Assembly: GCA_964460855.1 (NCBI GenBank)
Contig: CAYWQH010000001.1
Span: 123,868 to 187,867, forward strand
Length of the DNA stretch: 64,000 nt
Origin: an uncultured Candidatus Saccharibacteria bacterium
GTDB lineage: Bacteria; Patescibacteriota; Saccharimonadia; Saccharimonadales; UBA10212
Reading direction: 5' to 3'
Under the pieces are notes generated by a model. The model was not told where the DNA came from, made no database searches, and saw nothing but the letters and a program-made list of their open reading frames with translations. Positions 1 to 64,000 of this stretch are shown in pieces. Both the position numbers and the translations under genes were made by a program. The first letter of the stretch is position 1. The number at the start of each line of letters is the position of its first letter.

Positions 1-73
1 TTGCGCCGGAATTACGGGTATTTACGCCCGTAATTTCTCCTGTACTTTTAACTTGTAAATTATAACATATTTA

Positions 74-102
74 TAGACTTTTTTCAATACTTATGCTATA
101 GT
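74..102 (+). promoter_or_regulatory. Extended -10 promoter (TAGACT-N17-TATAGT, TG at -15/-14) placed 7 nt before the ATG at 110; implies a leaderless mRNA
   Basis: cttaTGcTATAGTttggccgATG read directly. There is no SD between the -10 box and the ATG. The same acttatgYTATARt motif recurs at 17166-17181 and 17522-17537. Confidence 0.45.
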
Positions 103-109
103 TTGGCCG

Positions 110-1429
110 ATGTCCGCCAATCCTCTTACCCTAACCGTCCATAAACCCAAATTCCAGGGAACAAACCTGGCTTTTGGGTATAGTTTTAAAGGCGAAAATT
201 TTATAACGACTTTTGACCTGCCCCAAGCTTTACCGGCCCAGCCTGACGGCTACATAATCAAGCTTTTAGATTGGCTGGCAGTAGCCAGTTCGTTTGGCCT
301 GTTTAATGTTGAATACTACGGGCAAATTAACTGCGAATTTCCACTGACCAAAGCCGAAACCGACTTTTTTGAGAAGCTGCTATACTTCGGCCTTGGCGAA
401 TTCCGCTACGTAAATAAAATTCCAATAGATAGTAAAACCACAGTCCGCGGCAACGGCAACCAATCTGAAGCATATGCCCAAACACCCGCCCGCCAGGTTA
501 ACCCGCTGCTGTTAAACGGCGGCGGCAAAGATGGCAGCGTTTCGGCGTTACTGCTGGCCGACGCTGGCATAAATGCGACCTGGTTCCAGCGCGGCAGTTC
601 AGCCGCCCAGCGATCTGTTGTGAGCGCCTGGAATATGCCCGATATAACAATAAAACGGACCTTGGACCCAAATCGGCGCGGCCGCAAGTTTGGCGGGCAC
701 CGCCCGATAAATGCCAGCCTGGCGCTGATATCTGTATTGTTCGCCTGCCTGGCCAATTATGATTCTGTCATCGCTTCTAACGAAGCTTCGGCCAACGAAG
801 GCAATATGGTAATCGACGGCTTTACGTTAAACCACCAGTATTCCAAGTCTTTGGAATTCGAAACTGACTTTTCGACACTGCTAAAAGAATTCAACATTCC
901 GGTTAAATATTTCAGCCTGTTGCGGCCGCTGCACGAGCTGCAAATCGCAGTAATCGCTGCTAACTTGCCAGCCGAAAAACTGGGTGCTATAACTAGCTGC
1001 AACAATGGCACTGGCACCGGCCAGTGGTGCTTAAACTGCGCTAAATGCGCATTTGTAGCTTTAGTGATGACGGCCGCCGGGTCCGAAGCCGCGGCTAAAG
1101 TGTGGGGCCGGCAGGTTATTTGCGAACCGGCGCTGCGCCAGCACTTGCTGGAACTACTGGATCCGGACGTGCCAAAGCCCCTGGACTGCGTCGGCACGCT
1201 GCACGAATGCCAAATTACCGCCCAAGTAATCCTTAATAACAAATCAATTGAACTCGACGAACCGACCCGCCAGCTGCTGGCTAAATACGCTACCGGCAGC
1301 CGCCAGGAAATCCGGGAATTCATCGAAAACTTAGAACCACAGGCCATACCGGAAAATTACCAGCCAGTTATCCCGGTTATGAAACGCTATTTGCAGCAGT
1401 GGCTGGAAACCCAAGGATACTTAAAATGA
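110..1429 (+). CDS. Hypothetical PP-loop-like (adenine-nucleotide alpha-hydrolase superfamily) protein with a CxxCxxC cluster
   Basis: 439-aa ORF. LLLNGGGKDGSVSALL resembles the SGGxDS PP-loop, and QWCLNCAKC is a C-x2-C-x2-C cluster like the QueC zinc site. The stop overlaps the next start (ATGA at 1426-1429). The family call rests on motifs only. Confidence 0.5.
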   Translation: MSANPLTLTVHKPKFQGTNLAFGYSFKGENFITTFDLPQALPAQPDGYIIKLLDWLAVASSFGLFNVEYYGQINCEFPLTKAETDFFEKLLYFGLGEFRYVNKIPIDSKTTVRGNGNQSEAYAQTPARQVNPLLLNGGGKDGSVSALLLADAGINATWFQRGSSAAQRSVVSAWNMPDITIKRTLDPNRRGRKFGGHRPINASLALISVLFACLANYDSVIASNEASANEGNMVIDGFTLNHQYSKSLEFETDFSTLLKEFNIPVKYFSLLRPLHELQIAVIAANLPAEKLGAITSCNNGTGTGQWCLNCAKCAFVALVMTAAGSEAAAKVWGRQVICEPALRQHLLELLDPDVPKPLDCVGTLHECQITAQVILNNKSIELDEPTRQLLAKYATGSRQEIREFIENLEPQAIPENYQPVIPVMKRYLQQWLETQGYLK

Positions 1430-2004
1430 CCGATAGCTACCGTAAAAGCTGGGATAAGCACGGCGCCAGCCCCAAAGCGTTGCAGTGGAATAGCTACAAA
1501 TCCATGGCTGTAAGGTACAAGGAACTTGTAGCCAGCCTACCGGTAGACGGACATACAGTTCTTGATGCCGGCTGCGGTATGGGCGATTTGCTGCCATTTC
1601 TTTATGCCAAATCCGATAATTTTGACTATACCGGCATGGACATTACACCGGAATTTATCGACATCGCTAAAAAACGCTACGACGGCCATAAGTTTGTGAC
1701 CGGCAACGTGTTTGGAGCAGAGCTAGACGAAAAATTTGATATAGTTATTTGCTGCGGCGCGCTAAACGCTTTTTCTGACAACTGGCTGGCCGAGCGGTCC
1801 GAAAAAATCGATAAATTATTCGAACTTTGCAATGTAGCCCTGGCCTTTAATATGGCCGGTAGTTTTGCGCCTAAAGAATCGACTAAAAAAATTACTTATG
1901 CCGACGCCGGCGAGATACTAAAATTCTGCCTTACTTTGACGCCTAAAGTAGTTATTAAAAGCAACTATTCTTCGATAGATTTCACGGTAACTTTATACCG
2001 CTAA
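1426..2004 (+). CDS. Class I SAM-dependent methyltransferase
   Basis: VLDAGCGMGDL is a glycine-rich SAM motif I, followed by an acidic residue and a DIVICCGAL motif. The start was moved to the ATG at 1426, which overlaps the upstream stop (translational coupling). Confidence 0.8.
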   Translation: MTDSYRKSWDKHGASPKALQWNSYKSMAVRYKELVASLPVDGHTVLDAGCGMGDLLPFLYAKSDNFDYTGMDITPEFIDIAKKRYDGHKFVTGNVFGAELDEKFDIVICCGALNAFSDNWLAERSEKIDKLFELCNVALAFNMAGSFAPKESTKKITYADAGEILKFCLTLTPKVVIKSNYSSIDFTVTLYR

Positions 2005-2005
2005 G

Positions 2006-2122
2006 CTATTTATTGGCGCTGGATACCCGCCAATAGGCTAAACCGACCACGGCGACCACTATAAATAGCAATAGCACTATCATAGTTATAAAACCTTGGG
2101 CGTTAGGCTTACGCTTAGTCAT
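2006..2122 (-). CDS. Possible 38-aa small membrane protein (MTKRKPNAQGFITMIVLLLFIVVAVVGLAYWRVSSANK)
   Basis: Hand-translated ORF below the track cutoff. It has a basic N-terminus plus one hydrophobic helix. The SD is weak. Confidence 0.3.
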   Translation of the reverse strand: MTKRKPNAQGFITMIVLLLFIVVAVVGLAYWRVSSANK

Positions 2123-2163
2123 TAATTCCATTATGCTACGGCCGTAGCAAAAATCAACTGCTT

Positions 2164-3285
2164 CTATCCAAAAATTCCGCGTTTGCCGCTGCTTTTGCCG
2201 AAACTTTCGAGAAGTTCCTGCTGTTCGCGGCTAAGTTTGGTGGGCGTATCGACTAAAACCGTAACAATATGGGCGCCCCGGCCGCTGCCTTTAATGTGCG
2301 GCACGCCGTGGCCGGATAGCTTAAAGTCGGTACCGCTTTGGGTGCCGGGCGGCACTTTCATGCGTACCGGTCCGTCTACGGTTTCTACTTCAATTTCGGT
2401 ACCCAAGGCGGCGTCTACCATGCCGATATGTTCGCTGCTTAAAATAAGTTCGCCCTCGCGGGTGAATTTTTTATGGGGCTTGACCCGGAGGTTTACGTAT
2501 AAATCGCCGCGCGGGCCATTAGCTACGGCTTCGCCGTTTTCGCGCAGTCGAATGGTGGCGCCGTCGTCTATGCCGGCCGGTACTTTAAGCGTGATTTTTT
2601 CGCTTTTGCGCTGGGTGCCTTTGCCTTTGCAGACCGTGCAGACTTTTTCTGGGATCTGGCCGCGGCCATTACAGGTCGGGCAAATACTGGCTTGTTGGAT
2701 GTTACCGAAAATAGTTTTGGTAACGTTTACTACTTGGCCGCTGCCTTTGCAGGTGCCGCACTCTTTAAGCTCATAACCCGGCTCAACTGTAGAACCTTTG
2801 CAGTGTTCGCATTCGACATCAAGGTTTAAGTTTAGCTCTACTTCCGTGCCGAAAACGGCTTGCTCGAAGGTAAGTTCCACCATCGTTTCGACGTCCCGGC
2901 CGCGGGCCTGGCGCTGGCCGTTGCGGCCGCGGGCGCCGCCGCCGAAATCGCCGCCAAAAAAGCTGCCGAAAATATCACCTAAGCCCAGGTCGCCAAAGTC
3001 AAAATGAAATTCCTGGCCGTTGCCGGCACCGCCAAAACCCGAGAACGGATTGCCGTCGCTGGCGGCGCTGCTGCCCACCCCGGCATGGCCGAATTGGTCG
3101 TAGCGCTGGCGTTTGCTGGGCTCTTTTAATACTTCGTAGGCTTCGTTAACTTCTTTAAACTTCTCTTCGTCGCCGCCGCGGTCCGGATGGTGCTGCACGG
3201 CTAAGCGGCGGTAGGCTTTTTTAAGCTCATCCGCCGAGGCAGTTTTACCCACACCCAAAACTTCGTAATAATCACGCTTAGCCAT
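2164..3285 (-). CDS. dnaJ: Chaperone DnaJ (Hsp40)
   Basis: J-domain with HPD ([12 protein letters not shown]...HHPDR), a G/F-rich region and four CxxCxGxG zinc-finger repeats. Confidence 0.97.
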
Positions 3286-3289
3286 TCGA

Positions 3290-4144
3290 CTAACCTACTC
3301 CATTTTCTTTATCTATTGTAACCTGTACCATTTGCTTGGCTGCCAATCGCGGCGGCATTTCCTGGGAGGGGCCTTTTCTGCCTTGCAGCATTTCCGTAAA
3401 AAAATACAAGTTTTCTTTGCCTTCCACGTCATACGTATTAAAGGCGCGGCGGCTGTCCCATAATACAAATAAGAACCAGAGTAAGTCGTCGTATTCCGTG
3501 AACATCTGTTCCTGCGTCTGAAGCTTTGCTTTATCATTTTCGTGCAGCATTTTGTCGCGGGGGCGTACCCAGCTGGAAACCGAAAAATTCATGGTCGTTG
3601 GCCAGTGCCGGACAACTATACGTTCTTTGTTTTTTTGCACCATTTCAAAAATATTCAACGGGCGGGGAGAAGCTAATGAGGCGATACCGATAATGTGGTT
3701 ATCGCTGTAATAACCCTCCTGAATTCTGGCGTCGAAGCCCTCTACGAAAATCCGCTTACGTTTTTCACCCCTGCCGCTTACTATGGTTTCCGTGGGAACA
3801 TAGCGATAATCAAGTTCGCCGGGCTCCGGCTCGCGGGTCCTTGGCGCTCTGGTTCTTATACGTTTTGGCCAGTCTGATTTTTTGGCGGAATACGGAACTA
3901 ACGCCTTTAGGAAAAACGCGTCCAGGTGGCTTGATTCTATTTCGGGCAGGGTGAAATGCAAAGTATTAAACCTGATCATTTCAGGCTTGTATAACTCTGC
4001 CCGGCTTAATGGCGTAGGGGTCCGGTTCCGTTCGAAACCTTTACGCTTTTTCTTTACTTCCTCGATAGCGTTTATAAAGCTAAACTGGCCGTCTAGCTCA
4101 ACTATCTCTAATTCCGGTGCCGGTAATGGTTCTCTTTCGGTCAT
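3290..4144 (-). CDS. Hypothetical protein (284 aa) inside the dnaK-dnaJ interval
   Basis: Long ORF tightly packed, 4 nt from the dnaJ start. No motif recognised. Confidence 0.6.
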
Positions 4145-4159
4145 AATACTAGTTTTAGA

Positions 4160-4501
4160 TTAACGGGCGGCTTGGACCTTGCCCTTGTCCAGTTCCATTC
4201 CCAGCCACTTTTGGGCGCTTCTAGCGGTTTTCACTACCGGCACAGCCTCTAATAAGAACGCCCGGTAACTATGTACTTTTTTAACTTCTTTTTCTACGGC
4301 ATCGAAAAGGTCTACACGGCTGGACATACACATCATTACTTCATTATGCGTTTCTATGCTACCTAGCATAAGGTAATCGGTTTTTACGGCGAACTGTTTT
4401 GCGCAGCCAATTAATTTAGCTTCCAATAAGATGTTGGCAATAGTCTCGGCTTCTGCCTGGTCGGCACACGTTAGCCAAATTTGACAAAATTGTTGCGACA
4501 A
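4160..4501 (-). CDS. cutA: CutA-like divalent-cation tolerance protein
   Basis: 113 aa. It aligns by eye along E. coli CutA (IWLTCADQAEAETIANILLEAKLIGCA ... EVMMCMSS ... HSYRAFLLEAVPV ... KWL). Confidence 0.6.
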   Translation of the reverse strand: MSQQFCQIWLTCADQAEAETIANILLEAKLIGCAKQFAVKTDYLMLGSIETHNEVMMCMSSRVDLFDAVEKEVKKVHSYRAFLLEAVPVVKTARSAQKWLGMELDKGKVQAAR

Positions 4502-4542
4502 AAGCCGACCTCCTCATGCATTCTATTTTAATATATTTGCCG

Positions 4543-5025
4543 CTAGTTTTCTGGCGCTTTCTGAAAACTTAATCCAAGTTGGTTTTGCACTTTGGCAAAT
4601 GCAAATGCTTGTAACAGCGGTCCGATTTGGCCAATATTATGGTGGTTGGCAACTTCCGTTTCAGAAATTAAAGTCCGCTGGCCTGTCTTATCGTCAACTT
4701 TATAGCGGCGCTCCAAATATTTTACTTCGCCTGTATCAGTCCATATAAATTCGGGATGCAATGCTATGCCAGTAGCTTTATATGGCACGTTTACTAGTTC
4801 GATAGAATTAACGCTTTCCGCATCAGAACCAGCAATATGACGGGTTAAAACCATAATGTTAACAGGTTCATTGTATGAGTGCCAGGCTATTAGCAAATTG
4901 GCGCCATTTACATGCTCGCCGTCAAATATTTGGCTTATTTTTTTGCCCCAATTTTTTAATTCAAGCTGGTCGGCTTTTTTGGGCGGGCTGGATAAGACTT
5001 CTGGCCTTTCTCTTTGGACGCTCAT
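4543..5025 (-). CDS. Hypothetical protein (160 aa)
   Basis: The ORF overlaps the upstream RHH gene by 4 nt. No motif recognised. Confidence 0.55.
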   Translation of the reverse strand: MSVQRERPEVLSSPPKKADQLELKNWGKKISQIFDGEHVNGANLLIAWHSYNEPVNIMVLTRHIAGSDAESVNSIELVNVPYKATGIALHPEFIWTDTGEVKYLERRYKVDDKTGQRTLISETEVANHHNIGQIGPLLQAFAFAKVQNQLGLSFQKAPEN

Positions 5026-5294
5026 GGTTGGTCGCTTTCAAATTTATTGGCTTCCGATATTTGTTCTGTAACTGTAGTAAATATTTGCCTTGTGCCTTTT
5101 TCCGGTCCCTCTATTAACACCACTTCGCCGTCCAAGATGGCATTTATGAAATAAGTGTACGAGTCTAAAGCGTCTGTAATTACTTCTGATCTTGTGCGGC
5201 CGGTAACTTCGGAAAGTCTTTCCAGCTGTTGGACAGATTCGCGATGAAGATAATGCGTCAACTTAATATGATTTTCCGGACTATACTCAGACAT
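5022..5294 (-). CDS. Ribbon-helix-helix (CopG/Arc-like) DNA-binding protein
   Basis: IKLTHYLHRESVQQLERLSEVTGRTRSEVITDAL follows the beta-strand / helix / helix RHH pattern. 90 aa. Confidence 0.6.
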   Translation of the reverse strand: MSEYSPENHIKLTHYLHRESVQQLERLSEVTGRTRSEVITDALDSYTYFINAILDGEVVLIEGPEKGTRQIFTTVTEQISEANKFESDQP

Positions 5295-5305
5295 TTTGCT
5301 AAATT

Positions 5306-7222
5306 TTACTCTGTTTTCTTGTCATCTACTACTTCGCCTTCGATTGGCTCGTCGCCTTTTTTATCGACAGTTTCAGCTCCGCCCTCGGCAGATTCGCCCT
5401 CGGCCGGCTTTTCGTCTTTTTGGGCGGCCTCATACATTTTGGCGCCAATCGGCATAATCTTGTCACTCAGGGTTTTGGCGGCAGCTTCGAGCTTGTCTTT
5501 GTCGGTTTCTTCCAAGGATTTCTTGGCTTCTTCGGCGGCGTCTTTAAGGGTTTTAGCATCTTCTTCGCTGAGCTTGTCTTTGTAATCGCCGGCCATTTTT
5601 TCGGCCTGGTAAATCGAATTCTCCAGGATGTTTTTAGCTTCGGCGGCTTCGCGCTTTTTCTTGTCTTCTTCGGAGTGGGCTTCGGCTTCTTTGGCGGCCT
5701 TTTCTACTTCGGCTTTGTCGAGGTTGCCACTGCCCTGGATGGTGATGCTTTGCTCTTTGCCGGTGCCTTTGTCTTTGGCGGTTACATTTAAGATGCCGTT
5801 GGCATCGATATTAAAGCTGACTTCGATTTGCGGAACGCCGCGCGGAGCTGGTGGTATGCCATCTAAAACGAACCGGCCAAGGCTTTTATTGTCGGTGGCC
5901 ATTTCGCGCTCGCCCTGCAGCACGTGGATTTCCACACTGTTTTGGTTATCGGCTGCGGTGCTGAAAACTTCGCTCTTACTGGTAGGGATGGTGGTGTTGC
6001 GTTCGATTAACTTGGTAGTAACGGCGCCTAATGTTTCGATGCCCAGGCTCAATGGAGTAACGTCCAGCAAAAGCACGTCTTTGACGTCGCCTTGCAACAC
6101 GCCGCCCTGGATGGCCGCGCCGACAGCTACTACTTCGTCGGGGTTCACGCCCTGCTTGGGGTCTTTACCGAAAATGGATTTTACTTTTTCCATTACGGCC
6201 GGCATGCGGGTCATGCCGCCAACTAAAATGACTTCGTTAATGGCGCTGGAATCCAGGCCGGCGTCTTTCAAAGCTTTGCGGCAAGGATCTTCGGTTTTAT
6301 CTATCAGGTCGCCGACCAGTTCTATTAACTTGGCGCGGGTAAGTTTGTATTCGAAGTGCTTGGGGCCATCGGCATCGGCCGTCAAAAACGGCAGGTTAAT
6401 GTCGGCGACTTCGGTAGTGCTAAGTTCTTTTTTGGCTTTTTCGGCTTCTTCTTTTAGCCGCTGCATGGCGGCTTTGTCTTCTTTAACGTCTATGCCGCTG
6501 TCTTTTTTGAACTCCTCTACGAAGTGGTTAACGATGCGCATGTCGAAGTCTTCGCCGCCCAAGTGGGTGTCGCCGTTAGTGGACAATACTTCAAACACGC
6601 CATCGCCTAGTTGCAATATGGATACGTCGAAAGTTCCGCCGCCGAGGTCAAACACGGCGATTTTTTCTTCTTTGCCTTTGTCTAAACCGTAAGCCAGTGC
6701 GGCCGCCGTAGGCTCGTTGATGATGCGCTTAACTTCCAAACCGGCGATTTTACCGGCGTCTTTGGTAGCCTGGCGCTGCGAATCATCAAAGTATGCCGGC
6801 ACGGTAATGACCGCTTCGGTAACCGGCTCGCCTAAGAAAGCTTCGGCGTCGGCCTTTAGCTTGGACAGTATCATGGCGCTGACTTCTTCGGGGCTGTACT
6901 CTTTGCCGGCCATTTCGACTTTAACGCCAGTGCCGCTTTTGACGATTTTATAAGGCATCAGTTCGATGTCTTTTTGGACTTCGGCATCGGAAAACTTGCG
7001 GCCGATTAGGCGCTTAACGCCAAAAATAGTATTAGTTGGGTTGGTAACCCTCTGGCGGTTGGCTACCTGGCCTACCAGCCGTTCGTTATTCTTATTTATA
7101 GCTACGACACTCGGCGTGGTGCGGTTGCCTTCGCTGTTGGCGATAATTTCCGGTTTGCCGGCTTGCATGACGGCCATCGCCGAGTTGGTTGTTCCTAAGT
7201 CTATTCCTATAATTTTTCCCAT
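5306..7222 (-). CDS. dnaK: Chaperone DnaK (Hsp70)
   Basis: [17 protein letters not shown] and [11 protein letters not shown] signatures. 638 aa. Confidence 0.98.
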
Positions 7223-7236
7223 GATTTTTCTCCTTT

Positions 7237-7506
7237 TTAAGCGCTTGGCGGTTCCGGGAATTCCGGATGCTCAATTTCTTCCTTATACATATCAAAAAAC
7301 TTCAATTTTTCTTCGTCGGATAATGCGTCTATCTCCTGTTGAAGCCGCCGCATATCTGCTTGGTTAGCCTCAGTATTGCTTTCAGGCGAGGCAGCCTTTG
7401 TGTCTACATCAATGGCCCGGTTTACCAGACCTAAAAGATATTTTTCATTGGCCACTTTTTCTACAAATCGATCGCGAAATTCGCTTAAATTTATTACATC
7501 GCCCAT
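7237..7506 (-). CDS. Hypothetical acidic protein (89 aa) between grpE and dnaK
   Basis: ORF coupled to the upstream ORF by a TAATG overlap at 7506. Confidence 0.5.
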
Positions 7507-7748
7507 TACTTTTTCTCCTTGGCCGGAGCGGCATCCTGCTCGGCAGCCTGGTTTTCGGCTAAGAATTTAGCCCTGGCTTTATGGCCGATAGCTTTGGCTA
7601 CCTGGTTAGGATATTTGCCGTACAAACCGGCTTGAAATAAGCGGTCGGCTTCGGCCAGGTTTTTAGGCAAACCGTTAATTAGCGTTCCGTCGTCGAACCG
7701 GAACTGGACATTGTCCAGATAAGATATGGTTTTAACTGATTCGTTCAT
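7506..7748 (-). CDS. Hypothetical protein (80 aa) between grpE and dnaK
   Basis: ORF coupled to the grpE stop by a TAATG overlap at 7748. Confidence 0.5.
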   Translation of the reverse strand: MNESVKTISYLDNVQFRFDDGTLINGLPKNLAEADRLFQAGLYGKYPNQVAKAIGHKARAKFLAENQAAEQDAAPAKEKK

Positions 7749-8215
7749 TACTGATTCTCCAATTTAACCCGTACCATGGCATGGCGGATAACTTCGTCGC
7801 CGATCTTATAGCCGGGTTGCAGCTCTTCGCTGACAATTTCGGTTGAGCCGCCATTGTCCTCAACACCAACCGCTTCGTGCAGCCGCGGGTCGAAAACTTC
7901 GCCGACTGTTTTAATCCGCTCGATGCCCAGCTCTGTTAAGGCTTTGTCGAATTGTTTAATAACTCCATGTACGCCCTTTACGTAATCGTGCTCGGCCAAA
8001 TCGCCGGGAGCGTGTTTTAGGGCGCGCTCTAAGTTATCAAAGGCCGGCAGCATTTCGCGGACAACCATGGCCTTGTAGAACTCGGCCAGATGGGCGCGAT
8101 CTTCTTCGGCCCGGCGGCGGACGTTGATGGCGTCGGCCCGTTCACGCTGCAAAGCGTCGGTCAGTTCGCCGATTTGCTGCTCTAAATCTTTTAAGTTTGG
8201 TTTTTTACTGCTCAT
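7748..8215 (-). CDS. grpE: Nucleotide exchange factor GrpE
   Basis: Coiled-coil N-terminus, LLPAFDNLERAL and FDPRLHEAV motifs, and operon context. Confidence 0.93.
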   Translation of the reverse strand: MSSKKPNLKDLEQQIGELTDALQRERADAINVRRRAEEDRAHLAEFYKAMVVREMLPAFDNLERALKHAPGDLAEHDYVKGVHGVIKQFDKALTELGIERIKTVGEVFDPRLHEAVGVEDNGGSTEIVSEELQPGYKIGDEVIRHAMVRVKLENQ

Positions 8216-8275
8216 CCTTATTTTTTCCAGTTAGAACTTTAAATAGATCGCGCAGCCAATATATGAAATCGACAA

Positions 8276-8986
8276 TCATACGTAAAGCACCTCTTCCAGG
8301 TTCTTGCCGGCAGTTTCGACCAGGCTCATCACTTGGCGGTAACTTTGCCGGGTGGGGCCCAGCACTCCAATGTAACTTTGGTCGGAATACGGGCTGCGGA
8401 ACCGGCTGATTATTAAACTACAACCGGAGTTGCGTCCAATGGGGTTTTCGCTGCCGATATAAACGCTGAGCGGTTCGTTGGGGGCGGCTTCGCGCAGCCA
8501 CGGCTCTAAATTGTCCAGGAGCCTCGCAACTTCCTGGACCTGGCCGGGATGAATGAATTCCGGCTGGCCGAACAAGTTGGACAAGCCGCTCATATATAAC
8601 TGGTTGCCGATAGTCGCCATGCCCAAGTTGTGGGTCAGTTCGACTAAGGTATCAACCGCATTGCGGATGGTCCGTTCCGGCATACCGCCATCGGCGACCC
8701 GGGTTTGCAGGGCTTTTTCGGCCCTAGGCACGTTAAGCACTTTTTGGGCTTTGCCGGACGACATATTATTAACGTAAAACCGGTAGCCTTTATCGGTAGG
8801 GATACGGCCGGCACTGGTGTGCGGCTGGCTGATAAAGCCGCCGCGTTCCAACTCGGCCATTTCGGCGCGGACGGTGGCGCTGCTGACATCAAAAACTTTA
8901 GCCAGCAAACTGCTGCCTACCGGGCTGGCGACTTCGGCGTATTGCTCGACGATCGCCTCTAGAATTTTGGCCTGTCGGTCTGTCAT
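8276..8986 (-). CDS. hrcA: Heat-inducible transcription repressor HrcA (short form, 236 aa)
   Basis: N-terminal wHTH (RQAKILEAIVEQYAEVASPVGSSLLA...SSATVRAEMAELE..GFI.QPHTSAGRIPT.KGYRFYV). CIRCE operators lie upstream. Confidence 0.9.
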   Translation of the reverse strand: MTDRQAKILEAIVEQYAEVASPVGSSLLAKVFDVSSATVRAEMAELERGGFISQPHTSAGRIPTDKGYRFYVNNMSSGKAQKVLNVPRAEKALQTRVADGGMPERTIRNAVDTLVELTHNLGMATIGNQLYMSGLSNLFGQPEFIHPGQVQEVARLLDNLEPWLREAAPNEPLSVYIGSENPIGRNSGCSLIISRFRSPYSDQSYIGVLGPTRQSYRQVMSLVETAGKNLEEVLYV

Positions 8987-8997
8987 TAACTACCTAT

Positions 8998-9024
8998 TTA
9001 GCACTCGCTAGTGCTTAATGCTAG
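8998..9024 (-). promoter_or_regulatory. CIRCE operator 1 (cTAGCAtTa-N9-GAGTGCTAA on the minus strand)
   Basis: The right half matches the CIRCE consensus GAGTGCTAA perfectly and the left half matches 6/9. It sits at the predicted +1 / 5' UTR of hrcA. Confidence 0.7.
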
Positions 9025-9052
9025 TTTACCGAAATTGGCACTCTCATGTCAA
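9023..9052 (-). promoter_or_regulatory. hrcA operon promoter (TTGACA-N18-TAAACT)
   Basis: A perfect -35 TTGACA (9047-9052) lies inside the spacer of CIRCE 2. The -10 TAAACT (9023-9028) abuts CIRCE 1. Confidence 0.55.
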
Positions 9053-9061
9053 CAGTGCCAG
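9035..9061 (-). promoter_or_regulatory. CIRCE operator 2, variant (CTGGCACTG-N9-GAGTGCCAA on the minus strand)
   Basis: Inverted repeat with the canonical 9-nt spacer. Relative to TTAGCACTC-N9-GAGTGCTAA the halves match 6/9 and 8/9. Confidence 0.6.
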
Positions 9062-9064
9062 TCG

Positions 9065-9253
9065 CCACATACTCACCCAAGACATTCGAAAACATTATTG
9101 AATTTGCTGTATGTTTATTAGCCGCGCAGCGACAATCCCACTTTAGTGGGACTCCCACCCTTTAATTAAGATTGTGCGGGAGCGAGTCGCTGCTTTATTC
9201 GGCGGCCAATTAGCAAATTCATCAGTTTTCCCGAGTCTTGTGCGAGTATGTGG
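9065..9253. repeat. Long imperfect hairpin element E1 (189 nt; about 44-nt arms plus branched GC-rich core)
   Basis: The arms 9065-9108 and 9212-9253 pair (ccacatactc/gagtatgtgg, caagac/gtcttg, gaaaac/gttttc, gaatttgct/agcaaattc). Inner helices are gccgc/gcggc, gcagcgac/gtcgctgc and cccac/gtggg. The arms resemble those of 18764-18938. Confidence 0.6.
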
Positions 9254-9397
9254 TTCCATCTATATAACTAAAAGTTCACTATTTTCACACTCCGCTTTAC
9301 CGCATAGATTTTAAGCTAACCGGCAGTAAAGTTCATAAACGCAAGCCGAAAATTGTAGCGACCATCGAGCAAATTTTATTACTGATAATAATGGGTG

Positions 9398-9433
9398 CGG
9401 GCTGGGAGGGAGCTCGCGCTCACCTCCCGCCCG
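9398..9433 (-). terminator. GC-rich hairpin terminator of the 179-aa cassette gene
   Basis: cgggc(t)gggagg pairs with cctcccgcccg, with an inner gagc/gctc helix. It lies 7 nt after the TGA stop and is followed by an A/T-rich tract. Confidence 0.55.
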
Positions 9434-9439
9434 TTGTCG

Positions 9440-9979
9440 TCAGTTTCGCTCGCTGGTGGACTGGCGCGAAGCCACCAGCCGGTCCATGGCCTCCTCGTGG
9501 TTCTTGGCCATGCCCGTCTCAGTTGCAAGACGGATGTGGTTGATGCGAGCAGCGTCTTGCTGCTGCAGCAGGAACTCCGTTTCGTCGGCGCGCGTGGGAA
9601 ATTCCTTGGAATTCTCCATCAGCCAAGCCTCAAGCTCTTCGTCCAGAGTGTCCCGCCCAGCATCGAGTATGGCCACACTGTGGTACACGCCATGACCGGC
9701 GATGACCAGCACCCTGATGCCGCGCAGGGCGGCGTACAGGATGCGGGCCCGCCGCATTGGCAGACCCGGAATGTCCGGATCAACCGCCCACTCGGCATAG
9801 CGCAAGAAGTTGTCGAGGCGGTCAGTTGGACGGACGCCCAGAGCCTCGATCCCGTTGAAGAACCTCGTGAGGGAATCGATATAGCGCCGGCAGTCCCTGA
9901 TGAAGTTCTTCGGCTCTACTCTGTAGAGCTGCAGGACTTCCAGGTCCCGGTGATCCTCGAACTGTGCCTTATTGGTCAA
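9440..9979 (-). CDS. Hypothetical protein (179 aa), compositionally foreign GC3-rich cassette gene
   Basis: TTG start 6 nt after AAGGAG. All Lys codons are AAG and GAG/CTG/TTC/CGC dominate, whereas dnaK is AAA/GAA-rich. No motif recognised. Confidence 0.65.
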   Translation of the reverse strand: MTNKAQFEDHRDLEVLQLYRVEPKNFIRDCRRYIDSLTRFFNGIEALGVRPTDRLDNFLRYAEWAVDPDIPGLPMRRARILYAALRGIRVLVIAGHGVYHSVAILDAGRDTLDEELEAWLMENSKEFPTRADETEFLLQQQDAARINHIRLATETGMAKNHEEAMDRLVASRQSTSERN

Positions 9980-10019
9980 CGAACGCTCCTTGTTCAGAAG
10001 GGTTGAAAACGACTAATAT

Positions 10020-10047
10020 ATTATACTATATTTAGCATTATTTACAA
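10020..10047 (-). promoter_or_regulatory. Promoter of the 179-aa cassette gene (TTGTAA-N16-TATAAT)
   Basis: Read on the minus strand directly after the gmk stop. An AT-rich block abuts the GC-rich ORF. Confidence 0.5.
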
Positions 10048-10057
10048 GAGTTAGCAT

Positions 10058-10762
10058 TTAATTGCTTTGGATGGCGGCCAGGAGTTCAGCGGCCAAGTTC
10101 CGAAGTTCGGTTTGTTCGCCGGGATTTGACGTTACTCCATCGATAATTTCGCGGGCGGTTACATCGTACTGGTGGTTTACCAACATAATAAAGTTATGGT
10201 CGTTCAGGGCGGTTTCCAGCTCCTGGCGGGCCGAGTTTAAGCGGCGGCTTTTTTCGCCGTCGCTCATGTGCCCGCGGCCACCCAGGCGCTGCATCCAAAC
10301 CTCAAAACTGGGCGGCAGCAAAAAAATCGGCTTAATTGCCGGGACGTGCCGGGACAACTGCAAGATACCCTGCACGTCCATGTCGGCAACCGGCATTTTG
10401 CCCGTATTAATTACCCTTTTATATTCTGCGATACTGGTGCCGTAAACATAAAGGTCATGAATTACCTGGGCTTCTATCATTTGCCCGCGCCTCAGTAATT
10501 CTGCCATTTGTAGTTCGCTGACGAACCAGTAGTCTATACCGTCCGCTTCGCTGCCCCGTTTAGGACGGGTGGTGTGCGTAACGGTACGCTGGTAAGGATA
10601 ACGCTCCAGCAAGTAGCTAATAATCGTATTTTTGCCAACGGCCGTAACCCCGGAAATTATCAGCGGCGGATGCTGGCTCACCAATTCGATTGCATCCGGC
10701 GGTATGTTGTAATTACGGGCCAATTTAAATAGTTGGTCGCGCTCATCCGATGGTTCAGGCAT
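10058..10762 (-). CDS. gmk: Guanylate kinase family protein
   Basis: P-loop ISGVTAVGKNT, TTRPKRGSEADGIDYWFVS and E..V....YGT motifs. Confidence 0.8.
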   Translation of the reverse strand: MPEPSDERDQLFKLARNYNIPPDAIELVSQHPPLIISGVTAVGKNTIISYLLERYPYQRTVTHTTRPKRGSEADGIDYWFVSELQMAELLRRGQMIEAQVIHDLYVYGTSIAEYKRVINTGKMPVADMDVQGILQLSRHVPAIKPIFLLPPSFEVWMQRLGGRGHMSDGEKSRRLNSARQELETALNDHNFIMLVNHQYDVTAREIIDGVTSNPGEQTELRNLAAELLAAIQSN

Positions 10763-10855
10763 TTCCGTAAGTATAAGAAATTACCTTTCGCCTAACAACC
10801 TTATTGCTTTTTAAGCTTTAGCAGTGTTTGATAGTGTTAGTAATTGGAGTTAAGG

Positions 10856-11278
10856 ATGGACAGTGTAATTAGCATAAATTGGGCGGCGATATTGGCGGCA
10901 GTATTGGTTAATATGCTGGTCGGTTTTATCTGGTACAGCAAATGGTTATTTTATGACATCTGGGTCAAAGCCCAGGGCAAGAAAAACGCTTCTATGCGCT
11001 CCGGCCCGAATATATACATTTTGTCTATATTGCTGGCCTTTGTGCAGGCTTTAATACTTAAACACATGCTTACTTATACCGCGGCTTACTATCCGTCGAT
11101 GTCAAATATCCAGGTTGGTATTACTACGGCACTGTGGCTATGGCTGGGCTTTGTTGTCGCCACCATGGGGCTGAATTATTTATATGCCGGGCGCAGCCGG
11201 GCGCTATTTGCCATCGATTCCGGATATTTTTTGTGCGTGCTTTTAATTAACGGCGTTTTATTGGCCAGCTGGCTTTGA
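10856..11278 (+). CDS. DUF1761-like integral membrane protein
   Basis: Four TM helices with N-terminal NWAAILAAVLVNMLVGFIWYSKWLF. The start was moved to the ATG at 10856, which has GGAG upstream. Confidence 0.6.
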   Translation: MDSVISINWAAILAAVLVNMLVGFIWYSKWLFYDIWVKAQGKKNASMRSGPNIYILSILLAFVQALILKHMLTYTAAYYPSMSNIQVGITTALWLWLGFVVATMGLNYLYAGRSRALFAIDSGYFLCVLLINGVLLASWL

Positions 11279-11331
11279 CTTTCAACTCAGTTATGCTTAA
11301 ATTCCTATAAGCATTTCGGAGTTAGACAAAA

Positions 11332-11844
11332 ATGGCAGCTTCTCGCAGGGCTCGGCATAAGAAAAAACATCATTTAAAAGATAACGCCTTCAAAATAGAG
11401 GTAATGGTTGCTTTTGCCGTTGTTTTCGCCCTTGTAGGCGGCTTGGTATGGCATGGCAGCCGGGCCGCTTCGCTGCACTGCGTGGACCAGACTTTTAGCG
11501 AAGGTTCCAGCGGCCAATGCGTAAAAGATATCCAATCTATGCTCAATTATAAGATTTACTACACAGCCTCTTCCAGCTATATACCAATGGACGGAGCGTT
11601 TAGCTCGATTACCAAATCTAGGGTTTCGACGTTTCAAAATGACGTAAAGCACGGCAAACATTATCCCCAAGGCGCTGAAATTCAAAATTGGCAGTACCTG
11701 CATGCTATTAACGTGACGGGTACGGTTAACCCCCAAACCTGGGCCCAGTTATGCCTGCCAACCGGCACCGATAACACTAACGAAGCTAAAATTTCCGCCA
11801 ACCAGTTATATAACAAAGCCGCCAAAGAGGCAGGCTGCGAATAG
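11332..11844 (+). CDS. Membrane-anchored protein with a peptidoglycan-binding-like domain
   Basis: Basic N-terminus plus a TM helix. GQCVKDIQSMLN...DGAFSSITKSRVSTFQ...GTVNPQTWAQL resembles the PG_binding_1 repeat. Confidence 0.55.
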   Translation: MAASRRARHKKKHHLKDNAFKIEVMVAFAVVFALVGGLVWHGSRAASLHCVDQTFSEGSSGQCVKDIQSMLNYKIYYTASSSYIPMDGAFSSITKSRVSTFQNDVKHGKHYPQGAEIQNWQYLHAINVTGTVNPQTWAQLCLPTGTDNTNEAKISANQLYNKAAKEAGCE

Positions 11845-11858
11845 ACAGGAGAACTACC

Positions 11859-12425
11859 ATGGCCACCGCCAAAACTTCAAAAAAACTTAATAAAATGGCT
11901 TTCCCGGCAGGGTTTAGTCTTAAATCGAACCGCAGCAAAATGATACTTTTCGCCTTGGTATTCGCCGTTATCGGCGGTGTTTATTACTTATATTCCACTC
12001 ATGCAGCTTCTATATCCAGTAAAAGCCGGATCGTGATTTTAGATTACGGAACGGTAGAAGGAATCGGTACCCAGCCTAAGCTCGTTAGCAATTCTAACGA
12101 CATTTGGGGAATTCCGTCTGTCAGCAACCAGGCTAACGGCCAGACGCCAATATTTACCTATATAAACCCCACCGGCACGGCTACCTGGTTGACGTTCGGT
12201 AAAACCGCTTTCAAACGGGCCTGTTTTATCGTTAACGTGGCGCCAAGTAAGACAGCCGTTAACACAACTTTTAAATTAAATACCGGCTACGCTACGGCAC
12301 AAGACACATTAGCGCCGTCCAACTACTTTACCAGGGAGTGCATTGATGCCAGCGCTTATAACCCATCGGTTACCGTAATTAGCGGTTCAGCCCTCCGCGT
12401 TTACCACATAGAACTGTATCTCTAG
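11859..12425 (+). CDS. Membrane-anchored or secreted hypothetical protein
   Basis: N-terminal TM/signal anchor. No motif recognised. Confidence 0.55.
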   Translation: MATAKTSKKLNKMAFPAGFSLKSNRSKMILFALVFAVIGGVYYLYSTHAASISSKSRIVILDYGTVEGIGTQPKLVSNSNDIWGIPSVSNQANGQTPIFTYINPTGTATWLTFGKTAFKRACFIVNVAPSKTAVNTTFKLNTGYATAQDTLAPSNYFTRECIDASAYNPSVTVISGSALRVYHIELYL

Positions 12426-14209
12426 TCTCTCTTTAACATCACGGTAAATGCTTCGGCTGGGATGTCGACTTTGCCGAAGCGCTTGAGGCGTTCTTTGCCT
12501 CGCTTTTGTTTTTCGAGTACTTTCTTTTTACGGGTTACATCACCGCCGTACAAACCGGTAGTAACGTCTTTGCGGTAAGCCGACAGGTCTTCGCGGGCTA
12601 CAAACTTGCCGCCGATGCCGGCTTGTAAGCTGACTTTAAAGTTCTGGCGAGGGATTACCTCTTTTAATTTGGCCACGGTTTCGCGTCCCAGGCTTTGGGC
12701 TTCGCTGCGGTGCACCATTACGCTCAGGGCGTCGACCCGGTCGCCGGCCACGTAAAAATCGAGCTTAACTAAATCTTCGGCCCGGTAACTATCCAGTTCA
12801 TAATTAAATGAGCCATAACCACTGGTAATGCTTTTGAGTTGGTCGTAAAAGTCGGTAAGCATATTGGCCAGCGGCGCTTCGAAATTAATAACCGCCAAAG
12901 TGCTGTCGACATAACTCATATTTTTCTGGTGGCCGCGGGCCTGGACGATTAGCTGGATAACGGCGCCGACATAGCTGCTGGGCGCCACGATTTCACCCTT
13001 AATCCACGGCTCGCGGATTTCGGCGATATTGCTGGGGTCGGGCAGTTCGGCGGCCGAACGGATCTCTTGCTCTTCGCCGTTCATAAGTTTGATCTGGTAA
13101 TCGGTTGAGGGGTTGGTAATGACCAGTTCGAGGTCGTATTCGCGCTCCAACCGCTCGCGCACGATATCCATGTGCAGCAAGCCTAAAAAGCCGATGCGCA
13201 CGCCAAAGCCCAGCACCGGGGAATTTTCCAAACTGTATTGCAGGGCCGAATCGCTGAGGCTGAGTTTTTCGATGGCGTCTTTTAGCAGCTGGTAATTTTC
13301 GTTACTGTCGGGGTAAAAGCCGGCGTAAACGAACGGATGCACGTCTTTATAACCGGGCAGCGCCTGGCCGGCCGGCGCGCTCAATAACGTAACTGTGTCG
13401 CCGACTTTGGCTTCGCGGGCGGTTTTTAAGTTGGTTACGATATAGCCGATTTCGCCGGTGATTAGCTCAGCAGCTGGCGCCATGTCCGGTTTAAGCGAGC
13501 CGACTTCCAGGGCTATGCCTTCGGCATTGGTGGCCAGCATTTTAATAGGGCTATTTTTGGAGATTTTACCGTCCATTATCCGCACGTATAAAATCACGCC
13601 GCGGTAATCGTCGAAGTAGCTGTCGAAAATTAATGCACGTGTAGAGTCGGCGGTGCTGCCTTTGGGCGGCGGCACATCAGCCACTATCCGTTCCAAAACT
13701 TTATCGACGCCTTCGCCGGACTTGGCGCTGATATGCAATATATCTTCTTTTTTACAGCCCAGCAGCGAAACAACTTCGGCGCTGACTTTTTCGACGTCGG
13801 CGGCCGGCAAGTCAATTTTATTGAGTACCGGGATAATCGTGAGGTCGGCGGCCAGCGCCAGGTAAACGTTGGCCAGCGTTTGGGCCTGAATGCCCTGGCT
13901 GGCATCAACTATTAACAGCGCGCCCTCGCAGGCTTCGAGGCTGCGCGATACTTCGTAGCTGAAATCTACGTGGCCGGGCGTATCGATTAGGTTAAGTTCG
14001 TAATCCTGATACTTCATACGGACGGGGGCCAGCTTTATAGTAATTCCCCTTTCCTGCTCTAAATCCATTTTGTCTAGAATCTGGCTTTTCATATGCCGCT
14101 TTTCGACGGTACCGGTAATTTCCAATAGCCTGTCGGCCAAGGTCGATTTACCGTGGTCTATATGCGCAATAATACAAAAATTCCGAATATGACTTTGTTC
14201 CATGTCCAT
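12422..14209 (-). CDS. lepA: Translation elongation factor 4 (LepA)
   Basis: IRNFCIIAHIDHGKSTLADRLL, DTPGHVDF and NKIDLP GTPase motifs plus the LepA C-terminal region. Confidence 0.97.
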   Translation of the reverse strand: MDMEQSHIRNFCIIAHIDHGKSTLADRLLEITGTVEKRHMKSQILDKMDLEQERGITIKLAPVRMKYQDYELNLIDTPGHVDFSYEVSRSLEACEGALLIVDASQGIQAQTLANVYLALAADLTIIPVLNKIDLPAADVEKVSAEVVSLLGCKKEDILHISAKSGEGVDKVLERIVADVPPPKGSTADSTRALIFDSYFDDYRGVILYVRIMDGKISKNSPIKMLATNAEGIALEVGSLKPDMAPAAELITGEIGYIVTNLKTAREAKVGDTVTLLSAPAGQALPGYKDVHPFVYAGFYPDSNENYQLLKDAIEKLSLSDSALQYSLENSPVLGFGVRIGFLGLLHMDIVRERLEREYDLELVITNPSTDYQIKLMNGEEQEIRSAAELPDPSNIAEIREPWIKGEIVAPSSYVGAVIQLIVQARGHQKNMSYVDSTLAVINFEAPLANMLTDFYDQLKSITSGYGSFNYELDSYRAEDLVKLDFYVAGDRVDALSVMVHRSEAQSLGRETVAKLKEVIPRQNFKVSLQAGIGGKFVAREDLSAYRKDVTTGLYGGDVTRKKKVLEKQKRGKERLKRFGKVDIPAEAFTVMLKRD

Positions 14210-14227
14210 GCCAGTATAACAGAGGTA

Positions 14228-15835
14228 TTACTGTATTTTGACCGGTCGATAAACTATTCTTCGGATACGGTCGACCACCGGAATGGCTTCTTCCAGACCG
14301 AACAGCGATGAAATTCCCAGGTGCACCAGGAAGGTCGGCGCGACGATAAAGAATAGTTTAGGCGCTAAGGTTGAAAAGCCGCGGTCACCGGTATTTAACG
14401 GTACGATCGAGACCATAATATAGGCGGTTAACAGCGTGAAGCCGGTAACCGACATAATCTTCACCACGCCGTTCCAAAATTCTTTGTTAAAGAAGTGCCG
14501 GTCCCTATAAATTATTATGCCAACCAGGATTACTACTTCCGAAACCGCCACTATAGATTGGGCGATGGCCAGGCCGGCTATGCCATAACCATTCGGGCTG
14601 GGGCGCGACAAGTTAAATGCCAAAAAGATGTTGAGGGCAATGGCGAACAGCGAAACATACAGCGGAATCCGGGTGTTTTTATAAGCGTAAAAATAGCGCG
14701 ATATCAGGGTGTAGAGCGTCCGGAATATAATCGCGCCGGCCAAAAAGCCCAGCACAATGGCAATTTCGGCCGAGCCTTTTTTATAGATCAAACGGGCAAA
14801 GTAGCCGCGGGCAAAAAAGCTGACTACGGCAATCGGCATAATTATCCAAATCATGGCCCGCAGGATTTGCAGGAAGTCGCGGCGGAATAGGTCGGGCCGC
14901 TTTTGGGCCAGCCGGTCAATCAGCCGCGGGAAAGCGGCCGTCGAAATCGAGCTGCCCACCAGTAGGATGGGCGCGGTGTGCAAGATGTAGCCGTTTTCGT
15001 AATAGGTAATGTTACCGGTACCCAGAGCGCTGGCCCGGTTGGTTTCGACGATACTGTTAATCGAGTCAATGCCCTGGTCGATAGCCCGCGGCGGCAGCTG
15101 GCGCAAAATGCCGTGGAAGTCTTTGCTTTTCCACTTAATATGCGGGAAATACTTAAAGCCCAGGCCAAACAAGCCCAGGCAAACCACCAGCAGCTGCAGC
15201 AAAGCGCCTACCATGGCGCCAATGCCCAGCCCGATCAACCCGATATTATCCCGGAACACGTAAGCGCTGGCGATGATGCTCAAGTTGTAGATCAACGGGC
15301 TGATAGCAAAGAAAAAGAAGCGCCCGAAAGTTTGCTGGACGCTAGTCAGAATTCCGGAGATGGTGAAAAGCAGCGGGTTGAGGGCGATGAGCCGCATTAT
15401 TGTAGCGGCGTTATGGAGCTGTTGGGGGCTTAAATCCTTATTAATAATTAACTTAATAAGCGGCTCGGCAAAGATAATCAGGAAGATGCCGACGATTGCC
15501 ATGGCAATGCCCAGCAGGTTTAACAAGCTGGAGGTTAATTCCCAAACGGTTTTTTTATCGCCTTTCTCCAGCCGGTCGGCTAAGAACGGCATAAAAGCCA
15601 CGCCCAGGGCGCCGGCGGCAATCGTATAAAAGAAAAAGTCAGGGATTTTAAAGGCCGCAAAGTAGGCGTCGGTGCTGTTGGGCCCGATAGTATGGAAATT
15701 GGCGTTAATTATCGAGGTCCGCAAAAAACCCAGCAGCTGGCCAAATAAAGCCGCGCCAATCAGAAGTGCAGCGGCGTTGCTCAGCGGCATACGCCGGTTG
15801 GCGCGGCTAAGCCACTTATTCTTTACGCGGTCCAT
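14228..15835 (-). CDS. murJ: Lipid II flippase MurJ (MviN family)
   Basis: 535-aa polytopic MOP-family protein with MurJ-like N-terminal motifs (...DAYFAAFKIPDFFF...). Confidence 0.85.
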   Translation of the reverse strand: MDRVKNKWLSRANRRMPLSNAAALLIGAALFGQLLGFLRTSIINANFHTIGPNSTDAYFAAFKIPDFFFYTIAAGALGVAFMPFLADRLEKGDKKTVWELTSSLLNLLGIAMAIVGIFLIIFAEPLIKLIINKDLSPQQLHNAATIMRLIALNPLLFTISGILTSVQQTFGRFFFFAISPLIYNLSIIASAYVFRDNIGLIGLGIGAMVGALLQLLVVCLGLFGLGFKYFPHIKWKSKDFHGILRQLPPRAIDQGIDSINSIVETNRASALGTGNITYYENGYILHTAPILLVGSSISTAAFPRLIDRLAQKRPDLFRRDFLQILRAMIWIIMPIAVVSFFARGYFARLIYKKGSAEIAIVLGFLAGAIIFRTLYTLISRYFYAYKNTRIPLYVSLFAIALNIFLAFNLSRPSPNGYGIAGLAIAQSIVAVSEVVILVGIIIYRDRHFFNKEFWNGVVKIMSVTGFTLLTAYIMVSIVPLNTGDRGFSTLAPKLFFIVAPTFLVHLGISSLFGLEEAIPVVDRIRRIVYRPVKIQ

Positions 15836-15906
15836 ACAATAAAAAGCTTTTGGTTAAGCATGCTAGCTTAATTATAAAGACGCCACCAAGCTTTTGGTAG
15901 CCAATT

Positions 15907-16662
15907 CTAGGCGGCTTGCTGTTCGACCGGTTTTATCGAGATGACGTGGTCGACGCCAGGTTCGGTCCCATTTTTGTGGCGTTCTTCTGCCTTTTTAGCG
16001 AAGTTCATCCGGGAATTATTTTCTAACTGCTCAATATTTTTATAAACGTAAACGGCCCCTCCAAGTACCAGCGCGCCAACCGCCGCGCCAACGGTTCCGC
16101 GGGCTAATGAGTTGTCTACAACTTCAGAGCCAGTTTCTGTGCTAAAGCCAAGCGCTTCGCCAAAAAATACGCCAATACCTAAAGCTGCGATTTGCAGCCG
16201 TCCCATTAATCTCTTATATTTTTCACGTCCGATTGCTTCGTTAATTCCTTGGCGCAACCGCATATTCATATTGCCTTCGATAATATCGCTAAGTTCCATT
16301 AAGCTTTTATCAGGATTACTAGTGTGAAGCGGCGCCAGCACTTCAACAACATTGCCGGAAACTAGCGCAGGGCCGTTGTCGCGGGCGACAACATCCGGGC
16401 TTTCAATTAATGCCGGCAGGCTGGGAACCGGATTTACAAAAACTTCTTTGATCCTGTCGCTAGGCCTAATTGCTTCGTTGGCATTATAAACAGCAACTGC
16501 GAACTTTTCGTTATCAATCACAATTTTATGTTCTTCGTCGTTTATAAATAAGTCTGAATGCGGAAAATCTAAACTGGCCGTGGGCGCTAAAATTGGGGTT
16601 GTTGAGCGCTTTACAACCTTGTCCTTAATCTCTTGAAACTCGGTAAATCCTTCTGCTGACAT
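15907..16662 (-). CDS. Hypothetical protein with C-terminal TM helices
   Basis: The start was moved to the ATG at 16662 (SD GAAGAGGG). This is supported by the upstream promoter TTGAAT-N17-TATACT at 16690-16718. Confidence 0.5.
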   Translation of the reverse strand: MSAEGFTEFQEIKDKVVKRSTTPILAPTASLDFPHSDLFINDEEHKIVIDNEKFAVAVYNANEAIRPSDRIKEVFVNPVPSLPALIESPDVVARDNGPALVSGNVVEVLAPLHTSNPDKSLMELSDIIEGNMNMRLRQGINEAIGREKYKRLMGRLQIAALGIGVFFGEALGFSTETGSEVVDNSLARGTVGAAVGALVLGGAVYVYKNIEQLENNSRMNFAKKAEERHKNGTEPGVDHVISIKPVEQQAA

Positions 16663-16689
16663 AGTACCCTCTTCAATATTAATGGAATT

Positions 16690-16718
16690 AGTATAGTCCT
16701 CTGAAGTGCCCGATTCAA
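16690..16718 (-). promoter_or_regulatory. Promoter TTGAAT-N17-TATACT for 15907..16662
   Basis: Hexamers read on the minus strand with 17-nt spacing. Confidence 0.45.
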
Positions 16719-16735
16719 TCAATTGTGATTCTGAA

Positions 16736-16764
16736 TTGCCGCTTATGCACCGAGCTGTTATCAT
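16736..16764 (+). promoter_or_regulatory. Extended -10 promoter (TTGCCG-N17-TGtTATCAT) of the 85-aa cassette gene
   Basis: Hexamers, 17-nt spacing and the TG motif were read directly. Confidence 0.45.
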
Positions 16765-16817
16765 AAAAACTTCGCATTTTTTGCGTAGCGTTTGGCAAGA
16801 CAAACAACTGAAAGGGG

Positions 16818-17075
16818 GTGGCCGCCCTGGCTACCTACATTATTTCAGTCGGTGAAGAAGTGACCCTGGAATTCCACATCCACGACAACGACACGGCGAT
16901 CGACCATGTCACAGAGTTGGCGTCACTGTGGGAAAAACGCACTGAAACCTGGGGCAAGCTGTTCGCCGGCCGGAAGAAGTACCCGTTGATGCTGCTTCGC
17001 CGGGAAAGAGACCGGTCCTTCGAGCATGTGATCACATGCACGGTAAACCTCTCTGGCCCCGGCGACTACAACTAG
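16818..17075 (+). CDS. Hypothetical small protein (85 aa), GC3-rich cassette gene
   Basis: GTG start directly after the purine tract GAAAGGGG. Codon usage is GC3-biased. The ORF is bracketed by the 15-bp inverted repeat 16787-16801 / 17118-17132. Confidence 0.5.
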   Translation: MAALATYIISVGEEVTLEFHIHDNDTAIDHVTELASLWEKRTETWGKLFAGRKKYPLMLLRRERDRSFEHVITCTVNLSGPGDYN

Positions 17076-17081
17076 CGGCTT

Positions 17082-17137
17082 TGCGGGGCCGGGTCTTCGA
17101 ACCCGGCCCCGCAGCGCGTCTTGCCAAACGCTTTTTT
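17082..17137 (+). terminator. Tandem terminators: a 13-bp GC hairpin, then a short hairpin plus T6
   Basis: tgcggggccgggt-cttcga-acccggccccgca (17082-17113), followed by gcgt...acgc and TTTTTT (17132-17137). Confidence 0.65.
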
Positions 17138-17152
17138 CATTGGTCCATAAGA

Positions 17153-17181
17153 TTGCTACTTTATACTACTTATGTTATAAT
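17153..17181 (+). promoter_or_regulatory. Extended -10 promoter TTGCTA-N17-TGtTATAAT of the 76-aa cassette gene
   Basis: Near-consensus hexamers. 28/32 nt are identical to the promoter at 17508-17539. Confidence 0.6.
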
Positions 17182-17213
17182 ATTTTATTAGGCTACCCCA
17201 AAGGAGACGTCTG

Positions 17214-17444
17214 ATGGTAATGCAAACCTATCAGATCGACGACGGCCCGCTGTTCCAGCGGCCCAGCGAGTTTCTCGCCAAGGAGGTCTTCCGCCTCGCG
17301 GTGGAACACCGGCGCGACGAACTCAGCCAACTGCCGGACCCGCCGCGGACAACCCTGCTCACCCTCTACAGCTTCCACGAGCGTGGGCGCACGCAGATCG
17401 ACGACTACAAGATCGTCCTGCCAGGTGAGCCGGTAAAGGCGTAG
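17214..17444 (+). CDS. Hypothetical small protein (76 aa), GC3-rich cassette gene
   Basis: AAGGAG lies 7 nt before the ATG. About 64 of 76 codons end in G/C by hand inspection, and all Lys codons are AAG. Confidence 0.65.
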   Translation: MVMQTYQIDDGPLFQRPSEFLAKEVFRLAVEHRRDELSQLPDPPRTTLLTLYSFHERGRTQIDDYKIVLPGEPVKA

Positions 17445-17451
17445 CAATCCG

Positions 17452-17490
17452 GGGCCCCCTCCGCCACTTGGCGGACGGGGCCCTTCCCAT
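17452..17490 (+). terminator. 14-bp GC hairpin terminator
   Basis: gggccccctccgcc-actt-ggcggacggggccc, followed by ttcccattttt. Confidence 0.6.
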
Positions 17491-17508
17491 TTTTATGTGT
17501 CTATAGTA

Positions 17509-17537
17509 TTGCTATTTAATACTTCTTATGTTATAAT
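17509..17537 (+). promoter_or_regulatory. Extended -10 promoter TTGCTA-N17-TGtTATAAT of the 128-aa cassette gene
   Basis: Same module as 17153-17181. Confidence 0.6.
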
Positions 17538-17654
17538 AACTCTGATTTCACTTCGGTGGGGTCGTATTTTGACAGGGTTAAGCTTCTGCCGCGTCCAATG
17601 AGCGCATCTTAATAGATAAGGTGCACTGGTTGGACACGACAGAAAGGATCTACT

Positions 17655-18041
17655 ATGTCCAACGCTCAAGGCCAGCCCGTGACCTATTACGTGCAGGTCT
17701 ACGAGTTCTGCGAGCACCTGCACATGTCAGTAGTGCTGAAGGAAGCTCGGGGATTCGATTCCCTGCCCTTCCGCGACTACTTGAAGTGCGTCGTACCGGG
17801 TACTACGCTCAGCCATCATTTCACGGACCATGGCTTCCTCTCGATCGACATCGAGTGGCGCCAGGGGCTGAAGCTATCTGTTCGCGCGATCGAGTCAGTA
17901 CAAGGCGCGATCGACGACTTCTTCCGTGACAACGGCGGCGTGCGAGACCATCGCGCCGAGCGCATCGAAGCGCTGGAAGCGGCGATGCGGCCTCAGGAGC
18001 TGTGGCTCGTCGAGTGGCCGGAGTACGATCCGACCGTCTGA
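17655..18041 (+). CDS. Hypothetical protein (128 aa), GC3-rich cassette gene
   Basis: SD GAAAGGA lies 7 nt before the ATG. GC3-rich codons, with all Lys as AAG. A leader of about 110 nt precedes it. Confidence 0.65.
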   Translation: MSNAQGQPVTYYVQVYEFCEHLHMSVVLKEARGFDSLPFRDYLKCVVPGTTLSHHFTDHGFLSIDIEWRQGLKLSVRAIESVQGAIDDFFRDNGGVRDHRAERIEALEAAMRPQELWLVEWPEYDPTV

Positions 18042-18047
18042 CGTATA

Positions 18048-18079
18048 CGGCCGCCGGCCCCTTTGGGGGCTGGCGGCCG
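18048..18079 (+). terminator. 14-bp GC hairpin terminator
   Basis: cggccgccggcccc-tttg-ggggctggcggccg, 7 nt after the TGA stop. Confidence 0.55.
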
Positions 18080-18135
18080 CGCCTCACTTAACCCTGCCAA
18101 TCACATTTGTTATAAATCTTTTTAAAAGGACAAGC

Positions 18136-18165
18136 TTGCTTAATCCTAACTGCCCTTTATATTAA
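18136..18165 (+). promoter_or_regulatory. Promoter TTGCTT-N16/18-TATATT/TATTAA of the 167-aa gene; a second TGtTATAAA box lies at 18108-18116
   Basis: Hexamers read directly. Confidence 0.4.
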
Positions 18166-18184
18166 TTTACATAAAGGAGCGTTT

Positions 18185-18688
18185 ATGGAACGAGGACAGC
18201 ATCCTGAATATACTTTCAGAAGACACGAACATTTTGAATTCAATGATAAAAAAGTAGATAAGAAAAAAAGAAATTCTATTCAAAAGGCCGCAACAAAGTC
18301 TCACGATGATTTAATGGCCTACCGTAGCCAACTAAAAGAAATTACAAAAGAGCTGGAGAAGCAACTTGAGCATCTCCAAGGCAAAACGATTTCAGTGAAT
18401 AGCACAAGAGCAGTTTTACGTTATGGCGGCAACTATCGGCTGCTTACGATCTCAACTGATACAGTTGGTTCCACCAATGGAGTTTTGCTTGATTTAGCTT
18501 TATTTAATACTGCAGAATTACACCATCCAGACGATGAGGGTAGCTTTGAAAACGTATTCGAAATAGTCATGCGAATTCATACCAATCCGGACATAACAAG
18601 ACATAATCCGAACAATCTAAGCGTAGTTTATGTCCCGATCGACGACATCCAAGGCCCAATTACGTTAGTTAAAGACGGTAGTAGCTAG
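18185..18688 (+). CDS. Hypothetical protein (167 aa), AT-rich cassette gene
   Basis: AAGGAG lies 5 nt before the ATG. Arg is encoded mostly by AGA and Lys by AAA. One 60-nt line (18301) counts 23/60 G+C. No motif recognised. Confidence 0.6.
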   Translation: MERGQHPEYTFRRHEHFEFNDKKVDKKKRNSIQKAATKSHDDLMAYRSQLKEITKELEKQLEHLQGKTISVNSTRAVLRYGGNYRLLTISTDTVGSTNGVLLDLALFNTAELHHPDDEGSFENVFEIVMRIHTNPDITRHNPNNLSVVYVPIDDIQGPITLVKDGSS

Positions 18689-18763
18689 TCTAGAAAAGTG
18701 AGTACTATTTATAACGAAACCACTGCGAAGCGAGCCCAAGTTGGCGTTTATCCAGTAAAGCGA

Positions 18764-18938
18764 AATACATAAGCACGCAAGACTCTGAAAAACTGAAGGA
18801 GTAAGGCTTGTAAGAAAGTAGTGAAGCGAGGACTGTTTGAGCCACTGCTTATATAAACTTCTGCGAGTTCCACAGCTTCCGATTTTCGCACAAGTTTTAC
18901 GACTATCATGTTTTTCAGCTCTTGCGGGATTAGGTATT
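18764..18938. repeat. Long imperfect hairpin element E2 (175 nt), related to 9065-9253
   Basis: The arms 18764-18811 and 18890-18938 pair (aatac/gtatt, cgcaaga/tcttgcg, ctgaaaaac/gtttttcag, cttgt/acaag). The 5' arm matches the E1 5' arm at 19/27 positions (acata..cac.c.aagac...gaaaac). Confidence 0.55.
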
Positions 18939-18943
18939 GAGCG

Positions 18944-20053
18944 CTATTCCCATCGGAAAACGCGAAACGCAACCGCATAAATAACCACCATCCATATCGC
19001 GATCAACCCGATCTGCGGCCCCAGCTCAGTCAAATGCTTACCCTCAGTGGCTATCATTCTAATTCCATCAATAATCGGCGTCAGCGGCAGCCAGGCCGAC
19101 ACGTGCTGCAGCCATTCCGGCATGCTGTAGCGCGGAAAGAAAGTACCCGACAAAAACAGCATCGGAAAAACTATGATGTTGGCCAGCGGCGCCGCCTGGT
19201 TTTCGTTTTTGGCCCAACCGCCTATCGCCAAACCAATGCCAAAAATACATAGAATGCCGTAAATAATAAATAACATTAGCTCCAGGTAGTTGCCGACAAT
19301 CTTAAAGTCGAATAATACCGTGGCCACGGCCAGCATTATGCCGATGGCAAAGACACCGATTACTGAATTGGATATAACACTAGATAAGAAAAACTGCCAG
19401 ACTTTAAGCGGCGTAATATGCAAACGCCGCAAAATACCCTGCTTTTTCATTTCCGGGAAGTAATTGACCGGGCCGAAAATGCCCAGTCCGATTATAGAAA
19501 AACCGATTATCCCGGCCACGGTGTAATCCAGCCGGCTCAAACCTTTAGTGTTGGTAGACTCGGCCTTAACCGTAAACGGGGTTTCGACTTTTACTAATTT
19601 AGCATTTACGGCATCCAGCGATTGCTGGATAACAGACTGGATAGTCTGGGCTGCCTGGTAGTTATTTTCGTTATACAAAACCTGGACTTCGCCTTGCGGG
19701 TATTGGCCATTCTGGTTATTGCCGAATTCTGCCGGCAGTACGATTGTCGAGTCTATTTCGCTGCGGCTCATTTTTTGCTTGGCTTCGTCAATAGTTTTAA
19801 CGCTGTCGTCCAGTTTAAATAACGGATTTTTTTTGAGGCCGTCTTCGAATTGCTGGGCCGCCTGGGTGTTGCTTTGGTTAATTAAAGCCACGTGGAAAGA
19901 CACGCTGTTGCTCTTACTGAAACTGCCAAAAATAACCAGGAAAATCAGCGGGAAGGCTACCGTAAAGAATAATGCTACGCGGTCGCGGAAGTAGCGGCGC
20001 ACACTGACGCGGGCAAATGTCCGGATTGTAAACAAAGAGCCTTTGCGCTGCAT
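18944..20053 (-). CDS. ABC-2 type transporter permease
   Basis: 369 aa with an N-terminal TM helix, a large loop and five C-terminal TM helices. It lies directly downstream of the ABC ATPase. Confidence 0.8.
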   Translation of the reverse strand: MQRKGSLFTIRTFARVSVRRYFRDRVALFFTVAFPLIFLVIFGSFSKSNSVSFHVALINQSNTQAAQQFEDGLKKNPLFKLDDSVKTIDEAKQKMSRSEIDSTIVLPAEFGNNQNGQYPQGEVQVLYNENNYQAAQTIQSVIQQSLDAVNAKLVKVETPFTVKAESTNTKGLSRLDYTVAGIIGFSIIGLGIFGPVNYFPEMKKQGILRRLHITPLKVWQFFLSSVISNSVIGVFAIGIMLAVATVLFDFKIVGNYLELMLFIIYGILCIFGIGLAIGGWAKNENQAAPLANIIVFPMLFLSGTFFPRYSMPEWLQHVSAWLPLTPIIDGIRMIATEGKHLTELGPQIGLIAIWMVVIYAVAFRVFRWE

Positions 20054-20055
20054 TT

Positions 20056-20814
20056 TTATGCCCTCAATCCCTTACCGGTTAAATCAATAAACACATCTTC
20101 GAGGTTGGCTTGCTCCACTTTGCGTTCTTTTTTAAAGCCTTTGGCCAGCAGTTTTTTAACCAAGTTGGCAGGCTTGTCCAGGGCAATGATATTACCGCTG
20201 TCCATAATAGCCACCCTGTCGCACAACTCTTCGGCCTCTTCCATATAGTGAGTGGTCAAAATAACGGTCGTGCCCTTTTTTTGGATACTTTTTACCAAGT
20301 CCCAAAGGTTACGCCGGGCCTGGGGGTCGAGGCCGGTGGTGGGCTCGTCCATGAAAAATAATTTAGGCTGGTGCACCAGCGCCGCGGCAATGCTAAAGCG
20401 CTGCTTTTGGCCGCCGGACAATTTTTCGATATAACTGCCGGCTTTTTCGGTTAGGTCCACATCGGCCAGCAACTTCATGGCATCGACTTTTTCGCCGTAG
20501 GCCGAAGCCTGCTGGTCGAGCAGTTCGGTCAGCTTCACTTTATCCATGAAAGCGGTAGACTGCAGCTGCACGCCGATCATATATTTAACTTTTTGCGGGT
20601 CCTTAGATACATTGACGCCGTCTACAATAACTTCGCCTTTATCTATGGGCCGCAACGTTTCGATCATTTCCAATGTGGTAGTTTTGCCGGCACCGTTGGG
20701 GCCTAAAATGCCAAACACTTCGCCGTGTTTAACTTCGAAGCTGATACCTTTCACTACTTCTTTATCGCCATACGACTTATGCAAGTCGCGAACCTGCAGG
20801 ATATTTTCGCTCAT
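20056..20814 (-). CDS. ABC transporter ATP-binding protein
   Basis: Walker A GPNGAGKTT, signature LSGGQKQR and Walker B LFFMDEPT. Confidence 0.95.
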   Translation of the reverse strand: MSENILQVRDLHKSYGDKEVVKGISFEVKHGEVFGILGPNGAGKTTTLEMIETLRPIDKGEVIVDGVNVSKDPQKVKYMIGVQLQSTAFMDKVKLTELLDQQASAYGEKVDAMKLLADVDLTEKAGSYIEKLSGGQKQRFSIAAALVHQPKLFFMDEPTTGLDPQARRNLWDLVKSIQKKGTTVILTTHYMEEAEELCDRVAIMDSGNIIALDKPANLVKKLLAKGFKKERKVEQANLEDVFIDLTGKGLRA

Positions 20815-20828
20815 TGCGAATTAGTATA

Positions 20829-20853
20829 ACAAAAATACGCCCCTTACGGGGCG
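20829..20853 (-). terminator. Intrinsic terminator of 20880..21083
   Basis: cgcccc-ttac-ggggcg hairpin, followed on the minus strand by TATTTTTG. Confidence 0.65.
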
Positions 20854-20879
20854 CACCTTTGAGTTCAATTCAAGTGTTA

Positions 20880-21083
20880 TTACTTGTTGTCGCGCTTGAC
20901 TGTCAAGAAGCCGTTTCGCGGGTTCTCGTTAACGCTGAATCCTGCTGGTAAATCACATCCAGTATCAGGGCGGTCGTCCTTGCTGAAGTAATAAATTGTT
21001 TGTTCCTTGCCACCACGAAGTGTAACCTGCTTCGAGTTAAGGTAGTAGGTCACTCCCTTGCTGTTCGTGTGCTTGTAAGCCAT
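20880..21083 (-). CDS. Small conserved hypothetical protein (67 aa; MAYKHTNSKGVTYYLNSK...)
   Basis: The start was moved to the internal ATG with GAGAGGG upstream. It shows the pattern YYL..K......TIYYFSK seen in a widespread small-protein family (recalled from memory, no name). Confidence 0.5.
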   Translation of the reverse strand: MAYKHTNSKGVTYYLNSKQVTLRGGKEQTIYYFSKDDRPDTGCDLPAGFSVNENPRNGFLTVKRDNK

Positions 21084-21270
21084 TCTTTCATAACCCTCTC
21101 TGTTAATTAGTAATGGTACTCCTAACATACTCTGTCGGCTTTTTGATTGTCAACTGTTTTTTCAGATTAGGCCGTCTAACGGGCTTTTACTAAACCACAA
21201 ACAGGCTTGCGGGGTATAAGCATATGCGTTACTATTGGTTGGTATAAACGTAAGAGAGGTGGAAACACAC

Positions 21271-21870
21271 ATGGAATTTATGTCCCGTGGTGGCAGGCCT
21301 ACTGGCCATACCCATAGTGCCGCACCAGAACAAACACAAAGCTCCAGTTCGCTAAGCACTAGAATGAAGGGCGACACTAAGAGCATGCGCTATATGTTTG
21401 TAGCTCTAGCCGCAGTTGTAGGTTTATTGCTTTTACTATTAATCTTCTATACGATCCGAACTAGCGTGCCGACCATCAAGAGGGAAGGTACATATGTGGA
21501 TGCTAACCGCTACCAGGCCGTATTCTTAAACAACAACCAGGTCTATTTCGGTAAAGTAACGGCCCTTAACAGCCAGTACATGGTGATCTCGGATGTGTTC
21601 TACCTGCAAGTCAACCAAACCGTCCAGCCAAACCAAGGCAGCAGCGCCAGCGCCAACAACAATAACAACCTGGTCCTGCAAAAGCTCGGTAAGACTGAGC
21701 TGCACAAACCGGACGACACTATGGTCATCAACCGTGCGCAAGTTACTTTCTGGGAAAATATCACCAACGACAGCCAAGTCGTAACAGCTATCAACAAATA
21801 CAAGCAGAATCCTAATGCTACCACAACACCAACTACCGGGAATACGAGTACAACTAACAAAAACCAATAG
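21271..21870 (+). CDS. Membrane-anchored hypothetical protein with an Asn/Thr-rich tail
   Basis: SD GAGAGGTGG precedes the ATG at 21271. One TM helix. Confidence 0.6.
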   Translation: MEFMSRGGRPTGHTHSAAPEQTQSSSSLSTRMKGDTKSMRYMFVALAAVVGLLLLLLIFYTIRTSVPTIKREGTYVDANRYQAVFLNNNQVYFGKVTALNSQYMVISDVFYLQVNQTVQPNQGSSASANNNNNLVLQKLGKTELHKPDDTMVINRAQVTFWENITNDSQVVTAINKYKQNPNATTTPTTGNTSTTNKNQ

Positions 21871-21902
21871 AGTAGTCACAAAGTAACCAAATCTCTACCT
21901 TT

Positions 21903-21930
21903 AAAAAACTCCACGCAAGTGGAGTTTTTT
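21903..21930. terminator. Bidirectional intrinsic terminator
   Basis: AAAAAA-actccac-gcaa-gtggagt-TTTTTT. Confidence 0.8.
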
Positions 21931-21934
21931 ATTT

Positions 21935-22105
21935 AAAGCTCACTTAGACCAAGCAGACCTAACATCAAAATAAATTTGATAGCGGTCTGCTTTTTCGGCG
22001 CATTACTGCGTCAAAAGCTCCAGAGCTCATTCACGGTACGTCTGTGTACCGTTCTTTCCGCGCTTCGCTTTTTCCTTGTACTGCATCCGAATCTAAGCGA
22101 GCTTT
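21935..22105 (-). ncRNA. Structured intergenic RNA element, copy A (171 nt), unnamed family; strand tentative
   Basis: A 14-bp closing helix (21935-48/22092-105) encloses three further helices: hairpin 21951-59/21984-92, helix TTCGG/CCGAA (21994-98/22087-91) and hairpin 22033-39/22046-52. The blocks GGCGCATTACTGCGTCA and TTCCTTGTACTGCATCC are shared with 28689-28860. The A x C mismatch becomes U-G on the minus strand. Confidence 0.6.
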
Positions 22106-22111
22106 GCGCGT

Positions 22112-22690
22112 TTAGCCGAGATCAATTAAGTGGCGTTTGGTGAGCCAGTGGACGCCCCAGGCTATAGCGCACAGCGTGCCGCTGGCAATTGCCACTAATA
22201 CGCTAAGGCCGGCTAAATCCGGCGTCCAACGGGGGCTGACAAAATCGAACTTATACAAATCGTCCGGCACCGGCTGCTGCTGGATGGCATGGCTGGTTAC
22301 GTACTGCTGAATGCATGGTACGCGGGTGCGCCCCGAAAACGCCGTAGAATTTTGCTGCTCGCAATAATGCTGGGCATCGGTGTAAATCTGGCTGTTTTGG
22401 GCATCAACTTTGGCTTTTTCGGCAGCCGTTAAGCGTTCGTAGCGGTACTTAAGTTGGATGGGCGGCCGGATAGCGTTTTTACCGCTGGCCGGGTCGGTGT
22501 TCATATGGCTGTAAATGTATTCGCGTAAGTTGCGCAGGGCCGTTTCTACATCGCCGTTATTTTTATCGGCCTCGTACACCTTGTTGCGCAGCTCAATCAT
22601 ATGCAAATTATTAGCCCGCAGCGCCGACACGGCAATAACCGAGCTCAGAATAAAGACCAGCAGCAGGATGTAGCGCATCGAGTATTTCAT
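22112..22690 (-). CDS. Membrane protein, hypothetical
   Basis: N-terminal signal/TM and C-terminal TM helix. The start was moved to the ATG at 22690. Confidence 0.55.
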   Translation of the reverse strand: MKYSMRYILLLVFILSSVIAVSALRANNLHMIELRNKVYEADKNNGDVETALRNLREYIYSHMNTDPASGKNAIRPPIQLKYRYERLTAAEKAKVDAQNSQIYTDAQHYCEQQNSTAFSGRTRVPCIQQYVTSHAIQQQPVPDDLYKFDFVSPRWTPDLAGLSVLVAIASGTLCAIAWGVHWLTKRHLIDLG

Positions 22691-22745
22691 AATCCTAATG
22701 TTAAGTTTAAAGTCGAAAGTTAAAAGTTTAAAGTAAAATAGCATT

Positions 22746-24038
22746 ATGCATATCTATTTTTCGGGTATTGGCGGTACGGCCATCGGCCCGTTGGCCCTGA
22801 TTGCCCAGCAAGCCGGCTACGAAGTAAGCGGTTCCGACCTGAAAGACAGCCAATATATTAACTACCTGCAGGGCAAAGGCATCCACAGTATCCACATCGG
22901 CCAAACCGAAGCCCAAATTGCCGACGTGCATAAGTTCCACCCGATTGATTGGTTCATACATAGCTCTGCCGTTACCAGTGACCAGGCCGAATTGCAATTC
23001 TGTAAGAGATACGGCATTAAAACCAGCAAACGCGACGAATTGCTTAACCAGATTATCAGCGACCATAAATTAAAGTTAATCGCCATTGCCGGCACACACG
23101 GCAAAACCACCACAACCGCCATGGTGGTCTGGCTGTTTAAACAGCTTAAGGTGCCTCTCAGCTATTCGGTAGGCGCCAAGATTAGTTTTGGCGATATGGG
23201 CGAGTTTGCCCAACACAGCGAATTTTTTATTTATGAGTGCGACGAGTTCGACCGCAATTTTTTGGCGTTTAACCCATACCTGTCATCTATTACGGGCATT
23301 GCCTGGGACCACCACGAAATTTTTCCGACACAAGAAGATTACCTCGGCGCTTTCCAACAATTTTTGGGCCAGAGCCAAAAGCAAATGCTATGGACAAAAG
23401 ACTGTCAGCTATTGGGTTTAAGCCCCTCCGACAGCCTTTATACTCTGGACGAAAACGACCCCCATATTAACCAGCTCAAACTGCTGGGCTGGCATAACCG
23501 CGCTAACGGCTGGCAAGCCGTTGAGGCGGTACGCCAAGCACTCGGTGCGGACCAGGAAAATTTAATCGAAATTATTAACCGCTTCCCTGGCCTCAGCCGC
23601 CGCTTCGAGCAAATTACCGAAAATTTATACTCTGACTATGCCCATACCCCGGAAAAGATCACCGGCGCCATTACAACCGCCCTGGAACTAGCCCAGGCCA
23701 AAAACCAGCAGGTTGTGGCGGTATATGAGCCGCTGACCAACCGGCGGATGCACCATACCCGCCAGCAGCACCAAGGATTATTTAAAGACGTCGCAAAACT
23801 CTACTGGGTGCCGAGTTACCTGGCGCGCGAAGACCCTAACCTGCCGGTATTAACGCCTGCCGAGCTTATTACCAACCTGACTCCTGAAGAACAAGCCAAA
23901 GCCTCGCCAATGGAGCTTAACGACGGCTTAAAACAAACTATCCAAAGCCACCTATCGAATGGCGATATAGTGGTTTGTCTGTCGGGCGGCGGGGGCGGCA
24001 GTTTAGACGAATGGCTCCGCAAAGAATTCCGCGCATAG
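22746..24038 (+). CDS. Mur ligase family protein (MurC/Mpl-like)
   Basis: N-terminal Rossmann motif GIGGTAIGPLALIAQQAGYEVSGSD and ATP-binding motif AIAGTHGKTTTTAM. 430 aa. Confidence 0.8.
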   Translation: MHIYFSGIGGTAIGPLALIAQQAGYEVSGSDLKDSQYINYLQGKGIHSIHIGQTEAQIADVHKFHPIDWFIHSSAVTSDQAELQFCKRYGIKTSKRDELLNQIISDHKLKLIAIAGTHGKTTTTAMVVWLFKQLKVPLSYSVGAKISFGDMGEFAQHSEFFIYECDEFDRNFLAFNPYLSSITGIAWDHHEIFPTQEDYLGAFQQFLGQSQKQMLWTKDCQLLGLSPSDSLYTLDENDPHINQLKLLGWHNRANGWQAVEAVRQALGADQENLIEIINRFPGLSRRFEQITENLYSDYAHTPEKITGAITTALELAQAKNQQVVAVYEPLTNRRMHHTRQQHQGLFKDVAKLYWVPSYLAREDPNLPVLTPAELITNLTPEEQAKASPMELNDGLKQTIQSHLSNGDIVVCLSGGGGGSLDEWLRKEFRA

Positions 24039-24064
24039 CCCTTATGCTTGTATACTTATAATCA

Positions 24065-24928
24065 ATGACAGAACAGCCAGCAGGTATTAACATGTTCGAT
24101 AAATTAAGTCAGTGGTTTGATAGCTTTTTGCATGGCTTGTCGGCCTGGTCACACGAGCATTTAATGAGCATTTTCATTATTTTGATTGTGGCCTGGATTA
24201 TCCGCAAATTCGGCCCAAAGCTAACAATGCAGGCTATTTCGCACACCATGCGGGCCGACCTTTACCCCACCCAAACCGACCGCAAAAAGCGCATTAAAAC
24301 CCTCCAGAGCCTTATCGAAGCGATTTTCCAGGTAGGTTCCTGGCTGGTAGCCTTTATGTTTATTGTCAGCGAGTTAAAACCCGGCTATACGGCCGCCTTG
24401 TTCACCAGCGCCGGCATAATCGGTGTAGCACTAGGCTTTGGGTCGCAGAGCCTGGTAAAAGATTTTGTCAGCGGCATATTTATAATTTTCGAAAACCAGT
24501 ACCGGGTGGGTGATATCGTAACGCTAAACGATATTACCGGCAAAGTCGAAGCTATTACCGTTAGGACTACTATGCTGCGCGACCTGGACGGCTATGTGCA
24601 CCACATTCCTAACGGCTCCATTACGGTTACTACCAACCGTACGATGGATTACGGCCGGATTAACGAAGACCTTAAAGTCAAAGCTAACACCGACATAAAG
24701 CTCATAGAAAAAGTCGTAAACGAAGCCGGCAAAAAACTGGCGTCACAATCCAAATACAAATCGCAGTTCCATGAAGCGCCGCATTTTGACCGGATTGTCA
24801 GCATAGACAGCAGCGGCATTACTTTTAAAGTACTGGGTAAAGTGGATTTGAGCGCGCAGGACGAAGCCCGCAGCGAACTCTTGTTAGCTATAAAGCAAGC
24901 ATTCGATAAAGCCAAAATCGAATTTTAA
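24065..24928 (+). CDS. Small-conductance mechanosensitive channel (MscS family)
   Basis: TM helices followed by LVKDFVSGIFIIFENQYRVGDIV...G.VEAITVRTTMLRDLDG..HHIPNG. Confidence 0.85.
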   Translation: MTEQPAGINMFDKLSQWFDSFLHGLSAWSHEHLMSIFIILIVAWIIRKFGPKLTMQAISHTMRADLYPTQTDRKKRIKTLQSLIEAIFQVGSWLVAFMFIVSELKPGYTAALFTSAGIIGVALGFGSQSLVKDFVSGIFIIFENQYRVGDIVTLNDITGKVEAITVRTTMLRDLDGYVHHIPNGSITVTTNRTMDYGRINEDLKVKANTDIKLIEKVVNEAGKKLASQSKYKSQFHEAPHFDRIVSIDSSGITFKVLGKVDLSAQDEARSELLLAIKQAFDKAKIEF

Positions 24929-25051
24929 GCTTTCAATTATCAGCTTACAATTCACAATAAATTTTCAATTATACAGAGAAAAGCTTTCAGCTGAACGCTG
25001 AAAAATTGTTAGTTGTATGCTTGTTGTCAGTTGATCGCTGAAAGTTGAAAA

Positions 25052-25762
25052 TTATTGTAAACCCAATGCCTGGTCGGAGATGTCGGTGCCACCGAAGTCT
25101 TGGGTATCATTCAGAGAGTTCATCTGCGTAGTAATAGAAGAGGATAGTTGGGTTAGGTCCTGGCTGCTAACCGGCGTTGTGGTGGTAGCCGTTTTGGCCG
25201 GGCTATTGTTACCGGTAGTTTTATTTGAGTCGGTGCGGAAAGCGAAATATGCGGCCACAATTAGGGCGGCGGCAATTATTAAGGCGACGATGCCAACTAA
25301 AACCGGTTTAGCCGATTTATGTTGCTTGGCTTGGCCGGGCTGGGCAACGGCTGGAGCGGCCGCTTGGCCGCCGGGGTTGGCCATTGGCTGTTGGCCGGGC
25401 TGGCCGGTATAAGGCTGCTGGCTGCCTGCAGGCCCCGCCGAAGCCGGCGGCATGGCCGGCGCGCCGGGCTGGCTGGTGGTATGGATGTCGCTCATAATCT
25501 GGTCCAGGCCGTCGTCGTGGGACTGCTGCTGTTTAGGCAACTCCGGCGCCTGGTGCTCGATCGGGTTAAGCGGCGGCCCTGCCATTGGCGCCGGCTGCGG
25601 CGTGCTGGCCGGGGCGGGCGGTACCTGGCCCATGGCGGGCGGCGACTGGTTTACCATACCGTCCATCGACGGCCCGCCGTTCGTAGGCAGCGATGGACGG
25701 GGCGGATAGCCATTAAATGGGCTTGGCTGCGGCGGCTGGTTATTTGAATTATTCGGGTCCAT
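25052..25762 (-). CDS. Pro/Gln-rich membrane-anchored protein
   Basis: Low-complexity P-rich N-terminal half, one TM helix and a Thr/Ser-rich tail. Confidence 0.55.
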   Translation of the reverse strand: MDPNNSNNQPPQPSPFNGYPPRPSLPTNGGPSMDGMVNQSPPAMGQVPPAPASTPQPAPMAGPPLNPIEHQAPELPKQQQSHDDGLDQIMSDIHTTSQPGAPAMPPASAGPAGSQQPYTGQPGQQPMANPGGQAAAPAVAQPGQAKQHKSAKPVLVGIVALIIAAALIVAAYFAFRTDSNKTTGNNSPAKTATTTTPVSSQDLTQLSSSITTQMNSLNDTQDFGGTDISDQALGLQ

Positions 25763-26427
25763 TAATGCGTTCCTCCGGACAAACTCTTGTTAACATCGGC
25801 TAATGCCTTGCCGATTTGCGGTATTAAATCGCGGATAGCCTTGGAATCGGCCGCTAGCTTTAGGCGCAGGTCGCGGGCGGTTTGCAAACTGGCAACAAAA
25901 CCGGCCGGGTCAGACGCGCAGTCCATATCGCCAGCGTCTTTCAGCGCTTGCTGGTATTTTGTGGCATCGGCGTTGAACGTGCCGGTCGCGGTATGTAAAT
26001 TAGCCTTTAAATCTTTAAGGGCCGTAACGTCGGCTTTCTGGTTTTCCAGCCGGGTAGTTATGAGGGTTATGCGGGTATCCAGGTCGGAATAAACTTTATC
26101 GCGGTTCTGCACCATTTTATCGGCCCGGGTATTAGCGGTTTTAACCAGCCCCTGGGCGGCTTTGCATTTGGTTTTGAGTGCAGCTTGGCGGGCCGCGGTA
26201 AGCTGGAGCTTGGCGGCCGCTTTACGTTCAGAAATGCGTTGGTCCAGGGTAGTAGTAGAGTTAGCATCGGCCGTTGAGCCGGTTGTATCACCGCTGGTAG
26301 CCGTGCCGGTCCCGGTGCTATCGGTTTGGGCAAAAACCGTTGCAGATAACGCCGGCCCCATTAAAAACACTGCTGAAACCAGCGCCACTACTAACCGACC
26401 CACAAATGAAAAACACCTCATTTTCAT
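25762..26427 (-). CDS. Secreted coiled-coil protein
   Basis: Signal peptide (...ALSATVFA), then alpha-helical repeats. The start was moved to the ATG at 26427. Confidence 0.55.
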   Translation of the reverse strand: MKMRCFSFVGRLVVALVSAVFLMGPALSATVFAQTDSTGTGTATSGDTTGSTADANSTTTLDQRISERKAAAKLQLTAARQAALKTKCKAAQGLVKTANTRADKMVQNRDKVYSDLDTRITLITTRLENQKADVTALKDLKANLHTATGTFNADATKYQQALKDAGDMDCASDPAGFVASLQTARDLRLKLAADSKAIRDLIPQIGKALADVNKSLSGGTH

Positions 26428-26524
26428 ACTTGTATGCCCCAAATTGTACCATAAGCAGCTTAGTGCTTAACAGTGGAAAACAGTTGATATTTTGCTTACT
26501 TGTGGTTAATTGATTACTTTAAAA

Positions 26525-28648
26525 CTAGTAATAATACCACTTATCGACTCCGCCAATATTCGACACATCCTTTATCTTCATTGGATCGCCGCCCTGCAAA
26601 CTCAATACATAATCGGCGGTTTCGTCAGTGTTGGATACGCGGTAAGTAATATAGTCGCCGGTTAGCCAGCGCACCGGGCCATTAAGGCCGGCTTTGGTTA
26701 ACAATACCTTGTCGGTGCCGCCCTGGGTATCGCGCAATATCAACACCCCCTTGCCGTCGCGCTGGTCGACCCATAGCGCTTTGGAGTGGTCGTCGTTATC
26801 GACGAATACTTTGGTTTTTAGCTGGGCCGGCGGGCCGTTAGCTTTGGTGGGTGCCGAGCCGCCGAGCGTGTAGTTATACCAGGTTTGCTGCACCGAAATA
26901 GCCAGTTTGTCATAGTCTACCCGGAAAATATTCCAGGTTTCCTGGTCGAGTACGGACTTTAAATTACTGCCATCTGGATTAACAACGAACAACTTATTAT
27001 TATCGGGATTTTGCGAGTACGTATTACTAGGAGCAAAATAAATTTTGCCGCTGGCGCTTAGCACGTCGTTAAAGTAATTGGCGCTGGCAATTTTTTTGGA
27101 CTCGTCGGCAACCGTATCGTAGGTCATTAACTTTTGGCGGTTGGGGTCGGCGGCGCTGGCGCCTTGGGCGACGGCCACATAAACGATCCGGTCTCCGTAC
27201 CAATCTATAATTTGCACCCGCTCAGACTGGGCGATTTTTTGGCTTTCGCCGGTTGCGACGTTAATGATGTATAGGCCGCTGAGCAGAAAGCCGTCGCTAT
27301 TGCGCTGGCCGTCACGGGTGGTAACTACGGCAACTTGCTTGCCGGCCGGCTGCGGCGCCAAAACCATATTGTCGCTTTCCTGCCCGGTACCTGGCATCAG
27401 TAATTGTTCGTTTTTACCGTCCGCGTCAATTTTATATACGTCATAGCGTCCGCTGCGGTTACTGACAAAAAAGTGTTTTTTAGCCGGTACCATGGCTACC
27501 GGCATTTCGGTTTTCTGGCTGGAGGCAATGTGCAAGTTTTCGTCGCGGTATTTATCGTAAGTTAGTTTTACGTCGATGGCGTCATCGTTGGTGGTATCCA
27601 GCACCAGCACTATTTTGCCGTTTTTATCGGCTACGGCGTTGCCGTCGCCGCTGGAGGCTTCGGCCCCGGCCAGCGGTTTTTTGCTGAGCCAATCAGTAAC
27701 CACAAAAGAATAGTGCGAACCGACTGCAGTTATTTGGTAGTTGCCCAGCGGGTTGCTGCCCAAACCCAATACTACTTTTTGCGATGAAGTCGCGAAGGCC
27801 CGCTTTTGTATGATAAACGTCGAGGGCCCGAGCTTTAATTTATCAAATGTAACACTGCCTTGGCTGTTGGTGGCTTTATCTTGGCCCTGTAATAATACGT
27901 GGACATTTTTTAAAGGCTGCTGGGTTTTATCGTCTAACACGGTCATCGAAGCTTCGGCCCGGACACCGGCCGTATTTAACACGTAGTAGCGGCTGCTTGG
28001 GACGGTGCCGGCAGCTACGATTGCCGCTAATAATAATAAAAATGTTGCCCAGCGGGCCGGCGAACTGTGCCACCATACCGCGAAAAAGCGGTTAATATGG
28101 TCAGCCAGTGATTTTTTGGGCTCTGGCTGGGCGGCTTCTTCTAGTGTTAAATCTTCGTGGGCCAGCAGGGCGTCGCCGTTTTCGCTTTCGACGGAATGGA
28201 TGGCTTCTTCGAGGTCCTGGTCGTGCTCGTCTGCGGCCGACGGCAAATCTTCGTCCGGCGCATCTTCTACGGCTTCGGTTTCACCGGCTTCTTCGGCGTT
28301 CTCCTCTTCGGGCGCGTCATCTGCCGCTTCGGCAGGTGTTTCGGCGTCAGCTTCCGGTTCTTCAACTGTCTCTTCAACCGGCTCTGGCGGTTCCTCATTT
28401 TTTTTAGGCTCGTCCTCTTTTATGGGGTCCGGGCCTTCGTTCTCCTTGCCTTCACCCTTAGGTTCGGCAACTTCCGGATCTTCTTCGTGGTCTGTTTTTA
28501 CTTTTATGGTCTTGGGTTGTTTTTCAATATTATCAGCAGCCTCTTCGGCAATTTGCTCAATTGTGTCAGGATCGGGGTCCGCGCCTAATTTGCCCTCGGG
28601 TTTTTGGTCTTCTGGCTCGTCGGCGTGGTTTATATTTATTTTCGGCAT
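26525..28648 (-). CDS. Membrane-anchored protein: acidic disordered N-tail, TM helix, large beta-rich ectodomain
   Basis: 707 aa. An E/D/P-rich stretch of about 190 aa is followed by a TM helix (WATFLLLLAAIVAAGTV) and then beta-propeller-like repeats. Confidence 0.6.
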   Translation of the reverse strand: MPKININHADEPEDQKPEGKLGADPDPDTIEQIAEEAADNIEKQPKTIKVKTDHEEDPEVAEPKGEGKENEGPDPIKEDEPKKNEEPPEPVEETVEEPEADAETPAEAADDAPEEENAEEAGETEAVEDAPDEDLPSAADEHDQDLEEAIHSVESENGDALLAHEDLTLEEAAQPEPKKSLADHINRFFAVWWHSSPARWATFLLLLAAIVAAGTVPSSRYYVLNTAGVRAEASMTVLDDKTQQPLKNVHVLLQGQDKATNSQGSVTFDKLKLGPSTFIIQKRAFATSSQKVVLGLGSNPLGNYQITAVGSHYSFVVTDWLSKKPLAGAEASSGDGNAVADKNGKIVLVLDTTNDDAIDVKLTYDKYRDENLHIASSQKTEMPVAMVPAKKHFFVSNRSGRYDVYKIDADGKNEQLLMPGTGQESDNMVLAPQPAGKQVAVVTTRDGQRNSDGFLLSGLYIINVATGESQKIAQSERVQIIDWYGDRIVYVAVAQGASAADPNRQKLMTYDTVADESKKIASANYFNDVLSASGKIYFAPSNTYSQNPDNNKLFVVNPDGSNLKSVLDQETWNIFRVDYDKLAISVQQTWYNYTLGGSAPTKANGPPAQLKTKVFVDNDDHSKALWVDQRDGKGVLILRDTQGGTDKVLLTKAGLNGPVRWLTGDYITYRVSNTDETADYVLSLQGGDPMKIKDVSNIGGVDKWYYY

Positions 28649-28688
28649 AAATAATTAGTTGAATAACCTATAGCAATTAGTCTATCAC

Positions 28689-28860
28689 GAACGCCTTCCG
28701 CACCGCCCCTTATAAAAATTGGAGCAAGTCCAGACTTTTTAAGTGGCTTTTGGCGCATTACTTCGTCAGGGTTTCCGCTACTCCTTCACCGTACATTCCC
28801 GTACGGCTCAGTCCGTTGCTCACCCCTTCCTTGTACTGCATCCAAATGCGAAACGCGTTC
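28689..28860 (-). ncRNA. Structured intergenic RNA element, copy B (172 nt), same family as 21935-22105; strand tentative
   Basis: Closing helix 28689-702/28847-860, helix TTTGG/CCAAA (28749-53/28842-46) and hairpin 28789-94/28801-06. Long blocks are identical to copy A, and paired positions show compensatory changes. Confidence 0.6.
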
Positions 28861-28869
28861 CAACGATGG

Positions 28870-30828
28870 CTATTTAATGCCGTCCCTTAACAATCCGCCC
28901 CACTCAACGAACGTAAAGCCGTTGCGGGCCGGTGCCGTAAAGTGCTGGGGGTTCAAGCTTACCGGCTGGTTCAGGCCTTCAGAGTCTAAGAATACCCTGA
29001 TGACGGTGTCAGGCGCCGGAGTTATATGCAGCGGCGCCAGTTCGTTCATTTGCCTTGTGGTCAGCCAAGTCAGTTTTACGTAGGGTGAGGTTGGAAGTTT
29101 TGCTTGCCAGAAAGCCATAAAATCAGTCTGCTCCTTGGCATTTAAGCCAAGCTGCGTCATTTGCATCCTAAGTGTAGGCAAAAGCTCTGATTGGCTTACA
29201 ACAACGCCGGTTTTGGAAACGTCTGGGTATATACCGTTGCCGTAGCCTTCCCAGAAAAGAGAACCGTAACTATGGCCCTGGTAATTTAGCTGGCCGCTAG
29301 GCTGGGCTAGAACGTTAAACCAGCCATTGCCGTAAAATGGATCGCTTTTAACTACCCGGGCATCAACTTCAACATTTACGTTAGTTGTAACTTTTGGATA
29401 CAAGTAAATAACTGGCTTGCCGCAACCGCCAACAACCGCAAAACGCGAATTTATCATCACCTGGTATTGTCCCAAGCCGTCTTTTACCAAAATAATAGCG
29501 TGTTTATCCAGGTACTGCTGGGCTGTCTGGCCAAGAATAAGATCGGTTCGGATACTGCCGTCAATATCTTTGGTTAGATCCACATACTCTTTATAAAATG
29601 TTGATTCAAAGGGTATTGAGCTTGATTTAGCCTGGTAAATATTATCGGACCCCGATTTTCCCGCAACCGCCAAATCACTATCTTTTACATTTAAGGCAAT
29701 TATATTTGAACTGCCTTCGCCGCACCCGGAAGGTTGCCGTATATAGTCATCTTTATTGGCAGAACCGTCACTCCAGTTAATGTTTGCCGTACTGAGAGTT
29801 TCTATTCCCTTTTTGGTGGTAGTAAAAGTTAAATTTGATCCAACACGGTAAATGACCGTGCGAAAATCCTGCCTTAATAATATATAGTAGCTTTGCTCTG
29901 TGACTGCATCTTTCTTAGAAACAACTTTGTAGATTTTGCCATTAGCGCCGGTTGCCGCTAGTGTTACTTCCGAGGTAGAGTTTACGTCTTTCTTGGTGGG
30001 GTCAAGGTTAACAGCACCGGCTGTAAAAGTATTAGGTTCCGGTGTCTCTAAAACGTTTGCAACGTTATTAAGTTCCAGCTTATCTTTTATGGCTAATTCA
30101 GGGATTTTCGTTGTCGTATCTTGCTTAACCCCTACTGCCAGTTTTGGGCCAACGTATTCACCTGTATCGTATTTGCCGGTTTTATCATCATATTTCGTAT
30201 ACCAGCCAAGGGACTGGTCTTTTATGATATACGTCGCGTCCGGTTTCTTGATGACTAAACCAGTGGAGCCGTCGAGCCCGAAAGCTATGTCTACAGTAAT
30301 TACCGGGTAGCCTTCTTTAGTCTTGCCAACCTGATAAAAAGTTACTGCGCCGTCTGCGGGATTTAGGTTATCGGGATCGTTAAATAGTTTTTGGTCGGGG
30401 AGTTTGGTGGCAGTTTTAGCCCAAACGATGCCGCTGGTGGCAGGCGATTGGTCGGCCGTGGTGCTGCTATTGGCGGTTTTATTGGAAGTAATGTGAGCGG
30501 GCTTCTCTTTTTTAATGAAATATAAGTAACCAGCCACGGCTGCCAGTATCAGTAAGACAATCAGCAAAAAGATTAATAACCACTTAATTTTGGCCCGCCG
30601 CGGGTTGCGGATCTGGCTCATCGAAGTCATAACCGGAAAATCGTCGGTTTTAGGCGTCGGATTAGCTGGGGGTTCGCTTGTTGGCTCAGTTTCGACAGCC
30701 GGTTTAGGGTGCTCCGAAGGTGCTACGGTCGGGGAAGGCTCGGTTTCAGCCGCATCAACCCGCTCAATTAACTTATCTTTTTCGTGTTCGTGGTTGCCGG
30801 TTTCCGGCTCATTCTTAGGCGGTTCCAT
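28870..30828 (-). CDS. Membrane-anchored extracellular protein (652 aa)
   Basis: Pro/Glu-rich N-tail, a TM helix and a large ectodomain. No motif recognised. Confidence 0.6.
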   Translation of the reverse strand: MEPPKNEPETGNHEHEKDKLIERVDAAETEPSPTVAPSEHPKPAVETEPTSEPPANPTPKTDDFPVMTSMSQIRNPRRAKIKWLLIFLLIVLLILAAVAGYLYFIKKEKPAHITSNKTANSSTTADQSPATSGIVWAKTATKLPDQKLFNDPDNLNPADGAVTFYQVGKTKEGYPVITVDIAFGLDGSTGLVIKKPDATYIIKDQSLGWYTKYDDKTGKYDTGEYVGPKLAVGVKQDTTTKIPELAIKDKLELNNVANVLETPEPNTFTAGAVNLDPTKKDVNSTSEVTLAATGANGKIYKVVSKKDAVTEQSYYILLRQDFRTVIYRVGSNLTFTTTKKGIETLSTANINWSDGSANKDDYIRQPSGCGEGSSNIIALNVKDSDLAVAGKSGSDNIYQAKSSSIPFESTFYKEYVDLTKDIDGSIRTDLILGQTAQQYLDKHAIILVKDGLGQYQVMINSRFAVVGGCGKPVIYLYPKVTTNVNVEVDARVVKSDPFYGNGWFNVLAQPSGQLNYQGHSYGSLFWEGYGNGIYPDVSKTGVVVSQSELLPTLRMQMTQLGLNAKEQTDFMAFWQAKLPTSPYVKLTWLTTRQMNELAPLHITPAPDTVIRVFLDSEGLNQPVSLNPQHFTAPARNGFTFVEWGGLLRDGIK

Positions 30829-30877
30829 ATATAGTCCTAGCTGTTAGAATATTATCCCTCTTATGGCTATTAAGCAA

Positions 30878-32407
30878 TCAAACATGGGTGATTACCGTTG
30901 TGCCGATTGGCGCCCAACCATAAATCCAAGAAGCGTCGGAGTTAACTACGCCCACGCAGCCATGTGAAGAATTTATATTGCCGAACCATGAAGTTGGCCG
31001 CCAATAATTACCATGGATTGCGTAGTCCTGGTAAAAGTAATTTATATATTCCACATTTGGCTGGAAGTAGCGTGTGCCATTGGCGTTAAAGCCGCGCATA
31101 TCCTGGCGGCGGAATTTGGCGTATATCGTGTACTGGCCCTTGACTGTCGGCGTAGCCGGAGCGCCGGCGCTTACCAGGAATTCCCTAACTACAGTGCCGT
31201 GTTCGTATGCATACATCCGCTTATTAGTCAGGTCGACCTCTATCCATTTATCATAGTCGCCTGCCGTTATAGTTTTGGGCTCGGCGAAGGCTATTGCTAG
31301 CGGCTTAACCAGGCTCTGCTGCTTATTTACGGCGTCGGCTATTTCTTTGGCTGAGCCGTCCTTATTTATAATGTCGATGCCAGGCGCACCTTCGGATAAT
31401 GTCCGGCTAGTGCCATCGGTGTTTTGCATCACAACTTTAGGCCGGGGGGGCTTAACGTAAGGTTTAGCAACGGCGTCCAAATATGCAGTAACCCTTACCG
31501 GATCAGCCGAAATACTGGCGCCGTTTTTTTGCGGCGACACGGCCAGCCAGGTGCCGATGATCTGGCCGGTCGGCACTATTTTGGTGCCGTTGATATCGAT
31601 AGTTACCGGAGTCTTAATCATTTTTTCGGCCTGGGTTTTGGCGTCGGCCAGCATCGAAGCTTTGATATTGGGCTGACTGGTAAATGTTTTTACCTGAAGT
31701 GTTGCGTTTTGGCTGGCCGACAGGCTGGTATCTAGCAGCTTTTTAGCCGCTACCGGGTCCAAGCCAAAAGCCTGGCCCGGCTTTTCGGGGTTGATGGTTA
31801 CAGTGCCGTCTTTAATTTCGACTGTCGCGTCTTGGGGGCCCTGGCTAACCTGGCTGGCCGATACCATGAATTTATCGAAAGCAGCTTTATCGAATGTAAA
31901 TTGCAGCGGGATACTGGTGCTTTTTAGATAAGGGATTTTCCACAGGCCTTTGTTGAGGCCATTGGCCCGGGCAACGGTTTTATCTATATCAAACTGGTAG
32001 CCAAGCTGGGCCGGTTTTAATTTTTGCGGGGCTTTGCCGCCGGTTACATTAATTTCGAGCTTAGCGGTTAAAGAATTTAGCGTAGCTTTGGCTTGGTCGG
32101 GTGTCAGCCCGCCGATTTGGATGCTGCCGACAGTGACGCCAGGCGCGACGCGGTTCAAATAATAAGAGCGCAAGCCGCCAACGCTACCGGCCATTAGCAA
32201 TATTGCTACTACTAATCCGGATATCAACCAGTGGTGCCGGGCTATTAAGCTTTTGCCCTTAATTTCGGCGGTTTGATTTTCTGGAATGGTTGCCGGGCCA
32301 TGGAAAAACCGCCCCCACCGGGCGTGCATTATTCCTAATCTGTTACGGGCTATTTGAGGGTCGGAGTCGGATAAAACAGACCCTTCATCGCCGTGACGAA
32401 GTGACAT
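30878..32407 (-). CDS. L,D-transpeptidase (YkuD domain) with N-terminal anchor and PG-associated domains
   Basis: C-terminal YkuD signature ...YAIHGNYW...NINSSHGCVGV.... Confidence 0.85.
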   Translation of the reverse strand: MSLRHGDEGSVLSDSDPQIARNRLGIMHARWGRFFHGPATIPENQTAEIKGKSLIARHHWLISGLVVAILLMAGSVGGLRSYYLNRVAPGVTVGSIQIGGLTPDQAKATLNSLTAKLEINVTGGKAPQKLKPAQLGYQFDIDKTVARANGLNKGLWKIPYLKSTSIPLQFTFDKAAFDKFMVSASQVSQGPQDATVEIKDGTVTINPEKPGQAFGLDPVAAKKLLDTSLSASQNATLQVKTFTSQPNIKASMLADAKTQAEKMIKTPVTIDINGTKIVPTGQIIGTWLAVSPQKNGASISADPVRVTAYLDAVAKPYVKPPRPKVVMQNTDGTSRTLSEGAPGIDIINKDGSAKEIADAVNKQQSLVKPLAIAFAEPKTITAGDYDKWIEVDLTNKRMYAYEHGTVVREFLVSAGAPATPTVKGQYTIYAKFRRQDMRGFNANGTRYFQPNVEYINYFYQDYAIHGNYWRPTSWFGNINSSHGCVGVVNSDASWIYGWAPIGTTVITHV

Positions 32408-32513
32408 GCGAGTATCACCAACCTATTATTTCCAAAGCTTTTTGATTTTTAAGCTTTGGTTTAAATTTAGCATAACCACTACTGTTTGGCAATTGGCGTT
32501 TATACTGTTAGCC

Positions 32514-33140
32514 ATGGACCGCAAAGCCGAACTTCAAAAAGCCCAGCAACACCTTAGCCGGCATGACCCGAAATTAGCGGAACTAATTGCCATTCATGGC
32601 GATTGCACGCTGCAGCCTCATGGCAAATATTATTACGAGTTATTCGACAGTATCGTCAGCCAACAGCTATCAGTTAAAGCCGCCCGCAGCATCATGAACC
32701 GCATCCAGGCCCATTACGGCACCGAACACCCGAAGCCGGAAAAAGTTATCGAAACGGATAACGACACTTTGCGCGCTTTGGGCCTGAGTTACGCCAAAGC
32801 CAATTACGTAAAAGACCTGGCCCAGCATGTAATTGACGGACGGTTGGATTTAGAGCATATCGCTACCTTGGACGACCAGGAAGTGATTGACCAACTAGTT
32901 GCCGTGAAAGGTATAGGCGAATGGACTGCCCACATGTTTATGATGTTCAGTTTAGGCCGGCTTAATATTTTAGCCTGGGGCGATTTGGGCATCCGCAACG
33001 GAACCATGAAAGTTTACGGGCTTAAGAAGCTGCCCGTTAAAGACGATTTAATTAAGCTTTCCAAAAAATACCATTGGGAGCCCTACCAAACAGTCGCCTG
33101 CTGGTACTTATGGAAATCCCTGGACAATACCCCTAAGTAA
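32514..33140 (+). CDS. DNA-3-methyladenine glycosylase II (AlkA-like, HhH-GPD superfamily)
   Basis: VSQQLSVKAA, the HhH motif VAVKGIGEWTAHMFMMF and the catalytic region WGDLGIRNG. The start was moved to the ATG at 32514, with a TATACT box 7 nt upstream. Confidence 0.85.
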   Translation: MDRKAELQKAQQHLSRHDPKLAELIAIHGDCTLQPHGKYYYELFDSIVSQQLSVKAARSIMNRIQAHYGTEHPKPEKVIETDNDTLRALGLSYAKANYVKDLAQHVIDGRLDLEHIATLDDQEVIDQLVAVKGIGEWTAHMFMMFSLGRLNILAWGDLGIRNGTMKVYGLKKLPVKDDLIKLSKKYHWEPYQTVACWYLWKSLDNTPK

Positions 33141-33143
33141 CTA

Positions 33144-33530
33144 TTACTTATCCCAGCCGGGGGCTTCATAGGCATAGCCGACCGGCGCGCCGACAATTAA
33201 CACGGTAGTTGAAGATTCAGCCGCGACAGCCGAACGCACTACTTCCGGTTCAACCACCAGGCAAGTTCCCTTTGGCGCGTCGAACTCTTCGCCGTCTAAT
33301 ATGAAAGTAGCCCGGCCTTCAGCTATGTAAAAGAATTCCTGTTGCGGCTTGTCGCCCATTTCGTTATGTTCTTTGGTGACCCAGTCGCCTTTATTAACGA
33401 CCACGCCGTTAATGCCGAACGCTTCAATACCCAGGTAGTTGCGAATCGATTTCCAACCGGCCATAAAAGTGTCTTTGGTAGGCGGAATCTTGTTGATGTC
33501 TTCGGCTTTCCAGCCTTTACCCTGCGCCAT
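33144..33530 (-). CDS. Cupin domain protein
   Basis: 128 aa with the cupin beta-barrel pattern (EFFYIAEGRATFILDGEEFDAPKGTCLVV). Confidence 0.6.
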   Translation of the reverse strand: MAQGKGWKAEDINKIPPTKDTFMAGWKSIRNYLGIEAFGINGVVVNKGDWVTKEHNEMGDKPQQEFFYIAEGRATFILDGEEFDAPKGTCLVVEPEVVRSAVAAESSTTVLIVGAPVGYAYEAPGWDK

Positions 33531-33581
33531 AACTACTCCCTTAATTACAGGTTAAGTTTAGCACTTGGCTGCAAATACCCC

Positions 33582-34298
33582 TTAAAACACTTCTTTTGAG
33601 TATTCTACGCTGCGCTCTATGGACTGGCCGGGATTTATAGCAATGTCAGCTTCGAATTTATAACTTTCGAATATTTTGGGCTGTTTGGCTGCTTCTTCCA
33701 GGCTCATCCATTGGTTTTGGCCGCCCTCGAATTAGATTTGTAGTTCGCCTTTAGGCGAGGTGCAGGAAATTACATGAAAAATTTTATCTTCTAATTGCTC
33801 GCCGGTTTCTTTTTGGAAAACTTGCTCGTGGTATATGCCGCTATGCTCGCACTTTGCCGTTAAACCGGTTTCTTCCATTAACTCCCGAGCGGCCGTATCT
33901 AAAATAGTTTCGCCCCAGCGGATTTTGCCGGACGGGAAACCATAGAATCCATAATATGGGTGTTTCAGCCTCTGCTGGAAAACGTATTTGCCTTTGCCGT
34001 CGCTGATGGCCAATATCACGGCGCTTTTAGGCTGCAGCTCAATTGTGTTTTTATCGGTATCGAGTTTGTTGGCGTATTCTTTGCCGCGCGGGGTTAGTTT
34101 ATATTTTCCGCGGCTGACTTTTTCGACTAGGCCGATATCTACCAGCCGGGCGATATGGAAATTAAAGTGGTCGCTGGTCAGGCCGGTGGGTTTTTGCAGC
34201 CCGGCAAAACCGGCTTCCGGCTGGAATAATAATTCCCGCAAAATGCTGGTTTGGGCGTCATGAATTTTAGCTTCGTAGCTCATTGTAAATTGCTCCAT
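33582..34298 (-). pseudogene. wHTH + Nudix hydrolase gene interrupted by an in-frame TAA at 33732-33734
   Basis: Nudix box GKIRWGETILDTAARELMEETGL. After the TAA the same frame reads FEGGQNQWMSLEEAAKQPKIFESYKFEADIAINPGQSIERSVEYSKEVF up to a second stop at 33582-33584. This is the expected Nudix C-terminal strand/helix (E..W.s.eE). Confidence 0.6.
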
Positions 34299-34374
34299 TT
34301 AAAGATGAAGCACCGGTGCGAGTTGAACTATATAGTTTCAAACAAGTTGAATCTAGTAAAGTCGACTTTAGTAA

Positions 34375-35130
34375 TTAGGCGCCTAAGATTAAAGCTACGC
34401 CGGCGATGGCCATAAAGGCCATTAACATAACTTTTGCGAATTTTTCGCCTTTCTTCAGGGCAAACTTAGATCCGGCAAAGCCGCCGATCAGCGCGCCAAT
34501 TAAAGCGGCCGTACCGTAATCAAAGACAATTAAACTGGTGTGCAAAATCAAAAGTACGATAACCGAGTTCAGTAATAGTGTAGCGATGCGCTGCAACATG
34601 TTGGCTTCGATAGCCGTCGTGCCAAAAAATAATATGAAAACTACAGATAAAATCGTGCCGACCCCGCCGCCGAACACACCCTGTATAAATAGAACGCCGG
34701 CCAAAGCAACGTAACCCAGCCGAAGCCGAAATTTAGATACCCGCTTGCGGCGGGTGCCGGCATTTTCGCCCCACACTGCCGGGATCATCAGCAGCATGAA
34801 TACGCCAATTAACTTTTGCAGTGTGGCATTGCCGACGCGCTGGAAGGTATAAGCCGAAACGATGCCGATTAAAATGCTCAAAACTATTACCGCGACTAGG
34901 ATGCTGCGTTTTTCTTTAACAACTTTCTTACGGAAAGCAGTTATCGCACCGATACTCAAACCGAAACTGGCGAACTTGCCGGTGGCGATGGTTTGCTGCG
35001 GCGTCAGGCCCAGCCAAATAAAAAACGGCGTCATAACTATACCGCCGGCCGAACCGCTCATGGCGCTGAAACCGCCCACCAGCAGGCTCATCACGAATAC
35101 GCCCACAAGTTTAGCCGTATGTATGTCCAT
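34375..35130 (-). CDS. TauE/SafE family anion exporter
   Basis: 251 aa with about 8 TM helices and two internal repeats with Gly-rich helices. Confidence 0.7.
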   Translation of the reverse strand: MDIHTAKLVGVFVMSLLVGGFSAMSGSAGGIVMTPFFIWLGLTPQQTIATGKFASFGLSIGAITAFRKKVVKEKRSILVAVIVLSILIGIVSAYTFQRVGNATLQKLIGVFMLLMIPAVWGENAGTRRKRVSKFRLRLGYVALAGVLFIQGVFGGGVGTILSVVFILFFGTTAIEANMLQRIATLLLNSVIVLLILHTSLIVFDYGTAALIGALIGGFAGSKFALKKGEKFAKVMLMAFMAIAGVALILGA

Positions 35131-35169
35131 TGCTTAAAGCATAACCGTAATACCGGATTTTAACGAGGT

Positions 35170-35985
35170 TTATTTAATAACTAAAGATTCGAAGATGGCT
35201 TTGGTTTGCTGCATTGTTGGGTCGTTTTGCCAGGTGCTGTCTGCGATACTCAGCTTATTGTTGCCCGCAGCCGCGCATTCCTCATTAGCGCATACGAAAA
35301 ATGACGCGCTAACCAGCGGGTCAATACCGCTAACATCCGCGTCACTTATTAACTGGCCGCTGGTAAATTTGTTGCTGCCGGTAATTAAAACTTCTTCGAA
35401 CGGATTTTTAGAAGTCCGGTTACTGCCAAAATGCACGAAAGTGATGTACGGGTATTGGTGCTGGGTGGGGCTGGGGTTTTTATAACCGATTTGCTGCGAA
35501 TCCTGGGCCACCGACGAATTGCTATCGCGCAACTCGGCAATGTCTGAGCCGCGGGGCCTGATCATTACTACTACTTTGCCGTTAGTTTGTTTGCCGTCGG
35601 CATTATCGATCGAGACATTAGGTGATTCAATGGTTATGTATTTGATGGTCGGATCTTTGGAATCTTTGACCGTATCGTTAAGCGTCCAGTTGTCCGGATA
35701 ATCCAAAGATAAGTCCAGGCCCGTCAATTTTGAGTCATAGTGTTTGGTTCCGGTAGCTTGGCTGTTCTGGCTATTAGCCTGGGACGAATTGTTTGACTGC
35801 TGGTTAGTTTTGGTTTGGCTGGAGCTGCTGTTTTTGAAAAATAATACGTAAGCCCCGGCTAAAAGCAACAAAAATACTATAACGGCAATACCAATAATAA
35901 TAATTTTCTTGGACGAATTTTCCGGCTCCGGCAAATCGGTTTCCGGTTTTGTCTCCGGCTGCTTGGCTTGATCTTCCATATCCAT
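35170..35985 (-). CDS. Membrane-anchored secreted hypothetical protein
   Basis: Acidic N-tail, a TM helix, a Ser/Asn/Gln-rich linker and a globular domain. Confidence 0.55.
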   Translation of the reverse strand: MDMEDQAKQPETKPETDLPEPENSSKKIIIIGIAVIVFLLLLAGAYVLFFKNSSSSQTKTNQQSNNSSQANSQNSQATGTKHYDSKLTGLDLSLDYPDNWTLNDTVKDSKDPTIKYITIESPNVSIDNADGKQTNGKVVVMIRPRGSDIAELRDSNSSVAQDSQQIGYKNPSPTQHQYPYITFVHFGSNRTSKNPFEEVLITGSNKFTSGQLISDADVSGIDPLVSASFFVCANEECAAAGNNKLSIADSTWQNDPTMQQTKAIFESLVIK

Positions 35986-35999
35986 AATTATATGCCTAT

Positions 36000-36743
36000 T
36001 TATTTAACTGTTTCTAAAACCCTGCGCCGGGCGATTTTGTAAAACGCCCGCAATTCAGCTTCTGTCGATTTTATTGTTTTTTCGTTTACAGGTAAATTAG
36101 TGATATTTTCCAGAAAAATCGGAAAAGCATTTATGTATTTATTGGCAATATACAAATTACCTTTTGCGCCTTGGTCTAACAGCAAATATTGGCAATTGCT
36201 CAGAAAATCAGACAATTTAATTAATAACGCATCTGGCTCATTAACAATTTCGCGTAAGTGGTCCGTATAAAAATTAAATTTGTCTTCCAAGTTTGAAGCT
36301 GCATGATATTGCTCGCTATTGCTAACTAGCTGGACCAAGCCAGCCACTCTTTTCCCATATTCTTTGTTTAAAATGCTTGCCGCTAAACGCCTTGATTCGC
36401 TATTTTCTATAGGGCGGCCAGAAACCTTAGTACTTTGGTCTTCAATAGAATCATGCAAAAGTCCGGCGATGATAATATCTGCATCCCGGTTATCGAACTG
36501 AGTTAATAGCCGGTATACCACCGAAAAAAGATGCTCCGCGAACGTTCGGCCGTCGCTTCGAACCTGACTAGCGTGCAATTGCTGCACATACGACATCGCG
36601 CTTTTAATCCGCTCCGCGGACTCCCCGTCAAAATATTTATTTGCGAGGGTTTCAAGAAGCTTCTGCTTAGTAGCTAGATCGTCCAGTTCAAACGCAGACA
36701 TAAGCTCCCGTTCATCCGGGTTTAGGTCACTCCTGAATTCCAT
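36000..36743 (-). CDS. HD-domain protein, RelA/SpoT-type (p)ppGpp hydrolase-like
   Basis: ...EHLFSVVYRL... and AGLLHDSIEDQ fit the HD_4 pattern. Confidence 0.6.
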   Translation of the reverse strand: MEFRSDLNPDERELMSAFELDDLATKQKLLETLANKYFDGESAERIKSAMSYVQQLHASQVRSDGRTFAEHLFSVVYRLLTQFDNRDADIIIAGLLHDSIEDQSTKVSGRPIENSESRRLAASILNKEYGKRVAGLVQLVSNSEQYHAASNLEDKFNFYTDHLREIVNEPDALLIKLSDFLSNCQYLLLDQGAKGNLYIANKYINAFPIFLENITNLPVNEKTIKSTEAELRAFYKIARRRVLETVK

Positions 36744-36744
36744 A

Positions 36745-38157
36745 TTATTCGACTACTTTGATGCCGAGTTCTTTGAGCTGTTTCTCGGATATGTCGTTGG
36801 GCGCGTTCATCAACAGGTCGCGGCTATCGCCAGTTTTGGGGAAGGCCATAACGTCGCGGATGCTGGCTTGGTTTTGCAACTCCATAATCAGCCGGTCCAG
36901 GCCCCAGGCAATTCCGCCGTGCGGCGGCGCGCCGTAGCTTAATGCTTTCAAAATGTGGCCAAAATCTCGTTCGATATTTTCGGGCTTATGGCCGATGATT
37001 TCCAAAACAGCTTTTAATGCTTCCGGCCGGTGGTTGCGGATGCTGCCGCCGCCTATCTCAATGCCGTTTAACACAATATCGTACTGCGAAGTTAAGATGT
37101 CACTGACGTTTTGTTTATTCATCAGCATTTGGCGGTGGTCGGGTATCGGCGCGCTGAACGGGTTGTGGGTGAATGTCCACTCGCCCACTGCGCCGTGGTG
37201 TTCTTCTTTGTTGGTTTTTTCGAAAAACGGAAAGTCGATAATCCAAACGAAAGCCAACTCGTTGGCGTCGTCTTTGTTTTGGCGCAGGTCAGGCCGGTCG
37301 GTGCCGTATTTATCCATGGCTTCTTGGTAGCTCATACGCGGGAACGGCTTATTTAAAATCTTCTTTTGCGGGTAAAGCGTTTCGACGATTTTTATAAGCA
37401 ATGCTTCGTTTACGGCCATGACGTCTTCGCGCTCGACAAAGCTCATCTCTAAATCGAGTTGGGTAAATTCGGCCTGGCGGTCGCCGCGGGTATCTTCGTC
37501 GCGGAAGCAACGGGCAATCTGGAAATATTTTTCGACGCCGCCAACCATTAGCAGCTGCTTAAACTGCTGCGGGCTCTGGGGCAGCACGAAGAACTTGCCG
37601 TGCTGCAGCCGGGCCGGCACCACATATTCGCGGGCGCCTTCGGGCGTACCCTTAGTGAGCATCGGCGTTTCGATTTCCCAGAAACCCTGGCCGTCTAACT
37701 CATCGCGGATCAACTTTATAACTTTATGGCGCATTTGCAGGTTATTGCGCAGGCGGTCGCTTCGCATATCCAAATAGCGGTATTCCATACGCCGGTCTTC
37801 GCTGACATCATCGGCTTTTTCGATTTCAAAAGCCGGTACTTCCGATTCGTTCAAAATTTCTAAAGTCTCAGCGCCCAGCTCGACGGTGCCCGTCGGCAAG
37901 TCCGGATTAACCTGGTTATCATTGCGCTTTTGGACGGTGCCTGTTACAGCAACTACAAATTCGCTGCGCAAAGCCTCGGCCTGCTTGAACAATTCTTCGT
38001 TGCCGCCGCCCCAAAATACCACTTGCAGCAAACCGGTGCGGTCGCGCAGGTCGATAAATATAAGTTTGCCGTGGTCGCGGCGGGCATGGACCCAGCCTTT
38101 AACCAGCACTTTTTCGCCAATATGTTTAACGGTATCCGCTACCGAAGTTCTCTCCAT
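36745..38157 (-). CDS. aspS: Aspartyl-tRNA synthetase, bacterial type, lacking the GAD insertion domain
   Basis: OB-fold N-terminus and motif 2 [27 protein letters not shown] is followed almost directly by [10 protein letters not shown], then motif 3 [10 protein letters not shown]. 470 aa. Confidence 0.93.
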
Positions 38158-38186
38158 CCCCTCAATTGTACCAAAGTAAAAGGTTT

Positions 38187-39272
38187 TTATTTACTGGCGG
38201 CCGGCTCTTTTTGTGGCTTGGGTTCTTTATCGGCGGAATGGTCTTCGGCCAGCGAGGCGTGTTTGCGGATATCTTTAGCTCGCTGCATGGCCACGGCCCG
38301 CAAATCTTCGTACTGGTCGAACTCGTCGACAATGTCGGTACCTAAAATTTGCTCCAATACGTCTTCGATGCTCAATACGCCGGTGATTTCCTCAAAATTA
38401 TTTACTACTACAAAAAGATGGTGTTTGGTTTTGATGAATGCGTCGAAGGCCTGCAGCAAATTTTGCTCTTCGTTTATGTAGTAAACGTGCTTGCTCATGA
38501 CGTCGCGGATCAGCCCGCCCTCACGGCGGTCCATCATGTCGCGCAGGTAAAGCGTGCCAACTAAGTGTTCGGCGTTATCGGCCAAAGGTTCGACCACCGG
38601 AAATCTGCTAAATCCGGAGGCGTGCAGCTCGTCCATAACGTGGGGGCCGGCCGGCTCGTCGGCCAGTACGGTTTTTACCATCCGCTTGGGAGTCATGATT
38701 TCGCGAACCTTTTTATCGGCAAAAGTTAGCGCGCCGCGGGCGATTTGGAATTCTTCTTTAGTAATACGGTTGTCGGCTTGTTTGGCCTGGTTATCCAGCA
38801 GTTCTATTAGGTCGTCTTTTTCGTATAGCCCGGTATGTCGGCGCGACAACGGTTTTAGGTGAAAGCGCAGGCCCAACCTGCCGAGAAGCGGCTGGACCCA
38901 AAACAAAAGTTTGGCCAAAACAGGTGATACCAGCTTGGCGCTTTTGGCGCCGGCTTTACTGACCCGCCGGGTGGGTATCCAGGCAAAGGCCGCCCAGATG
39001 ATTAACAGCATTAAAATACCGGCCGACCACCAATTAAGCGAATGGGCCAATACTATAAATAGCGTTACGCTGCTCAAACCCGTTAACAGCCAAAGCAGCA
39101 AATCCAAAGTCACCCCGTAATTGGCTACCCGGTACAGCGCCGAAGCATAAGCGTCGCCGCCGCGGGCCCGGCGCCTCAGCTCTTTCAAAGGTATATGCTG
39201 GTATGTTTTTTGTAGTGAAGCGAATAAGCAAGTCAAAGCAACCAGCGCGGCAACCACCAAAAGCTTTAGCAT
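38187..39272 (-). CDS. CNNM/DUF21 membrane domain + CBS pair protein (hemolysin C / CorC-like)
   Basis: N-terminal four-TM DUF21 domain followed by two CBS motifs (IMTPKRMV..., VMSKHVYYI...). Confidence 0.8.
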   Translation of the reverse strand: MLKLLVVAALVALTCLFASLQKTYQHIPLKELRRRARGGDAYASALYRVANYGVTLDLLLWLLTGLSSVTLFIVLAHSLNWWSAGILMLLIIWAAFAWIPTRRVSKAGAKSAKLVSPVLAKLLFWVQPLLGRLGLRFHLKPLSRRHTGLYEKDDLIELLDNQAKQADNRITKEEFQIARGALTFADKKVREIMTPKRMVKTVLADEPAGPHVMDELHASGFSRFPVVEPLADNAEHLVGTLYLRDMMDRREGGLIRDVMSKHVYYINEEQNLLQAFDAFIKTKHHLFVVVNNFEEITGVLSIEDVLEQILGTDIVDEFDQYEDLRAVAMQRAKDIRKHASLAEDHSADKEPKPQKEPAASK

Positions 39273-39357
39273 TCTATTATCTTACTCCCGACAGTGCTAT
39301 TTTCGCAAAGGCGGCCAGCTGCTGTTATGATATTTAAGTAGAATATTTGGAGGCGAG

Positions 39358-40029
39358 ATGGACAGACGGTTCGTATCTATACTGATAGTTTTAGTGCTGG
39401 TATTTGGCGGCATTATTTTCTTTAAGAATTCCAGCCATAATAAATCCTCCGGCAGCAGCAACTCCAGCCAGCCGACCAACCATGTAATGGGCGAAGGCAA
39501 AAAAAACGTTACGTTGGTTGAGTACGGCGATTACCAATGCCCAGCCTGCGGAGCTTATTACCCGATTGTTAAGCAAGTAGTAGAAAAATATAAGACCGAC
39601 ATTTTCTTCCAGTTCCGCAATTTCCCGCTGGAACAGATCCACCAAAACGCCTTAAGCGGTGCCCGGGCGGCGGAAGCAGCCGATATGCAGGGCAAATTCT
39701 GGGAGATGCACGATAAGCTTTACGAAACCCAAAACGACTGGGCCCAATCCGGCGACCCGCAGTCTTTCTTTAACCAGTACGCGGCCGACCTAGGGCTTAA
39801 CGTAACTAAATTTAAAACCGATTTTGCCAGCTCCGAAGCGCTGGACCGCATTAATGCTGATATTAACGAGGGCAACAAACTGGGCGCTAATTCCACGCCT
39901 ACATTCGTGATTGACGGCAAAAAGGTAGAAGAAAACCCGCGGGACGTAGCTAGCTTCGAAAAAATGATCCAGGACGCCATAGACGCCAAAAACCCCAGTA
40001 GCAGCCAACCCGCTGCACCCACCCAATAG
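39358..40029 (+). CDS. DsbA-family thiol:disulfide oxidoreductase, membrane-anchored
   Basis: TM anchor and thioredoxin active site YGDYQCPACG. Confidence 0.85.
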   Translation: MDRRFVSILIVLVLVFGGIIFFKNSSHNKSSGSSNSSQPTNHVMGEGKKNVTLVEYGDYQCPACGAYYPIVKQVVEKYKTDIFFQFRNFPLEQIHQNALSGARAAEAADMQGKFWEMHDKLYETQNDWAQSGDPQSFFNQYAADLGLNVTKFKTDFASSEALDRINADINEGNKLGANSTPTFVIDGKKVEENPRDVASFEKMIQDAIDAKNPSSSQPAAPTQ

Positions 40030-40156
40030 ATAAAAAATTCTTTGCTAATAGAATAAGAAATTTTGCCAGTAAGCTCTTTTGATGCGTACGTTTATTTTGC
40101 GTGGGCGCGACGGCGCCACGGTTACTTTTATAGGCATATCTAAAATGCCCTTTCCC

Positions 40157-40208
40157 TTGTATCGTCGTTGCGAAAGCGATACAAACTTTTTATTTTTAAT
40201 GTTTTTTG
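40157..40208 (+). terminator. Intrinsic terminator (8-bp stem TTGTATCG/CGATACAA plus a long T-rich tract)
   Basis: Read directly. It lies about 130 nt downstream of the dsbA-like stop. Confidence 0.65.
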
Positions 40209-40357
40209 TGTTGATGCAGTGCGCTCTGGGCTTAAGCTTCCCAAAACTGCAACAATACATTCAGTTTGCCAGCCAAGCAAAAGCTTGTCAAGAAACAAAC
40301 CGTGTCGCCATTGTGCATAAGCTAATATGCGTATAAGATTATGGTTAAGGTTAAACC

Positions 40358-41728
40358 ATGGCAAAAAAACTAATCGAAAAGATTGCCGAAGCCCCCGCCA
40401 GCGCCCTCGAAACTACCATCGAAAAAACCGGAGAAGTAGCCAAAGAGCTGCACGGCAAGGAGACTCTTACTAAAACCAAAGAATACTGGCATATGTTGGG
40501 GCCCGGATTAACCACCGGCGCCTCCGACGACGACCCTTCAGGTATTGCCACTTATTCACAAGCCGGCGCCCAGTTTGGCTTTAACTTAATATGGCTGTCG
40601 GCCTTTACTTTCCCGTTAATGGCCATCGTCCAGGAAATGTGCGCCCGCATTGGCCTGGTAACCGGCCGGGGACTTGCCAGCAACATTCGCACCCACTTTA
40701 GCAAACGGGTTCTTTATACTTGTACGATTTTGCTTTTTACCGCCAATGCCATAAATATCGGCGCCGACTTGGGCGCCATGGCCAAAGCCATGCAGCTGCT
40801 AAACGGCAGCTTGAATTTTGGCATGATGGTAGTGCTGTTCGCCGTAATAAGCCTGGGGCTGCAAATTTTTACGCCTTACGAAAAGTACGCCCGCTACCTT
40901 AAGTGGCTGGCCCTGGTTTTGCTGGCATATATATTTTCGGCCATCTTAGCCCACTTGGACTGGTCAAACGTGGCGGCTAAAACTTTCCAGCCCCACATAA
41001 CCTGGAATAAAGACGAATTGCTGATGGTATGCGCGATTTTAGGTACGACTATTTCACCATATTTATTCTTTTGGCAAACCTCACAAGAAGTAGAGGAACA
41101 GATATTAGAGGGTAAGCCCAACGTTGAAGACCGCCGCGGCGCCGACGTAAAAGAAATTAAAAACATGCGCTTCGATGTTTGGAGCGGCATGCTTTTGAGC
41201 AACGTGGTAATGTTTTTTATTATTGCCGCCTGCGGGGCAATTTTAAACCAGCACGGTATAACCAATATAAAAACTGCTTCCGACGCGGCCGAAGCTTTGC
41301 GGCCGTTTGCCGGCAATATTGCCCCGCTGCTGTTTACTGTTGGCATAATCGGCACCGGCTTGCTGGCCATACCGGTATTGGCCGGCTCCAGCAGCTATGC
41401 CGTAAGCGAAAGCTTTCGCTGGCGCGGCGGACTGAGCCGCAATTTAAAGCAGGCCAACGCTTTTTACGGCGTGATAATTATATCCGTATTGGTGGGGCTG
41501 GCCATTAATTTTTTAGATATCGACCCCATCCGGGCGCTTATTTACGCCGCTGTCGTAAACGGCCTGGTAGCGCCGGTTGTTTTAGCCCTAATTGTTATTA
41601 TCAGCTCGCGCCATAAAACCATGGGCCATTGGGCAAACAAGCGCAGTACCACATTCTTTGGCTGGCTGTTAACGGGCATTATGGCTGTAGCCGGCGTAGC
41701 GGCAATCGCCTCTATCTTTTTAGCATAA
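40358..41728 (+). CDS. mntH: NRAMP-family divalent metal transporter
   Basis: GPGLTTGASDDDPSGIATYSQAGAQFG is the DPGN-like NRAMP motif region. About 11 TM helices. Confidence 0.85.
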   Translation: MAKKLIEKIAEAPASALETTIEKTGEVAKELHGKETLTKTKEYWHMLGPGLTTGASDDDPSGIATYSQAGAQFGFNLIWLSAFTFPLMAIVQEMCARIGLVTGRGLASNIRTHFSKRVLYTCTILLFTANAINIGADLGAMAKAMQLLNGSLNFGMMVVLFAVISLGLQIFTPYEKYARYLKWLALVLLAYIFSAILAHLDWSNVAAKTFQPHITWNKDELLMVCAILGTTISPYLFFWQTSQEVEEQILEGKPNVEDRRGADVKEIKNMRFDVWSGMLLSNVVMFFIIAACGAILNQHGITNIKTASDAAEALRPFAGNIAPLLFTVGIIGTGLLAIPVLAGSSSYAVSESFRWRGGLSRNLKQANAFYGVIIISVLVGLAINFLDIDPIRALIYAAVVNGLVAPVVLALIVIISSRHKTMGHWANKRSTTFFGWLLTGIMAVAGVAAIASIFLA

Positions 41729-41756
41729 GCACTTCGGGGTACAATAAGCGGTAAGT

Positions 41757-43514
41757 ATGCACAGCCTGTTCGTTGAGTTAAGCGTGGTTATTGGCATCGC
41801 CACCGGCGTGGCTTTTACCATGCGCCTGATTCGGCAGCCGCTGATTATCGGCTATATTATTACCGGCATTTTGGTGGGGCCGGTAGTGCTTAAGCTGGTG
41901 CAGCAGCCCCAAACATTCGAAGCATTCAGTAACATCGGTATCGCCCTGCTGCTGTTTATCATCGGCCTGGGCTTGAACCCGCAGGTAGTACGCGAGGTCG
42001 GCAAGGTGGTAGCCATTACTGCTTCGGTACAAATGTTTTTAACGATAGTTTTCGCCTATGTTACCGCCCGCTTTTTCCATTACAGTAAAACCGAATCGAT
42101 TATTTACGGCGCCGGCGTAGCATTCACCAGCACGATTATCATCTTAAAGTTGTTGAGTGATAAAAAAGAGCTGCAAAGGCTATACGGCAAAATTACGGTT
42201 GGCATAACTTTGCTGCAAGACGTGTTCGCGACGGTGGCCCTACTGCTGGTAGCCTCCAAAGCCAGCGACCAAAGCATTACCTTGGGGCCGTTTTTATACC
42301 TGGCCGCCAAAGGCCTGCTGGTGGTGATACCGATGTACTTTATTACCGCCTGGATTTTACCCCGGGCCCAAAAGTTTATCGCCGGCAGCCAGGAGTTTTT
42401 GTTTTTATTCGCCATAGGCTGGGGCTTTGGGGCGGCTGCGATTTTTGAATCGATTGGCTTTTCGCTGGAAGTCGGCGCCCTGTTTGCCGGTATTTGTTTG
42501 GCGCCGCTGGCTTACGCCCAGGAAATCAGCGCCCGGCTGCGGCCGCTGCGCGACTTTTTCTTGATAGTGTTTTTTATTACGCTGGGCAGCGGATTGCAGT
42601 TTAGTTCGATTGGCGGCATCATGCCGCTAATTATATTTGGCGTGATTATCAGCATATTTATCAAGCCGCTTATTTCGATGATTACACTGGGCCTGCTGGG
42701 CTACACCAAACGGACCAGTTTTAAAGTTTCGATGTCGCTGTCGCAAGTCAGCGAATTCTCGCTGGTGCTGGTAGTGTTGGCTGTGCGCCGCAATATTATC
42801 GGCCCGGAAATGCTTACGGCTATGACCGTAATCGCTTTGGTATCGATCGCCATTTCGGCCTACTTTATTACTTATGCCGACAATATATACTCGGTGCTGG
42901 AAAAGCGCCTTAGCTTGTTCGAGCGGCGTAAAACCCGCTATGAGCAGGAAAGTACCGCCAATTACGAAATGGTGCTATTTGGCTACCAAAAAGGCGGCCA
43001 CGAATTTTTACGGCTGTTCCAGCAGCTTAAAAAAAGTTTTGTGGTTATCGATTACGACCCGGATATGATTGATATTTTAGAAAAGCAAAAAGTGCGGTAT
43101 TTGTACGGCGACGCTACCGACATCGAGCTGCTGCAAGAAGCCCGCCTGGAAAAAGCCAAATTAATCGTGTCCGTTATGACCGACTACGAAACTACTAATT
43201 TTGTAGTTAATTATATAAGCAACATTAATAAGCGGGCCGTAATAATCTGCCATGCCGATAATGCCGAAAACGCTAGCAAGCTGTATAAGCAAGGCGCCAG
43301 CTACGTTATGATGCCGCACTACATCGGCAGCGAAAAAATCAGCGCATTCATAAAACGCAGCGGGCTTAGGAAAAGTGAGTTTAAAAAGTTCCGCGAAAAA
43401 CATTTGCAGTATCTGGAAGACAATTATGCTCTCAATGATGAGGACGACCCGCACAACCAAAAGCTCGGGCACGCTGTGCTGCATCATGTAGTCGGCGAAA
43501 CCAATTCTAAATAA
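41757..43514 (+). CDS. Kef-type monovalent cation:proton antiporter (CPA2) with a C-terminal RCK/TrkA-N domain
   Basis: Na+/H+ exchanger membrane domain followed by a Rossmann-like segment MVLFGYQKGGHEFLRLF.... Confidence 0.85.
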   Translation: MHSLFVELSVVIGIATGVAFTMRLIRQPLIIGYIITGILVGPVVLKLVQQPQTFEAFSNIGIALLLFIIGLGLNPQVVREVGKVVAITASVQMFLTIVFAYVTARFFHYSKTESIIYGAGVAFTSTIIILKLLSDKKELQRLYGKITVGITLLQDVFATVALLLVASKASDQSITLGPFLYLAAKGLLVVIPMYFITAWILPRAQKFIAGSQEFLFLFAIGWGFGAAAIFESIGFSLEVGALFAGICLAPLAYAQEISARLRPLRDFFLIVFFITLGSGLQFSSIGGIMPLIIFGVIISIFIKPLISMITLGLLGYTKRTSFKVSMSLSQVSEFSLVLVVLAVRRNIIGPEMLTAMTVIALVSIAISAYFITYADNIYSVLEKRLSLFERRKTRYEQESTANYEMVLFGYQKGGHEFLRLFQQLKKSFVVIDYDPDMIDILEKQKVRYLYGDATDIELLQEARLEKAKLIVSVMTDYETTNFVVNYISNINKRAVIICHADNAENASKLYKQGASYVMMPHYIGSEKISAFIKRSGLRKSEFKKFREKHLQYLEDNYALNDEDDPHNQKLGHAVLHHVVGETNSK

Positions 43515-43658
43515 TGCTAACAAAACCCGGTCCTCAAACCGCTCACGCGCGGATAGTGCCTGCCCTGAGCTGCACGACGAGTCTAGCATCTCCGGCAGGC
43601 ACTAAACCGGCTCCGCTAGGGTAAAGGGTAAGTTTTCGGCCCAGGTTTCGTTAGCATT
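43513..43658. repeat. Structured inverted-repeat element filling the convergent intergenic gap (146 nt)
   Basis: The 15-bp outer helix aatgctaacaaaacc/ggtttcgttagcatt abuts both stop codons. The inner perfect 10-bp helix is agtgcctgcc/ggcaggcact (43555-64/43594-603). Confidence 0.5.
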
Positions 43659-44956
43659 TAGCCTTTGGTTTGCCTATTTACATTTGCAGCACGCTTATTA
43701 ATAAATGAATCGCGGGACTGCTTATACTTAATCTCAGTTCCGAGGCGGTGCACATATTGGGCCAAGTTTTCCGGTTGCTTCGTTAAAACTTTTTTAGTGG
43801 AAGGTACCATAACATTTTTGCCGGTTTGGCGGTTAACTGTATGTTTGCAATCGACGCAGTGTAATATTCCTTTGTCGTATAAATTTTCTGGAAGGTCGAC
43901 TATGTTATTGCAGTTGGGGCAAGTGACGCATTTAAGCATGTCTTGTTTGGTGAAGTAACCTAATTTATCTGAGATTCTTTGGCCGCCCAGTACTGTATCG
44001 CAGCCAAAGAATTCGGTGCCGGCTTCCATAACGCCGGCGGCCGCGATCGATTCGGCCAGACTTTCCAAGTCCTGCCAGGTGCCGTCGAGTTTCCGCTTGT
44101 AACTCGAAACTATATCGCGGCGCAGCTGTTCACTGAGCCCCGGCCAATTTTCAGGCGGCTGGTACAGTGCTATAGAGTCTAAACCGCTCATCAGCGATTC
44201 CAATAATTCCGGGTGGCTGAGAACGAACCGGTAGCTGTCAGGCCCCTGCTTTGGTGCCAGGCGGTCGGCCAACTGGTAATCGGCAATGCCAAGGACTACC
44301 GGACTGTTTAAAATGTCGATGGTCGAGGCGTCTTGCGCCAGTGCGATATTAAATTCCGATTGGTAAGTCTGTGCTACGTCAGCGGCGCTGAGGCCGTCGA
44401 TGCTGCGCGAAAAAAGCCGCAGTCCGCCTTGGCCGTCGAATACGCTGACCCGCAAAAAACCGCGCCGCAGTTTTGGGTTCCGGCCTAAAAGTTTTAAATC
44501 GTCGTCGCTGAACAAATCAGAACCGCACAGAGAAAACGTTACTAAAGTTGCTTCTATGCCTTGCTCTAAAATACGTCTTTGGAGCAATGATTCCTCATAT
44601 TCTGCTTCGGCTACTCTTATATATGCACTTAAATTAGGGTTTTGGGCGGCGCGTTCGCGGGCATATGCTACACCGTTGCTATGTAATTCCAGCCAATCTA
44701 CCGGCAAGCCTTGTTCGTCGTGGCAAACCATTTGGTCGCCGGCCAGCCAAAAATCCAAATCGGTCCGCACCTGGCCGTCCATCATTTCACTGAGGTACAG
44801 GCTTTCCTGGCGAAAAACATATTCCCGGGCCCGGCTGTCGCTCAAACCTTCGTGCAATTCACGCAAAGTCCGCGCCGAATCGGCCTGGCGTTTTAAATTA
44901 AGGTTTTCAGTTACCGTTTCCAAAAAAATACCCCTGCTTTTAAGCAAGGGCAACAA
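43658..44956 (-). CDS. Hypothetical protein with a C-terminal zinc ribbon (CxxC...CxxC)
   Basis: CVTCPNCNNIVDLPENLYDKGILHCVDCKH. The start is uncertain: TTG in the track, with an alternative TTG at METVTEN preceded by GGGG. Confidence 0.55.
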   Translation of the reverse strand: MLPLLKSRGIFLETVTENLNLKRQADSARTLRELHEGLSDSRAREYVFRQESLYLSEMMDGQVRTDLDFWLAGDQMVCHDEQGLPVDWLELHSNGVAYARERAAQNPNLSAYIRVAEAEYEESLLQRRILEQGIEATLVTFSLCGSDLFSDDDLKLLGRNPKLRRGFLRVSVFDGQGGLRLFSRSIDGLSAADVAQTYQSEFNIALAQDASTIDILNSPVVLGIADYQLADRLAPKQGPDSYRFVLSHPELLESLMSGLDSIALYQPPENWPGLSEQLRRDIVSSYKRKLDGTWQDLESLAESIAAAGVMEAGTEFFGCDTVLGGQRISDKLGYFTKQDMLKCVTCPNCNNIVDLPENLYDKGILHCVDCKHTVNRQTGKNVMVPSTKKVLTKQPENLAQYVHRLGTEIKYKQSRDSFINKRAANVNRQTKG

Positions 44957-45097
44957 TAACTGGCGGCTCTTGCTCGAGAGACTTTACAACTGTTTCGGAC
45001 TTTAACCGTTGCGGCACAGCGTTAGAATTTCACTAACTTCCAGTTTGGTTTATTAAAGTGCTTTCATGATAGCACAAGCCATGACAAAATATTGGTT

Positions 45098-46192
45098 ATG
45101 TCAAATGCCGAGGTATCAACAGCCGAGCACCCGCTCCAGCAGCAAGTTAATGAATTGTACATGCCTTGGAGCAAGGAATTCGGCGCTAATGGCAAGAGTT
45201 TTAAAGCTTTGCCTTATGAACCCGGCAAATATCCTGGCCAGAGAGTTGAGGAATTTATTTCCCGGGCCCGCCCGTACGAAGCTATTACGCCAGAAGTATT
45301 CCGGGAAATCCAGCAATTTACTTTAGGGCATTCCCTGGGCTATACCGCTTTAACAGCATATTGGCGCGGCGGCCAATTCGCCGAAGCGTTTAATCCGTAC
45401 GCCGAAGAAGTACATGAGTTGCTTAAAGCTAAAAAATCCGTTGGCGTGTTTACTATGCACTGCGAATATAAAGATACGATACTAGCCGGTGGCGCGTTGA
45501 ATTTGGCATTAAGCAAGCACCCTGGTTTGCCAGCTTATCCTTTAGACGTTTACAGTTGGACATTTATGAATAAAGCTATGGCTTATACCGGCGTTATGCG
45601 CAGCAACATTCCACGATATTTGTTGGCCCGCCGGGAACCTAAAGCAATTGCAAGCAAACTGTCGCACGCTACTAACATCGTATGGGTATCGCCGGATACG
45701 CCCAGCGCTGACCGGTTCAATATACCTGAAGAAATAAGCAATTATTTAAATATTAATGCCATGCGCGATTTTAAAACGGCTACCCCAGGCCATGGTGTGC
45801 TTTTGGCTGCGGCGCTGCACGGCAGCCAAACGAAACTGAGAGCTGACGATGATACATATGTACAACCCGAGGTACGTCCAGGCTCATTCGGCCTAATGCG
45901 GCAAGTTGATGCGGTACTCCCAGTAGTAATAGTTAAACAAGGAAAATCAAGGATTGCCGATTGGGCCGTTGGCGAACTAATGCCTAATAGCAAAAATAAG
46001 AAAGACAGCTTACCGCAAGTTAACTCCATTAACACCGAGCTGGCCAAGATGCTAAACGAATTAACGGGTAGGGACGTAGAATACACCGAGTTAGTATCAG
46101 ATGGAGACAATATTGTTCGGCGCATCGCGCAAACTGCTCTAAAAGGCGCGATCATGCCAATTATGATCCAGCAACAAAAGCGAGCTACTTAA
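45098..46192 (+). CDS. Hypothetical protein, possible HX4D acyltransferase-like
   Basis: 364 aa. FTMHCEYKDTIL contains an H-x4-D motif like PlsC/GPAT block I. This is weak, motif-only evidence. Confidence 0.5.
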   Translation: MSNAEVSTAEHPLQQQVNELYMPWSKEFGANGKSFKALPYEPGKYPGQRVEEFISRARPYEAITPEVFREIQQFTLGHSLGYTALTAYWRGGQFAEAFNPYAEEVHELLKAKKSVGVFTMHCEYKDTILAGGALNLALSKHPGLPAYPLDVYSWTFMNKAMAYTGVMRSNIPRYLLARREPKAIASKLSHATNIVWVSPDTPSADRFNIPEEISNYLNINAMRDFKTATPGHGVLLAAALHGSQTKLRADDDTYVQPEVRPGSFGLMRQVDAVLPVVIVKQGKSRIADWAVGELMPNSKNKKDSLPQVNSINTELAKMLNELTGRDVEYTELVSDGDNIVRRIAQTALKGAIMPIMIQQQKRAT

Positions 46193-46196
46193 CTAG

Positions 46197-46997
46197 TTAC
46201 CTAACGACTAATAATACAATTATTCCAACGATGATTCGGTAGTAGGCGAAGATTCTTAAGTTATGCGTCGATACGTAGCGCAGTAGCCAGCTAACGGCAA
46301 ATAGCCCTGATATAAACGAAGCGATGGTGCCTAACAGTAAACCGGTAGACCCTCCGGTGATTGAACTCAACTGGTCGGCGTCCTTAACTAACTTGTATGC
46401 GCTGGCGGCCAGCAATATCGGGATGCCGGCGTAAAACGAAAACGTCGTGGCTGTTAATCGGTTAAGCCCGCCAAACAAACCGCCGACAATCGTGGCGCCG
46501 GATCGTGACGTACCAGGAATTAAGGCTACGCACTGGGCCAGGCCGACTATCAATGCCTGCTTAACAGATACCTTCTCGAGCTCCAATTTATTATGGTCGG
46601 TTTCGGCCTGCGGACGCCTGTCGGCCAGCCATAAAATTACACCGCCGACAATCATTGCCACCGCAACCACGCCGGCCGTGGCGTATTTTTCAAAACTTTT
46701 ATCCAGGGCCAAACCCAGCAAGCCGGCCGGGATAATAGCCACTATTAAAACTTTAATAAAATGCCGGGCAACTTTATCGCCCTTAAAGAACTTGCTGATT
46801 TTATCCGTAATGTCGTTGCGGAAATACCAAATGGCCGCACAGGTCGCCCCCAGCTGCACCACAACAGTAAACAACTTGGCGGCGTCTTCGAACTTCATAA
46901 AATGCTCGGCCAAAATCAAATGGCCGGTACTGCTAATGGGCAGGAACTCGGTCAAACCCTCGACGATACCTAAAAATATTGCTTGTAATACGTCCAC
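46197..46997 (-). CDS. uppP: Undecaprenyl-diphosphate phosphatase
   Basis: GLTEFLPISSTGHLIL and the PGTSRSGATI motifs. Confidence 0.93.
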   Translation of the reverse strand: MDVLQAIFLGIVEGLTEFLPISSTGHLILAEHFMKFEDAAKLFTVVVQLGATCAAIWYFRNDITDKISKFFKGDKVARHFIKVLIVAIIPAGLLGLALDKSFEKYATAGVVAVAMIVGGVILWLADRRPQAETDHNKLELEKVSVKQALIVGLAQCVALIPGTSRSGATIVGGLFGGLNRLTATTFSFYAGIPILLAASAYKLVKDADQLSSITGGSTGLLLGTIASFISGLFAVSWLLRYVSTHNLRIFAYYRIIVGIIVLLVVR

Positions 46998-47924
46998 TTA
47001 AAGCCACCTTTGCCGTCTAAAAATTAAATACGAAATCGTTATGGCCAGGCCCATAATGCTTAATATAAACCAGACGGCATTTATATTATGCATCAGCGGC
47101 AGCTGAACATTCATACCGTAAAAACCGGTAATCACGTTTATTAAACTAATAAAAATCGCGATGCTGGTTAGAAGCTTGAATATTTTATTTAAGTTGTTAG
47201 TGACAATTGCTGTATAGGCTTCGCGGATATTACGGGTGGTGCGCAGCCGCGAATCGGCCAGCTGGATCAGTTCGGCTACGCCCAGTTGCAGGTCTTCGAT
47301 TAAATCGCGGTCATCTACGTATAGCTTCATAAAGCGGCCATTTAACAAGGTTGTAAGTACGCCGCCCATCGGCTCCAATACAAATAACAAATCGGTAAGG
47401 TCTTCTTCGATATCCACGAATAGCGCGAAGTTTTCGTTTTCGATATGGGCCCGGCTAAATTGGGCGCGCAGCTCGGCCACCCGGCGGCTGGCCTGGTTTA
47501 TACGGCGTTTGTAACCAACGTTTATAAAGCTAAGAATTTGCAAAACCAACTGGGTGCGCTTGCTGGTATAGATTTTGTTTTCGGCTATAAAAGTTTCCAA
47601 TTCGTGGAAAGGCTTGCGGCTGATAGTAATTAAACGCTTGGGCGTATCGATGATCAATATAGGTGCCGTAGTCGATTTTTCGCTTTCGTCCAACGTAAAC
47701 CGGGTGAATATATATGTGATAGACTCCTGGCGTTCGACGCGCGGCGACTCATTAACGTCAACGCCGTCGCGCAGTAAATCGCGGTCCAGCCCATACTCCT
47801 CGCTTAATTGCTTAAGGTCGGAAGAGTTAGGCGCTTCGATATGCACCCAGCTGCCTTCGCGCGGCTTGGTAATCTCTTTTAAAGCCGGTGATTTGGCGTT
47901 ACTGTAAAAAACCCTGGCTATCAC
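46998..47924 (-). CDS. corA: CorA-family magnesium transporter
   Basis: C-terminal YGMNV signature between two TM helices. Confidence 0.9.
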   Translation of the reverse strand: MIARVFYSNAKSPALKEITKPREGSWVHIEAPNSSDLKQLSEEYGLDRDLLRDGVDVNESPRVERQESITYIFTRFTLDESEKSTTAPILIIDTPKRLITISRKPFHELETFIAENKIYTSKRTQLVLQILSFINVGYKRRINQASRRVAELRAQFSRAHIENENFALFVDIEEDLTDLLFVLEPMGGVLTTLLNGRFMKLYVDDRDLIEDLQLGVAELIQLADSRLRTTRNIREAYTAIVTNNLNKIFKLLTSIAIFISLINVITGFYGMNVQLPLMHNINAVWFILSIMGLAITISYLIFRRQRWL

Positions 47925-47985
47925 GCATATGCTCCTTTAAGCATTAAGTATATCGGGTTTTGGCTACATCGGATAAAATTTATAT

Positions 47986-50181
47986 GTGCTTTCAAGCGTA
48001 ATCAGTCGCCGGATGATCGTGTTATGGCAGATTTTATTTCTGCTGCTTGGCACTACCTGGTTTTTGGCGCCCCATTTAAATAGCCTGTTGTCGTACCGTA
48101 CTTCGCTTATCAGCCAGTATGAAGCGCCGGGGCAAGCTTTTGCCTGGCTGTTCCGCGGCGGTGATTTTATTGCCGGCGCCCTGCTTTTATATATGGCTAT
48201 TAAATTCCTGGCCCGCGGTTTCCGGGTGCCGGGCTGGATGCTGCTGGCAATTAGCATCGGCTTAATGGCCGATCCGCTGTTTCATACTACATGCCGGATG
48301 ACCGGCGATACCTGCCAGGAGTATTTTTCGGTTTGGTATTTGCTGCACGCCATAGAAACGGTTTTTACCTCGTTAACGTTTTTCGTTTTAGCGGCCTACG
48401 ACAGTTGGAACCGCAAAAAAGTCGTTTCAATCGTTTTTGCCGTTTTACAGGTTTTATACGGCGCCTTGTTTATCTCGCAATTAGCCGACAAGCAAAGTTT
48501 TAATACGGCGTCGCAATACCTTTACCAGGCGACTTTAATTGTTTGGCTGGCCTGGTTTTGCCGCGATAAACTGGCCGAAAAAAGTTTTGCCACTAACGAT
48601 ACCGAGCAAAAACTAGCTAAAAACACCATGGCCGCCTGGGCGTTCTTTAACGGCTTTTTGGCGATTTTAATCAGCCTGGCCCACCTGAATTTACTGGGCC
48701 GGGTGCGCGGCATTTATTTTAGCGGCGACACGGCCTGGCTGGCCCAGCACGGAATATTGGTAGGCATTGTAATGCTTTATTTGGCCCGCCACTTAGCCCG
48801 CGGCGAAGCCCGGGCCCGCCAGATATTCCTACTGCTTTGCGGGCTGGAAACAATCAAATACTCATTAATAACGCCGCACCTTGGGCTGCTGATGTTTTAC
48901 TTGTTAACTTTTGTAGTTTTGTTTGTACTGCGCGACGATTTCGACCGCGGCACAATTCCGATGACCTGGAGCTTGCGTTTCCGCGATTTGTATTACTTGG
49001 TCGGCGGATTACTGTTTACAGCATTTATATCTCTGCTAATTTTAGACCGCGATAACCGGGTTTCGTTAATTACCGCCCGGGCCTTCAGCCATTTAACAGA
49101 TTACACATTCCATAACCAGCCGGTTATGCACCGGCACATCGAATCAATCTTGCTGGCTAACAGCATTACGGTATTTATTATCGCCAGCATGATGGCCGTA
49201 CTGTGGGTTTTATTCCGTCCCTATAAAATGCCGGCTTCCGGCCCGGCCTCTGCCAACAAACCGTCTGAAAGTTTAGCCAAATACAGTAACTCGACCGAAG
49301 ATTTCTTTAAAACCTGGCCGGCCGATAAACGATATTATTGGAATAAATCCGGCAGCGGTTTTGTGGCCTATAAAATAATCGGCCCGACCGTTTTCGCCTT
49401 AGCCGATCCCATCGGCCCGCAACGCGGCCCGCTGCTGGAAGAATTCGTAGTATGGTGCCGGCGGCGGCGGCTAAATTGCTGCTTTTTACCGGTATACGAG
49501 AAGAGTTTAAGCAGTTATGAAGCTGCCGGCTTAAACAGTTTGCAGATCGGCTCCAGCGCGGTAATTGACATTAAAAATTTCCTAGAAGAAACGGCCCGCA
49601 ACAAGTGGTGGCGCTGGCGGCTCAACAAAACTAATAAAACCGGCGTACAGTACCAGGTTTCGGCAGCGCCGCACCCGGCAAAATTGCTCGAACAATTTAA
49701 AAAAGTTTCAGATACCTGGCTGGGTTTGGGCGGCCACGAAGAGCGCGGCTTTGCCCTTGGCTATTTCGATAAACAATATATAAACCAATGTACCGTCCAT
49801 TACTTGGTAGACGACCAAGGCACAGTAGTAGCTTTTTGCAACCAGCTGCCGCAATTTAAAAAGCTGGGCACCATGACGATCGACATGCTGCGCTACGAAC
49901 CGCAAACCGACGCCATGGCTTTCTTGTTATTTAAAACTATCGAACACGCCCAAACTGAGTATGAGTATTTTGACCTAGGCTTTGTGCCATTCGCCAAGGC
50001 AAGCGGCCCGCTGTTGACCATTGCTAAAACTATCAGCGCCGGCTGGTTTTCGGCCCGCGGCCTGGAGCAATTCAAAAACAAATTCGAGCCGGACTGGCAA
50101 CCCAATTACCTGGTTTATGACGGCGACTTAACCAACTTGGCGGTAATCGCCATCAACCTCGAAAAAGCCATGTCCGTTTAG
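47986..50181 (+). CDS. MprF-like protein: polytopic membrane domain + lysyl-phosphatidylglycerol synthase C-terminal domain (DUF2156)
   Basis: 731 aa. The C-terminal half (...GFVAYKIIGPTVFALADPIGP...ERGFALGYFD...MLRYEP...) fits the aminoacyl-PG synthase domain. The exact start is uncertain. Confidence 0.75.
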   Translation: MLSSVISRRMIVLWQILFLLLGTTWFLAPHLNSLLSYRTSLISQYEAPGQAFAWLFRGGDFIAGALLLYMAIKFLARGFRVPGWMLLAISIGLMADPLFHTTCRMTGDTCQEYFSVWYLLHAIETVFTSLTFFVLAAYDSWNRKKVVSIVFAVLQVLYGALFISQLADKQSFNTASQYLYQATLIVWLAWFCRDKLAEKSFATNDTEQKLAKNTMAAWAFFNGFLAILISLAHLNLLGRVRGIYFSGDTAWLAQHGILVGIVMLYLARHLARGEARARQIFLLLCGLETIKYSLITPHLGLLMFYLLTFVVLFVLRDDFDRGTIPMTWSLRFRDLYYLVGGLLFTAFISLLILDRDNRVSLITARAFSHLTDYTFHNQPVMHRHIESILLANSITVFIIASMMAVLWVLFRPYKMPASGPASANKPSESLAKYSNSTEDFFKTWPADKRYYWNKSGSGFVAYKIIGPTVFALADPIGPQRGPLLEEFVVWCRRRRLNCCFLPVYEKSLSSYEAAGLNSLQIGSSAVIDIKNFLEETARNKWWRWRLNKTNKTGVQYQVSAAPHPAKLLEQFKKVSDTWLGLGGHEERGFALGYFDKQYINQCTVHYLVDDQGTVVAFCNQLPQFKKLGTMTIDMLRYEPQTDAMAFLLFKTIEHAQTEYEYFDLGFVPFAKASGPLLTIAKTISAGWFSARGLEQFKNKFEPDWQPNYLVYDGDLTNLAVIAINLEKAMSV

Positions 50182-50259
50182 CCCTTATTGACAAGTTATC
50201 CGTTACGGTTGACAATGAGCTTATAACATTAGCGGGTGGGGTTAAAAAGGAGGCGTAAT

Positions 50260-50655
50260 ATGGCAACTAATTCTACACCCACAGGTTGGGTTGGCTGGGC
50301 TTACTTTGCCAGCTTTATGATGATGATCCTGGGGGTTTTCCAGGGCATCGCCGGGCTGGCGGCAATTTTTAAGGATAATTTCTTCGTGGTTACCTCAAAC
50401 CACCTTTTGGTTTTTAATTTTAAAACCTGGGGTTGGATTAACCTGATACTTGGCATCGTAATTTTCCTGGCGGCACTAGAGTTGATGCGCGGCGCCATGT
50501 GGGCCCGGATCGTAGCCGTTTTACTAGCTGCACTGAGCTTTATAGCCAACGCCGGTTTTATCGACGCTTACCCGTTTTGGTCGTTGAGCATGATGTTAGT
50601 TGACGTGTTAATTATCTACGCGCTAACCGTACACGGCGCTGAACTTAGAGAATAA
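50260..50655 (+). CDS. Small four-TM membrane protein
   Basis: Perfect SD AAAGGAGG precedes the ATG at 50260. Hydrophobic helices. Confidence 0.65.
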   Translation: MATNSTPTGWVGWAYFASFMMMILGVFQGIAGLAAIFKDNFFVVTSNHLLVFNFKTWGWINLILGIVIFLAALELMRGAMWARIVAVLLAALSFIANAGFIDAYPFWSLSMMLVDVLIIYALTVHGAELRE

Positions 50656-50662
50656 ATAACTA

Positions 50663-50702
50663 AAAATAAAAAATACCCTGCCAGATTGCAGGGTATTTTT
50701 TA
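50663..50702. terminator. Bidirectional intrinsic terminator
   Basis: A-run, ataccctgc-cagatt-gcagggtat, T-run, located between convergent genes. Confidence 0.85.
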
Positions 50703-50718
50703 TATTGATTACCAATAA

Positions 50719-51033
50719 TTACATTGGCATTGCTTCGCAAACTTCAACGCCAGCTTCAGACTGGCTGAGTATCGGGCAGCCTTTGGCCATTTCGACGGCC
50801 GCGTCGTGGCTGTCGGCATTAACGATGCTGTAGCCGCTGGCGGCGTGGTTGCCGGGGGCGTCGCTAACACCACTGGACATTACTACTTTTGACGGGCCAA
50901 ACGGATTGCCGCCGTCAACTAAGCTAGCTCCCAATTTTTCGAACCAGGCGCCCCACTCAGCCATATTTTTATCTTGCTCTTCTTTGGTTGCCCCGGCCAT
51001 GCCGCCGTGATAAATAAATACGAACTTTGCCAT
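50719..51033 (-). CDS. YCII-related domain protein
   Basis: MAKFVFIYHGG...W..W...LG..LVDGGNP... pattern. 104 aa. Co-oriented with ArsR. Confidence 0.6.
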   Translation of the reverse strand: MAKFVFIYHGGMAGATKEEQDKNMAEWGAWFEKLGASLVDGGNPFGPSKVVMSSGVSDAPGNHAASGYSIVNADSHDAAVEMAKGCPILSQSEAGVEVCEAMPM

Positions 51034-51044
51034 GTTGTTTCTCC

Positions 51045-51329
51045 TTAATTAATTTTTATTTGGTTAAAGTTACGCAGCCAGACGTCTACTTCTTTTAGGG
51101 CGCCGGTAGCCAGGCTTAAATAGCGGGTCCGGCCGCGGCGCTCGCGGAATACCAATCCGGCTTCTTCCAGCACACTAACGTGCTTGGAAACAGCCGGCAG
51201 TGATATGCCGTAAGGGGCAGCCAGTTCGCTGATGGGCGCTTCGCCTTTGGCCAACTGTTCAATAATGCCCCGGCGGGTTGGGTCGGCTAATGCGCCGAAG
51301 GTGCCATCCAGAGTGCGATACTTAACCAT
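51045..51329 (-). CDS. ArsR/SmtB-family transcriptional regulator
   Basis: FGALADPTRRGIIEQLAKGEAPISELAAPYGISLPAVSKHVSVLEEAGLV. The start was moved to the internal ATG. Confidence 0.85.
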   Translation of the reverse strand: MVKYRTLDGTFGALADPTRRGIIEQLAKGEAPISELAAPYGISLPAVSKHVSVLEEAGLVFRERRGRTRYLSLATGALKEVDVWLRNFNQIKIN

Positions 51330-51377
51330 ATAGTTAAGTATCAAGCAGTCCCGCAACTTAAGCAAGCATATGCGATA

Positions 51378-52859
51378 TTATTTGCTGGTAACGCCAATAA
51401 TTACAGTATTGGTATCGGCTTGTAAAACCGCGGTGCTCTTTTTGGAAGCAACATCATAATAGTAGGCAGTAAAAGGCGTGGTAGTTGTACTGGGGTTTAG
51501 CACATCAATCACGTATTCGTTTGCCGTTAGAAATTCGGGCAGGCCGTCAATATTGCTGTTAGCCGCGAACGCGGCGCCGGTACTATTATTGCCTGCCATG
51601 AACAGTTTGTTGTCGGCCACGTAAAACGGCGTTAAATCGTTAGTGTAACCTGCATGAACCGTGTAGGATTTCAGCTTTCCGTCGGCGCCTTTTTCGTGAA
51701 GCGTGCCAATTGTAGCCAATGGGGTGGCCTTACCTGAGTTAACATTTACTTCTACAACGTTGTACGGCGGCGCGCCCTGCCAGCCCAGCGCCGGGCCGTC
51801 TATCGCGGTGGCTACGGCATCATCGTTGTTACCGGCGATGTAATCATAGTTTTGGCCGTCTGAACTTACCTGGCCGTTAGTAAATATTTTGGTTTTATCG
51901 GCCGTAACCAGGGGTTTGGCCGTGCCGGCGCTGAGGTCGGCCACCTGGGGCAGGTCGGGTCCGCCGTCGCAGGCGTAACAGCCGGTGGCGTAAACCATTT
52001 GTTTCTTTTGGCTGTCAAAGCTGTATATATAGATTGTTTTGTTATCTGCATTGGTAATTTTAATGTCACTGACATTTTGGCCGTTCAAATCCATGGTTTT
52101 TAAGCTGGTAACCGCTTTGTTGGAGCCGGTAGTAATTATAGTGAATACGATACTCTTGCCGTCAACGCTGTACGTTAAACTGTTAACCGATACCAAGGTA
52201 TTAGCCGATGCCGGTGCCGGCGCTTTAAAAACCTGCTTAAAAGTTTTACCGCCGTTGGTGCTCGAATAAATGCTGTCGGTATCCGAAAATACAATGTTTT
52301 GGCCGCGGGATTTGGTTTGGGCAATGCTGCCATAGCTGCCGCTGGCGTTCTTGTTGGTTAATGTCAGTAGCGTAGTGCGGTCGCCGCCTTTGGCCGGCCG
52401 CGAATAAATTACGAACGGATCGGTCTCTTTAGCCCGAGAGGCATAAATTATATTTTCGGCCACTGGTATTTGCGGCGCGGATTGGGTTTGGGTAATTAAA
52501 GCCGTATTGGTTTTTGTAACTGGCGCCGGTTTCTTTTTATAAACTTTAACGTAATAGTATGAACCGCCGGCGGCAAGCAGCAGCAATAATATAATTAATA
52601 AAATCCACCACTTTTTACGTGATTTTTTGGGGCGCGGGGTGTCGTAGCCGGGTGGGATGTGGTCGTGGTGGTGCCCGGCGGAATGGCGCGGCGCGGCTGG
52701 CCCGGCAATCGGGCCATGGCTATCCGGCGGCTGGCTGGGCGGTGGCCCGGAGCCGCCGGGCGGCGGCATTGGCGGCCGGCCAGGGTTGATATCATTCATA
52801 GTCGGCCGCGGTTGGTTGGGCGGCCGGTAATCCGGTGGCATATTAAAATTATGCCACAA
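51378..52859 (-). CDS. Membrane-anchored protein: Pro-rich N-tail, TM helix, beta-propeller-like ectodomain
   Basis: 493 aa. P-rich low complexity, then KKWWILLIILLLLLAAGG. Confidence 0.6.
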   Translation of the reverse strand: MWHNFNMPPDYRPPNQPRPTMNDINPGRPPMPPPGGSGPPPSQPPDSHGPIAGPAAPRHSAGHHHDHIPPGYDTPRPKKSRKKWWILLIILLLLLAAGGSYYYVKVYKKKPAPVTKTNTALITQTQSAPQIPVAENIIYASRAKETDPFVIYSRPAKGGDRTTLLTLTNKNASGSYGSIAQTKSRGQNIVFSDTDSIYSSTNGGKTFKQVFKAPAPASANTLVSVNSLTYSVDGKSIVFTIITTGSNKAVTSLKTMDLNGQNVSDIKITNADNKTIYIYSFDSQKKQMVYATGCYACDGGPDLPQVADLSAGTAKPLVTADKTKIFTNGQVSSDGQNYDYIAGNNDDAVATAIDGPALGWQGAPPYNVVEVNVNSGKATPLATIGTLHEKGADGKLKSYTVHAGYTNDLTPFYVADNKLFMAGNNSTGAAFAANSNIDGLPEFLTANEYVIDVLNPSTTTTPFTAYYYDVASKKSTAVLQADTNTVIIGVTSK

Positions 52860-52964
52860 GCATAAGGATTAAACATTAGTTATTTTGGTTTTATTAGGTT
52901 TTAACCTGGTAATTATGGCGGGTAGTTGTCACATTACAACAATCAAGTTTTACGCAAAGGCGGG

Positions 52965-53678
52965 TTAAGGAGTAGGTACGGTGGTGGCGTTGGTCGGTAC
53001 GGTTATGTGTACGTTCTTATATTCGTAATCGGTGTTGTACTGGGTAGAACCAACTGCATAAGTAGCCCGGGCGATCTTTTTTGTTTGGGTGTTAACAAAC
53101 AGCTTGGTAGTAGCGCCGCCGCTGGTGCTGGTAATTTCCCAAACATCACAAGTGCCGCCGCCAACCGGGCAGGCTTGCTGGCCCTTATAGTTTGCTGACT
53201 TTTTATAGTTCTCCAGTTTGGTAGTGTCGTATTGAAAGGTCGTGGGGTCAAAGCCGGATGCCGAAGATTTACTCGCCGGATATTTAACGCAGGTCGTCGC
53301 CGTATTGCAAACATAATAAGCAGTTGGCGTATAAATGGCGGTTACATTTTGGCCCTTAACCGAGTAAGCGTAACTGTAGTTGCCCTGCCCGTCGGATATC
53401 ATCGTAGTTTTTGAGGGAGTGCCGTTTACGGTGGTCGTAATAGTAGCAGCGTAAGGCTGGTTTGAGTTTACGGCCGGCTCGAATGCCGGTGTGGTGCTGG
53501 CTGTAGATTGGGAACTTGGGGTGCTGGTACTGGCCGCTTCTTTGTCTTTTTTGTTTTTATGGGCCACATAAACTGCCGCCAGGCCTCCCACCAATAAAAT
53601 GGCAATCAAAATAATTAGCCACCACTTTTTGTTAGATCCACCCTTGCCGTTTTCGTAATATTGCTGGTCAGGATCCAT
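52965..53678 (-). CDS. Membrane-anchored secreted hypothetical protein
   Basis: The KKWWLIILIAILLVGG anchor has the same style as the neighbouring gene. Confidence 0.55.
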   Translation of the reverse strand: MDPDQQYYENGKGGSNKKWWLIILIAILLVGGLAAVYVAHKNKKDKEAASTSTPSSQSTASTTPAFEPAVNSNQPYAATITTTVNGTPSKTTMISDGQGNYSYAYSVKGQNVTAIYTPTAYYVCNTATTCVKYPASKSSASGFDPTTFQYDTTKLENYKKSANYKGQQACPVGGGTCDVWEITSTSGGATTKLFVNTQTKKIARATYAVGSTQYNTDYEYKNVHITVPTNATTVPTP

Positions 53679-53749
53679 GCCTCAACACCTCCTTAGAATC
53701 CCCTAAGTATAGCAGTAGCAGCCTGGCAAAGATAACGCTCAAGCCGGGC

Positions 53750-54301
53750 TTATTTATGACCGTACCATTCCAAAGCCACCTTCTTTAAGTTGGCAATTTT
53801 GCCGCCTTTTTGCCAATCGTAGGAGTTATAATCATTTTCGCCATATTGTTTGCGCAGGTCTTCCTTTACCTTAATATATTCTTGCATTGCTTCCGGATGT
53901 GATCGCAAATAATCCCTAAAGCTCAAGTAGCCCACGATAGCCGGATTGCCGGTTTGTAATGTATGGATGTTATATTTGCGTTCGCCGTTTTCATCGTAAG
54001 TAAAATATTCTTCGTTTTGGCCAACGTAATCGCCTTTGGCGGCGTAGCCCAAAGCTTCGAATTCAGGCCTCAAATCTTTTACTTTTCCCAGGTCTCTTAC
54101 GACGGCGCACACATCAATTTGGGCCTTCGCCAGCATGCCCGGTATCGACGTGCTGCCTACGTGGTGAAAATCAATTAAGTTATCGCCGTAAAGCGGGGCA
54201 ATTTGTTGCTTTAGCTTGTCAAACTCTTCCGCCCATGCCGGATCGTACGGCAATAAATTATAAGATTTGTTCTTGCGACCGGCGCGTTCCCATTCGCTCA
54301 T
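53750..54301 (-). CDS. GrpB family protein
   Basis: HHVGSTSIPGMLAKAQIDV motif and matching length. Confidence 0.8.
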   Translation of the reverse strand: MSEWERAGRKNKSYNLLPYDPAWAEEFDKLKQQIAPLYGDNLIDFHHVGSTSIPGMLAKAQIDVCAVVRDLGKVKDLRPEFEALGYAAKGDYVGQNEEYFTYDENGERKYNIHTLQTGNPAIVGYLSFRDYLRSHPEAMQEYIKVKEDLRKQYGENDYNSYDWQKGGKIANLKKVALEWYGHK

Positions 54302-54339
54302 GGCTTAAGTATACAATTGTATGTGTTTTAGAATTGAAT

Positions 54340-55419
54340 TCAGGGGTTTAACTCCTGCAGTAAAGGCAGTACCTCTTTGTCGGCCAAAGTGTTAGATTGC
54401 GTGATGTAATTCATATATAAAACCGCGTCGCCATATTTGGTTACGAAAGTCTTGCCGGTGGAAGCTCTTCTCTTGAAACTATAAATTCCTTGGCCGGAGT
54501 TATTTTTAGAAACTAGTGTGCAATCCTGTTTTGACTCAACAAATAACAGGTCGCAGCTTAAAGGCGGATTATATAGCTCCGAATATTTAGTTTCTGTAAT
54601 AAAAACCTGGGCGATTTTAAGACCCGATTTGTCTTGGTAGTCATAAATGGAATAAAGAACATTTTTCCCTGCACCATTTGTGATTATTCTTGATGAGCTT
54701 AATTTAAAATTTAGTGTATCGCTATTTTTCGGTGTAACGCTAGTGAAATCTATCGTTACGTTTTGCTGAGCCGACTGTTGCGCAGGGTTATTTGCCGCTA
54801 AATTCACGGGCTTATGCATTCTAAGGATGACGCCCGAAATAAAGACTAAACCTACCATGCCAGCCACAAGCAGCCAGGGATTAGTTTTATTCTGGTATTT
54901 TTTAATGGTTCTAATCAAAAATAAGATTCCACCCACTAGAATCACAATTGGCAGAATGTAGAATGCCGTTGCAAAAAGCTGAACTATAACATATGCCGAG
55001 TCGGTAAAAACTATGTGTTTTTGAAAGTAGGCAAAATATATTTTTAAAAATTGGATTGTCAGGATAAAGGCTAATATATAGGAAATTACCAACGGTAAGT
55101 TCGCGGCGTCGCCGGAGCCTAAATTGTTTGCCATGCGTGGCTGGACAGCTTGAGAGGTATTAATTGCCGGCGCAAAATTGTTGGAGTTTCTTTTGTTAGA
55201 GATTAAGTTGATTAACATGTACAAAACGAAAGTTATAAACACCCAGGCGATCAGGCCGATTACCAATGCCGTCCCGTTGGGATTGCCTTCTGTTCTTTGG
55301 TCGCTAAAGCTGCTGGACGACCAAGACAGGTAAACCATAATAAATAAACCGCAGAATGCACCAACTACAATCGATATCGCCAGCTTAAGCGATTTGTTCA
55401 TAGCATTATAGTAATTCAC
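54340..55419 (-). CDS. Polytopic membrane protein with a C-terminal soluble domain
   Basis: 359 aa with several TM helices. No motif recognised. Confidence 0.55.
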   Translation of the reverse strand: MNYYNAMNKSLKLAISIVVGAFCGLFIMVYLSWSSSSFSDQRTEGNPNGTALVIGLIAWVFITFVLYMLINLISNKRNSNNFAPAINTSQAVQPRMANNLGSGDAANLPLVISYILAFILTIQFLKIYFAYFQKHIVFTDSAYVIVQLFATAFYILPIVILVGGILFLIRTIKKYQNKTNPWLLVAGMVGLVFISGVILRMHKPVNLAANNPAQQSAQQNVTIDFTSVTPKNSDTLNFKLSSSRIITNGAGKNVLYSIYDYQDKSGLKIAQVFITETKYSELYNPPLSCDLLFVESKQDCTLVSKNNSGQGIYSFKRRASTGKTFVTKYGDAVLYMNYITQSNTLADKEVLPLLQELNP

Positions 55420-55459
55420 TTAAAGAGTTATACATATTTTTATTTGATAGAATATTTTT

Positions 55460-55741
55460 ATGAGTACTACTAAATTAGCCGACGGCGTAGTCCACAAAAT
55501 GCCGGCCGATTTGCGCAAAGTTTTAGAAGCCAGCGAAGAAGCCAGCATGCTTTGGGCCGACATTACACCATTGGCGCGTAACGAATGGATTTGCTGGGTC
55601 GTAGAAGCCAAGCGGCTGGACACCCGCAAGAACCGCGTCGATCGGGTCCGCGACGAATTAATCCAAGGCATGCGCCGCCCCTGCTGCTGGATCGGCTGCA
55701 TCCACCGCGTCAAAAACGGCAAAGCCGTTTTCGCTAAATAG
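55460..55741 (+). CDS. YdeI/OmpD-associated family protein
   Basis: MPADLRKVLE....LWADITPLARNEWICWVVEAKRLDTRKNRV pattern. Confidence 0.6.
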   Translation: MSTTKLADGVVHKMPADLRKVLEASEEASMLWADITPLARNEWICWVVEAKRLDTRKNRVDRVRDELIQGMRRPCCWIGCIHRVKNGKAVFAK

Positions 55742-55749
55742 CGCACGAA

Positions 55750-56142
55750 TTAGCTAGACCAATTTTTTAATAATTTTCGAACTTCGTCATCCCTTTCATA
55801 CAGGATTTCTGAATTTCTAAATACCTCTTTTTGAAATTGGTCATTATTTTCGTTAGCTAGTTTTCGAAGCCGTTCAATTGAGCGCAATACAATATTGATA
55901 TGTTGCCCTTCTAAATCATAAAAGTATTCGCCTTTTGTAAATTTTTCTTCAATTTTTAACGGCAATATTATCAATATGTCTATATCAGAGTTTGGTTTAT
56001 TGGTACCCTTTGCTACCGAACCATAAAGAAGTATCGCTGATACATGGCTATTAATGTTCTTGTACCAAAGCTCTTCGCATAGTTTTTGCTTTATAAAGTT
56101 CCCGGCGAGATCTATAGCTTCAATTTTAGTAATAGCCGACAT
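55750..56142 (-). CDS. Minimal nucleotidyltransferase (MNT-like) domain protein
   Basis: LLYGSVAKGTNKPNSDIDILII fits the GS-x9-12-DxD NTase motif. Confidence 0.65.
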   Translation of the reverse strand: MSAITKIEAIDLAGNFIKQKLCEELWYKNINSHVSAILLYGSVAKGTNKPNSDIDILIILPLKIEEKFTKGEYFYDLEGQHINIVLRSIERLRKLANENNDQFQKEVFRNSEILYERDDEVRKLLKNWSS

Positions 56143-56160
56143 TTAATTAACTTGCTTATG

Positions 56161-56370
56161 TTATTTTTTGCCGTTGAGGTATTTGCCGGCCACACTTAGG
56201 GCGAACGACGGCAGGATAATAAAGACCGTGGCCATCAACAGCCGCATCAAGAATATATCGAAACTAGTCCTCGTACTGTCATTTTCGGGCGCCGTTAAAA
56301 CAATCATAATGCCGATAATCCCAAAAGTAATTGAGGCATATATAAAAACTTGGGTAGCTGTCTTTTGCAT
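56161..56370 (-). CDS. Small two-TM membrane protein
   Basis: 69 aa, hydrophobic. Confidence 0.45.
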   Translation of the reverse strand: MQKTATQVFIYASITFGIIGIMIVLTAPENDSTRTSFDIFLMRLLMATVFIILPSFALSVAGKYLNGKK

Positions 56371-56413
56371 AAGCCCAGTATAACAAGCTAAAGCGGTGAA
56401 TTAATTTCGATAT

Positions 56414-59400
56414 CTAAGAAGAACCATAGGCTGACAGGTTGCCATCGTTATAGCCGGTACCGGTGGTCGTGTAGGTTGCTGGCAGCGATGTAAGATTTGT
56501 TTGGCTGCTAGTGTAGGCCTTATACGTGCTGCCGGTACTGTCGCGGAATTTAACCGTACCTCCGGTGCCCAACACCGCCATCCAGTATTTAGTGCCGGCG
56601 GCCAAAGGCGCCGGTGTTACCGTAATGGTGTTCCAGCTGTTGGCAACCGGCGCGCTTATCGAACCGCTGGCCATTAAACTGCCCGGCTTGCCGTTATTGT
56701 CGGAATAAATCCCAACACTCAGGTTAGTGGCGGTTGAGCCGCTGGCTATATAATAGCTCATTTTGCTGATTGTTCCGCTGGCAGCGGCAGTTGTTTGGAA
56801 TGTTTCGGCCTGCCCGCCGGTATCGCTATCGGCATGGGTTTGGACCGTTTGGCTTCCGATCAACACTTGCGAACCATTGTTTACCGTAACTGTAATCGTC
56901 GCCGAAGTAGTTTGCTTGCCCGAAGAGTCGGTGGCGACGGCAGTTAAGCTGTGGGTTCCGTTAGTGGCCGAAGTAGTTGCCCAGTTTACCTGGTACGGCG
57001 CGGTAGTATCTGCCGTACTGAGATTTGCCCCGTCAAGTTTAAACTGGACATTGGCTATGGCCACATCGTCGCTGGCATTGGCCGAAACATTTATCGAGCC
57101 GGATACTGTGGCGTTGTTGGCCGGTGCAGTTAAGTTGACTGTTGGCGGGCTTAAATCATTAAGCACATTCACGATTATCGAAGTATTTGCCGTATTGCCG
57201 GAAGTGTCGGTGGCGACGGCCGAGATGGTATGCGGGCCGTTGGAATAGGCTGTGCTGTCCCAGCTAATTTGATACGGAGTAGCCGTACAAACCGCCCCAT
57301 AACTCACGCCGTCAACCTGGAAATAAACCGTATCGACGGACACGTTGTCGGTGGCCGACGCAATTAACTGCACATTGGTACCGCTAACAGTAGCATTGGC
57401 GGCCGGGCTGGTTATGGTAACTGTTGGCGGTGTGGTGTCCGGTTTGGGGGCATTGGATACAGTTACTGAAACCGAAGAACTGGATGTGTTGCCAATGGCG
57501 TCGCGGGCCACGGCAGTAATGGTATGAGTGCCATTGCTTGCAGTTGCCGTATCCCAATTGTAGGTATACGGCGAGGCGGTAATTTCAGCTCCCAAGTTGG
57601 CGCCGTCGATCTTGAACTGCACGCCGGCAATACCGTTGGTGTCGCTGGTATCGGCCGAAATAGCAGTAACGCCCGAAGCGGTTGAGCCGTCAGACGGAGC
57701 AGTAATTGAAACTCCCGGGTTAGTGTTGTCGGTGGTAAATGTCACCGCCGTGGATGTGGCCGTGTTGCCGGCCCCGTCTTTGGCGATGGCCGTGACAGTA
57801 TGCTGGCCGTCGCCCAGGGCCAGGGAATTCCAGCTGAAGTTATATGGCGCACTTACCAGCGCCGGGCCGGCATTTACGCCATCAACTTGGAACTGGACAC
57901 TGGCAACACCGATATTATCGTTGGCCACGGCCGAAAAAGTCAGATTGCCGTGCTGCAGCGAACCGGCCGCTGGGTTGGTAACCGATACGTTCGGCGCGGT
58001 AGTATCCGGCGCCGGCGCGCCTATGGCGACGGCTTTATACATAACCCGGGCGTGGTGGTGGGCGCAGTCCGAATCATCTTGTTCGTCAAAATAAACCACG
58101 TCTATGACGTTGGGGTTATTGTCGCGCGACGGGTCAAAACGGATTGATGCCGAACCGTCGGTTCCGGGCTCGCAGGTGTCGCCGGACGACGGCGCCGTTT
58201 TACTTTGCGGGTCGAGGGTGGCGTAAGCCCCCCAACTGGCGCCTAAGCCGCCAAGCTGGTACTGGTAGCCGAATTGGACGTTTATATCATGGCCCAGGAA
58301 AACGAAATTAGCATTAGAGGATGAAGTATAGTTTTGCGGCGTATGGGCGAACCAGGTGCCATTCGGGTTGCTGGCGCCGCCGCTGCCGCCGGGCGGCGTG
58401 TTGTCGGTCCATAAACCATTAGCGTCGCGGTAGCGCATCCTGACATAGTCGGTGCCGTTGGGCGTACCGTCCATAAATACTACAATTGGCCGGCCAGAAG
58501 TATCAACCGTTAAGCCAGGTCCTTGGTCGCTATCGCCGTTATTAAGCACATTGGAATCGCCCAAAGTAACCTGTTCCGGAATGCTCCAGCTACCGCCGGT
58601 ATATTTCGAGTAATCTATTTCCGAATGCGTAGCCAAGGAGTTATTCATCCAGGCCAGGTTAAAGCTGCCGTCCAAGGCGGTTACCATTGAGGGATGCATG
58701 ATGTTGGTGCCAATGGCAATGGAGGCCGGGGTCGTCCAGGAACCGCCGGCGTGGCTGGTAAATTGCAGTGAATTAGCACTGCCGCTGGTAGCGTAAACGA
58801 TTAACGGCTGGTCATTAGAATCTAAACTTAAAGCAACCTGCCCGGTCCTCGGCCAGCTGATACCGTCAGTTACGCTGGCCCCGCTGCCTACCGCTGTGCG
58901 GCCGCCCCAGGTATCGGTTAGGGTTGAGTAAGTCTGGTAATAAACCGTGCCGGTTAAGCCTTCCACATATGCCATATGGATGGTGCCCGCCCGGTCTAAC
59001 CGGCTGTCCGGGCTTTGCATCATGGCCGTAGCGTTATAGGTACAATCGGTGGTGCTGGTTGAAGTTGGCCGGTGCGACGCATCCTGCTCGGTAAAAGCAT
59101 TCGGAGCGTAAGGGTTGCCCGGCTGCGAGCCGCTACCCTTCCAGATATGGATAGTGCCGTTGCCGCCGCCCTGGCAGGCATTGTCGTCGGAGGCGATTAC
59201 ATAAACCACATTATTGGCAGTGCGGATTACCTGGCGGTCGGAAGCGTCAATAAAACCGTTGCCGACCGCTACGCCCTGGGTAGAAGCATCCGGCGACGGC
59301 GTTGGCGAACTGACATTAAATGTATTGCTAGTTGTAACGTTAATCGGGATGGAGGTGGCCGTGTTGCCCGAAGTGTCGCGGGCCACGGCCGTCAAAATAT

Positions 59401-60709
59401 GGCTGCCGTTTATTACAGAAGAAGTGTCCCAGTTTATAGCGTAGGGCGCGGTGGTGTCTTCGTTTTGGAGGTTTACGCCGTCCAGCTTGAACTGCACGCC
59501 GGCTACGGCGGCATTGTCGCTGGCCGAGGCGTTAACCGAAACCACGCCGGTCAGGGCCGAACCGTCGGCCGGCGCCGTAATATTGACGCTTGGCGCGGTG
59601 GTGTCGCAGGCCGCGGTTTGGGCGCTTAACGTTGCCTGGTTGGAATGGTTGTTGGCGGCATCGTAGGCGTCTACACCCAGCGAGTATGACGTGCCGCAAG
59701 TTAAGCCACTAATCGTGCCAGTAAGTCCGGTAAACGTGCCGGCCGCCGAAGTTCCGTTATATAAGGTATAGCCAGTTACGGCCGTGTCGTCGGTGGAGGC
59801 CGTCCAGGAAGTTGAAATGGTAGTTGCCGTGTTGCCGGTAACCGCGAAGTTCGTAGGGGCAGTTGGCGGCGTTATGTCCGGCGCGGTATTGAGCTGGGCT
59901 TTATAAGTTACGACCGTGCCGGCGTACGGGCTGGCGGCGCTGGACAGCGCCGGGGCAGTTTGGTTGCCGATGGCGCTGACCAATTTATACTGCTGCCATT
60001 GCTTTTTATATACCGTGCCTAAGTTGGATGTCAGCTGGGTCGGGAAAGCCGTAAAGCCGCTGCCGGCCGTGAACGTTTCGTTGGTGGAGCCATCGCCAAA
60101 TGAGCCGATTACCAATTCGGTGTCCTGGGTGGTGGCGGCAGTGGTGCCGGTAGCCAGCGCGGCTGTATTGCCCGTGGCGGTCGCTTTTTGGTCGACGCGG
60201 TTAGTGGCGGCAATACCGTTCCATTCGGTGGCCAGCGCCAGGCGCATGCTGGCCGCGGCCGAATAGGTAACTCTAATAGTGTCGCCAGCGGCCAAGCCGT
60301 TAGTCATATAACCGGATAAAACCGTTGTTATAGTGCCGTTGCTGGAATTGGCGCTGATACTGTCCTGCGTATAAATATTGCCTTTGGAGTCGGCAACCGA
60401 TGCTGCCGACACTCCGGAATAGTTGTTGCCAGCAAAAATTATAACCGTGTTGCCCTGGGCGACGCCGGCGGCCGGCACGGTAAGTACTAAAGTATTGGCG
60501 GCCGTGTAAGATTGCGCCGTTGCCGAGGCTACTTCTTTAACGAAGCTGATGTTGCCAGCGGCATTGGTATCTTTCTTTTGAATTAAAAATACGGCGGCTA
60601 GCAGCACGCAGATAGTAATTGTAATGGCCAGCCTAAGATATTTTGTTAAGGCCCTGTTAGCTGTTAAATTATCCAGGAAATTCCGAAGTCCAGTACCGAA
60701 GCGCATCAA
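56414..60709 (-). CDS. Giant surface protein (1431 aa): anchor, lectin-like domain, FN3, five Ig-like repeats, BNR/propeller-like region
   Basis: N-terminal TM anchor and an FN3-like segment (aa 280-367). Ig-like repeats carry the recurring motif ...V.F..DG..L....T.APY...W.T....NG.H..TAVA.D..GN..... Confidence 0.85.
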   Translation of the reverse strand: MMRFGTGLRNFLDNLTANRALTKYLRLAITITICVLLAAVFLIQKKDTNAAGNISFVKEVASATAQSYTAANTLVLTVPAAGVAQGNTVIIFAGNNYSGVSAASVADSKGNIYTQDSISANSSNGTITTVLSGYMTNGLAAGDTIRVTYSAAASMRLALATEWNGIAATNRVDQKATATGNTAALATGTTAATTQDTELVIGSFGDGSTNETFTAGSGFTAFPTQLTSNLGTVYKKQWQQYKLVSAIGNQTAPALSSAASPYAGTVVTYKAQLNTAPDITPPTAPTNFAVTGNTATTISTSWTASTDDTAVTGYTLYNGTSAAGTFTGLTGTISGLTCGTSYSLGVDAYDAANNHSNQATLSAQTAACDTTAPSVNITAPADGSALTGVVSVNASASDNAAVAGVQFKLDGVNLQNEDTTAPYAINWDTSSVINGSHILTAVARDTSGNTATSIPINVTTSNTFNVSSPTPSPDASTQGVAVGNGFIDASDRQVIRTANNVVYVIASDDNACQGGGNGTIHIWKGSGSQPGNPYAPNAFTEQDASHRPTSTSTTDCTYNATAMMQSPDSRLDRAGTIHMAYVEGLTGTVYYQTYSTLTDTWGGRTAVGSGASVTDGISWPRTGQVALSLDSNDQPLIVYATSGSANSLQFTSHAGGSWTTPASIAIGTNIMHPSMVTALDGSFNLAWMNNSLATHSEIDYSKYTGGSWSIPEQVTLGDSNVLNNGDSDQGPGLTVDTSGRPIVVFMDGTPNGTDYVRMRYRDANGLWTDNTPPGGSGGASNPNGTWFAHTPQNYTSSSNANFVFLGHDINVQFGYQYQLGGLGASWGAYATLDPQSKTAPSSGDTCEPGTDGSASIRFDPSRDNNPNVIDVVYFDEQDDSDCAHHHARVMYKAVAIGAPAPDTTAPNVSVTNPAAGSLQHGNLTFSAVANDNIGVASVQFQVDGVNAGPALVSAPYNFSWNSLALGDGQHTVTAIAKDGAGNTATSTAVTFTTDNTNPGVSITAPSDGSTASGVTAISADTSDTNGIAGVQFKIDGANLGAEITASPYTYNWDTATASNGTHTITAVARDAIGNTSSSSVSVTVSNAPKPDTTPPTVTITSPAANATVSGTNVQLIASATDNVSVDTVYFQVDGVSYGAVCTATPYQISWDSTAYSNGPHTISAVATDTSGNTANTSIIVNVLNDLSPPTVNLTAPANNATVSGSINVSANASDDVAIANVQFKLDGANLSTADTTAPYQVNWATTSATNGTHSLTAVATDSSGKQTTSATITVTVNNGSQVLIGSQTVQTHADSDTGGQAETFQTTAAASGTISKMSYYIASGSTATNLSVGIYSDNNGKPGSLMASGSISAPVANSWNTITVTPAPLAAGTKYWMAVLGTGGTVKFRDSTGSTYKAYTSSQTNLTSLPATYTTTGTGYNDGNLSAYGSS
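56876..58009 (-). repeat. Four tandem Ig-like coding repeats (about 93-95 aa each) inside the giant gene; a fifth lies at 59324-59605
   Basis: Repeat boundaries were derived by counting residues 901-1278 and 369-462 of the ORF. Confidence 0.7.
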
Positions 60710-60840
60710 CCCTCCTTAGCCACCCGTATATTCAACTATTTACAGTATCAAGCATTTTTAATGGCTGGTACAGCATAATTTTAAGAAATTACTACAAGTA
60801 ACTTCTTTTTAACGCATTCGATTAATTGCCTAATAAAAAT

Positions 60841-61110
60841 TTAGTCTTCGATGCCTTCTTGTTTGTGCAGGACTTTATCGACGGCTTTTTCGGCTTTTTT
60901 GTCGGCGGCCGACTGGTTTTTATCTTTAAGCAGGCCGGCGACAATCAAAGCGATAATAAACGACACTAAAATACCCAGCAGCAAAAAAAGAGTAAAACTA
61001 TAGCCTTTGCGCTTGGCAATATTAGCCGGCCACAATGCCAAGCATATCCAGGCTACCGCGCCCAATAGTCCATAAAAGATCATAATTGCCTCCGCCTTAA
61101 TTGCTTCCAA
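60841..61110 (-). CDS. Small membrane protein
   Basis: 89 aa with two TM helices and a charged tail. Confidence 0.5.
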   Translation of the reverse strand: MEAIKAEAIMIFYGLLGAVAWICLALWPANIAKRKGYSFTLFLLLGILVSFIIALIVAGLLKDKNQSAADKKAEKAVDKVLHKQEGIED

Positions 61111-61139
61111 TTATAAACTATCAGCTGCCGGCCGCATGG

Positions 61140-61814
61140 CTAAGGCCTGGTGTGGTTGAGGCAGTGAATTGCTTTATGGTCTATAGCTTTAGCCTGGGGC
61201 TCGCTATTAGCGCTAGAGGTTGATTTGCCATGGAGGCTATCGGTAGCATCCCACAAATGAAATATACTTTCAAATTCTACATCGGTATAACATTCGCCGG
61301 TATTTATATTGGCGCTTACAATGCTCGACGTATATCGGCCGTTACCGCCCATTACAACTTCGGCCGATACCTGGTTATTTGGCCCGCCATACTGGGGATT
61401 GTGCTGAACAACGCAGTGGTCTCCCCGGCGCGGCTTAAAGCCCTGTGAGGTCCAGCCCTGTCTATCGCTGTCATCATTATCGGCGAAACAATATGTATCA
61501 AACGGCCCCCAGGCGCTGCCGGGAGTTTTGGATTCGCGCAAAACGGTCATGCCAAAACTATGAACGGCCCGATTGATTTTTGCCGCCCTAACCGGATCCG
61601 TTCCATACTCTACAAAATCATATGGGGTGGCGCGGGCTTCAGTTGTAGCAGCGGGAGGTTTAGCGCTTGTGGCAGTAGGAGCCGGCTGCGGGATGGATTC
61701 TTTTTTATGGCCTGAGTCGCCGCAGCCAACCAGCAATGCGACCGACGCCATCATACCGGTAACCGCTGCCCTTGGCTTTTTGAATCTTATACTGCTTTCG
61801 ATGCTGTTGGGCAT
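61140..61814 (-). CDS. Lipoprotein, hypothetical
   Basis: Lipobox LLVGC. AGGAG lies 6 nt before the ATG at 61814. Confidence 0.6.
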   Translation of the reverse strand: MPNSIESSIRFKKPRAAVTGMMASVALLVGCGDSGHKKESIPQPAPTATSAKPPAATTEARATPYDFVEYGTDPVRAAKINRAVHSFGMTVLRESKTPGSAWGPFDTYCFADNDDSDRQGWTSQGFKPRRGDHCVVQHNPQYGGPNNQVSAEVVMGGNGRYTSSIVSANINTGECYTDVEFESIFHLWDATDSLHGKSTSSANSEPQAKAIDHKAIHCLNHTRP

Positions 61815-61882
61815 AGAAACTCCTGGCGTTTGGATTGTCCAAACCTCGTCTGTTTCCAATTATAAACTATTTAATACAGAGG

Positions 61883-62371
61883 TTAATTGGTAGTGCTTTG
61901 GGTTTGCGGGCCGCCACCGTACCCCGGATTGATAATAATGCTAGCTGCTTGCGACAGATTAGTATTGCTAGTAATTACCGCTACCGTATCGCCATTTTTA
62001 ATGTCGCTTGCCTTAGCCGGCTGGCCGTTATTGGTAACTATAGTGCTGCCGGTTATCGCATATGTGACATTTGAGCCGGTGCGCCGGGATTGGACGGTGA
62101 TACTCGAAGTACTAACCGAAGACACCGTACCGAGGTTAATCCCCCTGCCACGGCCAAATTGCCGTAGGCCCATCATTCCGCCGCCGTTAAGCCCATTTGT
62201 CATAAATGGTTGGGTTGTAACAGTATTAAGCGAGTTAATGGCGTGCTTCTTTTGGTATTGGGCGCCGGCATAAAAGGCAATGCCAAAAACTAATACAAAG
62301 CTAATAAAGCCAATCAGTAAATTTTCATTAGAAACTTTAAGCGGGTTTTTTGATGGGGCGGGTTTTTCCAT
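61883..62371 (-). CDS. Membrane-anchored protein with a small beta-barrel (DUF5666-like) domain
   Basis: TM anchor, then SITVQSRRTGSNVTYAITGSTIVTNNGQPAKASDIKNGDTVAV. Confidence 0.5.
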   Translation of the reverse strand: MEKPAPSKNPLKVSNENLLIGFISFVLVFGIAFYAGAQYQKKHAINSLNTVTTQPFMTNGLNGGGMMGLRQFGRGRGINLGTVSSVSTSSITVQSRRTGSNVTYAITGSTIVTNNGQPAKASDIKNGDTVAVITSNTNLSQAASIIINPGYGGGPQTQSTTN

Positions 62372-62418
62372 AACTGGGAATGTATCCTTATTAGCTTAAT
62401 AAACGCTGAGAAATCGTA

Positions 62419-62913
62419 CTATTGCGTAACTATATCGAATTTTAGCGGGATGGATTTAGTTAGCGAATCGCCAACCGGCGAAGTTTTTTCGCATTTCTCT
62501 TTTAGCTTTTCTATTTGTTCTGGCGAAGCTTGGGGAGCTTTTAGGTGGATCATATAGCTAATACTGTCATAACCTGATCCGGCGGCTTCATCCACGCCTA
62601 AAAATGACTGCGTATTGTAGTGGCCGGTAGCTTCGACCCGCAGGTCTTCAATATTTAAGCCCATTAAGGTTGCGTTCATGGCAATAACATCCACTTCGCA
62701 GGCAGCCAGAGAAGCCAGCAACATTGGCATGGCCCGCATCTCGCCTTCACCTCCGACACTAATAGTGGTATCGCCCATTTCGACCCGCGTTTTTGAGCCG
62801 CCCTCCCAATGGGCCGTCAATTTAGGCTGCCGTTCGGCCGTTGAGGCATCGTTATTGGCGTCTTCGTGCGATTGTTTGAGTTTTTCCAAGTCGTAACCGT
62901 TTACTGCCGTCAT
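62419..62913 (-). CDS. OsmC/Ohr family protein
   Basis: 164 aa with LLASLAACEV and a C-terminal C..SPV pattern. Confidence 0.75.
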   Translation of the reverse strand: MTAVNGYDLEKLKQSHEDANNDASTAERQPKLTAHWEGGSKTRVEMGDTTISVGGEGEMRAMPMLLASLAACEVDVIAMNATLMGLNIEDLRVEATGHYNTQSFLGVDEAAGSGYDSISYMIHLKAPQASPEQIEKLKEKCEKTSPVGDSLTKSIPLKFDIVTQ

Positions 62914-63071
62914 AGATTTAACTCCTTTACTTACAGTATATATTCAATCAAGTAATATTGCGGTTTGTATAAATAGTTACATTTGATTGTGCCGTTTTGG
63001 AGTAGGATAAATTGGTTTTAAGCAATTGTATTTGCTTGCTTAAACATTAATTAAGTTACAAAATACCCCAA

Positions 63072-64000
63072 ATGACCGGAGTTCTTAATTACTTTAAAGG
63101 CGCGCTAGAGTCGCTTAAGCAGGCCGACAGGGATGCCCGCTATGTATTGCTACTGATAATTTATGTGCCGCTGCTTTTTATTACTACGCTTCAAGCGCTT
63201 AACAAAGGCTGGTTCGACAGTTTTGAGCGGCCGGTATTCCATGCCGTAAACGGTTTGCCGCATATTTTTCACTACCCGTTTTTGGCGGCTACCCAGTTTG
63301 GCAGTTTAGTTGGCGTCATTGCCTGGTGCGCCGCAGCTTATATATTAGTTAACCGCCGCTGTTCCATACTGGTAGCCGTCGGCGGGTTATTTGGCTGGCT
63401 GGCCGCTAAAATTTTAAAAGTTCTGGTGCACCGCGGCCGGCCACAGGATTTACTGGATAGTGTTTCGTCATTTCATACCCAATTTAGCGGATACGGTTTC
63501 CCAAGTGGCCATGCCACCGTTTCGGCCGCCTGCGCCACCGTGCTTTACTACCAAGTAGCCCCCAAGTACCGTAAGTTTATTTTGATCACTGTGTTGTTTG
63601 TCGGCTTGAGCCGTATGTATTTGGGCGCCCACTTTCCGCTGGACGTAGTTGGCGGCTGGGCATTGGGCGTAACGGTAGCCGCCATAATATCTTTGATATT
63701 CGGTAACTCCCGCAACCGGGTGCGGGGCACTTACATCAGGCGGATATTAAATAAACGCGATTACGACCTCGAAACGGTAAAGTCCCTAAACCTCGACGCC
63801 CGCGGCTCACGGCCGTTTTACATAAAAGATACTGACGGCAATGAGTATTTTGCCAAGCTGTTTGGAAGCCAGGAGCATGCCGCCGACTGGCTGTTTAAGA
63901 TATACAGGCTATTCCGCTATAAAAACCTGCAAGCCGAAGAGCCGTATTTTAACGGCCGGCGAAATATTGAAGTAGAAGCTTTAGCCAACTTATGGGCCCG
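63072..64000 (+). CDS. PAP2 phosphatase fused to a C-terminal kinase-like domain (partial, runs off the window)
   Basis: Hand translation gives the three PAP2 motifs: KVLVHRGRP, FPSGHA and SRMYLGAHFPLD. These are followed by ...YFAKLFGSQEHAADWLFKIYR..., which resembles the N-lobe of a lipid/protein kinase-like fold. Confidence 0.7.
   Translation, partial: MTGVLNYFKGALESLKQADRDARYVLLLIIYVPLLFITTLQALNKGWFDSFERPVFHAVNGLPHIFHYPFLAATQFGSLVGVIAWCAAAYILVNRRCSILVAVGGLFGWLAAKILKVLVHRGRPQDLLDSVSSFHTQFSGYGFPSGHATVSAACATVLYYQVAPKYRKFILITVLFVGLSRMYLGAHFPLDVVGGWALGVTVAAIISLIFGNSRNRVRGTYIRRILNKRDYDLETVKSLNLDARGSRPFYIKDTDGNEYFAKLFGSQEHAADWLFKIYRLFRYKNLQAEEPYFNGRRNIEVEALANLWA

Follow-up and report, generated by a model that had tools for sequence, protein, structure and literature searches.

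On its minus strand the window, by which we mean the whole 64,000-nucleotide stretch of DNA analysed here, carries a heat-shock operon of ten genes in the order hrcA, grpE, ORF80, ORF89, dnaK, ORF90, ORF160, cutA, ORF284 and dnaJ, with a single orientation maintained throughout. Neighbouring genes of the cluster either overlap by 1-4 nt or are separated by gaps of 4-41 nt; from dnaK towards dnaJ the five junctions measure 11, -4, 41, 15 and 4 nt. The control elements and genes are as follows, in the direction of transcription, with the six inserted genes referred to as cargo.

9035 to 9061, minus strand: CIRCE-like inverted repeat 1, CTGGCACTG-TTGACATGA-GAGTGCCAA, with four mismatches to TTAGCACTC-N9-GAGTGCTAA; its 9-nt spacer contains the -35 hexamer
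9023 to 9052, minus strand: sigma-70-type promoter-like site upstream of hrcA, TTGACA-18 nt-TAAACT, 10 of 12 matches, the top-scoring site in 1900-9400
8998 to 9024, minus strand: CIRCE-like inverted repeat 2, just downstream of the -10 hexamer, with three mismatches and one arm (GAGTGCTAA) perfect
8276 to 8986, minus strand: hrcA, 236 aa, shortened as is usual in this lineage (Pfam HrcA C-terminal domain 3e-19, HrcA_DNA-bdg 3e-5)
7748 to 8215, minus strand: grpE, 155 aa (Pfam GrpE 3e-39)
7506 to 7748, minus strand: ORF80, cargo with no family matched; its start shares 1 nt with the grpE stop; positive coding score (0.45) in no frame but its own
7237 to 7506, minus strand: ORF89, acidic cargo with no family matched; shares 1 nt with the ORF80 stop and is separated from dnaK by 14 nt; coding score 0.34, GC3 0.39
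5306 to 7222, minus strand: dnaK, 638 aa; the translation is 75-89% identical to Saccharimonadales DnaK
5022 to 5294, minus strand: ORF90, orphan with a weakly ribbon-helix-helix (RHH)-like N-terminus (residues 16-46); starts 11 nt after the dnaK stop; GC3 0.38
4543 to 5025, minus strand: ORF160, orphan soluble protein; its start and the ORF90 stop share 4 nt (ATGA); coding score 0.25, GC3 0.38
4160 to 4501, minus strand: cutA, 113 aa, CutA1 family; TTG start preceded by a GAGGAGG Shine-Dalgarno sequence
3290 to 4144, minus strand: ORF284, a soluble orphan protein of basic character (pI 8.9), separated from cutA by 15 nt and from dnaJ by 4 nt; positive coding score (0.17) in no frame but its own
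2164 to 3285, minus strand: dnaJ, 373 aa, with J domain, Zn-finger domain and C-terminal domain (DnaJ_C 6e-43, DnaJ 4e-24, DnaJ_CXXCXGXG 5e-15)

The class I heat-shock operon hrcA-grpE-dnaK-dnaJ under HrcA/CIRCE control is familiar from Bacillus subtilis and Clostridium, and in B. subtilis the additional genes yqeT, yqeU and yqeV come after dnaJ. The window resembles these operons in holding the four core genes in the same order on one strand with hrcA first, and in pairing a sigma-70-type promoter with an inverted repeat of the CIRCE type. It differs in the insertion of six further genes at two internal points, between chaperone genes rather than behind dnaJ, in having two CIRCE-like copies that flank the promoter, with the -35 hexamer in the first spacer, and in encoding an HrcA that lacks about 100 residues of the usual length. 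Over residues 1-235 this HrcA is 74-82% identical to that of most relatives (51% in loci L019 and L028). The preliminary description had reported an operon interrupted by four co-oriented genes between dnaK and dnaJ, the second of which overlaps the RHH-like gene by 4 nt; genes and overlap (5025 versus 5022) are indeed present, but the account was incomplete in that ORF80 and ORF89 also split grpE from dnaK. Both the dnaK/ORF90 and the ORF284/dnaJ junctions occur with 100% identity in the Logan assemblies of runs SRR9179560 and SRR9179563, so the arrangement is not peculiar to the NCBI assembly, and the occupied junctions of relatives described below likewise speak against a misassembly or a unique arrangement. 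The assemblies of these two runs may derive from the same or related samples as the NCBI assembly.

Coding signal and homology of the inserted genes

Of the dnaK-dnaJ interval, 97% is taken up by same-strand ORFs with 80 aa or more, compared to a maximum of 42% in 2000 dinucleotide shuffles, and the longest ORF of the interval (284 aa) exceeds the maximum of 244 aa reached in these shuffles. The window codon model gives each cargo ORF a positive score in its own reading frame and a negative one in the other five, with the scores of ORF90 (0.14) and ORF284 (0.17) lying below the lowest value (0.21) of 25 long window ORFs. The GC3 of ORF89, ORF90 and ORF160 (0.38-0.39) is low next to the genome mean of 0.57 and the 0.60 of dnaK and dnaJ, which suggests recent acquisition; no donor was found for these three genes.

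Searches with the orphans returned almost nothing beyond the proteins themselves. ORF284, ORF160 and ORF90 matched only self in 5.8 billion protein clusters, for which a cluster look-up supplied no further names or accessions. ORF284 again matched only self in a full phmmer scan of 1.84 billion representatives, and none of the three has a solved relative among PDB sequences. No family in Pfam, NCBIfam, PHROGs or PADLOC was matched by ORF80, ORF89, ORF160 or ORF284, and ORF284 and ORF160 found nothing in IMG/VR viral contigs or, by tblastn, in GenBank phages and PLSDB plasmids. Homologues of ORF80, ORF89, ORF90, ORF160 and ORF284 are also absent from all 158 related dnaK loci. Sought as diverged cargo of relatives (phmmer --max against 212 gap ORFs) or as frameshifted cargo (tblastn of all gap ORFs against the six window frames), CutA alone was matched; an apparent match of gap ORFs from loci L003 and L007 near 7829-7638 was discarded as over-extended ORF calls overlapping the conserved 3' end of grpE. 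The 64-kb window holds no second copies of the inserts, positions 2000-9200 no meaningful flanking direct or inverted repeats, and the cluster no integrase, transposase or other mobility gene, and attC sites would not fit into the cargo spacers (-4 to 41 nt). As the orphans have no homologues, AlphaFold2 was run on single sequences only, and the structure prediction proposed for the 284-aa and 160-aa proteins therefore gave unusable models (pLDDT 30 for ORF284 and 44 for ORF160).

By contrast with these searches, the CutA assignment of the preliminary description is solid. The protein aligns with Pfam PF03091 CutA1 at 5e-17 (61.9 bits, cut-off 22.4; residues 8-100 on profile positions 3-96 of 99) and matches solved CutA1 chains over their full length, down to 2e-11. 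It reaches 53.8 bits against the NCBIfam equivalog NF041095, below the cut-off of 120, and we regard it as a divergent member of the fold family whose functional equivalence is not confirmed.

Probable cargo slots across Saccharimonadales

We surveyed related loci anchored on grpE, for which the best matches reach up to 75% identity and are labelled Saccharimonadales or Saccharibacteria almost throughout; the window is from a Saccharimonadales (TM7) MAG. A scan of metagenomes for closer relatives found none above 76% GrpE identity, too distant to date the insertions. The synteny survey that the preliminary description had envisaged for dnaK-dnaJ intervals covered 158 related loci: the order hrcA, grpE, dnaK, dnaJ is kept in every one that holds these genes, and the dnaK-dnaJ junction is occupied in most of them, with different content. 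This interval is longer than 300 nt in 46 of 56 genome loci and 30 of 31 metagenome loci, and the grpE-dnaK interval in 49 of 72 and 44 of 69, respectively. Set against control junctions, the shares above 300 nt are about 88% (dnaK-dnaJ) and 64% (grpE-dnaK); at the control junctions of the same loci they are 3% (hrcA-grpE), 25% (murJ-lepA), 29% (gmk-hrcA) and 38% (lepA-gmk).

The content of these intervals turns over quickly. Singletons make up 150 of the 218 gap ORFs, and 75% of the cargo is shared at DnaK identities of at least 98% compared to 10% at 92-98%. Of the cargo ORFs with 60 aa or more, about 89% point the same way as the operon, and roughly 60 of 80 cargo ORFs of relatives have no family in Pfam, NCBIfam or PADLOC; the families recognised with these collections are CutA (eight times), VKOR (four), NYN (three) and SemiSWEET (two), with LysE/RhtB, GNAT and others found once each. 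Where it can be tested in close pairs, the cargo of relatives is under purifying selection (dN/dS 0.05-0.28). A literature search for such an arrangement in Saccharibacteria or Patescibacteria returned nothing relevant.

The only cargo gene that the window has in common with the 158 related loci is cutA. A homologue with 40-52% identity lies in the dnaK operon of 21 of them, between dnaK and dnaJ wherever dnaJ can be placed, and in locus L065 it is the sole gene between the two, with spacers of 15 nt and 6 nt. CutA is probably a long-standing resident of the slot across Saccharimonadales, the other five cargo genes being species-specific orphans. CutA1 is a divalent-cation tolerance protein encoded in E. 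coli at the cutA-dsbD/dipZ locus. The 113-aa window protein is like it in matching the CutA1 profile full length and solved CutA1 trimers; unlike it, the gene lies inside the dnaK operon, both here and in the 21 related loci, and our literature search found no relevant report of CutA in that position.

Conserved core genes flanking a site of integration are a general concept of pangenome biology, and the junctions described here share with such hotspots of bacterial pangenomes the fixed flanks (grpE, dnaK and dnaJ), the quick replacement of content, a cargo mostly of unassigned function and an occupancy well above that of adjacent junctions. They depart from them in lying inside an essential, tightly regulated operon, in carrying small cargo (usually one to four genes) that is co-oriented and packed without room for promoters, and in having no associated integrase, transposase, tRNA or flanking repeat. 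Recombination in the conserved flanking genes dnaK and dnaJ might bring about the replacement of cargo. Since nearly all relatives have different passengers at the same two junctions, we favour one fast-changing cargo slot over a new set of co-chaperones.

Predicted expression of the cargo and competing explanations

The layout of the hrcA promoter provides the basis for a regulatory reading. The promoter is sandwiched by the two CIRCE-like repeats, which are both degenerate in the window; CIRCE at up to three mismatches gave no match in 100 window shuffles. A CIRCE upstream of hrcA with the same promoter layout occurs in 119 of 120 related loci, and in most of the 119 TTGACA falls within the spacer. 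No further CIRCE was detected between 1900 and 9300 at up to five mismatches. The junctions on the dnaK/dnaJ side, at -4 to 41 nt, leave no space for separate regulatory elements, no stable RNA structure was predicted at cluster junctions, and 1900-9400 contains no Rfam families of note. As the preliminary description stated, no terminator is found between dnaK and dnaJ, an observation of little weight: a terminator-like hairpin lies downstream of dnaJ in only 19% of related loci, and as this positive control shows no enrichment, the terminator scan was set aside as evidence for co-transcription.

We consider it probable that the two dnaK-flanking junctions of the Saccharimonadales HrcA/CIRCE operon are cargo slots for co-oriented, tightly packed and mostly lineage-specific genes that are quickly replaced, and that the window cargo (ORF80 and ORF89 in the grpE-dnaK slot; ORF90, ORF160, cutA and ORF284 in the dnaK-dnaJ slot) consists of passengers on a CIRCE-controlled transcript. 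All ten genes would be read from the one promoter upstream of hrcA. Given the position of this promoter between two CIRCE operators, the cargo is predicted to be repressed by HrcA and de-repressed together with the chaperones, and the 1-4 nt overlaps and minimal spacers would let translation pass from one gene to the next. The inserted genes would then ride a strong stress-responsive transcript without their products being dedicated parts of the DnaK machine. As CIRCE occurs in the cluster only at the one promoter, passive co-expression under HrcA/CIRCE appears to be the best reading; the CIRCE co-regulation put forward in the preliminary description thus agrees with the sequence in promoter layout and junction length, and co-transcription and heat induction of the cargo stand as predictions from spacing and motifs. 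Passenger status is argued from non-conservation, and individual proteins may still interact with DnaK or DnaJ.

Alternatively, the cargo may be expressed from unrecognised internal promoters, in which case their place beside dnaK and dnaJ would reflect only a site that tolerates insertions and carry no information on heat-shock control. Promoter-like sequences with a weak match (9 of 12, minus strand) do lie inside ORF160 (4862 to 4834 and 4664 to 4636), cutA (4440 to 4413) and ORF284 (3962 to 3934), and the 41-nt spacer ahead of cutA is AT-rich with TATATT, TAAAAT and TAGAAT strings. In relatives, extra CIRCE pairs upstream of dnaK (47 of 141) and a single CIRCE just upstream of dnaJ (11 of 87) indicate that sub-operonic units exist and that the cluster is not always one unit in Saccharimonadales. 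However, such promoter-like sites are not enriched in the cluster (12 found versus 7.7 +/- 2.6 expected from shuffles), none comes near the quality of the hrcA promoter with its perfect -35 hexamer, four of the five junctions, being overlaps or spacers of 4-15 nt, offer no room for a promoter outside coding sequence, and the order-wide co-orientation of cargo is what read-through predicts. We therefore hold independent expression to be unlikely. Saccharibacterial promoters are poorly known.

There is likewise a small chance that the dnaK-flanking junctions are a selected docking site or gene nursery, where captured or newborn orphans gain strong, stress-coupled expression beside chaperones able to buffer young proteins that fold poorly; ORF90, ORF160 and ORF284 would then be very young genes.

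A selfish module, as considered in the preliminary description, is conceivable for ORF90 and ORF160 only, in the form of a pair resembling type II toxin-antitoxin systems (or of another addiction or defence pair) inserted behind dnaK, with ORF90 as RHH antitoxin and repressor, ORF160 as a toxin of a new family, and persistence through addiction rather than a chaperone-linked benefit. This reading is drawn purely from architecture. The two genes form a compact bicistronic unit with a 4-nt overlap and the small DNA-binding-like gene first, as in systems with RHH antitoxins of the RelB, ParD or CopG type, and their shared atypical base composition would fit a recent foreign origin. Several independent weak matches place an RHH fold at ORF90 residues 16-46 (Pfam RHH_1, E 0.0027; NCBIfam RelB-like, 0.012, an antitoxin family model; PHROG regulators, 0.005-0.009), the tail of about 45 residues beyond it looks antitoxin-like in sequence, and the same slot in relatives holds a GNAT as well as NYN nucleases, the latter also matching the PADLOC HEC-09 candidate defence model. 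The RHH matches, however, all fall under curated thresholds (RHH_1 at 18.1 bits for a cut-off of 20.5) and no solved RHH protein was matched, which leaves the RHH assignment of the preliminary description as a hint. Nor does ORF160 match a toxin family in Pfam, NCBIfam, PHROGs, PADLOC or PDB sequences; both genes are without homologues in the searched collections and other genomes, which is unusual for mobile toxin-antitoxin modules; and flanking repeats, mobility genes and second copies are absent. The 11-nt gap between the dnaK stop and the ORF90 start has no promoter-like site just upstream, so an autoregulated promoter of its own is not evident for ORF90. Taken together, we judge a toxin-antitoxin pair to be quite unlikely.

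It is improbable, too, that one or more of ORF284, ORF160 and CutA act on DnaK/DnaJ as lineage-specific modulators, or depend on them as obligate clients, with a dosage that tracks the chaperone, which is close to the novel co-chaperones or clients of the preliminary description. The position exactly between dnaK and dnaJ with translational coupling, the recurrence of CutA at this place in loci across the order (alone in L065) and the presence of VKOR, a disulfide-forming enzyme, in the slot of four loci, which hints at a protein-folding theme, would be in line with such a role. The top Foldseek matches of the ORF160 model are Hsp70 substrate-binding domains, yet with E 0.04-0.5, TM about 0.15 and rmsd about 16 Å, on the model with pLDDT 44, these matches are poor, and they were rejected as evidence and serve only as a lead; BLASTP against this DnaK gave nothing significant and nothing in the substrate-binding domain. 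ORF160 and ORF284 are found in no other dnaK operon surveyed and in no other organism of the searched collections, as is ORF90, no J domain, NEF, GrpE-like or other chaperone-related Pfam or NCBIfam match appears at E up to 1, and the slot cargo of relatives is unrelated, including transporters (SemiSWEET, RhtB/LysE), NYN nucleases and a GNAT acetyltransferase.

It is highly improbable that the orphan ORFs are not genes and the interval is a non-coding or decaying spacer open by accident: the absence of homologues, the low-confidence single-sequence models and the two coding scores below the minimum of the long ORFs would accommodate this, but an ORF length and coverage never reached in shuffles, coding scores positive in the own frame alone, the ATGA overlap and the Shine-Dalgarno sequence ahead of cutA, which bespeak organised translation, and similar family-less cargo under purifying selection in relatives all contradict it.

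For the window alone, the significance of passenger genes on a CIRCE-controlled transcript is modest, adding one more case of the pattern with three orphans. The recurrent dnaK-cutA-dnaJ arrangement is a new context for CutA1, a family of still unclear function. In Saccharibacteria, which are ultrasmall episymbionts, genomes are reduced and recognisable regulators few. If most of the order carries fast-changing, lineage-specific genes within the HrcA/CIRCE chaperone operon, the slot would amount to a natural repeated experiment on the insertion tolerance of an operon, with dozens of independent cargo sets lodged between the same two genes. A large part of the 'dark' accessory proteome would then also be predicted to be switched on under proteotoxic or host-contact stress, and this link would give a concrete condition under which the functions of these proteins may be sought.

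Two interruptions of the chaperone operon

The chaperone cluster lies on the minus strand of the window, where hrcA is preceded by copies of a repeat resembling CIRCE, the inverted-repeat operator of the HrcA repressor.

Features of the hrcA-grpE-dnaK-dnaJ cluster in order of transcription
9061..9035, minus strand: CIRCE-like inverted repeat, first copy, flanking the promoter
9052..9023, minus strand: promoter-like site TTGACA-18 nt-TAAACT, from a sequence scan
9024..8998, minus strand: CIRCE-like inverted repeat, second copy, flanking the promoter
8986..8276, minus strand: hrcA
8215..7748, minus strand: grpE
7748..7506, minus strand: ORF80, 80 aa, family-less, good coding score
7506..7237, minus strand: ORF89, 89 aa, family-less, good coding score
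7222..5306, minus strand: dnaK
5294..5022, minus strand: ORF90
5025..4543, minus strand: ORF160
4501..4160, minus strand: CutA1-family gene, TTG start after GAGGAGG
4144..3290, minus strand: ORF284
3285..2164, minus strand: dnaJ

The preliminary description had noted four genes between dnaK and dnaJ, and re-reading the minus strand bore out its account of their ORFs, order and spacings (11, -4 (ATGA), 41, 15 and 4 nt from dnaK to dnaJ). It had overlooked a second break between grpE and dnaK, where ORF80 and ORF89 are inserted with a 1-nt stop/start overlap at both the grpE/ORF80 and the ORF80/ORF89 junction. We refer to the extra genes as cargo and to the two junctions as slots. On the 3' side of dnaJ, we observed a perfect 14-nt palindrome (GCTACGGCCGTAGC, 2148..2135, minus strand) that is not followed by a T-run, and after it a co-oriented 41-aa ORF (2131..2006, minus strand) whose one strongly hydrophobic segment, MELMTKRKPNAQGFITMIVLLLFIVVAVVGLAYWRVSSANK, bears a loose likeness to a prepilin-type leader.

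Of positions 3290-5294, 97% fall within same-strand ORFs of 80 aa or more, as against a maximum of 42% in 2000 dinucleotide-preserving shuffles, and the 284-aa ORF is longer than any found in the shuffles (longest 244 aa; n=2000). Under a codon model built from 25 long ORFs in other parts of the window, each of the six cargo ORFs has a positive score in its own frame and negative scores in the other five, with ORF90 (0.14) and ORF284 (0.17) lying under the lowest training gene (0.21). The composition of ORF89, ORF90 and ORF160 is atypical, their GC3 being 0.38-0.39 compared to a genome mean of 0.57 and 0.60 for dnaK/dnaJ. The exact cargo proteins are present on a 193-kb NCBI contig and in the Logan assemblies of two runs (SRR9179560 and SRR9179563). 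A misassembly peculiar to one assembly, a caveat attached to the preliminary description, is excluded by Logan contigs of two sequencing runs that span both junctions at 100% identity; the multi-gene interruption of the operon is real and no artefact.

Identity of the inserted proteins

On sequence grounds the assignment of CutA is secure (Pfam CutA1, 5e-17), with solved CutA1 chains matched over their full length; it scores under the NCBIfam equivalog cut-offs and is therefore a divergent member. Residues 16-46 of ORF90 gave mutually consistent ribbon-helix-helix (RHH) matches to family profiles, all sub-threshold, and a search for a solved relative found none. ORF160, ORF284, ORF80 and ORF89 have no match in Pfam, NCBIfam, PHROGs or PADLOC. 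Against 5.8 billion protein clusters, ORF284, ORF160 and ORF90 each retrieved only themselves; a full phmmer search of ORF284 against 1.84 billion representatives likewise returned just the query, and searching viral contigs, phage genomes and plasmids with ORF284 and ORF160 produced no matches. All six are predicted to be soluble, with hydrophobic segments too short for a membrane span. AlphaFold2 single-sequence models were too poor for use (pLDDT 30 and 44); a likeness of ORF160 to Hsp70 substrate-binding domains, returned by Foldseek from a low-confidence model (E 0.04-0.5, TM ~0.15), was set aside as noise and found no support in BLASTP against the neighbouring DnaK. The orphans may have been acquired from donors not yet sampled, a route to which the low GC3 of ORF89, ORF90 and ORF160 points, or may have arisen de novo.

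Occupied and rapidly changing slots around dnaK across Saccharimonadales

We surveyed 78 genome and 80 metagenome loci anchored on GrpE which, a few exceptions aside, are labelled Candidatus Saccharimonadales or Saccharibacteria. Given this affiliation and a best GrpE identity of 75-76% to genome and metagenome loci, the window represents a Saccharimonadales (TM7) genome without a close sequenced relative. Gene order (hrcA-grpE-dnaK-dnaJ) is preserved in all loci holding these genes. The dnaK-dnaJ junction has a median of ~650 nt (maximum 2091 nt) and exceeds 300 nt in 46/56 genome and 30/31 metagenome loci; the grpE-dnaK junction has a median of ~370-440 nt and is longer than 300 nt in 49/72 and 44/69, respectively. 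In a comparison of backbone junctions, all measured alike on one set of loci, this length is exceeded in 88% for dnaK-dnaJ and 64% for grpE-dnaK, compared with 3% for hrcA-grpE, 25% for murJ-lepA, 29% for gmk-hrcA and 38% for lepA-gmk. Gap ORFs 60 aa or longer run in the direction of the operon in about 89% of cases.

The murJ-lepA-gmk-hrcA backbone of the window is also interspersed with genes lacking a counterpart in relatives (9395-10006, plus strand; 11332-12425, plus strand; 15907-18688), among them a 203-aa ORF divergent from hrcA with no Pfam family, and lineage-specific insertion is therefore general in this region, only rarer than at the dnaK junctions. In one related locus (L034:10460-15275), the grpE-dnaK insertion reaches 4.8 kb; of its three paralogous ORFs (391-445 aa), two are co-oriented and one is opposed, and it has its own CIRCE pair ~370 nt before dnaK.

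The cargo is functionally heterogeneous. All-against-all BLASTP of 218 gap ORFs, six of them from the window, left 150 as singletons, and the only sizeable families, CutA and a membrane-anchored protein of ~52 aa, are confined to the dnaK-dnaJ slot. Around 60 of the 80 cargo proteins in this slot have no Pfam family; the remainder comprise CutA (eight), VKOR (four), NYN nuclease (three, also matching the PADLOC HEC-09 model), SemiSWEET (two) and single instances of an RhtB/LysE exporter, GNAT and others. The 76 grpE-dnaK cargo proteins are essentially family-less, and none of the 158 related loci holds a homologue of ORF80 or ORF89.

Turnover is fast: 75% of dnaK-dnaJ cargo has a homologue in the partner's slot at a DnaK identity of at least 98%, and only 10% at 92-98%. 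In closely related pairs, family-less cargo shows dN/dS of 0.05-0.28, and these are therefore real genes under constraint. The ~52-aa protein, which has an N-terminal hydrophobic helix, the motif GxKYAxxxYVxKDRKFI and dN/dS of 0.19-0.29, follows dnaK in nine loci of the window's clade (L003:12659-12814, L007:12611-12769, L011:12731-12892 and six others) and is absent from the 64-kb window. Since the relatives whose DnaK is closest to the window's (88-89% identity) have only this gene in the slot, the four-gene load of the window is lineage-specific. Across the order, 21 related loci have a CutA homologue (40-52% identity) in their dnaK operon, at variable places within the slot and, in the related locus L065, as its sole occupant.

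Regulation and the status of the cargo

The four chaperone genes form a genuine class I (HrcA/CIRCE) heat-shock operon, with every defining feature that was examined present. In 119/120 loci, the 200 nt upstream of hrcA contain CIRCE-like repeats (at most 4 mismatches), against a background of 16 matches per 671 kb of flanking DNA. These are mostly tandem pairs whose first copy holds the -35 hexamer TTGACA in its 9-nt spacer, as in the window; an hrcA promoter sandwiched in this way is not described in the literature searched. A second CIRCE occupies the grpE-dnaK gap in 47/141 relatives, usually again as a tandem pair enclosing TTGACA and sometimes ~300 nt ahead of dnaK, leaving a small cargo ORF between the operator and dnaK. 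A CIRCE in the dnaK-dnaJ gap was found in 11/87 relatives, in 9 of these 13-31 nt ahead of the dnaJ start (extra copies include L010:10317-10390, L024:10318-10391 and L063:13711-13737). How the operon is divided into units thus varies within the order. Both kinds of extra copy are missing from the window and its closest clade, and scanning 1900-9300 of the window at up to 5 mismatches revealed no CIRCE besides the hrcA-upstream copies.

The proposal that the inserted genes are co-regulated by HrcA/CIRCE is plausible and fits the sequence, but the argument that no terminator separates dnaK from dnaJ carries little weight, because hairpin-plus-T-run sites in the 330 nt downstream of dnaJ (19% of related loci) are no denser than inside genes. 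In Saccharimonadales, intrinsic terminators seem to say little about where operons end. Rfam returned no family in the cluster and no structure was predicted for the junction RNAs; elsewhere in the window, an AdoCbl-II (cobalamin) riboswitch aptamer (44981-45059, minus strand; 49.4 bits, gathering score 36.5) is notable for a reduced episymbiont genome.

The six extra genes are best read as passengers in lineage-wide cargo slots of an HrcA/CIRCE operon. Their expression in this genome would depend on the single CIRCE-flanked promoter, giving one co-transcribed, heat-induced polycistronic message with coupled translation; they may be replaced by recombination through the conserved flanks of dnaK, dnaJ and grpE. 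Expression from independent internal promoters is unlikely: the cluster shows no enrichment of promoter-like sites (12 observed, 7.7 +/- 2.6 expected) and none inside comes near the hrcA promoter in quality. We consider it quite improbable that ORF90 and ORF160 form a toxin-antitoxin pair, a reading to which their architecture lends itself (RHH-like first gene, ATGA overlap, atypical composition) but which is opposed by the lack of a toxin family in profile searches, of homologues of either protein, of an evident own promoter and of a mobility signature. A role as co-chaperones or clients, raised in the preliminary description, is not supported, being contradicted by the complete lack of co-conservation with dnaK and by the unrelated cargo of relatives; CutA alone, as a recurrent occupant of the slot, might still be viewed in this way. 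Own-frame coding scores, ORF coverage and length beyond the shuffles and purifying selection on relatives' family-less cargo make it very unlikely that the ORFs do not represent genes.

The canonical Firmicutes operon has its four chaperone genes next to one another and its additional genes after dnaJ; junctions are short in both Firmicutes loci of our survey. The dnaK-flanking slots behave similarly to integration hotspots between core genes, but lie inside an essential operon and are not associated with an integrase, tRNA or repeats. Full-text searches of open-access papers and preprints turned up neither this arrangement in Saccharibacteria or Patescibacteria nor CutA in dnaK operons. The pattern as a whole, two heavily occupied slots on either side of dnaK whose co-oriented cargo turns over fast across Saccharimonadales, is apparently undescribed and a moderately interesting variant of a well-known operon, and the window by itself is one further instance of it.

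Follow-up and report, generated by a model that had tools for sequence, protein, structure and literature searches.

A GC-rich orphan gene in a probably acquired, moron-like cassette between gmk and hrcA of a Saccharimonadales chromosome

Morons are inserts of deviant GC content that carry their own promoter and terminator (PMC3594210). Like phage morons such as HK97 gene 15, the gene described here, an orphan coding sequence of 179 amino acids (ORF179), separates two genes that stand side by side in relatives and differs from its neighbours in GC content, with a sigma-70-type promoter upstream, a stem-loop downstream and a small product that has no homologues. It differs from phage morons in lying outside any phage or prophage, among gmk, hrcA-grpE-dnaK, lepA and murJ, a setting for which we found no phage family, no phage tblastn match and no IMG/VR relative (the nearest being a single PHROG at E=0.16). 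Phage morons possess their own factor-independent terminator; the candidate for one at ORF179 is a stable 15-bp G/C hairpin without a U-tract, which a terminator scan did not call. The locus also resembles single-gene genomic islets and lateral ORFans, in that a short, compositionally deviant orphan breaks conserved synteny with no mobility gene attached. Daubin and Ochman reportedly found in 2004 that the ORFans of bacteria are typically richer in AT than the genomes that carry them, whereas ORF179 and three sister genes 7 kb away are much GC-richer and share a stereotyped layout in which a G/C hairpin begins 6-7 nt after the stop codon. The sister genes, as an array of short, unrelated ORFs of odd composition with one orientation and repeated intergenic modules, are reminiscent of integron cassettes and rAID-type immunity-gene arrays; here, however, there are no attC core sites, no recombinase was found, each ORF has its own promoter, and ORF179 is solitary. 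Finally, high-GC Actinobacteria use hairpin-only intrinsic terminators, in which a long G/C stem with little or no U-tract stands close behind the stop. All four cassette hairpins resemble these terminators, and a search for actinobacterial homologues of the cassette proteins found none.

To describe the locus we use a window of 64,000 nucleotides (64 kb), the whole stretch of DNA that was analysed, with the features listed in Table 1. We consider that ORF179 was probably acquired laterally, as a self-contained, moron-like expression cassette, at the junction of gmk with hrcA-grpE-dnaK. It would be transcribed alone from a native-looking, AT-rich promoter, whose first element stands 10 nt past the gmk stop and which would place the transcription start near 10013, leaving a 5' UTR of about 34 nt; translation would start at TTG by virtue of the strong AAGGAG. 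The hairpin, which begins 6 nt beyond the stop codon, may then end or stabilise the transcript. It folds at about -32 kcal/mol in a 71-nt context (z=-6.0), and 0 of 200 shuffled sequences were equally stable. There is no U-run behind it, for which reason it was missed by the terminator scan, and its role as a terminator is putative. The spacer that follows yielded neither a convincing ORF nor a near-consensus promoter. It leads to E1, a long imperfect hairpin that, together with the G/C hairpin, could shield the CIRCE/HrcA-controlled heat-shock promoter from transcription that runs on out of gmk and the cassette; behind this promoter the hrcA ATG lies at 8986 (- strand). An earlier note, made from the letters of the DNA, had described a TTGTAA-N16-TATAAT promoter directly after the gmk stop, an AAGGAG placed 6 nt ahead of a TTG start codon, a long G/C hairpin after the ORF, and an interruption of a housekeeping interval with E1 next in line. 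We recovered each of these, with gmk and hrcA as the neighbours and with the lack of a U-run as a caveat on the hairpin.

Table 1 Position and character of the features at the gmk-hrcA junction and in the sister array (coordinates of the window)
Feature	Position	Strand	Remarks
gmk (guanylate kinase)	10058-10762	-	Insert boundary; PF00625, E 1.5e-29; stop codon 10058-10060
Cassette promoter, sigma-70-type, TTGTAA-16-TATAAT	10020-10047	-	10/12 matches to consensus; predicted in silico
Shine-Dalgarno AAGGAG	9986-9991	-	6-nt spacer CGTTCG, then TTG start
ORF179, GC3-rich orphan CDS	9440-9979	-	179 aa; TTG start, TGA stop
G/C hairpin, presumed terminator or 3' stabiliser	9398-9433	-	15 bp with one bulge; GC 0.81
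AT-rich spacer, hairpin to E1	9254-9397		GC 0.36
E1, imperfect long hairpin with bifurcated tip	9065-9253	-	189 nt; GC 0.46; within the extra 1 kb
Two CIRCE-like inverted repeats	9061-9035 and 9024-8998	-	Same layout in relatives
hrcA promoter TTGACA-18-TAAACT	9052-9023	-	Insert boundary; embedded in the CIRCE-like repeats
C1	16818-17113	+	85-aa GC3-rich ORF 16818-17075; G/C hairpin 17082-17113
C2	17153-17483	+	Promoter TTGCTA-17-TATAAT (17153-17181); 76-aa ORF 17214-17444, GC3 0.84; hairpin 17452-17483
C3	17509-18079	+	Promoter TTGCTA-17-TATAAT (17509-17537); 128-aa ORF 17655-18041, GC3 0.78; hairpin 18048-18079

The ribosome-binding context of ORF179 had been said to be identical to that of a 167-aa gene at 18185. 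Indeed, the 10-mer AAGGAGCGTT occurs exactly twice in the 64 kb, at 9991-9982 (-) and 18174-18183 (+), against an expectation of 0.14, and two copies were reached in 1 of 100 shuffles. The shared context is real; as evidence for a common origin it is weak. The gene at 18185 is itself an AT-rich ORFan of the conventional kind. A decayed CIRCE in the ORF179 promoter was also considered, since another motif, AATGCTAA, is present twice, but we rejected it because the two copies form a direct and not an inverted repeat.

The case for an insertion comes from the junction itself. Relatives were obtained by way of a protein database, and four Saccharimonadales contigs (L005, L009, L011 and L034) are readable across it. 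In these the distance from gmk to hrcA is 74-219 nt, compared with 1071 nt here, and because gmk thus abuts hrcA in all four we read the additional 1 kb or so as inserted DNA. The CIRCE-promoter-CIRCE arrangement before hrcA, which spans 9061-8998 in the window, is conserved in the relatives. A fifth contig, L032, looks like these four, although a 69-aa ORF is called 75 nt past gmk, where the contig ends. In one relative, L033, the junction is occupied by another gene, PfkB. All these relatives stand far off (Gmk identity at most 53%), and a scan of genome contigs with Gmk returned a single deltaproteobacterial match of 34% identity. The suggestion that cassette and E1 would both be missing from related genomes therefore stands for these four, and no gene of native composition conserved at this position was seen in them; within the 1 kb, however, the foreign composition applies to about 0.6 kb only, E1 being native-like. 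Around the insert we found neither a target-site duplication nor convincing terminal repeats. The best inverted repeat bracketing ORF179 (10/13; 9308-9320 / 10050-10062) is at chance level and was rejected. The neighbouring ORFs that were searched for recombinase domains (110-5025, 7237-8986, 10058-12425, 15907-18688 and 21235-26442) include neither an integrase or transposase nor a phage gene.

The protein is an orphan in every collection searched. With a mass of 20.7 kDa and a pI of 5.6, and with no signal peptide or transmembrane segment apparent on reading the sequence, the product appears to be soluble, mildly acidic and all-helical, and we recognised no motif for catalysis or DNA binding in it. 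Single-sequence AlphaFold2 predicts seven helices and no other secondary structure at low confidence (pLDDT 51, pTM 0.37), and a Foldseek search of the PDB with this low-confidence model gave no match at E<=0.001. Its top entries were helical bundles of a generic kind and de novo designs, so that the structure prediction suggested in the earlier note was uninformative. Nothing in Pfam, PHROGs, PADLOC or NCBIfam matched at E<=1 except the one PHROG mentioned above, and the defence and toxin-antitoxin models of PADLOC-DB gave 0 families at that threshold. Among 5.8 billion clusters, a word-indexed search recovered nothing but the query, and the best hit of a PDB sequence search had E=0.47. Using phmmer against 1.84 billion representatives we obtained two matches only, with E-values of 7e-6 and 4e-4, and rejected both as repeat-inflated, since they are long tandem-repeat proteins in which a 'GHG.YH'-like patch of about 30 residues was matched 9-12 times. 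Likewise, nothing was returned by tblastn from GenBank phages or PLSDB plasmids, by blastn from plasmids or by a scan of IMG/VR. In all, about 15 billion predicted proteins, GenBank phages, PLSDB and IMG/VR yielded neither a donor nor a homologue. The earlier impression of a protein without a recognisable domain thus holds after these searches, and no housekeeping homologue came to light. One could speculate, with low confidence, that ORF179 is not an enzyme and exerts its effect by binding to a partner, because the accessory cassettes of mobile elements usually carry genes for proteins of that type, such as immunity, anti-defence and regulator proteins.

The composition tests proposed in the earlier note favour a foreign origin. 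GC and GC3 are 0.61 and 0.77 in ORF179, 0.52 and 0.60 in gmk, and 0.56 and 0.67 in hrcA, the GC3 of native genes being 0.551±0.072 (z=3.0). As had been claimed, all lysines are encoded by AAG (4, with 0 AAA); among the AAR and GAR codons taken together, 4 of 20 end in A and 16 in G, compared with 73% A-ending in native genes (binomial p=1.2e-6). The ratio R/(R+K) is 0.84, against 0.40±0.16 and a maximum of 0.71 in 58 native genes. In codon and amino-acid usage the segment is that of a genome of roughly at least 60% GC, placed in a genome of 49% GC. Native-looking values return on both sides of it, in the promoter region (9980-10057, GC 0.32), in the spacer and in E1, which confines the foreign composition to the segment from Shine-Dalgarno to hairpin, about 0.6 kb with GC 0.61-0.81. 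The 1-kb insert is therefore composite and did not arrive as one foreign piece, and given a native-looking promoter before a foreign gene, promoter and ORF probably travelled separately. The same figures bear on whether ORF179 might be a native, lineage-specific gene that evolves fast and owes its odd composition to a regime of expression or selection of its own. Such a gene would have the native-looking promoter and Shine-Dalgarno that we see, would explain why neither donor nor homologue turned up, and would fit a group whose GC ranges widely (0.41-0.58 at the relatives' loci), as well as an overall synonymous-codon likelihood that deviates by z=-1.6 only. However, the GC3, the switch to AAG and GAG and the replacement of Lys by Arg lie beyond all 58 native genes, including dnaK, lepA and others that are presumably highly expressed; the long G/C-stem style of terminator follows no native gene; and ORF179 is missing from a junction that is otherwise conserved in relatives. 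We consider a native origin unlikely.

In a GC-rich stretch of 603 nt, an open frame of at least 179 codons is not significant by itself (P≈0.11), and the opposite strand is open as well, over 203 aa (9395-10006, + strand). If the inserted high-GC DNA were decaying, ORF179 could be a relic or a chance frame that specifies no functional protein, and the absent homologues and the low AlphaFold confidence would then be as expected. Against this, the GC phase difference of ORF179 is 0.338, whereas 5000 Markov simulations gave 0.060±0.032 with a maximum of 0.219; by this three-base periodicity ORF179 is coding. The pattern on the - strand is A2>T2 and GC3>GC1, as in the 128-aa ORF of C3, and the frame on the + strand is an antisense shadow. 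A 10/12 promoter, an ideally spaced AAGGAG and a post-stop hairpin are ordered on one strand, the layout recurs in three further cassettes, and the sequence reads as amphipathic helices, all of which makes a mere relic improbable.

E1 raises the question of whether the hairpin and ORF179 belong together. Its arms of 29 nt are 79% complementary, and it folds at -92.4 kcal/mol as - strand RNA (z=-8.4), compared with -81.4 kcal/mol on the other strand. There is no second copy in the 64 kb, no E1-like hairpin in the gmk-hrcA loci of the relatives, and no related element in a pattern scan of metagenome and viral contigs, which gave 19 single-arm chance matches. Rfam offered nothing credible within 8900-10100, an interval that covers E1 and the untranslated regions of the cassette; the lone Rfam match in the window is an AdoCbl-II riboswitch at 44981-45059. 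MITEs are marked by terminal inverted repeats, a target-site duplication and multiple copies; E1 has imperfect inverted arms, and no direct repeat flanks 9065 and 9253. ORF179 and E1 could nevertheless form one mobile or functional module, whether as a carrier derived from a MITE or an IS, as an element that targets hairpins, or as a protein paired with a structured RNA, for example a toxin and its RNA antitoxin. That both are missing from the relatives' junction would agree with this, as would the exceptional stability and RNA-like strand bias of E1, the breaking off of two short-read assemblies about 50 nt from it, and the 15- and 14-nt inverted repeats that bracket the sister cassettes C1 and C3. 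The lack of a second E1 in the 64 kb and in the metagenome and viral scans, the absence of a target-site duplication, the chance-level repeat around ORF179 and the lack of a match to any Rfam, PADLOC or toxin-antitoxin family speak against it, and E1 and spacer are native in composition, whereas ORF179 is not. The order gene-terminator-RNA is, moreover, unlike that of type III toxin-antitoxin loci. A common module is thus doubtful.

The three cassettes of the array had been described as being of the same design as ORF179, and this is justified, because composition signature and post-stop hairpins coincide. Among free-standing ORFs of at least 50 aa in the 64 kb, the combination of GC3>=0.72 with GC3>GC1>GC2 is found in ORF179 and the ORFs of C1-C3 only, and long G/C-rich hairpins occur after these four ORFs and, in one further case, within a 1431-aa gene. 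From stop to hairpin the gaps are 6, 6, 7 and 6 nt (ORF179, C1, C2 and C3), and the hairpins of C1-C3 are each 32 nt. The repeat around C1 is a perfect one of 15 nt (16787-16801 / 17118-17132), and a 49-nt promoter module is duplicated in the array at 82% identity. The start codon of C1 is uncertain, because the exact 85-aa product is absent from the protein collection. The array, too, interrupts an interval that is short elsewhere, since ABC2 permease and MurJ are separated by 163 nt only in L009, against 15835-18944 in the window. The proteins show no paralogy with ORF179 or with one another; a homologue search with the 128-aa protein left it an orphan as well, phage searches with the 76- and 85-aa proteins gave no match, and an IMG/VR scan found no full promoter module (a short pattern matched 18 times).

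It is tempting to regard the four units as products of one undescribed gene-capture process of Saccharibacteria and not as four independent accidents, a thought that we rate as less likely still than the alternatives above. Transcript-sized pieces of foreign high-GC genes, comprising ribosome-binding site, ORF and terminator hairpin and so exactly coextensive with a mature mRNA, would be set behind reusable native promoter modules; long-range inverted repeats of 14-15 nt would close two of the units, and long hairpins of the E1 type would serve as insulators. If true, this ultra-small epibiont would possess a platform for expressing orphan proteins that is integron-like (or retro-copied) and works without a recombinase. 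True integron-type cassettes, with the hairpin as attC site, are suggested by short ORFs of one orientation that each end in an imperfect palindrome, three of them in an array, yet with RYYYAAC/GTTRRRY core sites at 0 of 4 cassette 3' ends, near-perfect stems in G/C hairpins of 32-36 nt, a promoter for each ORF, where ORFs in integron cassettes are promoterless and depend on a platform promoter beside an IntI integrase, and no integrase among the tested neighbours, we give this reading very little credence. Similarly, the abrupt GC shift inside a metagenome-derived contig might indicate a chimera or contamination that joined high-GC DNA onto a Saccharibacterial contig, an explanation that is scarcely tenable given that three independent Logan assemblies, from different runs, are 100% identical over gmk, promoter and ORF179, that one of them continues through E1 into hrcA-grpE, and that ORF179 fits exactly between the AT-rich promoter with its Shine-Dalgarno and the native hrcA operator. 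All available copies of the locus are identical, and the junction is not an assembly artefact.

For the lateral acquisition that we prefer, the DNA most likely stems from a high-GC phage or mobile element, or from a high-GC host or neighbour whose DNA was taken up by a naturally competent lineage. Saccharibacteria are described as naturally competent epibionts of Actinobacteria (PMC10633639), and islands acquired by horizontal gene transfer are common in Patescibacteria (PMC12455944). The absence of homologues would be odd if the donor were a well-sampled host genome. Taken singly, ORF179 is an uncharacterised lateral orphan gene, a common kind of object, and its packaging is unusually tidy: the locus presents a clean, well-bounded and apparently recently acquired gene with its own expression signals inside a conserved housekeeping block, and a protein family without another member among roughly 15 billion predicted proteins. 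Together with its three sisters, it indicates that this genome recruits GC-rich orphans in a stereotyped format, contrary to the AT-richness that is usual in ORFans, and it points to a high-GC donor pool, for example the Actinobacteria that serve as hosts, or mobile elements of these. The genomes of Saccharibacteria, at about 1 Mb, are under strong streamlining, so that the accessory genes they retain are likely to matter for life on the host cell or for conflict with phages.

In the window, 996 nt separate the gmk stop from the first CIRCE repeat of the hrcA promoter, compared with about 10-20 nt in two Saccharimonadales relatives (loci L005 and L009), so that roughly 1 kb is extra; it holds ORF179, the 179-aa GC3-rich orphan ORF, and E1, a long hairpin. 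The earlier note described here a foreign cassette with its own signals, and the promoter, SD, TTG start, ORF, hairpin and E1 that it listed are all present where it placed them; the first CIRCE repeat starts 3 nt beyond E1. Relatives with readable contigs share the order MurJ-LepA-Gmk(-Gmk)-HrcA-GrpE-x-DnaK, and the insert is missing from their junction, the comparison that the note had proposed: gmk and hrcA stand 74-219 nt apart in L005, L009, L011 and L034, the Gmk homologues that place the organism in Saccharimonadales being at closest only 52-53% identical. L032 is similar, but its contig ends within an unassigned 69-aa ORF 75 nt past gmk. The CIRCE(-35)/-10/CIRCE layout of the relatives' loci is that of the window, where the -35 lies within one CIRCE-like repeat while the second CIRCE follows the -10 and precedes the start codon (8998-9061, minus strand); the same double-CIRCE hrcA promoter is seen across the Saccharimonadales relatives (L005 5715-5790, L009 5705-5785, L011 5845-5920). 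The relatives' loci contain no E1-like hairpin and no GC3-rich small ORF, and the longer spacer of L011 has no significant structure (z = -1.2). A more distant Saccharibacterium, L033 (GCA_017991755.1), carries a PfkB-family kinase gene at this junction (4766-5959), so the site tolerates insertions, which suggests a recurrent insertion point. The insert is composite: only the part that begins near the SD and ends with the hairpin (GC 0.61-0.81) is foreign in composition, amid a native-looking promoter (0.32), spacer (0.36) and E1 (0.46).

Features of the gmk-hrcA interval, the sister cassettes and other elements of the window
Feature	Position	Strand	Remarks
gmk	10762-10058	-	PF00625, E 1.5e-29
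Promoter-like site TTGTAA-16-TATAAT	10047-10020	-	10/12 consensus positions; begins 10 nt past gmk stop
AAGGAG (SD)	9991-9986	-	6 nt before TTG start
ORF179	9979-9440	-	179 codons, TTG start
G/C-rich hairpin	9433-9398	-	6 nt past ORF179 stop; about -32 kcal/mol in 71-nt context, z = -6.0
AT-rich spacer	between G/C hairpin and E1		144 nt
E1 long hairpin	9253-9065		189 nt; -92.4 kcal/mol (-) vs -81.4 (+), z about -8
hrcA promoter TTGACA-18-TAAACT	9052-9023	-	inside two CIRCE-like inverted repeats, 9061-9035 and 9024-8998
hrcA ATG	8986	-	then grpE, two small ORFs, dnaK
Genes in place of first gmk paralogue	10844-12425	+	DUF1761, PG_binding_1 protein, 188-aa orphan
298-aa orphan	15907-16803	-	hydrophobic C-terminal stretch
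C1 ORF	16818-17075	+	85 aa; start codon uncertain, exact product absent from protein collection
C1 inverted repeat	16787-16801 / 17118-17132		perfect, 15 nt
C2 ORF	17214-17444	+	76 aa
C3 ORF	17655-18041	+	128 aa
C3 inverted repeat	17569-17582 / 18087-18100		13/14
Promoter module	17134-17182; 17490-17538		before C2; before C3
Partial third module copy	18103-18115		ahead of 167-aa gene
167-aa ORF	18185-18688	+	GC 0.39, GC3 0.35 (z = -2.8)
E2 hairpin	43513-43658		146 nt; -77.6 kcal/mol on minus strand, z = -6.1
AdoCbl-II riboswitch	44981-45059	-	49.4 bits, E 5.6e-9

Against a native reference of 58 ordinary window ORFs (GC3 0.551±0.072; AAA and GAA favoured, 73% A-ending; window GC 49%), ORF179 has a GC of 0.61 and a GC3 of 0.77 (z = 3.0), and its Lys and Glu codons (AAA 0, AAG 4, GAA 4, GAG 12; binomial p = 1.2e-6) bear out its description as GC3-rich and devoid of AAA. 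Its 21 Arg against 4 Lys give an R/(R+K) of 0.84, above all native ORFs (mean 0.40, maximum 0.71); since amino-acid choice deviates along with the silent sites, this is the pattern expected for a protein evolved in a high-GC genome. In DNA this rich in GC the length of the ORF is not significant by itself: 11% of the Markov simulations of the 603-nt segment yield 179 or more codons without a stop, and opposite ORF179 the plus strand has an open 203-aa shadow ORF. Three-base periodicity is decisive and settles that ORF179 is coding, with a GC phase difference of 0.338 as against 0.060±0.032 (maximum 0.219) in 5000 simulations. The gene is assigned to the minus strand, since GC3>GC1>GC2 and A2>T2 hold there and promoter, SD and hairpin are correctly ordered on it.

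The product (20.7 kDa, pI 5.6, GRAVY -0.51) has no signal peptide or membrane segment that could be seen by reading its sequence. It has indeed no recognisable domain, with no match at E ≤ 1 in Pfam, PADLOC or NCBIfam, nor were housekeeping homologues found, a search of 5.8 billion clusters returning ORF179 alone. PHROGs gave one match at E = 0.16, and the sole matches of an exhaustive phmmer scan over 1.84 billion representatives were two long tandem-repeat proteins, rejected as spurious, one 30-residue patch being matched 9-12 times. There was no sequence relative in the PDB, no tblastn match in GenBank phages or PLSDB plasmids, and no relative in IMG/VR. The proposed structure prediction gave helices (seven, by AlphaFold2 without an alignment, at a pLDDT of 51) but no fold match, Foldseek with this model finding nothing significant. 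With homologues lacking altogether, a mobile-element gene pool that is poorly sampled is favoured as the source over a host core gene. As a low-confidence guess, made because such functions are typical of such cassettes, the product may be an accessory protein that binds a partner (in immunity, in anti-defence or as a regulator).

A scan of all window ORFs for free-standing ones of at least 50 aa with GC3 ≥ 0.72 and GC3>GC1>GC2 returned four, namely ORF179 and the ORFs of the sister cassettes C1, C2 and C3; two further matches of the GC3 scan were discarded as antisense shadows within large genes. The claim of a shared design stands: in the window, long G/C-rich hairpins occur only after these four ORFs, plus one within a 1431-aa gene, with stop-to-hairpin gaps of 6, 6, 7 and 6 nt and inner hairpins of 32-36 nt. 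The G/C hairpin behind ORF179, a putative terminator without a U-tract, presumably resembles those of high-GC Actinobacteria. The four proteins are mutually unrelated, the 128-aa one being equally orphan and the 76-aa and 85-aa ones having no phage match. C2 and C3 have promoters of the form TTGCTA-17-TATAAT with a TG extension, each within a copy of a 49-nt AT-rich promoter module; the two copies are 82% identical. IMG/VR yielded no match to the full module, of which the window has a partial third copy (ACATTTGTTATAA). At the site of the array, L009 has a gap of just 163 nt from the ABC-2 permease to MurJ, so C1-C3 were likewise inserted into the conserved block that holds ORF179. The 298-aa orphan adjoins the array, and in the conserved order ABC2-MurJ-LepA-Gmk-Gmk-HrcA the place of the first gmk paralogue, absent from the window, is taken by three opposite-strand genes; the 20-kb block thus has three separate insertion sites. 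C1 (RBS, ORF and G/C hairpin) is bracketed by the perfect inverted repeat AGCGTTTGGCAAGAC / GTCTTGCCAAACGCT, then T6, where we estimate that about 0.001 such 15-nt pairs would be expected in 1.6 kb, and C3 is bracketed by an imperfect one; ORF179 has no convincing counterpart. MFE folding of the predicted transcripts pairs the repeats in both cases, and mRNA 5'-3' end pairing, insertion into pre-existing hairpins and terminal repeats are all possible.

Directly past the array lies the 167-aa AT-rich orphan ORF, with no Pfam family above threshold, which has the look of another foreign gene at this insertion site, this one of the conventional, AT-rich kind. Its RBS context AAGGAGCGTT was said to be identical to that of ORF179, and it is (2 matches vs 0.14 expected); the sharing is real, yet weak evidence of anything.

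E1 folds into an imperfect hairpin whose tip is bifurcated, its minus-strand RNA being favoured by 11 kcal/mol. No Rfam family matches it, and neither a second copy nor a relative turned up in the window or in metagenome and viral contigs; it may be an ncRNA, an insulator or MITE-like. That ORF179 and E1 form a single mobile or functional module is suggested by their joint absence from relatives, by the RNA-like strand bias of E1, and by the break of two assemblies (Logan contigs that stop at 9302 and 9305) some 50 nt from E1, but we consider it unlikely, as extra copies, target-site duplications and family matches are all lacking, and the two differ in composition. The second long hairpin, E2, not alike in sequence to E1, has ends that carry AATGCTAAC / GTTAGCATT and fills the gap between convergent genes (41757-43514, plus strand, and 43658-44956, minus strand); a 13-nt stretch of it matches the ORF179 promoter region. 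Upstream of the latter gene (432 aa) lies the AdoCbl-II (cobalamin) riboswitch, the sole Rfam match in the window.

We read ORF179 as most likely an acquired gene. It would form an autonomous transcription unit, with its own promoter, short leader, strong SD and TTG, and compact 3' hairpin. Given a native-looking promoter before a foreign ORF, it probably arrived without one and then fell behind an AT-rich promoter that was local or duplicated. Saccharibacteria are described as naturally competent and as living on high-GC Actinobacteria (PMC10633639), and HGT islands are frequent in Patescibacteria (PMC12455944), which makes uptake of host or host-phage DNA a reasonable route. The ORF length and orphan status would also allow a non-functional relic of imported DNA, to which we give little probability, since the periodicity and the complete, correctly ordered signals repeated in four units argue against it. 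About as doubtful is a native fast-evolving gene, a reading that the synteny, the foreign style of terminator and three independent outliers in composition contradict. An integron-like cassette is extremely improbable and was excluded, there being no attC core sites, a promoter for each ORF, and no integrase found in the neighbouring ORFs tested; nor is a chimera of the assembly seriously to be expected, the gmk-ORF179 junction being 100% identical in three independent assemblies from different sequencing runs, one continuing into hrcA-grpE, so that the junctions are no artefact.

The closest parallel to such an acquired gene is the phage moron, a gene inserted between two that adjoin in relatives, deviating in GC content and equipped with a promoter and terminator of its own (PMC3594210). 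ORF179 shows, or plausibly shows, four of the five defining features; it differs in the fifth, residence in a phage genome, since its neighbours are housekeeping genes, and no phage, integrase or transposase domain was found in the neighbouring ORFs tested. By this analogy it would work like a moron but is not one.

In relatives, transcription of gmk can run on into the HrcA-controlled promoter; here the ORF179 hairpin and E1 stand between the two and would bar read-through. ORF179 is a singleton new protein family within a familiar kind, the laterally acquired orphan with expression signals of its own. It is mildly surprising that these ORFans are GC-rich and not AT-rich, that four units have a stereotyped layout, and that their setting is a conserved block of housekeeping genes in an ultra-small genome. 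The limits of the foreign segments match those of transcripts, and this, with the 14-15-nt inverted repeats closing two sisters and the reused promoter module, leaves room for an undescribed capture mechanism behind the four GC-rich units, which we hold to be quite improbable and which, if true, would be far more interesting.

Follow-up and report, generated by a model that had tools for sequence, protein, structure and literature searches.

A lineage-specific islet of small orphan genes

Between the genes encoding MurJ and an ABC-2 permease, the 64-kb stretch of Candidatus Saccharibacteria DNA analyzed in this work (the window) carries a lineage-specific islet of 3.1 kb (positions 15836-18943). 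It comprises p251, the three small orphan genes c85, c76 and c128, which lie in a row, p167, and the hairpin element E2. The surroundings represent core chromosome, with genes for LepA, MurJ, an ABC transporter, HrcA and guanylate kinase. In the relative L011 the MurJ and ABC-2 genes are adjacent and the islet is absent, and the relatives found via MurJ, which are just 60-66% identical, all lack the entire islet. Third-position G+C of the islet cassettes amounts to 0.74-0.84, compared with 0.58-0.66 for host genes, and the GC hairpins of the cassettes are unlike the native terminators, which are built of an A-run, a stem and a T-run. The deviant composition and the non-native hairpins point to foreign DNA joined to host-like promoters, and we propose that c85 is a small, recently acquired orphan gene.

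Each of the three genes has a promoter of the host type as well as a strong GC hairpin; all features of these cassettes given below lie on the plus strand. The predicted c85 promoter (consensus; TTGCCG-17 nt-TATCAT, 16736-16764) has a TG ahead of the -10 box (TGTTATCAT) and is placed back to back with the divergent promoter of p251 (16718-16690, minus strand). Extended -10 boxes of the TGTTATAAT type are found upstream of host genes too. As judged from the -10 box, transcription would start near 16771, and the predicted 5′ end of the transcript folds into a 4-bp stem-loop, CGCA UUUUU UGCG (16773-16785). A ribosome-binding-like sequence, AAGGGGG (within 16812-16836), lies immediately against the GTG start codon, with no nucleotide in between, and the start region is sequestered by a local hairpin of 8-9 bp (16816-16836). 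The 85-aa orphan ORF (16818-17075) shows coding-like codon periodicity, with G+C of 0.56/0.40/0.74 at the three codon positions. Its predicted product is hydrophilic (GRAVY -0.33, maximum 15-residue hydropathy 1.22) and has no membrane-like segment. The stop codon is followed by a 13-bp GC-rich hairpin (17082-17113; stem 85% G+C, loop 6) with no U-run directly behind it, and the unit has a single T-run at its end, TTTTTT (17133-17138). Given the poor initiation region, in which the ribosome-binding site directly adjoins the GTG codon and a hairpin encloses the start, and given that the gene calls on identical public contigs omit c85, the unit may be in decay and not finely tuned.

No true homologue of c85 was found, either by a word-indexed search or by a full HMMER search against 1.84 billion representatives; the sole match, a tandem zinc-finger-like repeat protein (P0002), was judged spurious. 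Searches with c128 and p251 likewise gave no homologues, and no relatives of p251 were found in the JGI metagenomes, a collection that apparently lacks this lineage. The cassette proteins matched no family in Pfam, PHROGs, PADLOC or NCBIfam, and no match for them came from the PDB sequence search, phage tblastn or IMG/VR scans. Structure prediction for c85 gave a pLDDT of 49, which is unusable, while the c128 model (pLDDT 60) had no fold match with a TM-score >0.4. No Rfam family was identified at or near the locus. A structured non-coding RNA in place of the ORF was considered and rejected on the grounds of the coding-like G+C by codon position and of ORF interiors that are not unusually structured.

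The second unit, the c76 cassette (17153-17496), is composed of a promoter (TTGCTA-17-TATAAT, 17153-17181), an AAGGAG sequence (17201-17206), a 76-aa orphan ORF (17214-17444) and a GC hairpin (17451-17484), which has its own U-rich tail behind it. The c128 promoter (TTGCTA-17-TATAAT, 17509-17537) is located inside a 49-nt direct repeat that it has in common with the c76 promoter (82% identity). It is followed by a 5′-terminal UUCG hairpin (17544-17563) within a structured leader of 111 nt, a 128-aa orphan ORF (17655-18041) and a 14-bp GC hairpin with no U-run behind (18048-18079). A promoter-like site, TGTTATAAA (18108-18116), lies downstream of c128.

Hendrix and colleagues reportedly described phage “morons” as autonomous promoter-ORF-terminator units of deviant composition. 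In a similar manner, c85, c76, c128 and o179 are self-contained units, each of which combines a promoter and a strong hairpin of its own with a small ORF whose G+C deviates, and they are inserted between unrelated genes. The cassettes differ from morons in their core-chromosome context, which is not that of a prophage, and in having no matches in phage collections; the prophage moron reading was rejected on both counts.

A perfect inverted repeat around c85

The c85 cassette is bracketed by a perfect inverted repeat of 15 nt. The 5′ arm, AGCGTTTGGCAAGAC (16787-16801), begins about 16 nt past the inferred start site, in the predicted 5′ UTR and directly behind the 5′-terminal stem-loop. The 3′ arm, GTCTTGCCAAACGCT (17118-17132), is the exact reverse complement of AGCGTTTGGCAAGAC and immediately precedes the TTTTTT run. 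The gap of 316 nt between the arms holds the ribosome-binding site, the ORF and the GC hairpin. The predicted promoter lies upstream of both arms and the sole T-run downstream of them, just outside the right arm. The direct outer flanks are ...TTGCGT and TTTTTC.... The preliminary description had reported this repeat and its bracketing of the cassette, and both are real. The two arms are also the only matches to the 15-mer in the 64-kb window, even when two mismatches are allowed; no scattered copies exist there.

The same description had called the repeat very unlikely by chance, a statement that hinges on the null model. When the whole window is considered, a perfect inverted repeat of at least 15 nt with a gap of 50-1500 nt appears somewhere in 11.5% of dinucleotide shuffles. 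However, non-coding DNA makes up 8% of the window and both arms are located inside that fraction, and between neighbouring intergenic regions a repeat of at least 15 nt was obtained in 0 of 2000 shuffles. Compared with its own trailer, the c85 leader gave p<0.001, while cross-pairings of leaders with the trailers of other cassettes did not exceed 9 nt. The c85 repeat is the longest among all 71 intergenic pairs of the window, and the 87 intergenic pairs in six related Saccharibacteria loci reach a maximum of 11, below the 15 of c85.

A functionless coincidence, picked up in a 64-kb window that was combed exhaustively for oddities, would be in keeping with the whole-window frequency and with the supporting repeat around c128 (see below), which is within window-wide random expectation. 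The shuffles of non-coding DNA and the leader-trailer test speak against it, as does the placement of the arms, which sit precisely around the ribosome-binding site, ORF and hairpin, the right one directly ahead of the T-run. We consider such a coincidence very improbable.

The bracket around c128 consists of a 5′ arm, TTGACAGGGTTAAG (17569-17582), located in the leader just past the UUCG hairpin, and a 3′ arm, CTTAACCCTGCCAA (18087-18100), which overlaps the -35 region of the promoter-like site downstream. The arms match at 13 of 14 positions, with a pair probability of ~1 and p=0.003 for the cognate leader and trailer. The layout is the same as in c85, i.e. 5′-terminal hairpin, 5′ arm, ORF, U-less GC hairpin and 3′ arm. 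Since about 0.77 intergenic pairs with at least 10 perfect nt are expected by chance and the control loci reach 11, this second bracket is just suggestive at the window level. Its sequence is unrelated to that of the c85 arms, which argues against common transposon termini; a common structure without a common sequence is what selection on pairing predicts, and shared transposon ends do not. No inverted repeat was found between the leader and trailer of c76, the cassette whose GC hairpin carries a U-rich tail of its own.

Mobile-element and recombination readings

The arms of the c85 repeat had been likened to those of the hairpin elements E1 and E2. When the entire window was scanned by Smith-Waterman alignment, the c85 arm with its leader scored 25 against E2, and unrelated places scored 24-31, so the resemblance is background noise. 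E2 against E1 gave scores of 36 and 28, above noise; the two elements are alike, but the c85 arms do not resemble them. Pairs of the motif CAAGAC...GTCTTG no more than 400 nt apart number 3, versus 1.5 expected (p=0.2), and GCAAGAC is not enriched (9 versus 6.1). Furthermore, E1 and E2 are long hairpins paired over their full length, whereas in c85 only the 15-nt ends pair.

One of the two readings offered in the preliminary description placed the cassette inside an E-family hairpin or made it a cargo-carrying MITE. With its ~350 bp framed by a perfect inverted repeat of 15 bp, c85 does recall a MITE. It differs in carrying a full ORF, in having termini other than those of E1, E2 or c128, in the lack of a target-site duplication next to the arms and in the lack of a further copy in 64 kb, and the MITE reading is unsupported. 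The case calls for caution in general: short inverted repeats that bracket an ORF are not equivalent to transposon ends unless target-site duplications or extra copies accompany them.

In a broader sense, the repeat could be a footprint of acquisition at the DNA level, i.e. a neutral relic or a mobility signal and not an RNA feature. A unit lacking a promoter (ribosome-binding site, ORF and GC hairpin) may have been inserted in the loop of a palindrome or terminator that the host already had, the arms may be the inverted-repeat ends of a non-autonomous element, or a template switch at the time of insertion may have copied the 15 nt in the opposite orientation. The whole of 15836-18943 is an insertion relative to L011, in which the ABC-2 gene abuts MurJ, and the cassettes, with their non-native third-position G+C and GC hairpins, have the appearance of foreign DNA on host-like promoters. 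The promoter is outside the arms and the ribosome-binding site inside, the 15-bp stem followed by TTTTTT would make a good terminator were the stem uninterrupted, and arms without a single mismatch are in line with a recent event. Set against this are the flanks TGCGT and TTTTT, which form no target-site duplication, the lack of a second arm copy in the window even with two mismatches, and arms that are unrelated to E1/E2 beyond noise and unrelated to those of c128. No transposase, integrase or recombinase is encoded among the neighbours scanned (8.2 to 22.7 kb). The implied state before insertion would also be odd, with a promoter followed by a terminator 22 nt later, and the left arm is without the A-run of native bidirectional terminators. 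An uninterrupted hairpin with these arms is absent from JGI metagenome contigs, which is a weak argument in view of the apparent lack of the lineage in that collection. Taken together, we regard a DNA-level origin as unlikely, although it deserves consideration.

Invertons typically have short inverted repeats that flank a few hundred bp, in an intergenic and promoter-proximal position. The c85 repeat shares this geometry, with a perfect 15-bp repeat, a few hundred bp in between and a promoter nearby, and the bracket around c128 would supply a second case. A site-specific recombinase would then flip the 316-bp segment between the arms and set c85 on (sense) or off (antisense), the off state placing the GC hairpin right behind the promoter. 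Yet the segment holds an ORF and no promoter-like site between 16802 and 17117, no recombinase gene occurs among the neighbours scanned (8.2 to 22.7 kb), and the arms of c85 and c128 differ in sequence, so that it is not obvious how a single recombinase could act on the two. All publicly available copies of the locus have the same sequence in this region (Logan SRR9179559, 60, 62 and 63, and the NCBI genome). In these five independent assemblies the segment has a single orientation and no contig break falls at the arms, although assemblies hide minority orientations. We find switching by inversion very improbable.

The contig breaks in the assemblies sit in 32-nt GC palindromes, and were rejected as evidence of rearrangement because they coincide with these GC-hairpin palindromes rather than with the arms. 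An integron attC site was likewise dismissed: by inspection, the 57 nt from the stop codon to the T-run form a simple perfect GC hairpin with no RYYYAAC...GTTRRRY pair. Each unit has its own promoter and no integrase is encoded among the neighbours scanned, so the cassettes were not assigned to integrons.

Predicted pairing of the c85 transcript ends

The second reading of the preliminary description, pairing of the mRNA ends, fits the anatomy of the locus best, as far as can be predicted. When the full-length c85 transcript was folded, the 15-bp stem was retained in both the minimum-energy and the centroid structures (z=-6.8). All 15 of its pairs are Watson-Crick, and its predicted pair probability is ~1.0 in the ensemble of the full-length RNA and 0.8-1.0 across three choices of transcript ends; the helix thus dominates the folds thermodynamically. 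The ORF interior folded alone is ordinary (z=-1.55), and the surplus structure therefore resides in the UTRs. In local folds both arms are essentially unpaired, and the 3′ arm is without a strong alternative partner, which leaves them available for pairing. A perfect Watson-Crick repeat would fit a DNA-level origin equally well.

We infer where the transcript begins and ends, that the helix forms in vivo and what it does; promoter, start site and 3′ end are consensus predictions. On this basis, the c85 mRNA would be a monocistronic RNA of ~365 nt that starts near 16771 at a host-type promoter and comprises, in order, the tiny stem-loop, the 5′ arm, the ribosome-binding site, the ORF of 85 codons, the U-less GC hairpin, the 3′ arm and U6. 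The newly made 3′ arm would pair with the still-free 5′ arm and close the whole message into a panhandle. Since TTTTTT is the only T-run of the unit, only this long-range stem would yield the stem-plus-U-tract geometry of an intrinsic terminator, which the GC hairpin alone does not give. Like the stem of such a terminator, the 3′ arm GTCTTGCCAAACGCT contains G+C and directly precedes TTTTTT; a compact loop is lacking, as the “loop” is 316 nt long and holds the whole ORF. A loop of this size is kinetically unfavourable for terminator action, and to our knowledge no split terminator of this sort has been documented.

The c85 feature is most likely a known kind of mRNA feature and not a new mobile element. 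More specifically, we tentatively suggest that its arms are the 5′-UTR and 3′-UTR halves of a long-range closing helix, which quite possibly protects the ends, completes the terminator, or both. With both RNA ends base-paired, the message would be protected against exonucleases acting at either end and against cleavage in the leader, as in the case of the hbs mRNA. Alternatively, RNase III could cut the 15-bp duplex and thereby trim read-through transcripts.

The hbs mRNA of B. subtilis has a 14-bp pairing between its 5′ and 3′ UTRs, is ~380 nt long and encodes a protein of 92 aa (Braun, Durand & Condon 2017, PMC5737220). Both hbs and, by prediction, c85 (~365 nt, 85 aa) are small monocistronic units with a structured leader and a UTR-UTR helix of 14-15 bp, and the role proposed for the helix is common to both: limiting the access of ribonucleases to the ends or leader. 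The hbs pairing, which overlaps an RNase Y site that has been mapped, was examined by mutation, whereas the c85 helix is predicted from sequence. A further difference is that the 3′ arm of c85 directly precedes a U-tract, which suggests a role in termination, and that c85 is an orphan gene of one uncultivated Saccharibacteria genome.

In the icaR mRNA of S. aureus, part of the 3′ UTR pairs with the message's own 5′ UTR (Ruiz de los Mozos et al. 2013, PMC3868564). Pairing within one mRNA is likewise predicted for c85. The icaR 3′ UTR covers the ribosome-binding site and stimulates cleavage by RNase III, whereas the 5′ arm of c85 ends 10 nt upstream of its ribosome-binding site, which is sequestered instead by the separate local hairpin. 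Complementary UTR segments of at least ~10 bp, favoured in the full-length RNA as in hbs and icaR, are thus predicted in c85.

Type I toxin mRNAs, such as those of hok/Sok and aapA1/IsoA1, are ~200-400 nt in length, have paired ends and are stable as full-length RNAs (PMC9841398, PMC5416894). They show the end-to-end closure of a short transcript that is predicted for c85, which is a functional analogy only: those loci encode hydrophobic peptides of less than ~60 aa together with an antisense RNA, while the c85 product is hydrophilic and has 85 aa. A type I toxin-antitoxin system was rejected for c85 on its length and hydrophilicity, and no antisense promoter-like site was found between 16802 and 17117.

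If formed in the cell, the helix would provide a clean, sequence-predicted case of 5′/3′-UTR pairing in the candidate phyla radiation (CPR), a large assemblage of uncultivated bacteria to which Saccharibacteria belong. We know of nothing on mRNA turnover or termination in the CPR. If the end-pairing reading is true, it would also illustrate how recently acquired orphan genes with U-less imported hairpins are fitted to a host that uses A-run/stem/T-run terminators. The wider weight is modest, as the mechanism has precedents, the proteins have no assigned function and there is one clear instance.

In a more far-reaching version, which we think improbable, self-contained orphan cassettes would form a class in Saccharibacteria, each unit consisting of a promoter of the host type, a small ORF of foreign origin and a GC hairpin that lacks a U-run. 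Either each mRNA would be closed as a cassette-specific panhandle that acts as a translation-coupled “split terminator”, or the brackets would mark an unknown mechanism of capture in host-hairpin loops. The efficiency of a “split terminator” would be set by the 5′ arm being free, e.g. not covered by an initiating ribosome. Termination, or read-through into the next cassette, would then be coupled to translation of the current one.

Orphan cassettes in a core chromosomal setting

The window belongs to a Candidatus Saccharibacteria (TM7) genome, and its surroundings are core chromosome, with genes for LepA, MurJ, an ABC-2 transporter, guanylate kinase and HrcA. Identical DNA is present in NCBI assembly GCA_964585885.1 and in Logan assemblies SRR9179559, 60, 62 and 63. 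In a related genome (L011, MurJ 66% identical) MurJ abuts the ABC-2 permease gene, while in the window 3.1 kb (15836-18943) lie between them. By this comparison, the interval is a lineage-specific islet. It contains p251 on the minus strand, c85, c76 and c128 on the plus strand (the 85-, 76- and 128-aa orphan ORFs of three successive cassettes), p167, and the hairpin element E2. Homologues were found for none of the islet proteins searched (c85, c128 and p251), and none of the five islet proteins had a protein-family match; the single HMMER match of c85, to a tandem-repeat protein, was dismissed as spurious. Three Logan contigs of the locus (L001, L004 and L005) end at window positions 16883, 17089-17091 and 18094, in or just past 32-nt GC palindromes, and such breaks in short-read contigs are probably a k=31 assembly artefact. 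The absence of c85 from protein databases is partly due to these breaks. In identical public contigs c85 is not called by gene callers, despite its coding-like codon-position G+C.

Coding periodicity is clear in c85, c76 and c128, their third-position G+C (0.74, 0.84 and 0.78) is raised against 0.58-0.66 in host genes, and the ORF interiors are not unusually structured (z from -0.7 to -1.6). They therefore look like real coding sequences, and were probably imported. In front of each lies a predicted promoter of host type whose extended -10 box (TGTTATAAT or TGTTATCAT) is also found before ordinary host genes, and behind each lies a GC hairpin of very high stability. With the corresponding hairpin of a fourth cassette, o179, they rank as the four strongest in the intergenic DNA of the window, and they are unlike the native terminators (A-run/short stem/T-run). 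Native bidirectional terminators of this palindromic type occur at 21902-21931 and 50666-50703 (e.g. ATAAAAAATACCCTGC-CAGATT-GCAGGGTATTTTTTAT); overall, canonical terminator-like sites show no excess over shuffled sequence (34 versus 30.8 in the first 20 kb). The cassettes make up an array, each a moron-like transcription unit complete in itself. Integron cassettes were rejected, since the units carry promoters of their own and inspection showed no attC core sites. The promoters of c76 (17134-17182) and c128 (17490-17538) form a 49-nt direct repeat (82% identical), a third, partial copy of which precedes p167 (18103-18116), so the inter-cassette spacers look duplicated, as if cassettes had been joined behind copies of one promoter module.

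The o179 cassette (9393-10047, minus strand) comprises a promoter (TTGTAA-16-TATAAT, 10047-10020, minus strand), an AAGGAG motif, a TTG-initiated 179-aa orphan ORF (9440-9979; codon-position G+C 0.65/0.40/0.77) and its very stable GC hairpin (9397-9434). No leader/trailer inverted repeat was found, and searches of Pfam, NCBIfam and phage collections, the only homology searches made for o179, gave no match. Within the ORF there is a GCAAGAC-N22-GTCTTGC hairpin (9525-9560).

The inverted repeat around c85

The perfect 15-bp inverted repeat noticed in the preliminary description is exact: the 5' arm (AGCGTTTGGCAAGAC, 16787-16801, plus strand) and the 3' arm (GTCTTGCCAAACGCT, 17118-17132, plus strand) are reverse complements separated by 316 nt. 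They enclose a ribosome-binding-like AAGGGGG, the GTG-initiated 85-codon ORF (16818-17075) and a perfect 13-bp GC hairpin (17082-17113), and TTTTTT (17133-17138) directly follows the right arm. The 64-kb window holds no further copy of the arms, even with up to two mismatches allowed.

The repeat had been described as very unlikely by chance. This is overstated at the scale of the window, where 11.5% of dinucleotide shuffles give a perfect inverted repeat of at least 15 nt with a gap of 50-1500 nt, but tests restricted to non-coding DNA support non-randomness. Both arms lie within the non-coding 8% of the window, repeats of at least 15 nt between neighbouring intergenic regions arose in 0 of 2000 shuffles, and the c85 leader compared with its own trailer gave p<0.001. 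The repeat is also the longest among the window's 71 intergenic pairs, and the maximum among 87 pairs from six related genomes was shorter (11). We accept it as real and non-random, and regard a chance origin as very improbable.

The arm had further been likened to those of the hairpin elements E1 and E2, which does not withstand comparison. Smith-Waterman alignment across the entire window gave the c85 arm with its leader a score of 25 against E2, within the 24-31 reached at unrelated places; E2 scored 42 against its own other arm and 36 and 28 against E1, exceeding that noise. BLAST of the c85 leader against E1/E2 found no match, CAAGAC/GTCTTG inverted pairs within 400 nt numbered three (1.5 expected, p=0.2), and GCAAGAC is not enriched in the window. 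The E-family or MITE interpretation is unsupported; the c85 unit has neither a target-site duplication nor other copies in the window, on which grounds a MITE was rejected.

The arms might instead be a DNA-level footprint of acquisition, left when the unit entered a host palindrome, formed by terminal inverted repeats, or produced by an inverted microduplication. In favour of this, the islet is inserted relative to L011, its cassettes are compositionally foreign and the c85 promoter lies outside the arms; however, besides the lack of a target-site duplication and of a second arm copy in the window, the arms are unrelated to those of E1/E2 and c128 and no mobility gene was found nearby, so we consider such a footprint unlikely. 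An inverton, whose geometry the repeat fits, is highly improbable: no promoter lies within the c85 segment, no recombinase was found nearby, and five assemblies show a single orientation, breaking solely at GC palindromes.

E1 (9063-9253) is a hairpin of about 190 nt, nearly all paired (-91 kcal/mol, z=-9.6), located just 3' of the o179 cassette and adjoining hrcA. E2 (18777-18925; about 150 nt, weaker, z=-2.1) is located just 3' of the c85-p167 array and adjoins the ABC-2 gene. Their outer stems share ACATA..C.CAAGAC.TC.G.AAAAC / GTTTT...GTCTTG...TATGT (scores 36 and 28, noise about 25). Neither matched an Rfam family; in this genome the two might represent a small family of hairpin repeats or structured RNAs.

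Predicted pairing of the c85 mRNA ends

The -10 box of c85 ends at 16764, so transcription is expected to start near 16771. The predicted RNA opens with a 4-bp stem-loop (16773-16785, plus strand), followed by the 5' arm, a 10-nt spacer, and the ribosome-binding site and GTG, both within a local hairpin. Towards the 3' end, the GC hairpin leads into GCGC and the 3' arm rather than into U's, and the sole U-tract is directly 3' of that arm. The divergent p251 promoter (16718-16690) is directed away, which places the c85 5' arm outside the p251 transcript. When the full predicted transcript is folded, the 15-bp helix is kept in the minimum-energy and centroid structures (z=-6.8), with pair probabilities of 0.8-1.0 for every choice of transcript ends. 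The arms are essentially unpaired in local folds and thus available for long-range pairing.

The analysis establishes the repeat, how non-random it is, where it sits and that it dominates the fold; the transcript and its effects are inferred. The best-supported reading, which we advance tentatively and which is the second of the two offered in the preliminary description, is that the c85 mRNA forms a helix between its 5' and 3' UTRs, and this is the most likely function of the repeat. The helix would close the message of about 365 nt into a panhandle, set a stem before the sole U-tract (supplying the terminator geometry missing from the imported GC hairpin) and shield both RNA ends from ribonucleases. 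In a variant, inseparable here from the panhandle, the duplex would be an RNase III processing site. A translation-sensitive split terminator, or cassette capture in hairpin loops by an undescribed mechanism, is jointly improbable. A compact intrinsic terminator was rejected because the loop measures 316 nt, and a type I toxin because the 85-aa protein is hydrophilic.

Pairing of 5' and 3' UTRs is already known in bacteria. In the Bacillus subtilis hbs mRNA (about 380 nt) a 14-bp 5'/3'-UTR interaction modulates leader cleavage by RNase Y (PMC5737220); further precedents are the icaR mRNA (PMC3868564) and the fold-back structures of type I toxin mRNAs (PMC9841398, PMC5416894). The closest documented case is hbs, with 14 bp in about 380 nt against a predicted 15 bp in about 365 nt for c85, a candidate member of the hbs/icaR type. 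c85 would add a case in an unstudied phylum, on an orphan cassette.

The c85 initiation region (16812-16836) is abnormal: no spacer separates AAGGGGG from GTG, and an 8-9-bp hairpin contains the start codon. Spacing to the ribosome-binding site would be normal for an in-frame CTG at 16827.

The c128 bracket and other elements

The c128 cassette repeats the order of parts seen in c85 with unrelated arm sequence. Its promoter is followed by a 5'-terminal UUCG hairpin (17544-17563), the 5' arm (TTGACAGGGTTAAG, 17569-17582), a structured leader, the ORF, a U-less GC hairpin (18048-18079) and the 3' arm (CTTAACCCTGCCAA, 18087-18100), all on the plus strand. The arms match at 13 of 14 positions with a pair probability of about 1 (leader against own trailer, p=0.003). 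Because about 0.77 intergenic pairs with at least 10 perfect nt are expected by chance window-wide, and control loci reach 11, this second instance is suggestive only. c76, in which a U-rich tail follows the hairpin, has no bracket. Across these three cassettes, the bracket is present where the hairpin is without a U-tract and absent where one exists, which fits an RNA-level role.

The 111-nt c128 leader (17544-17654) is strongly structured alone (z=-5.5), with the UUCG-capped 5' hairpin and a long one that partly covers the ribosome-binding site with its 3' side. The leader matched no Rfam family and may be regulatory.

CIRCE-like operators were found 5' of hrcA (8276-8986, minus strand) at 9036-9062 and 8999-9018. 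The operator TTGGCACTC-N9-CAGTGCCAG matches TTAGCACTC-N9-GAGTGCTAA at 14 of 18 positions and overlaps a promoter-like site (9052-9023, minus strand); a shorter palindrome, AGCACTCGCTAGTGCT, lies near it. These sites suggest HrcA autoregulation in this Saccharibacteria genome. An AdoCbl-II (cobalamin) riboswitch match (44981-45059, minus strand; 49.4 bits versus a gathering score of 36.5) lies between divergent ORFs at 43658-44956 (minus strand) and 45092-46192 (plus strand), on the upstream side of the minus-strand ORF.
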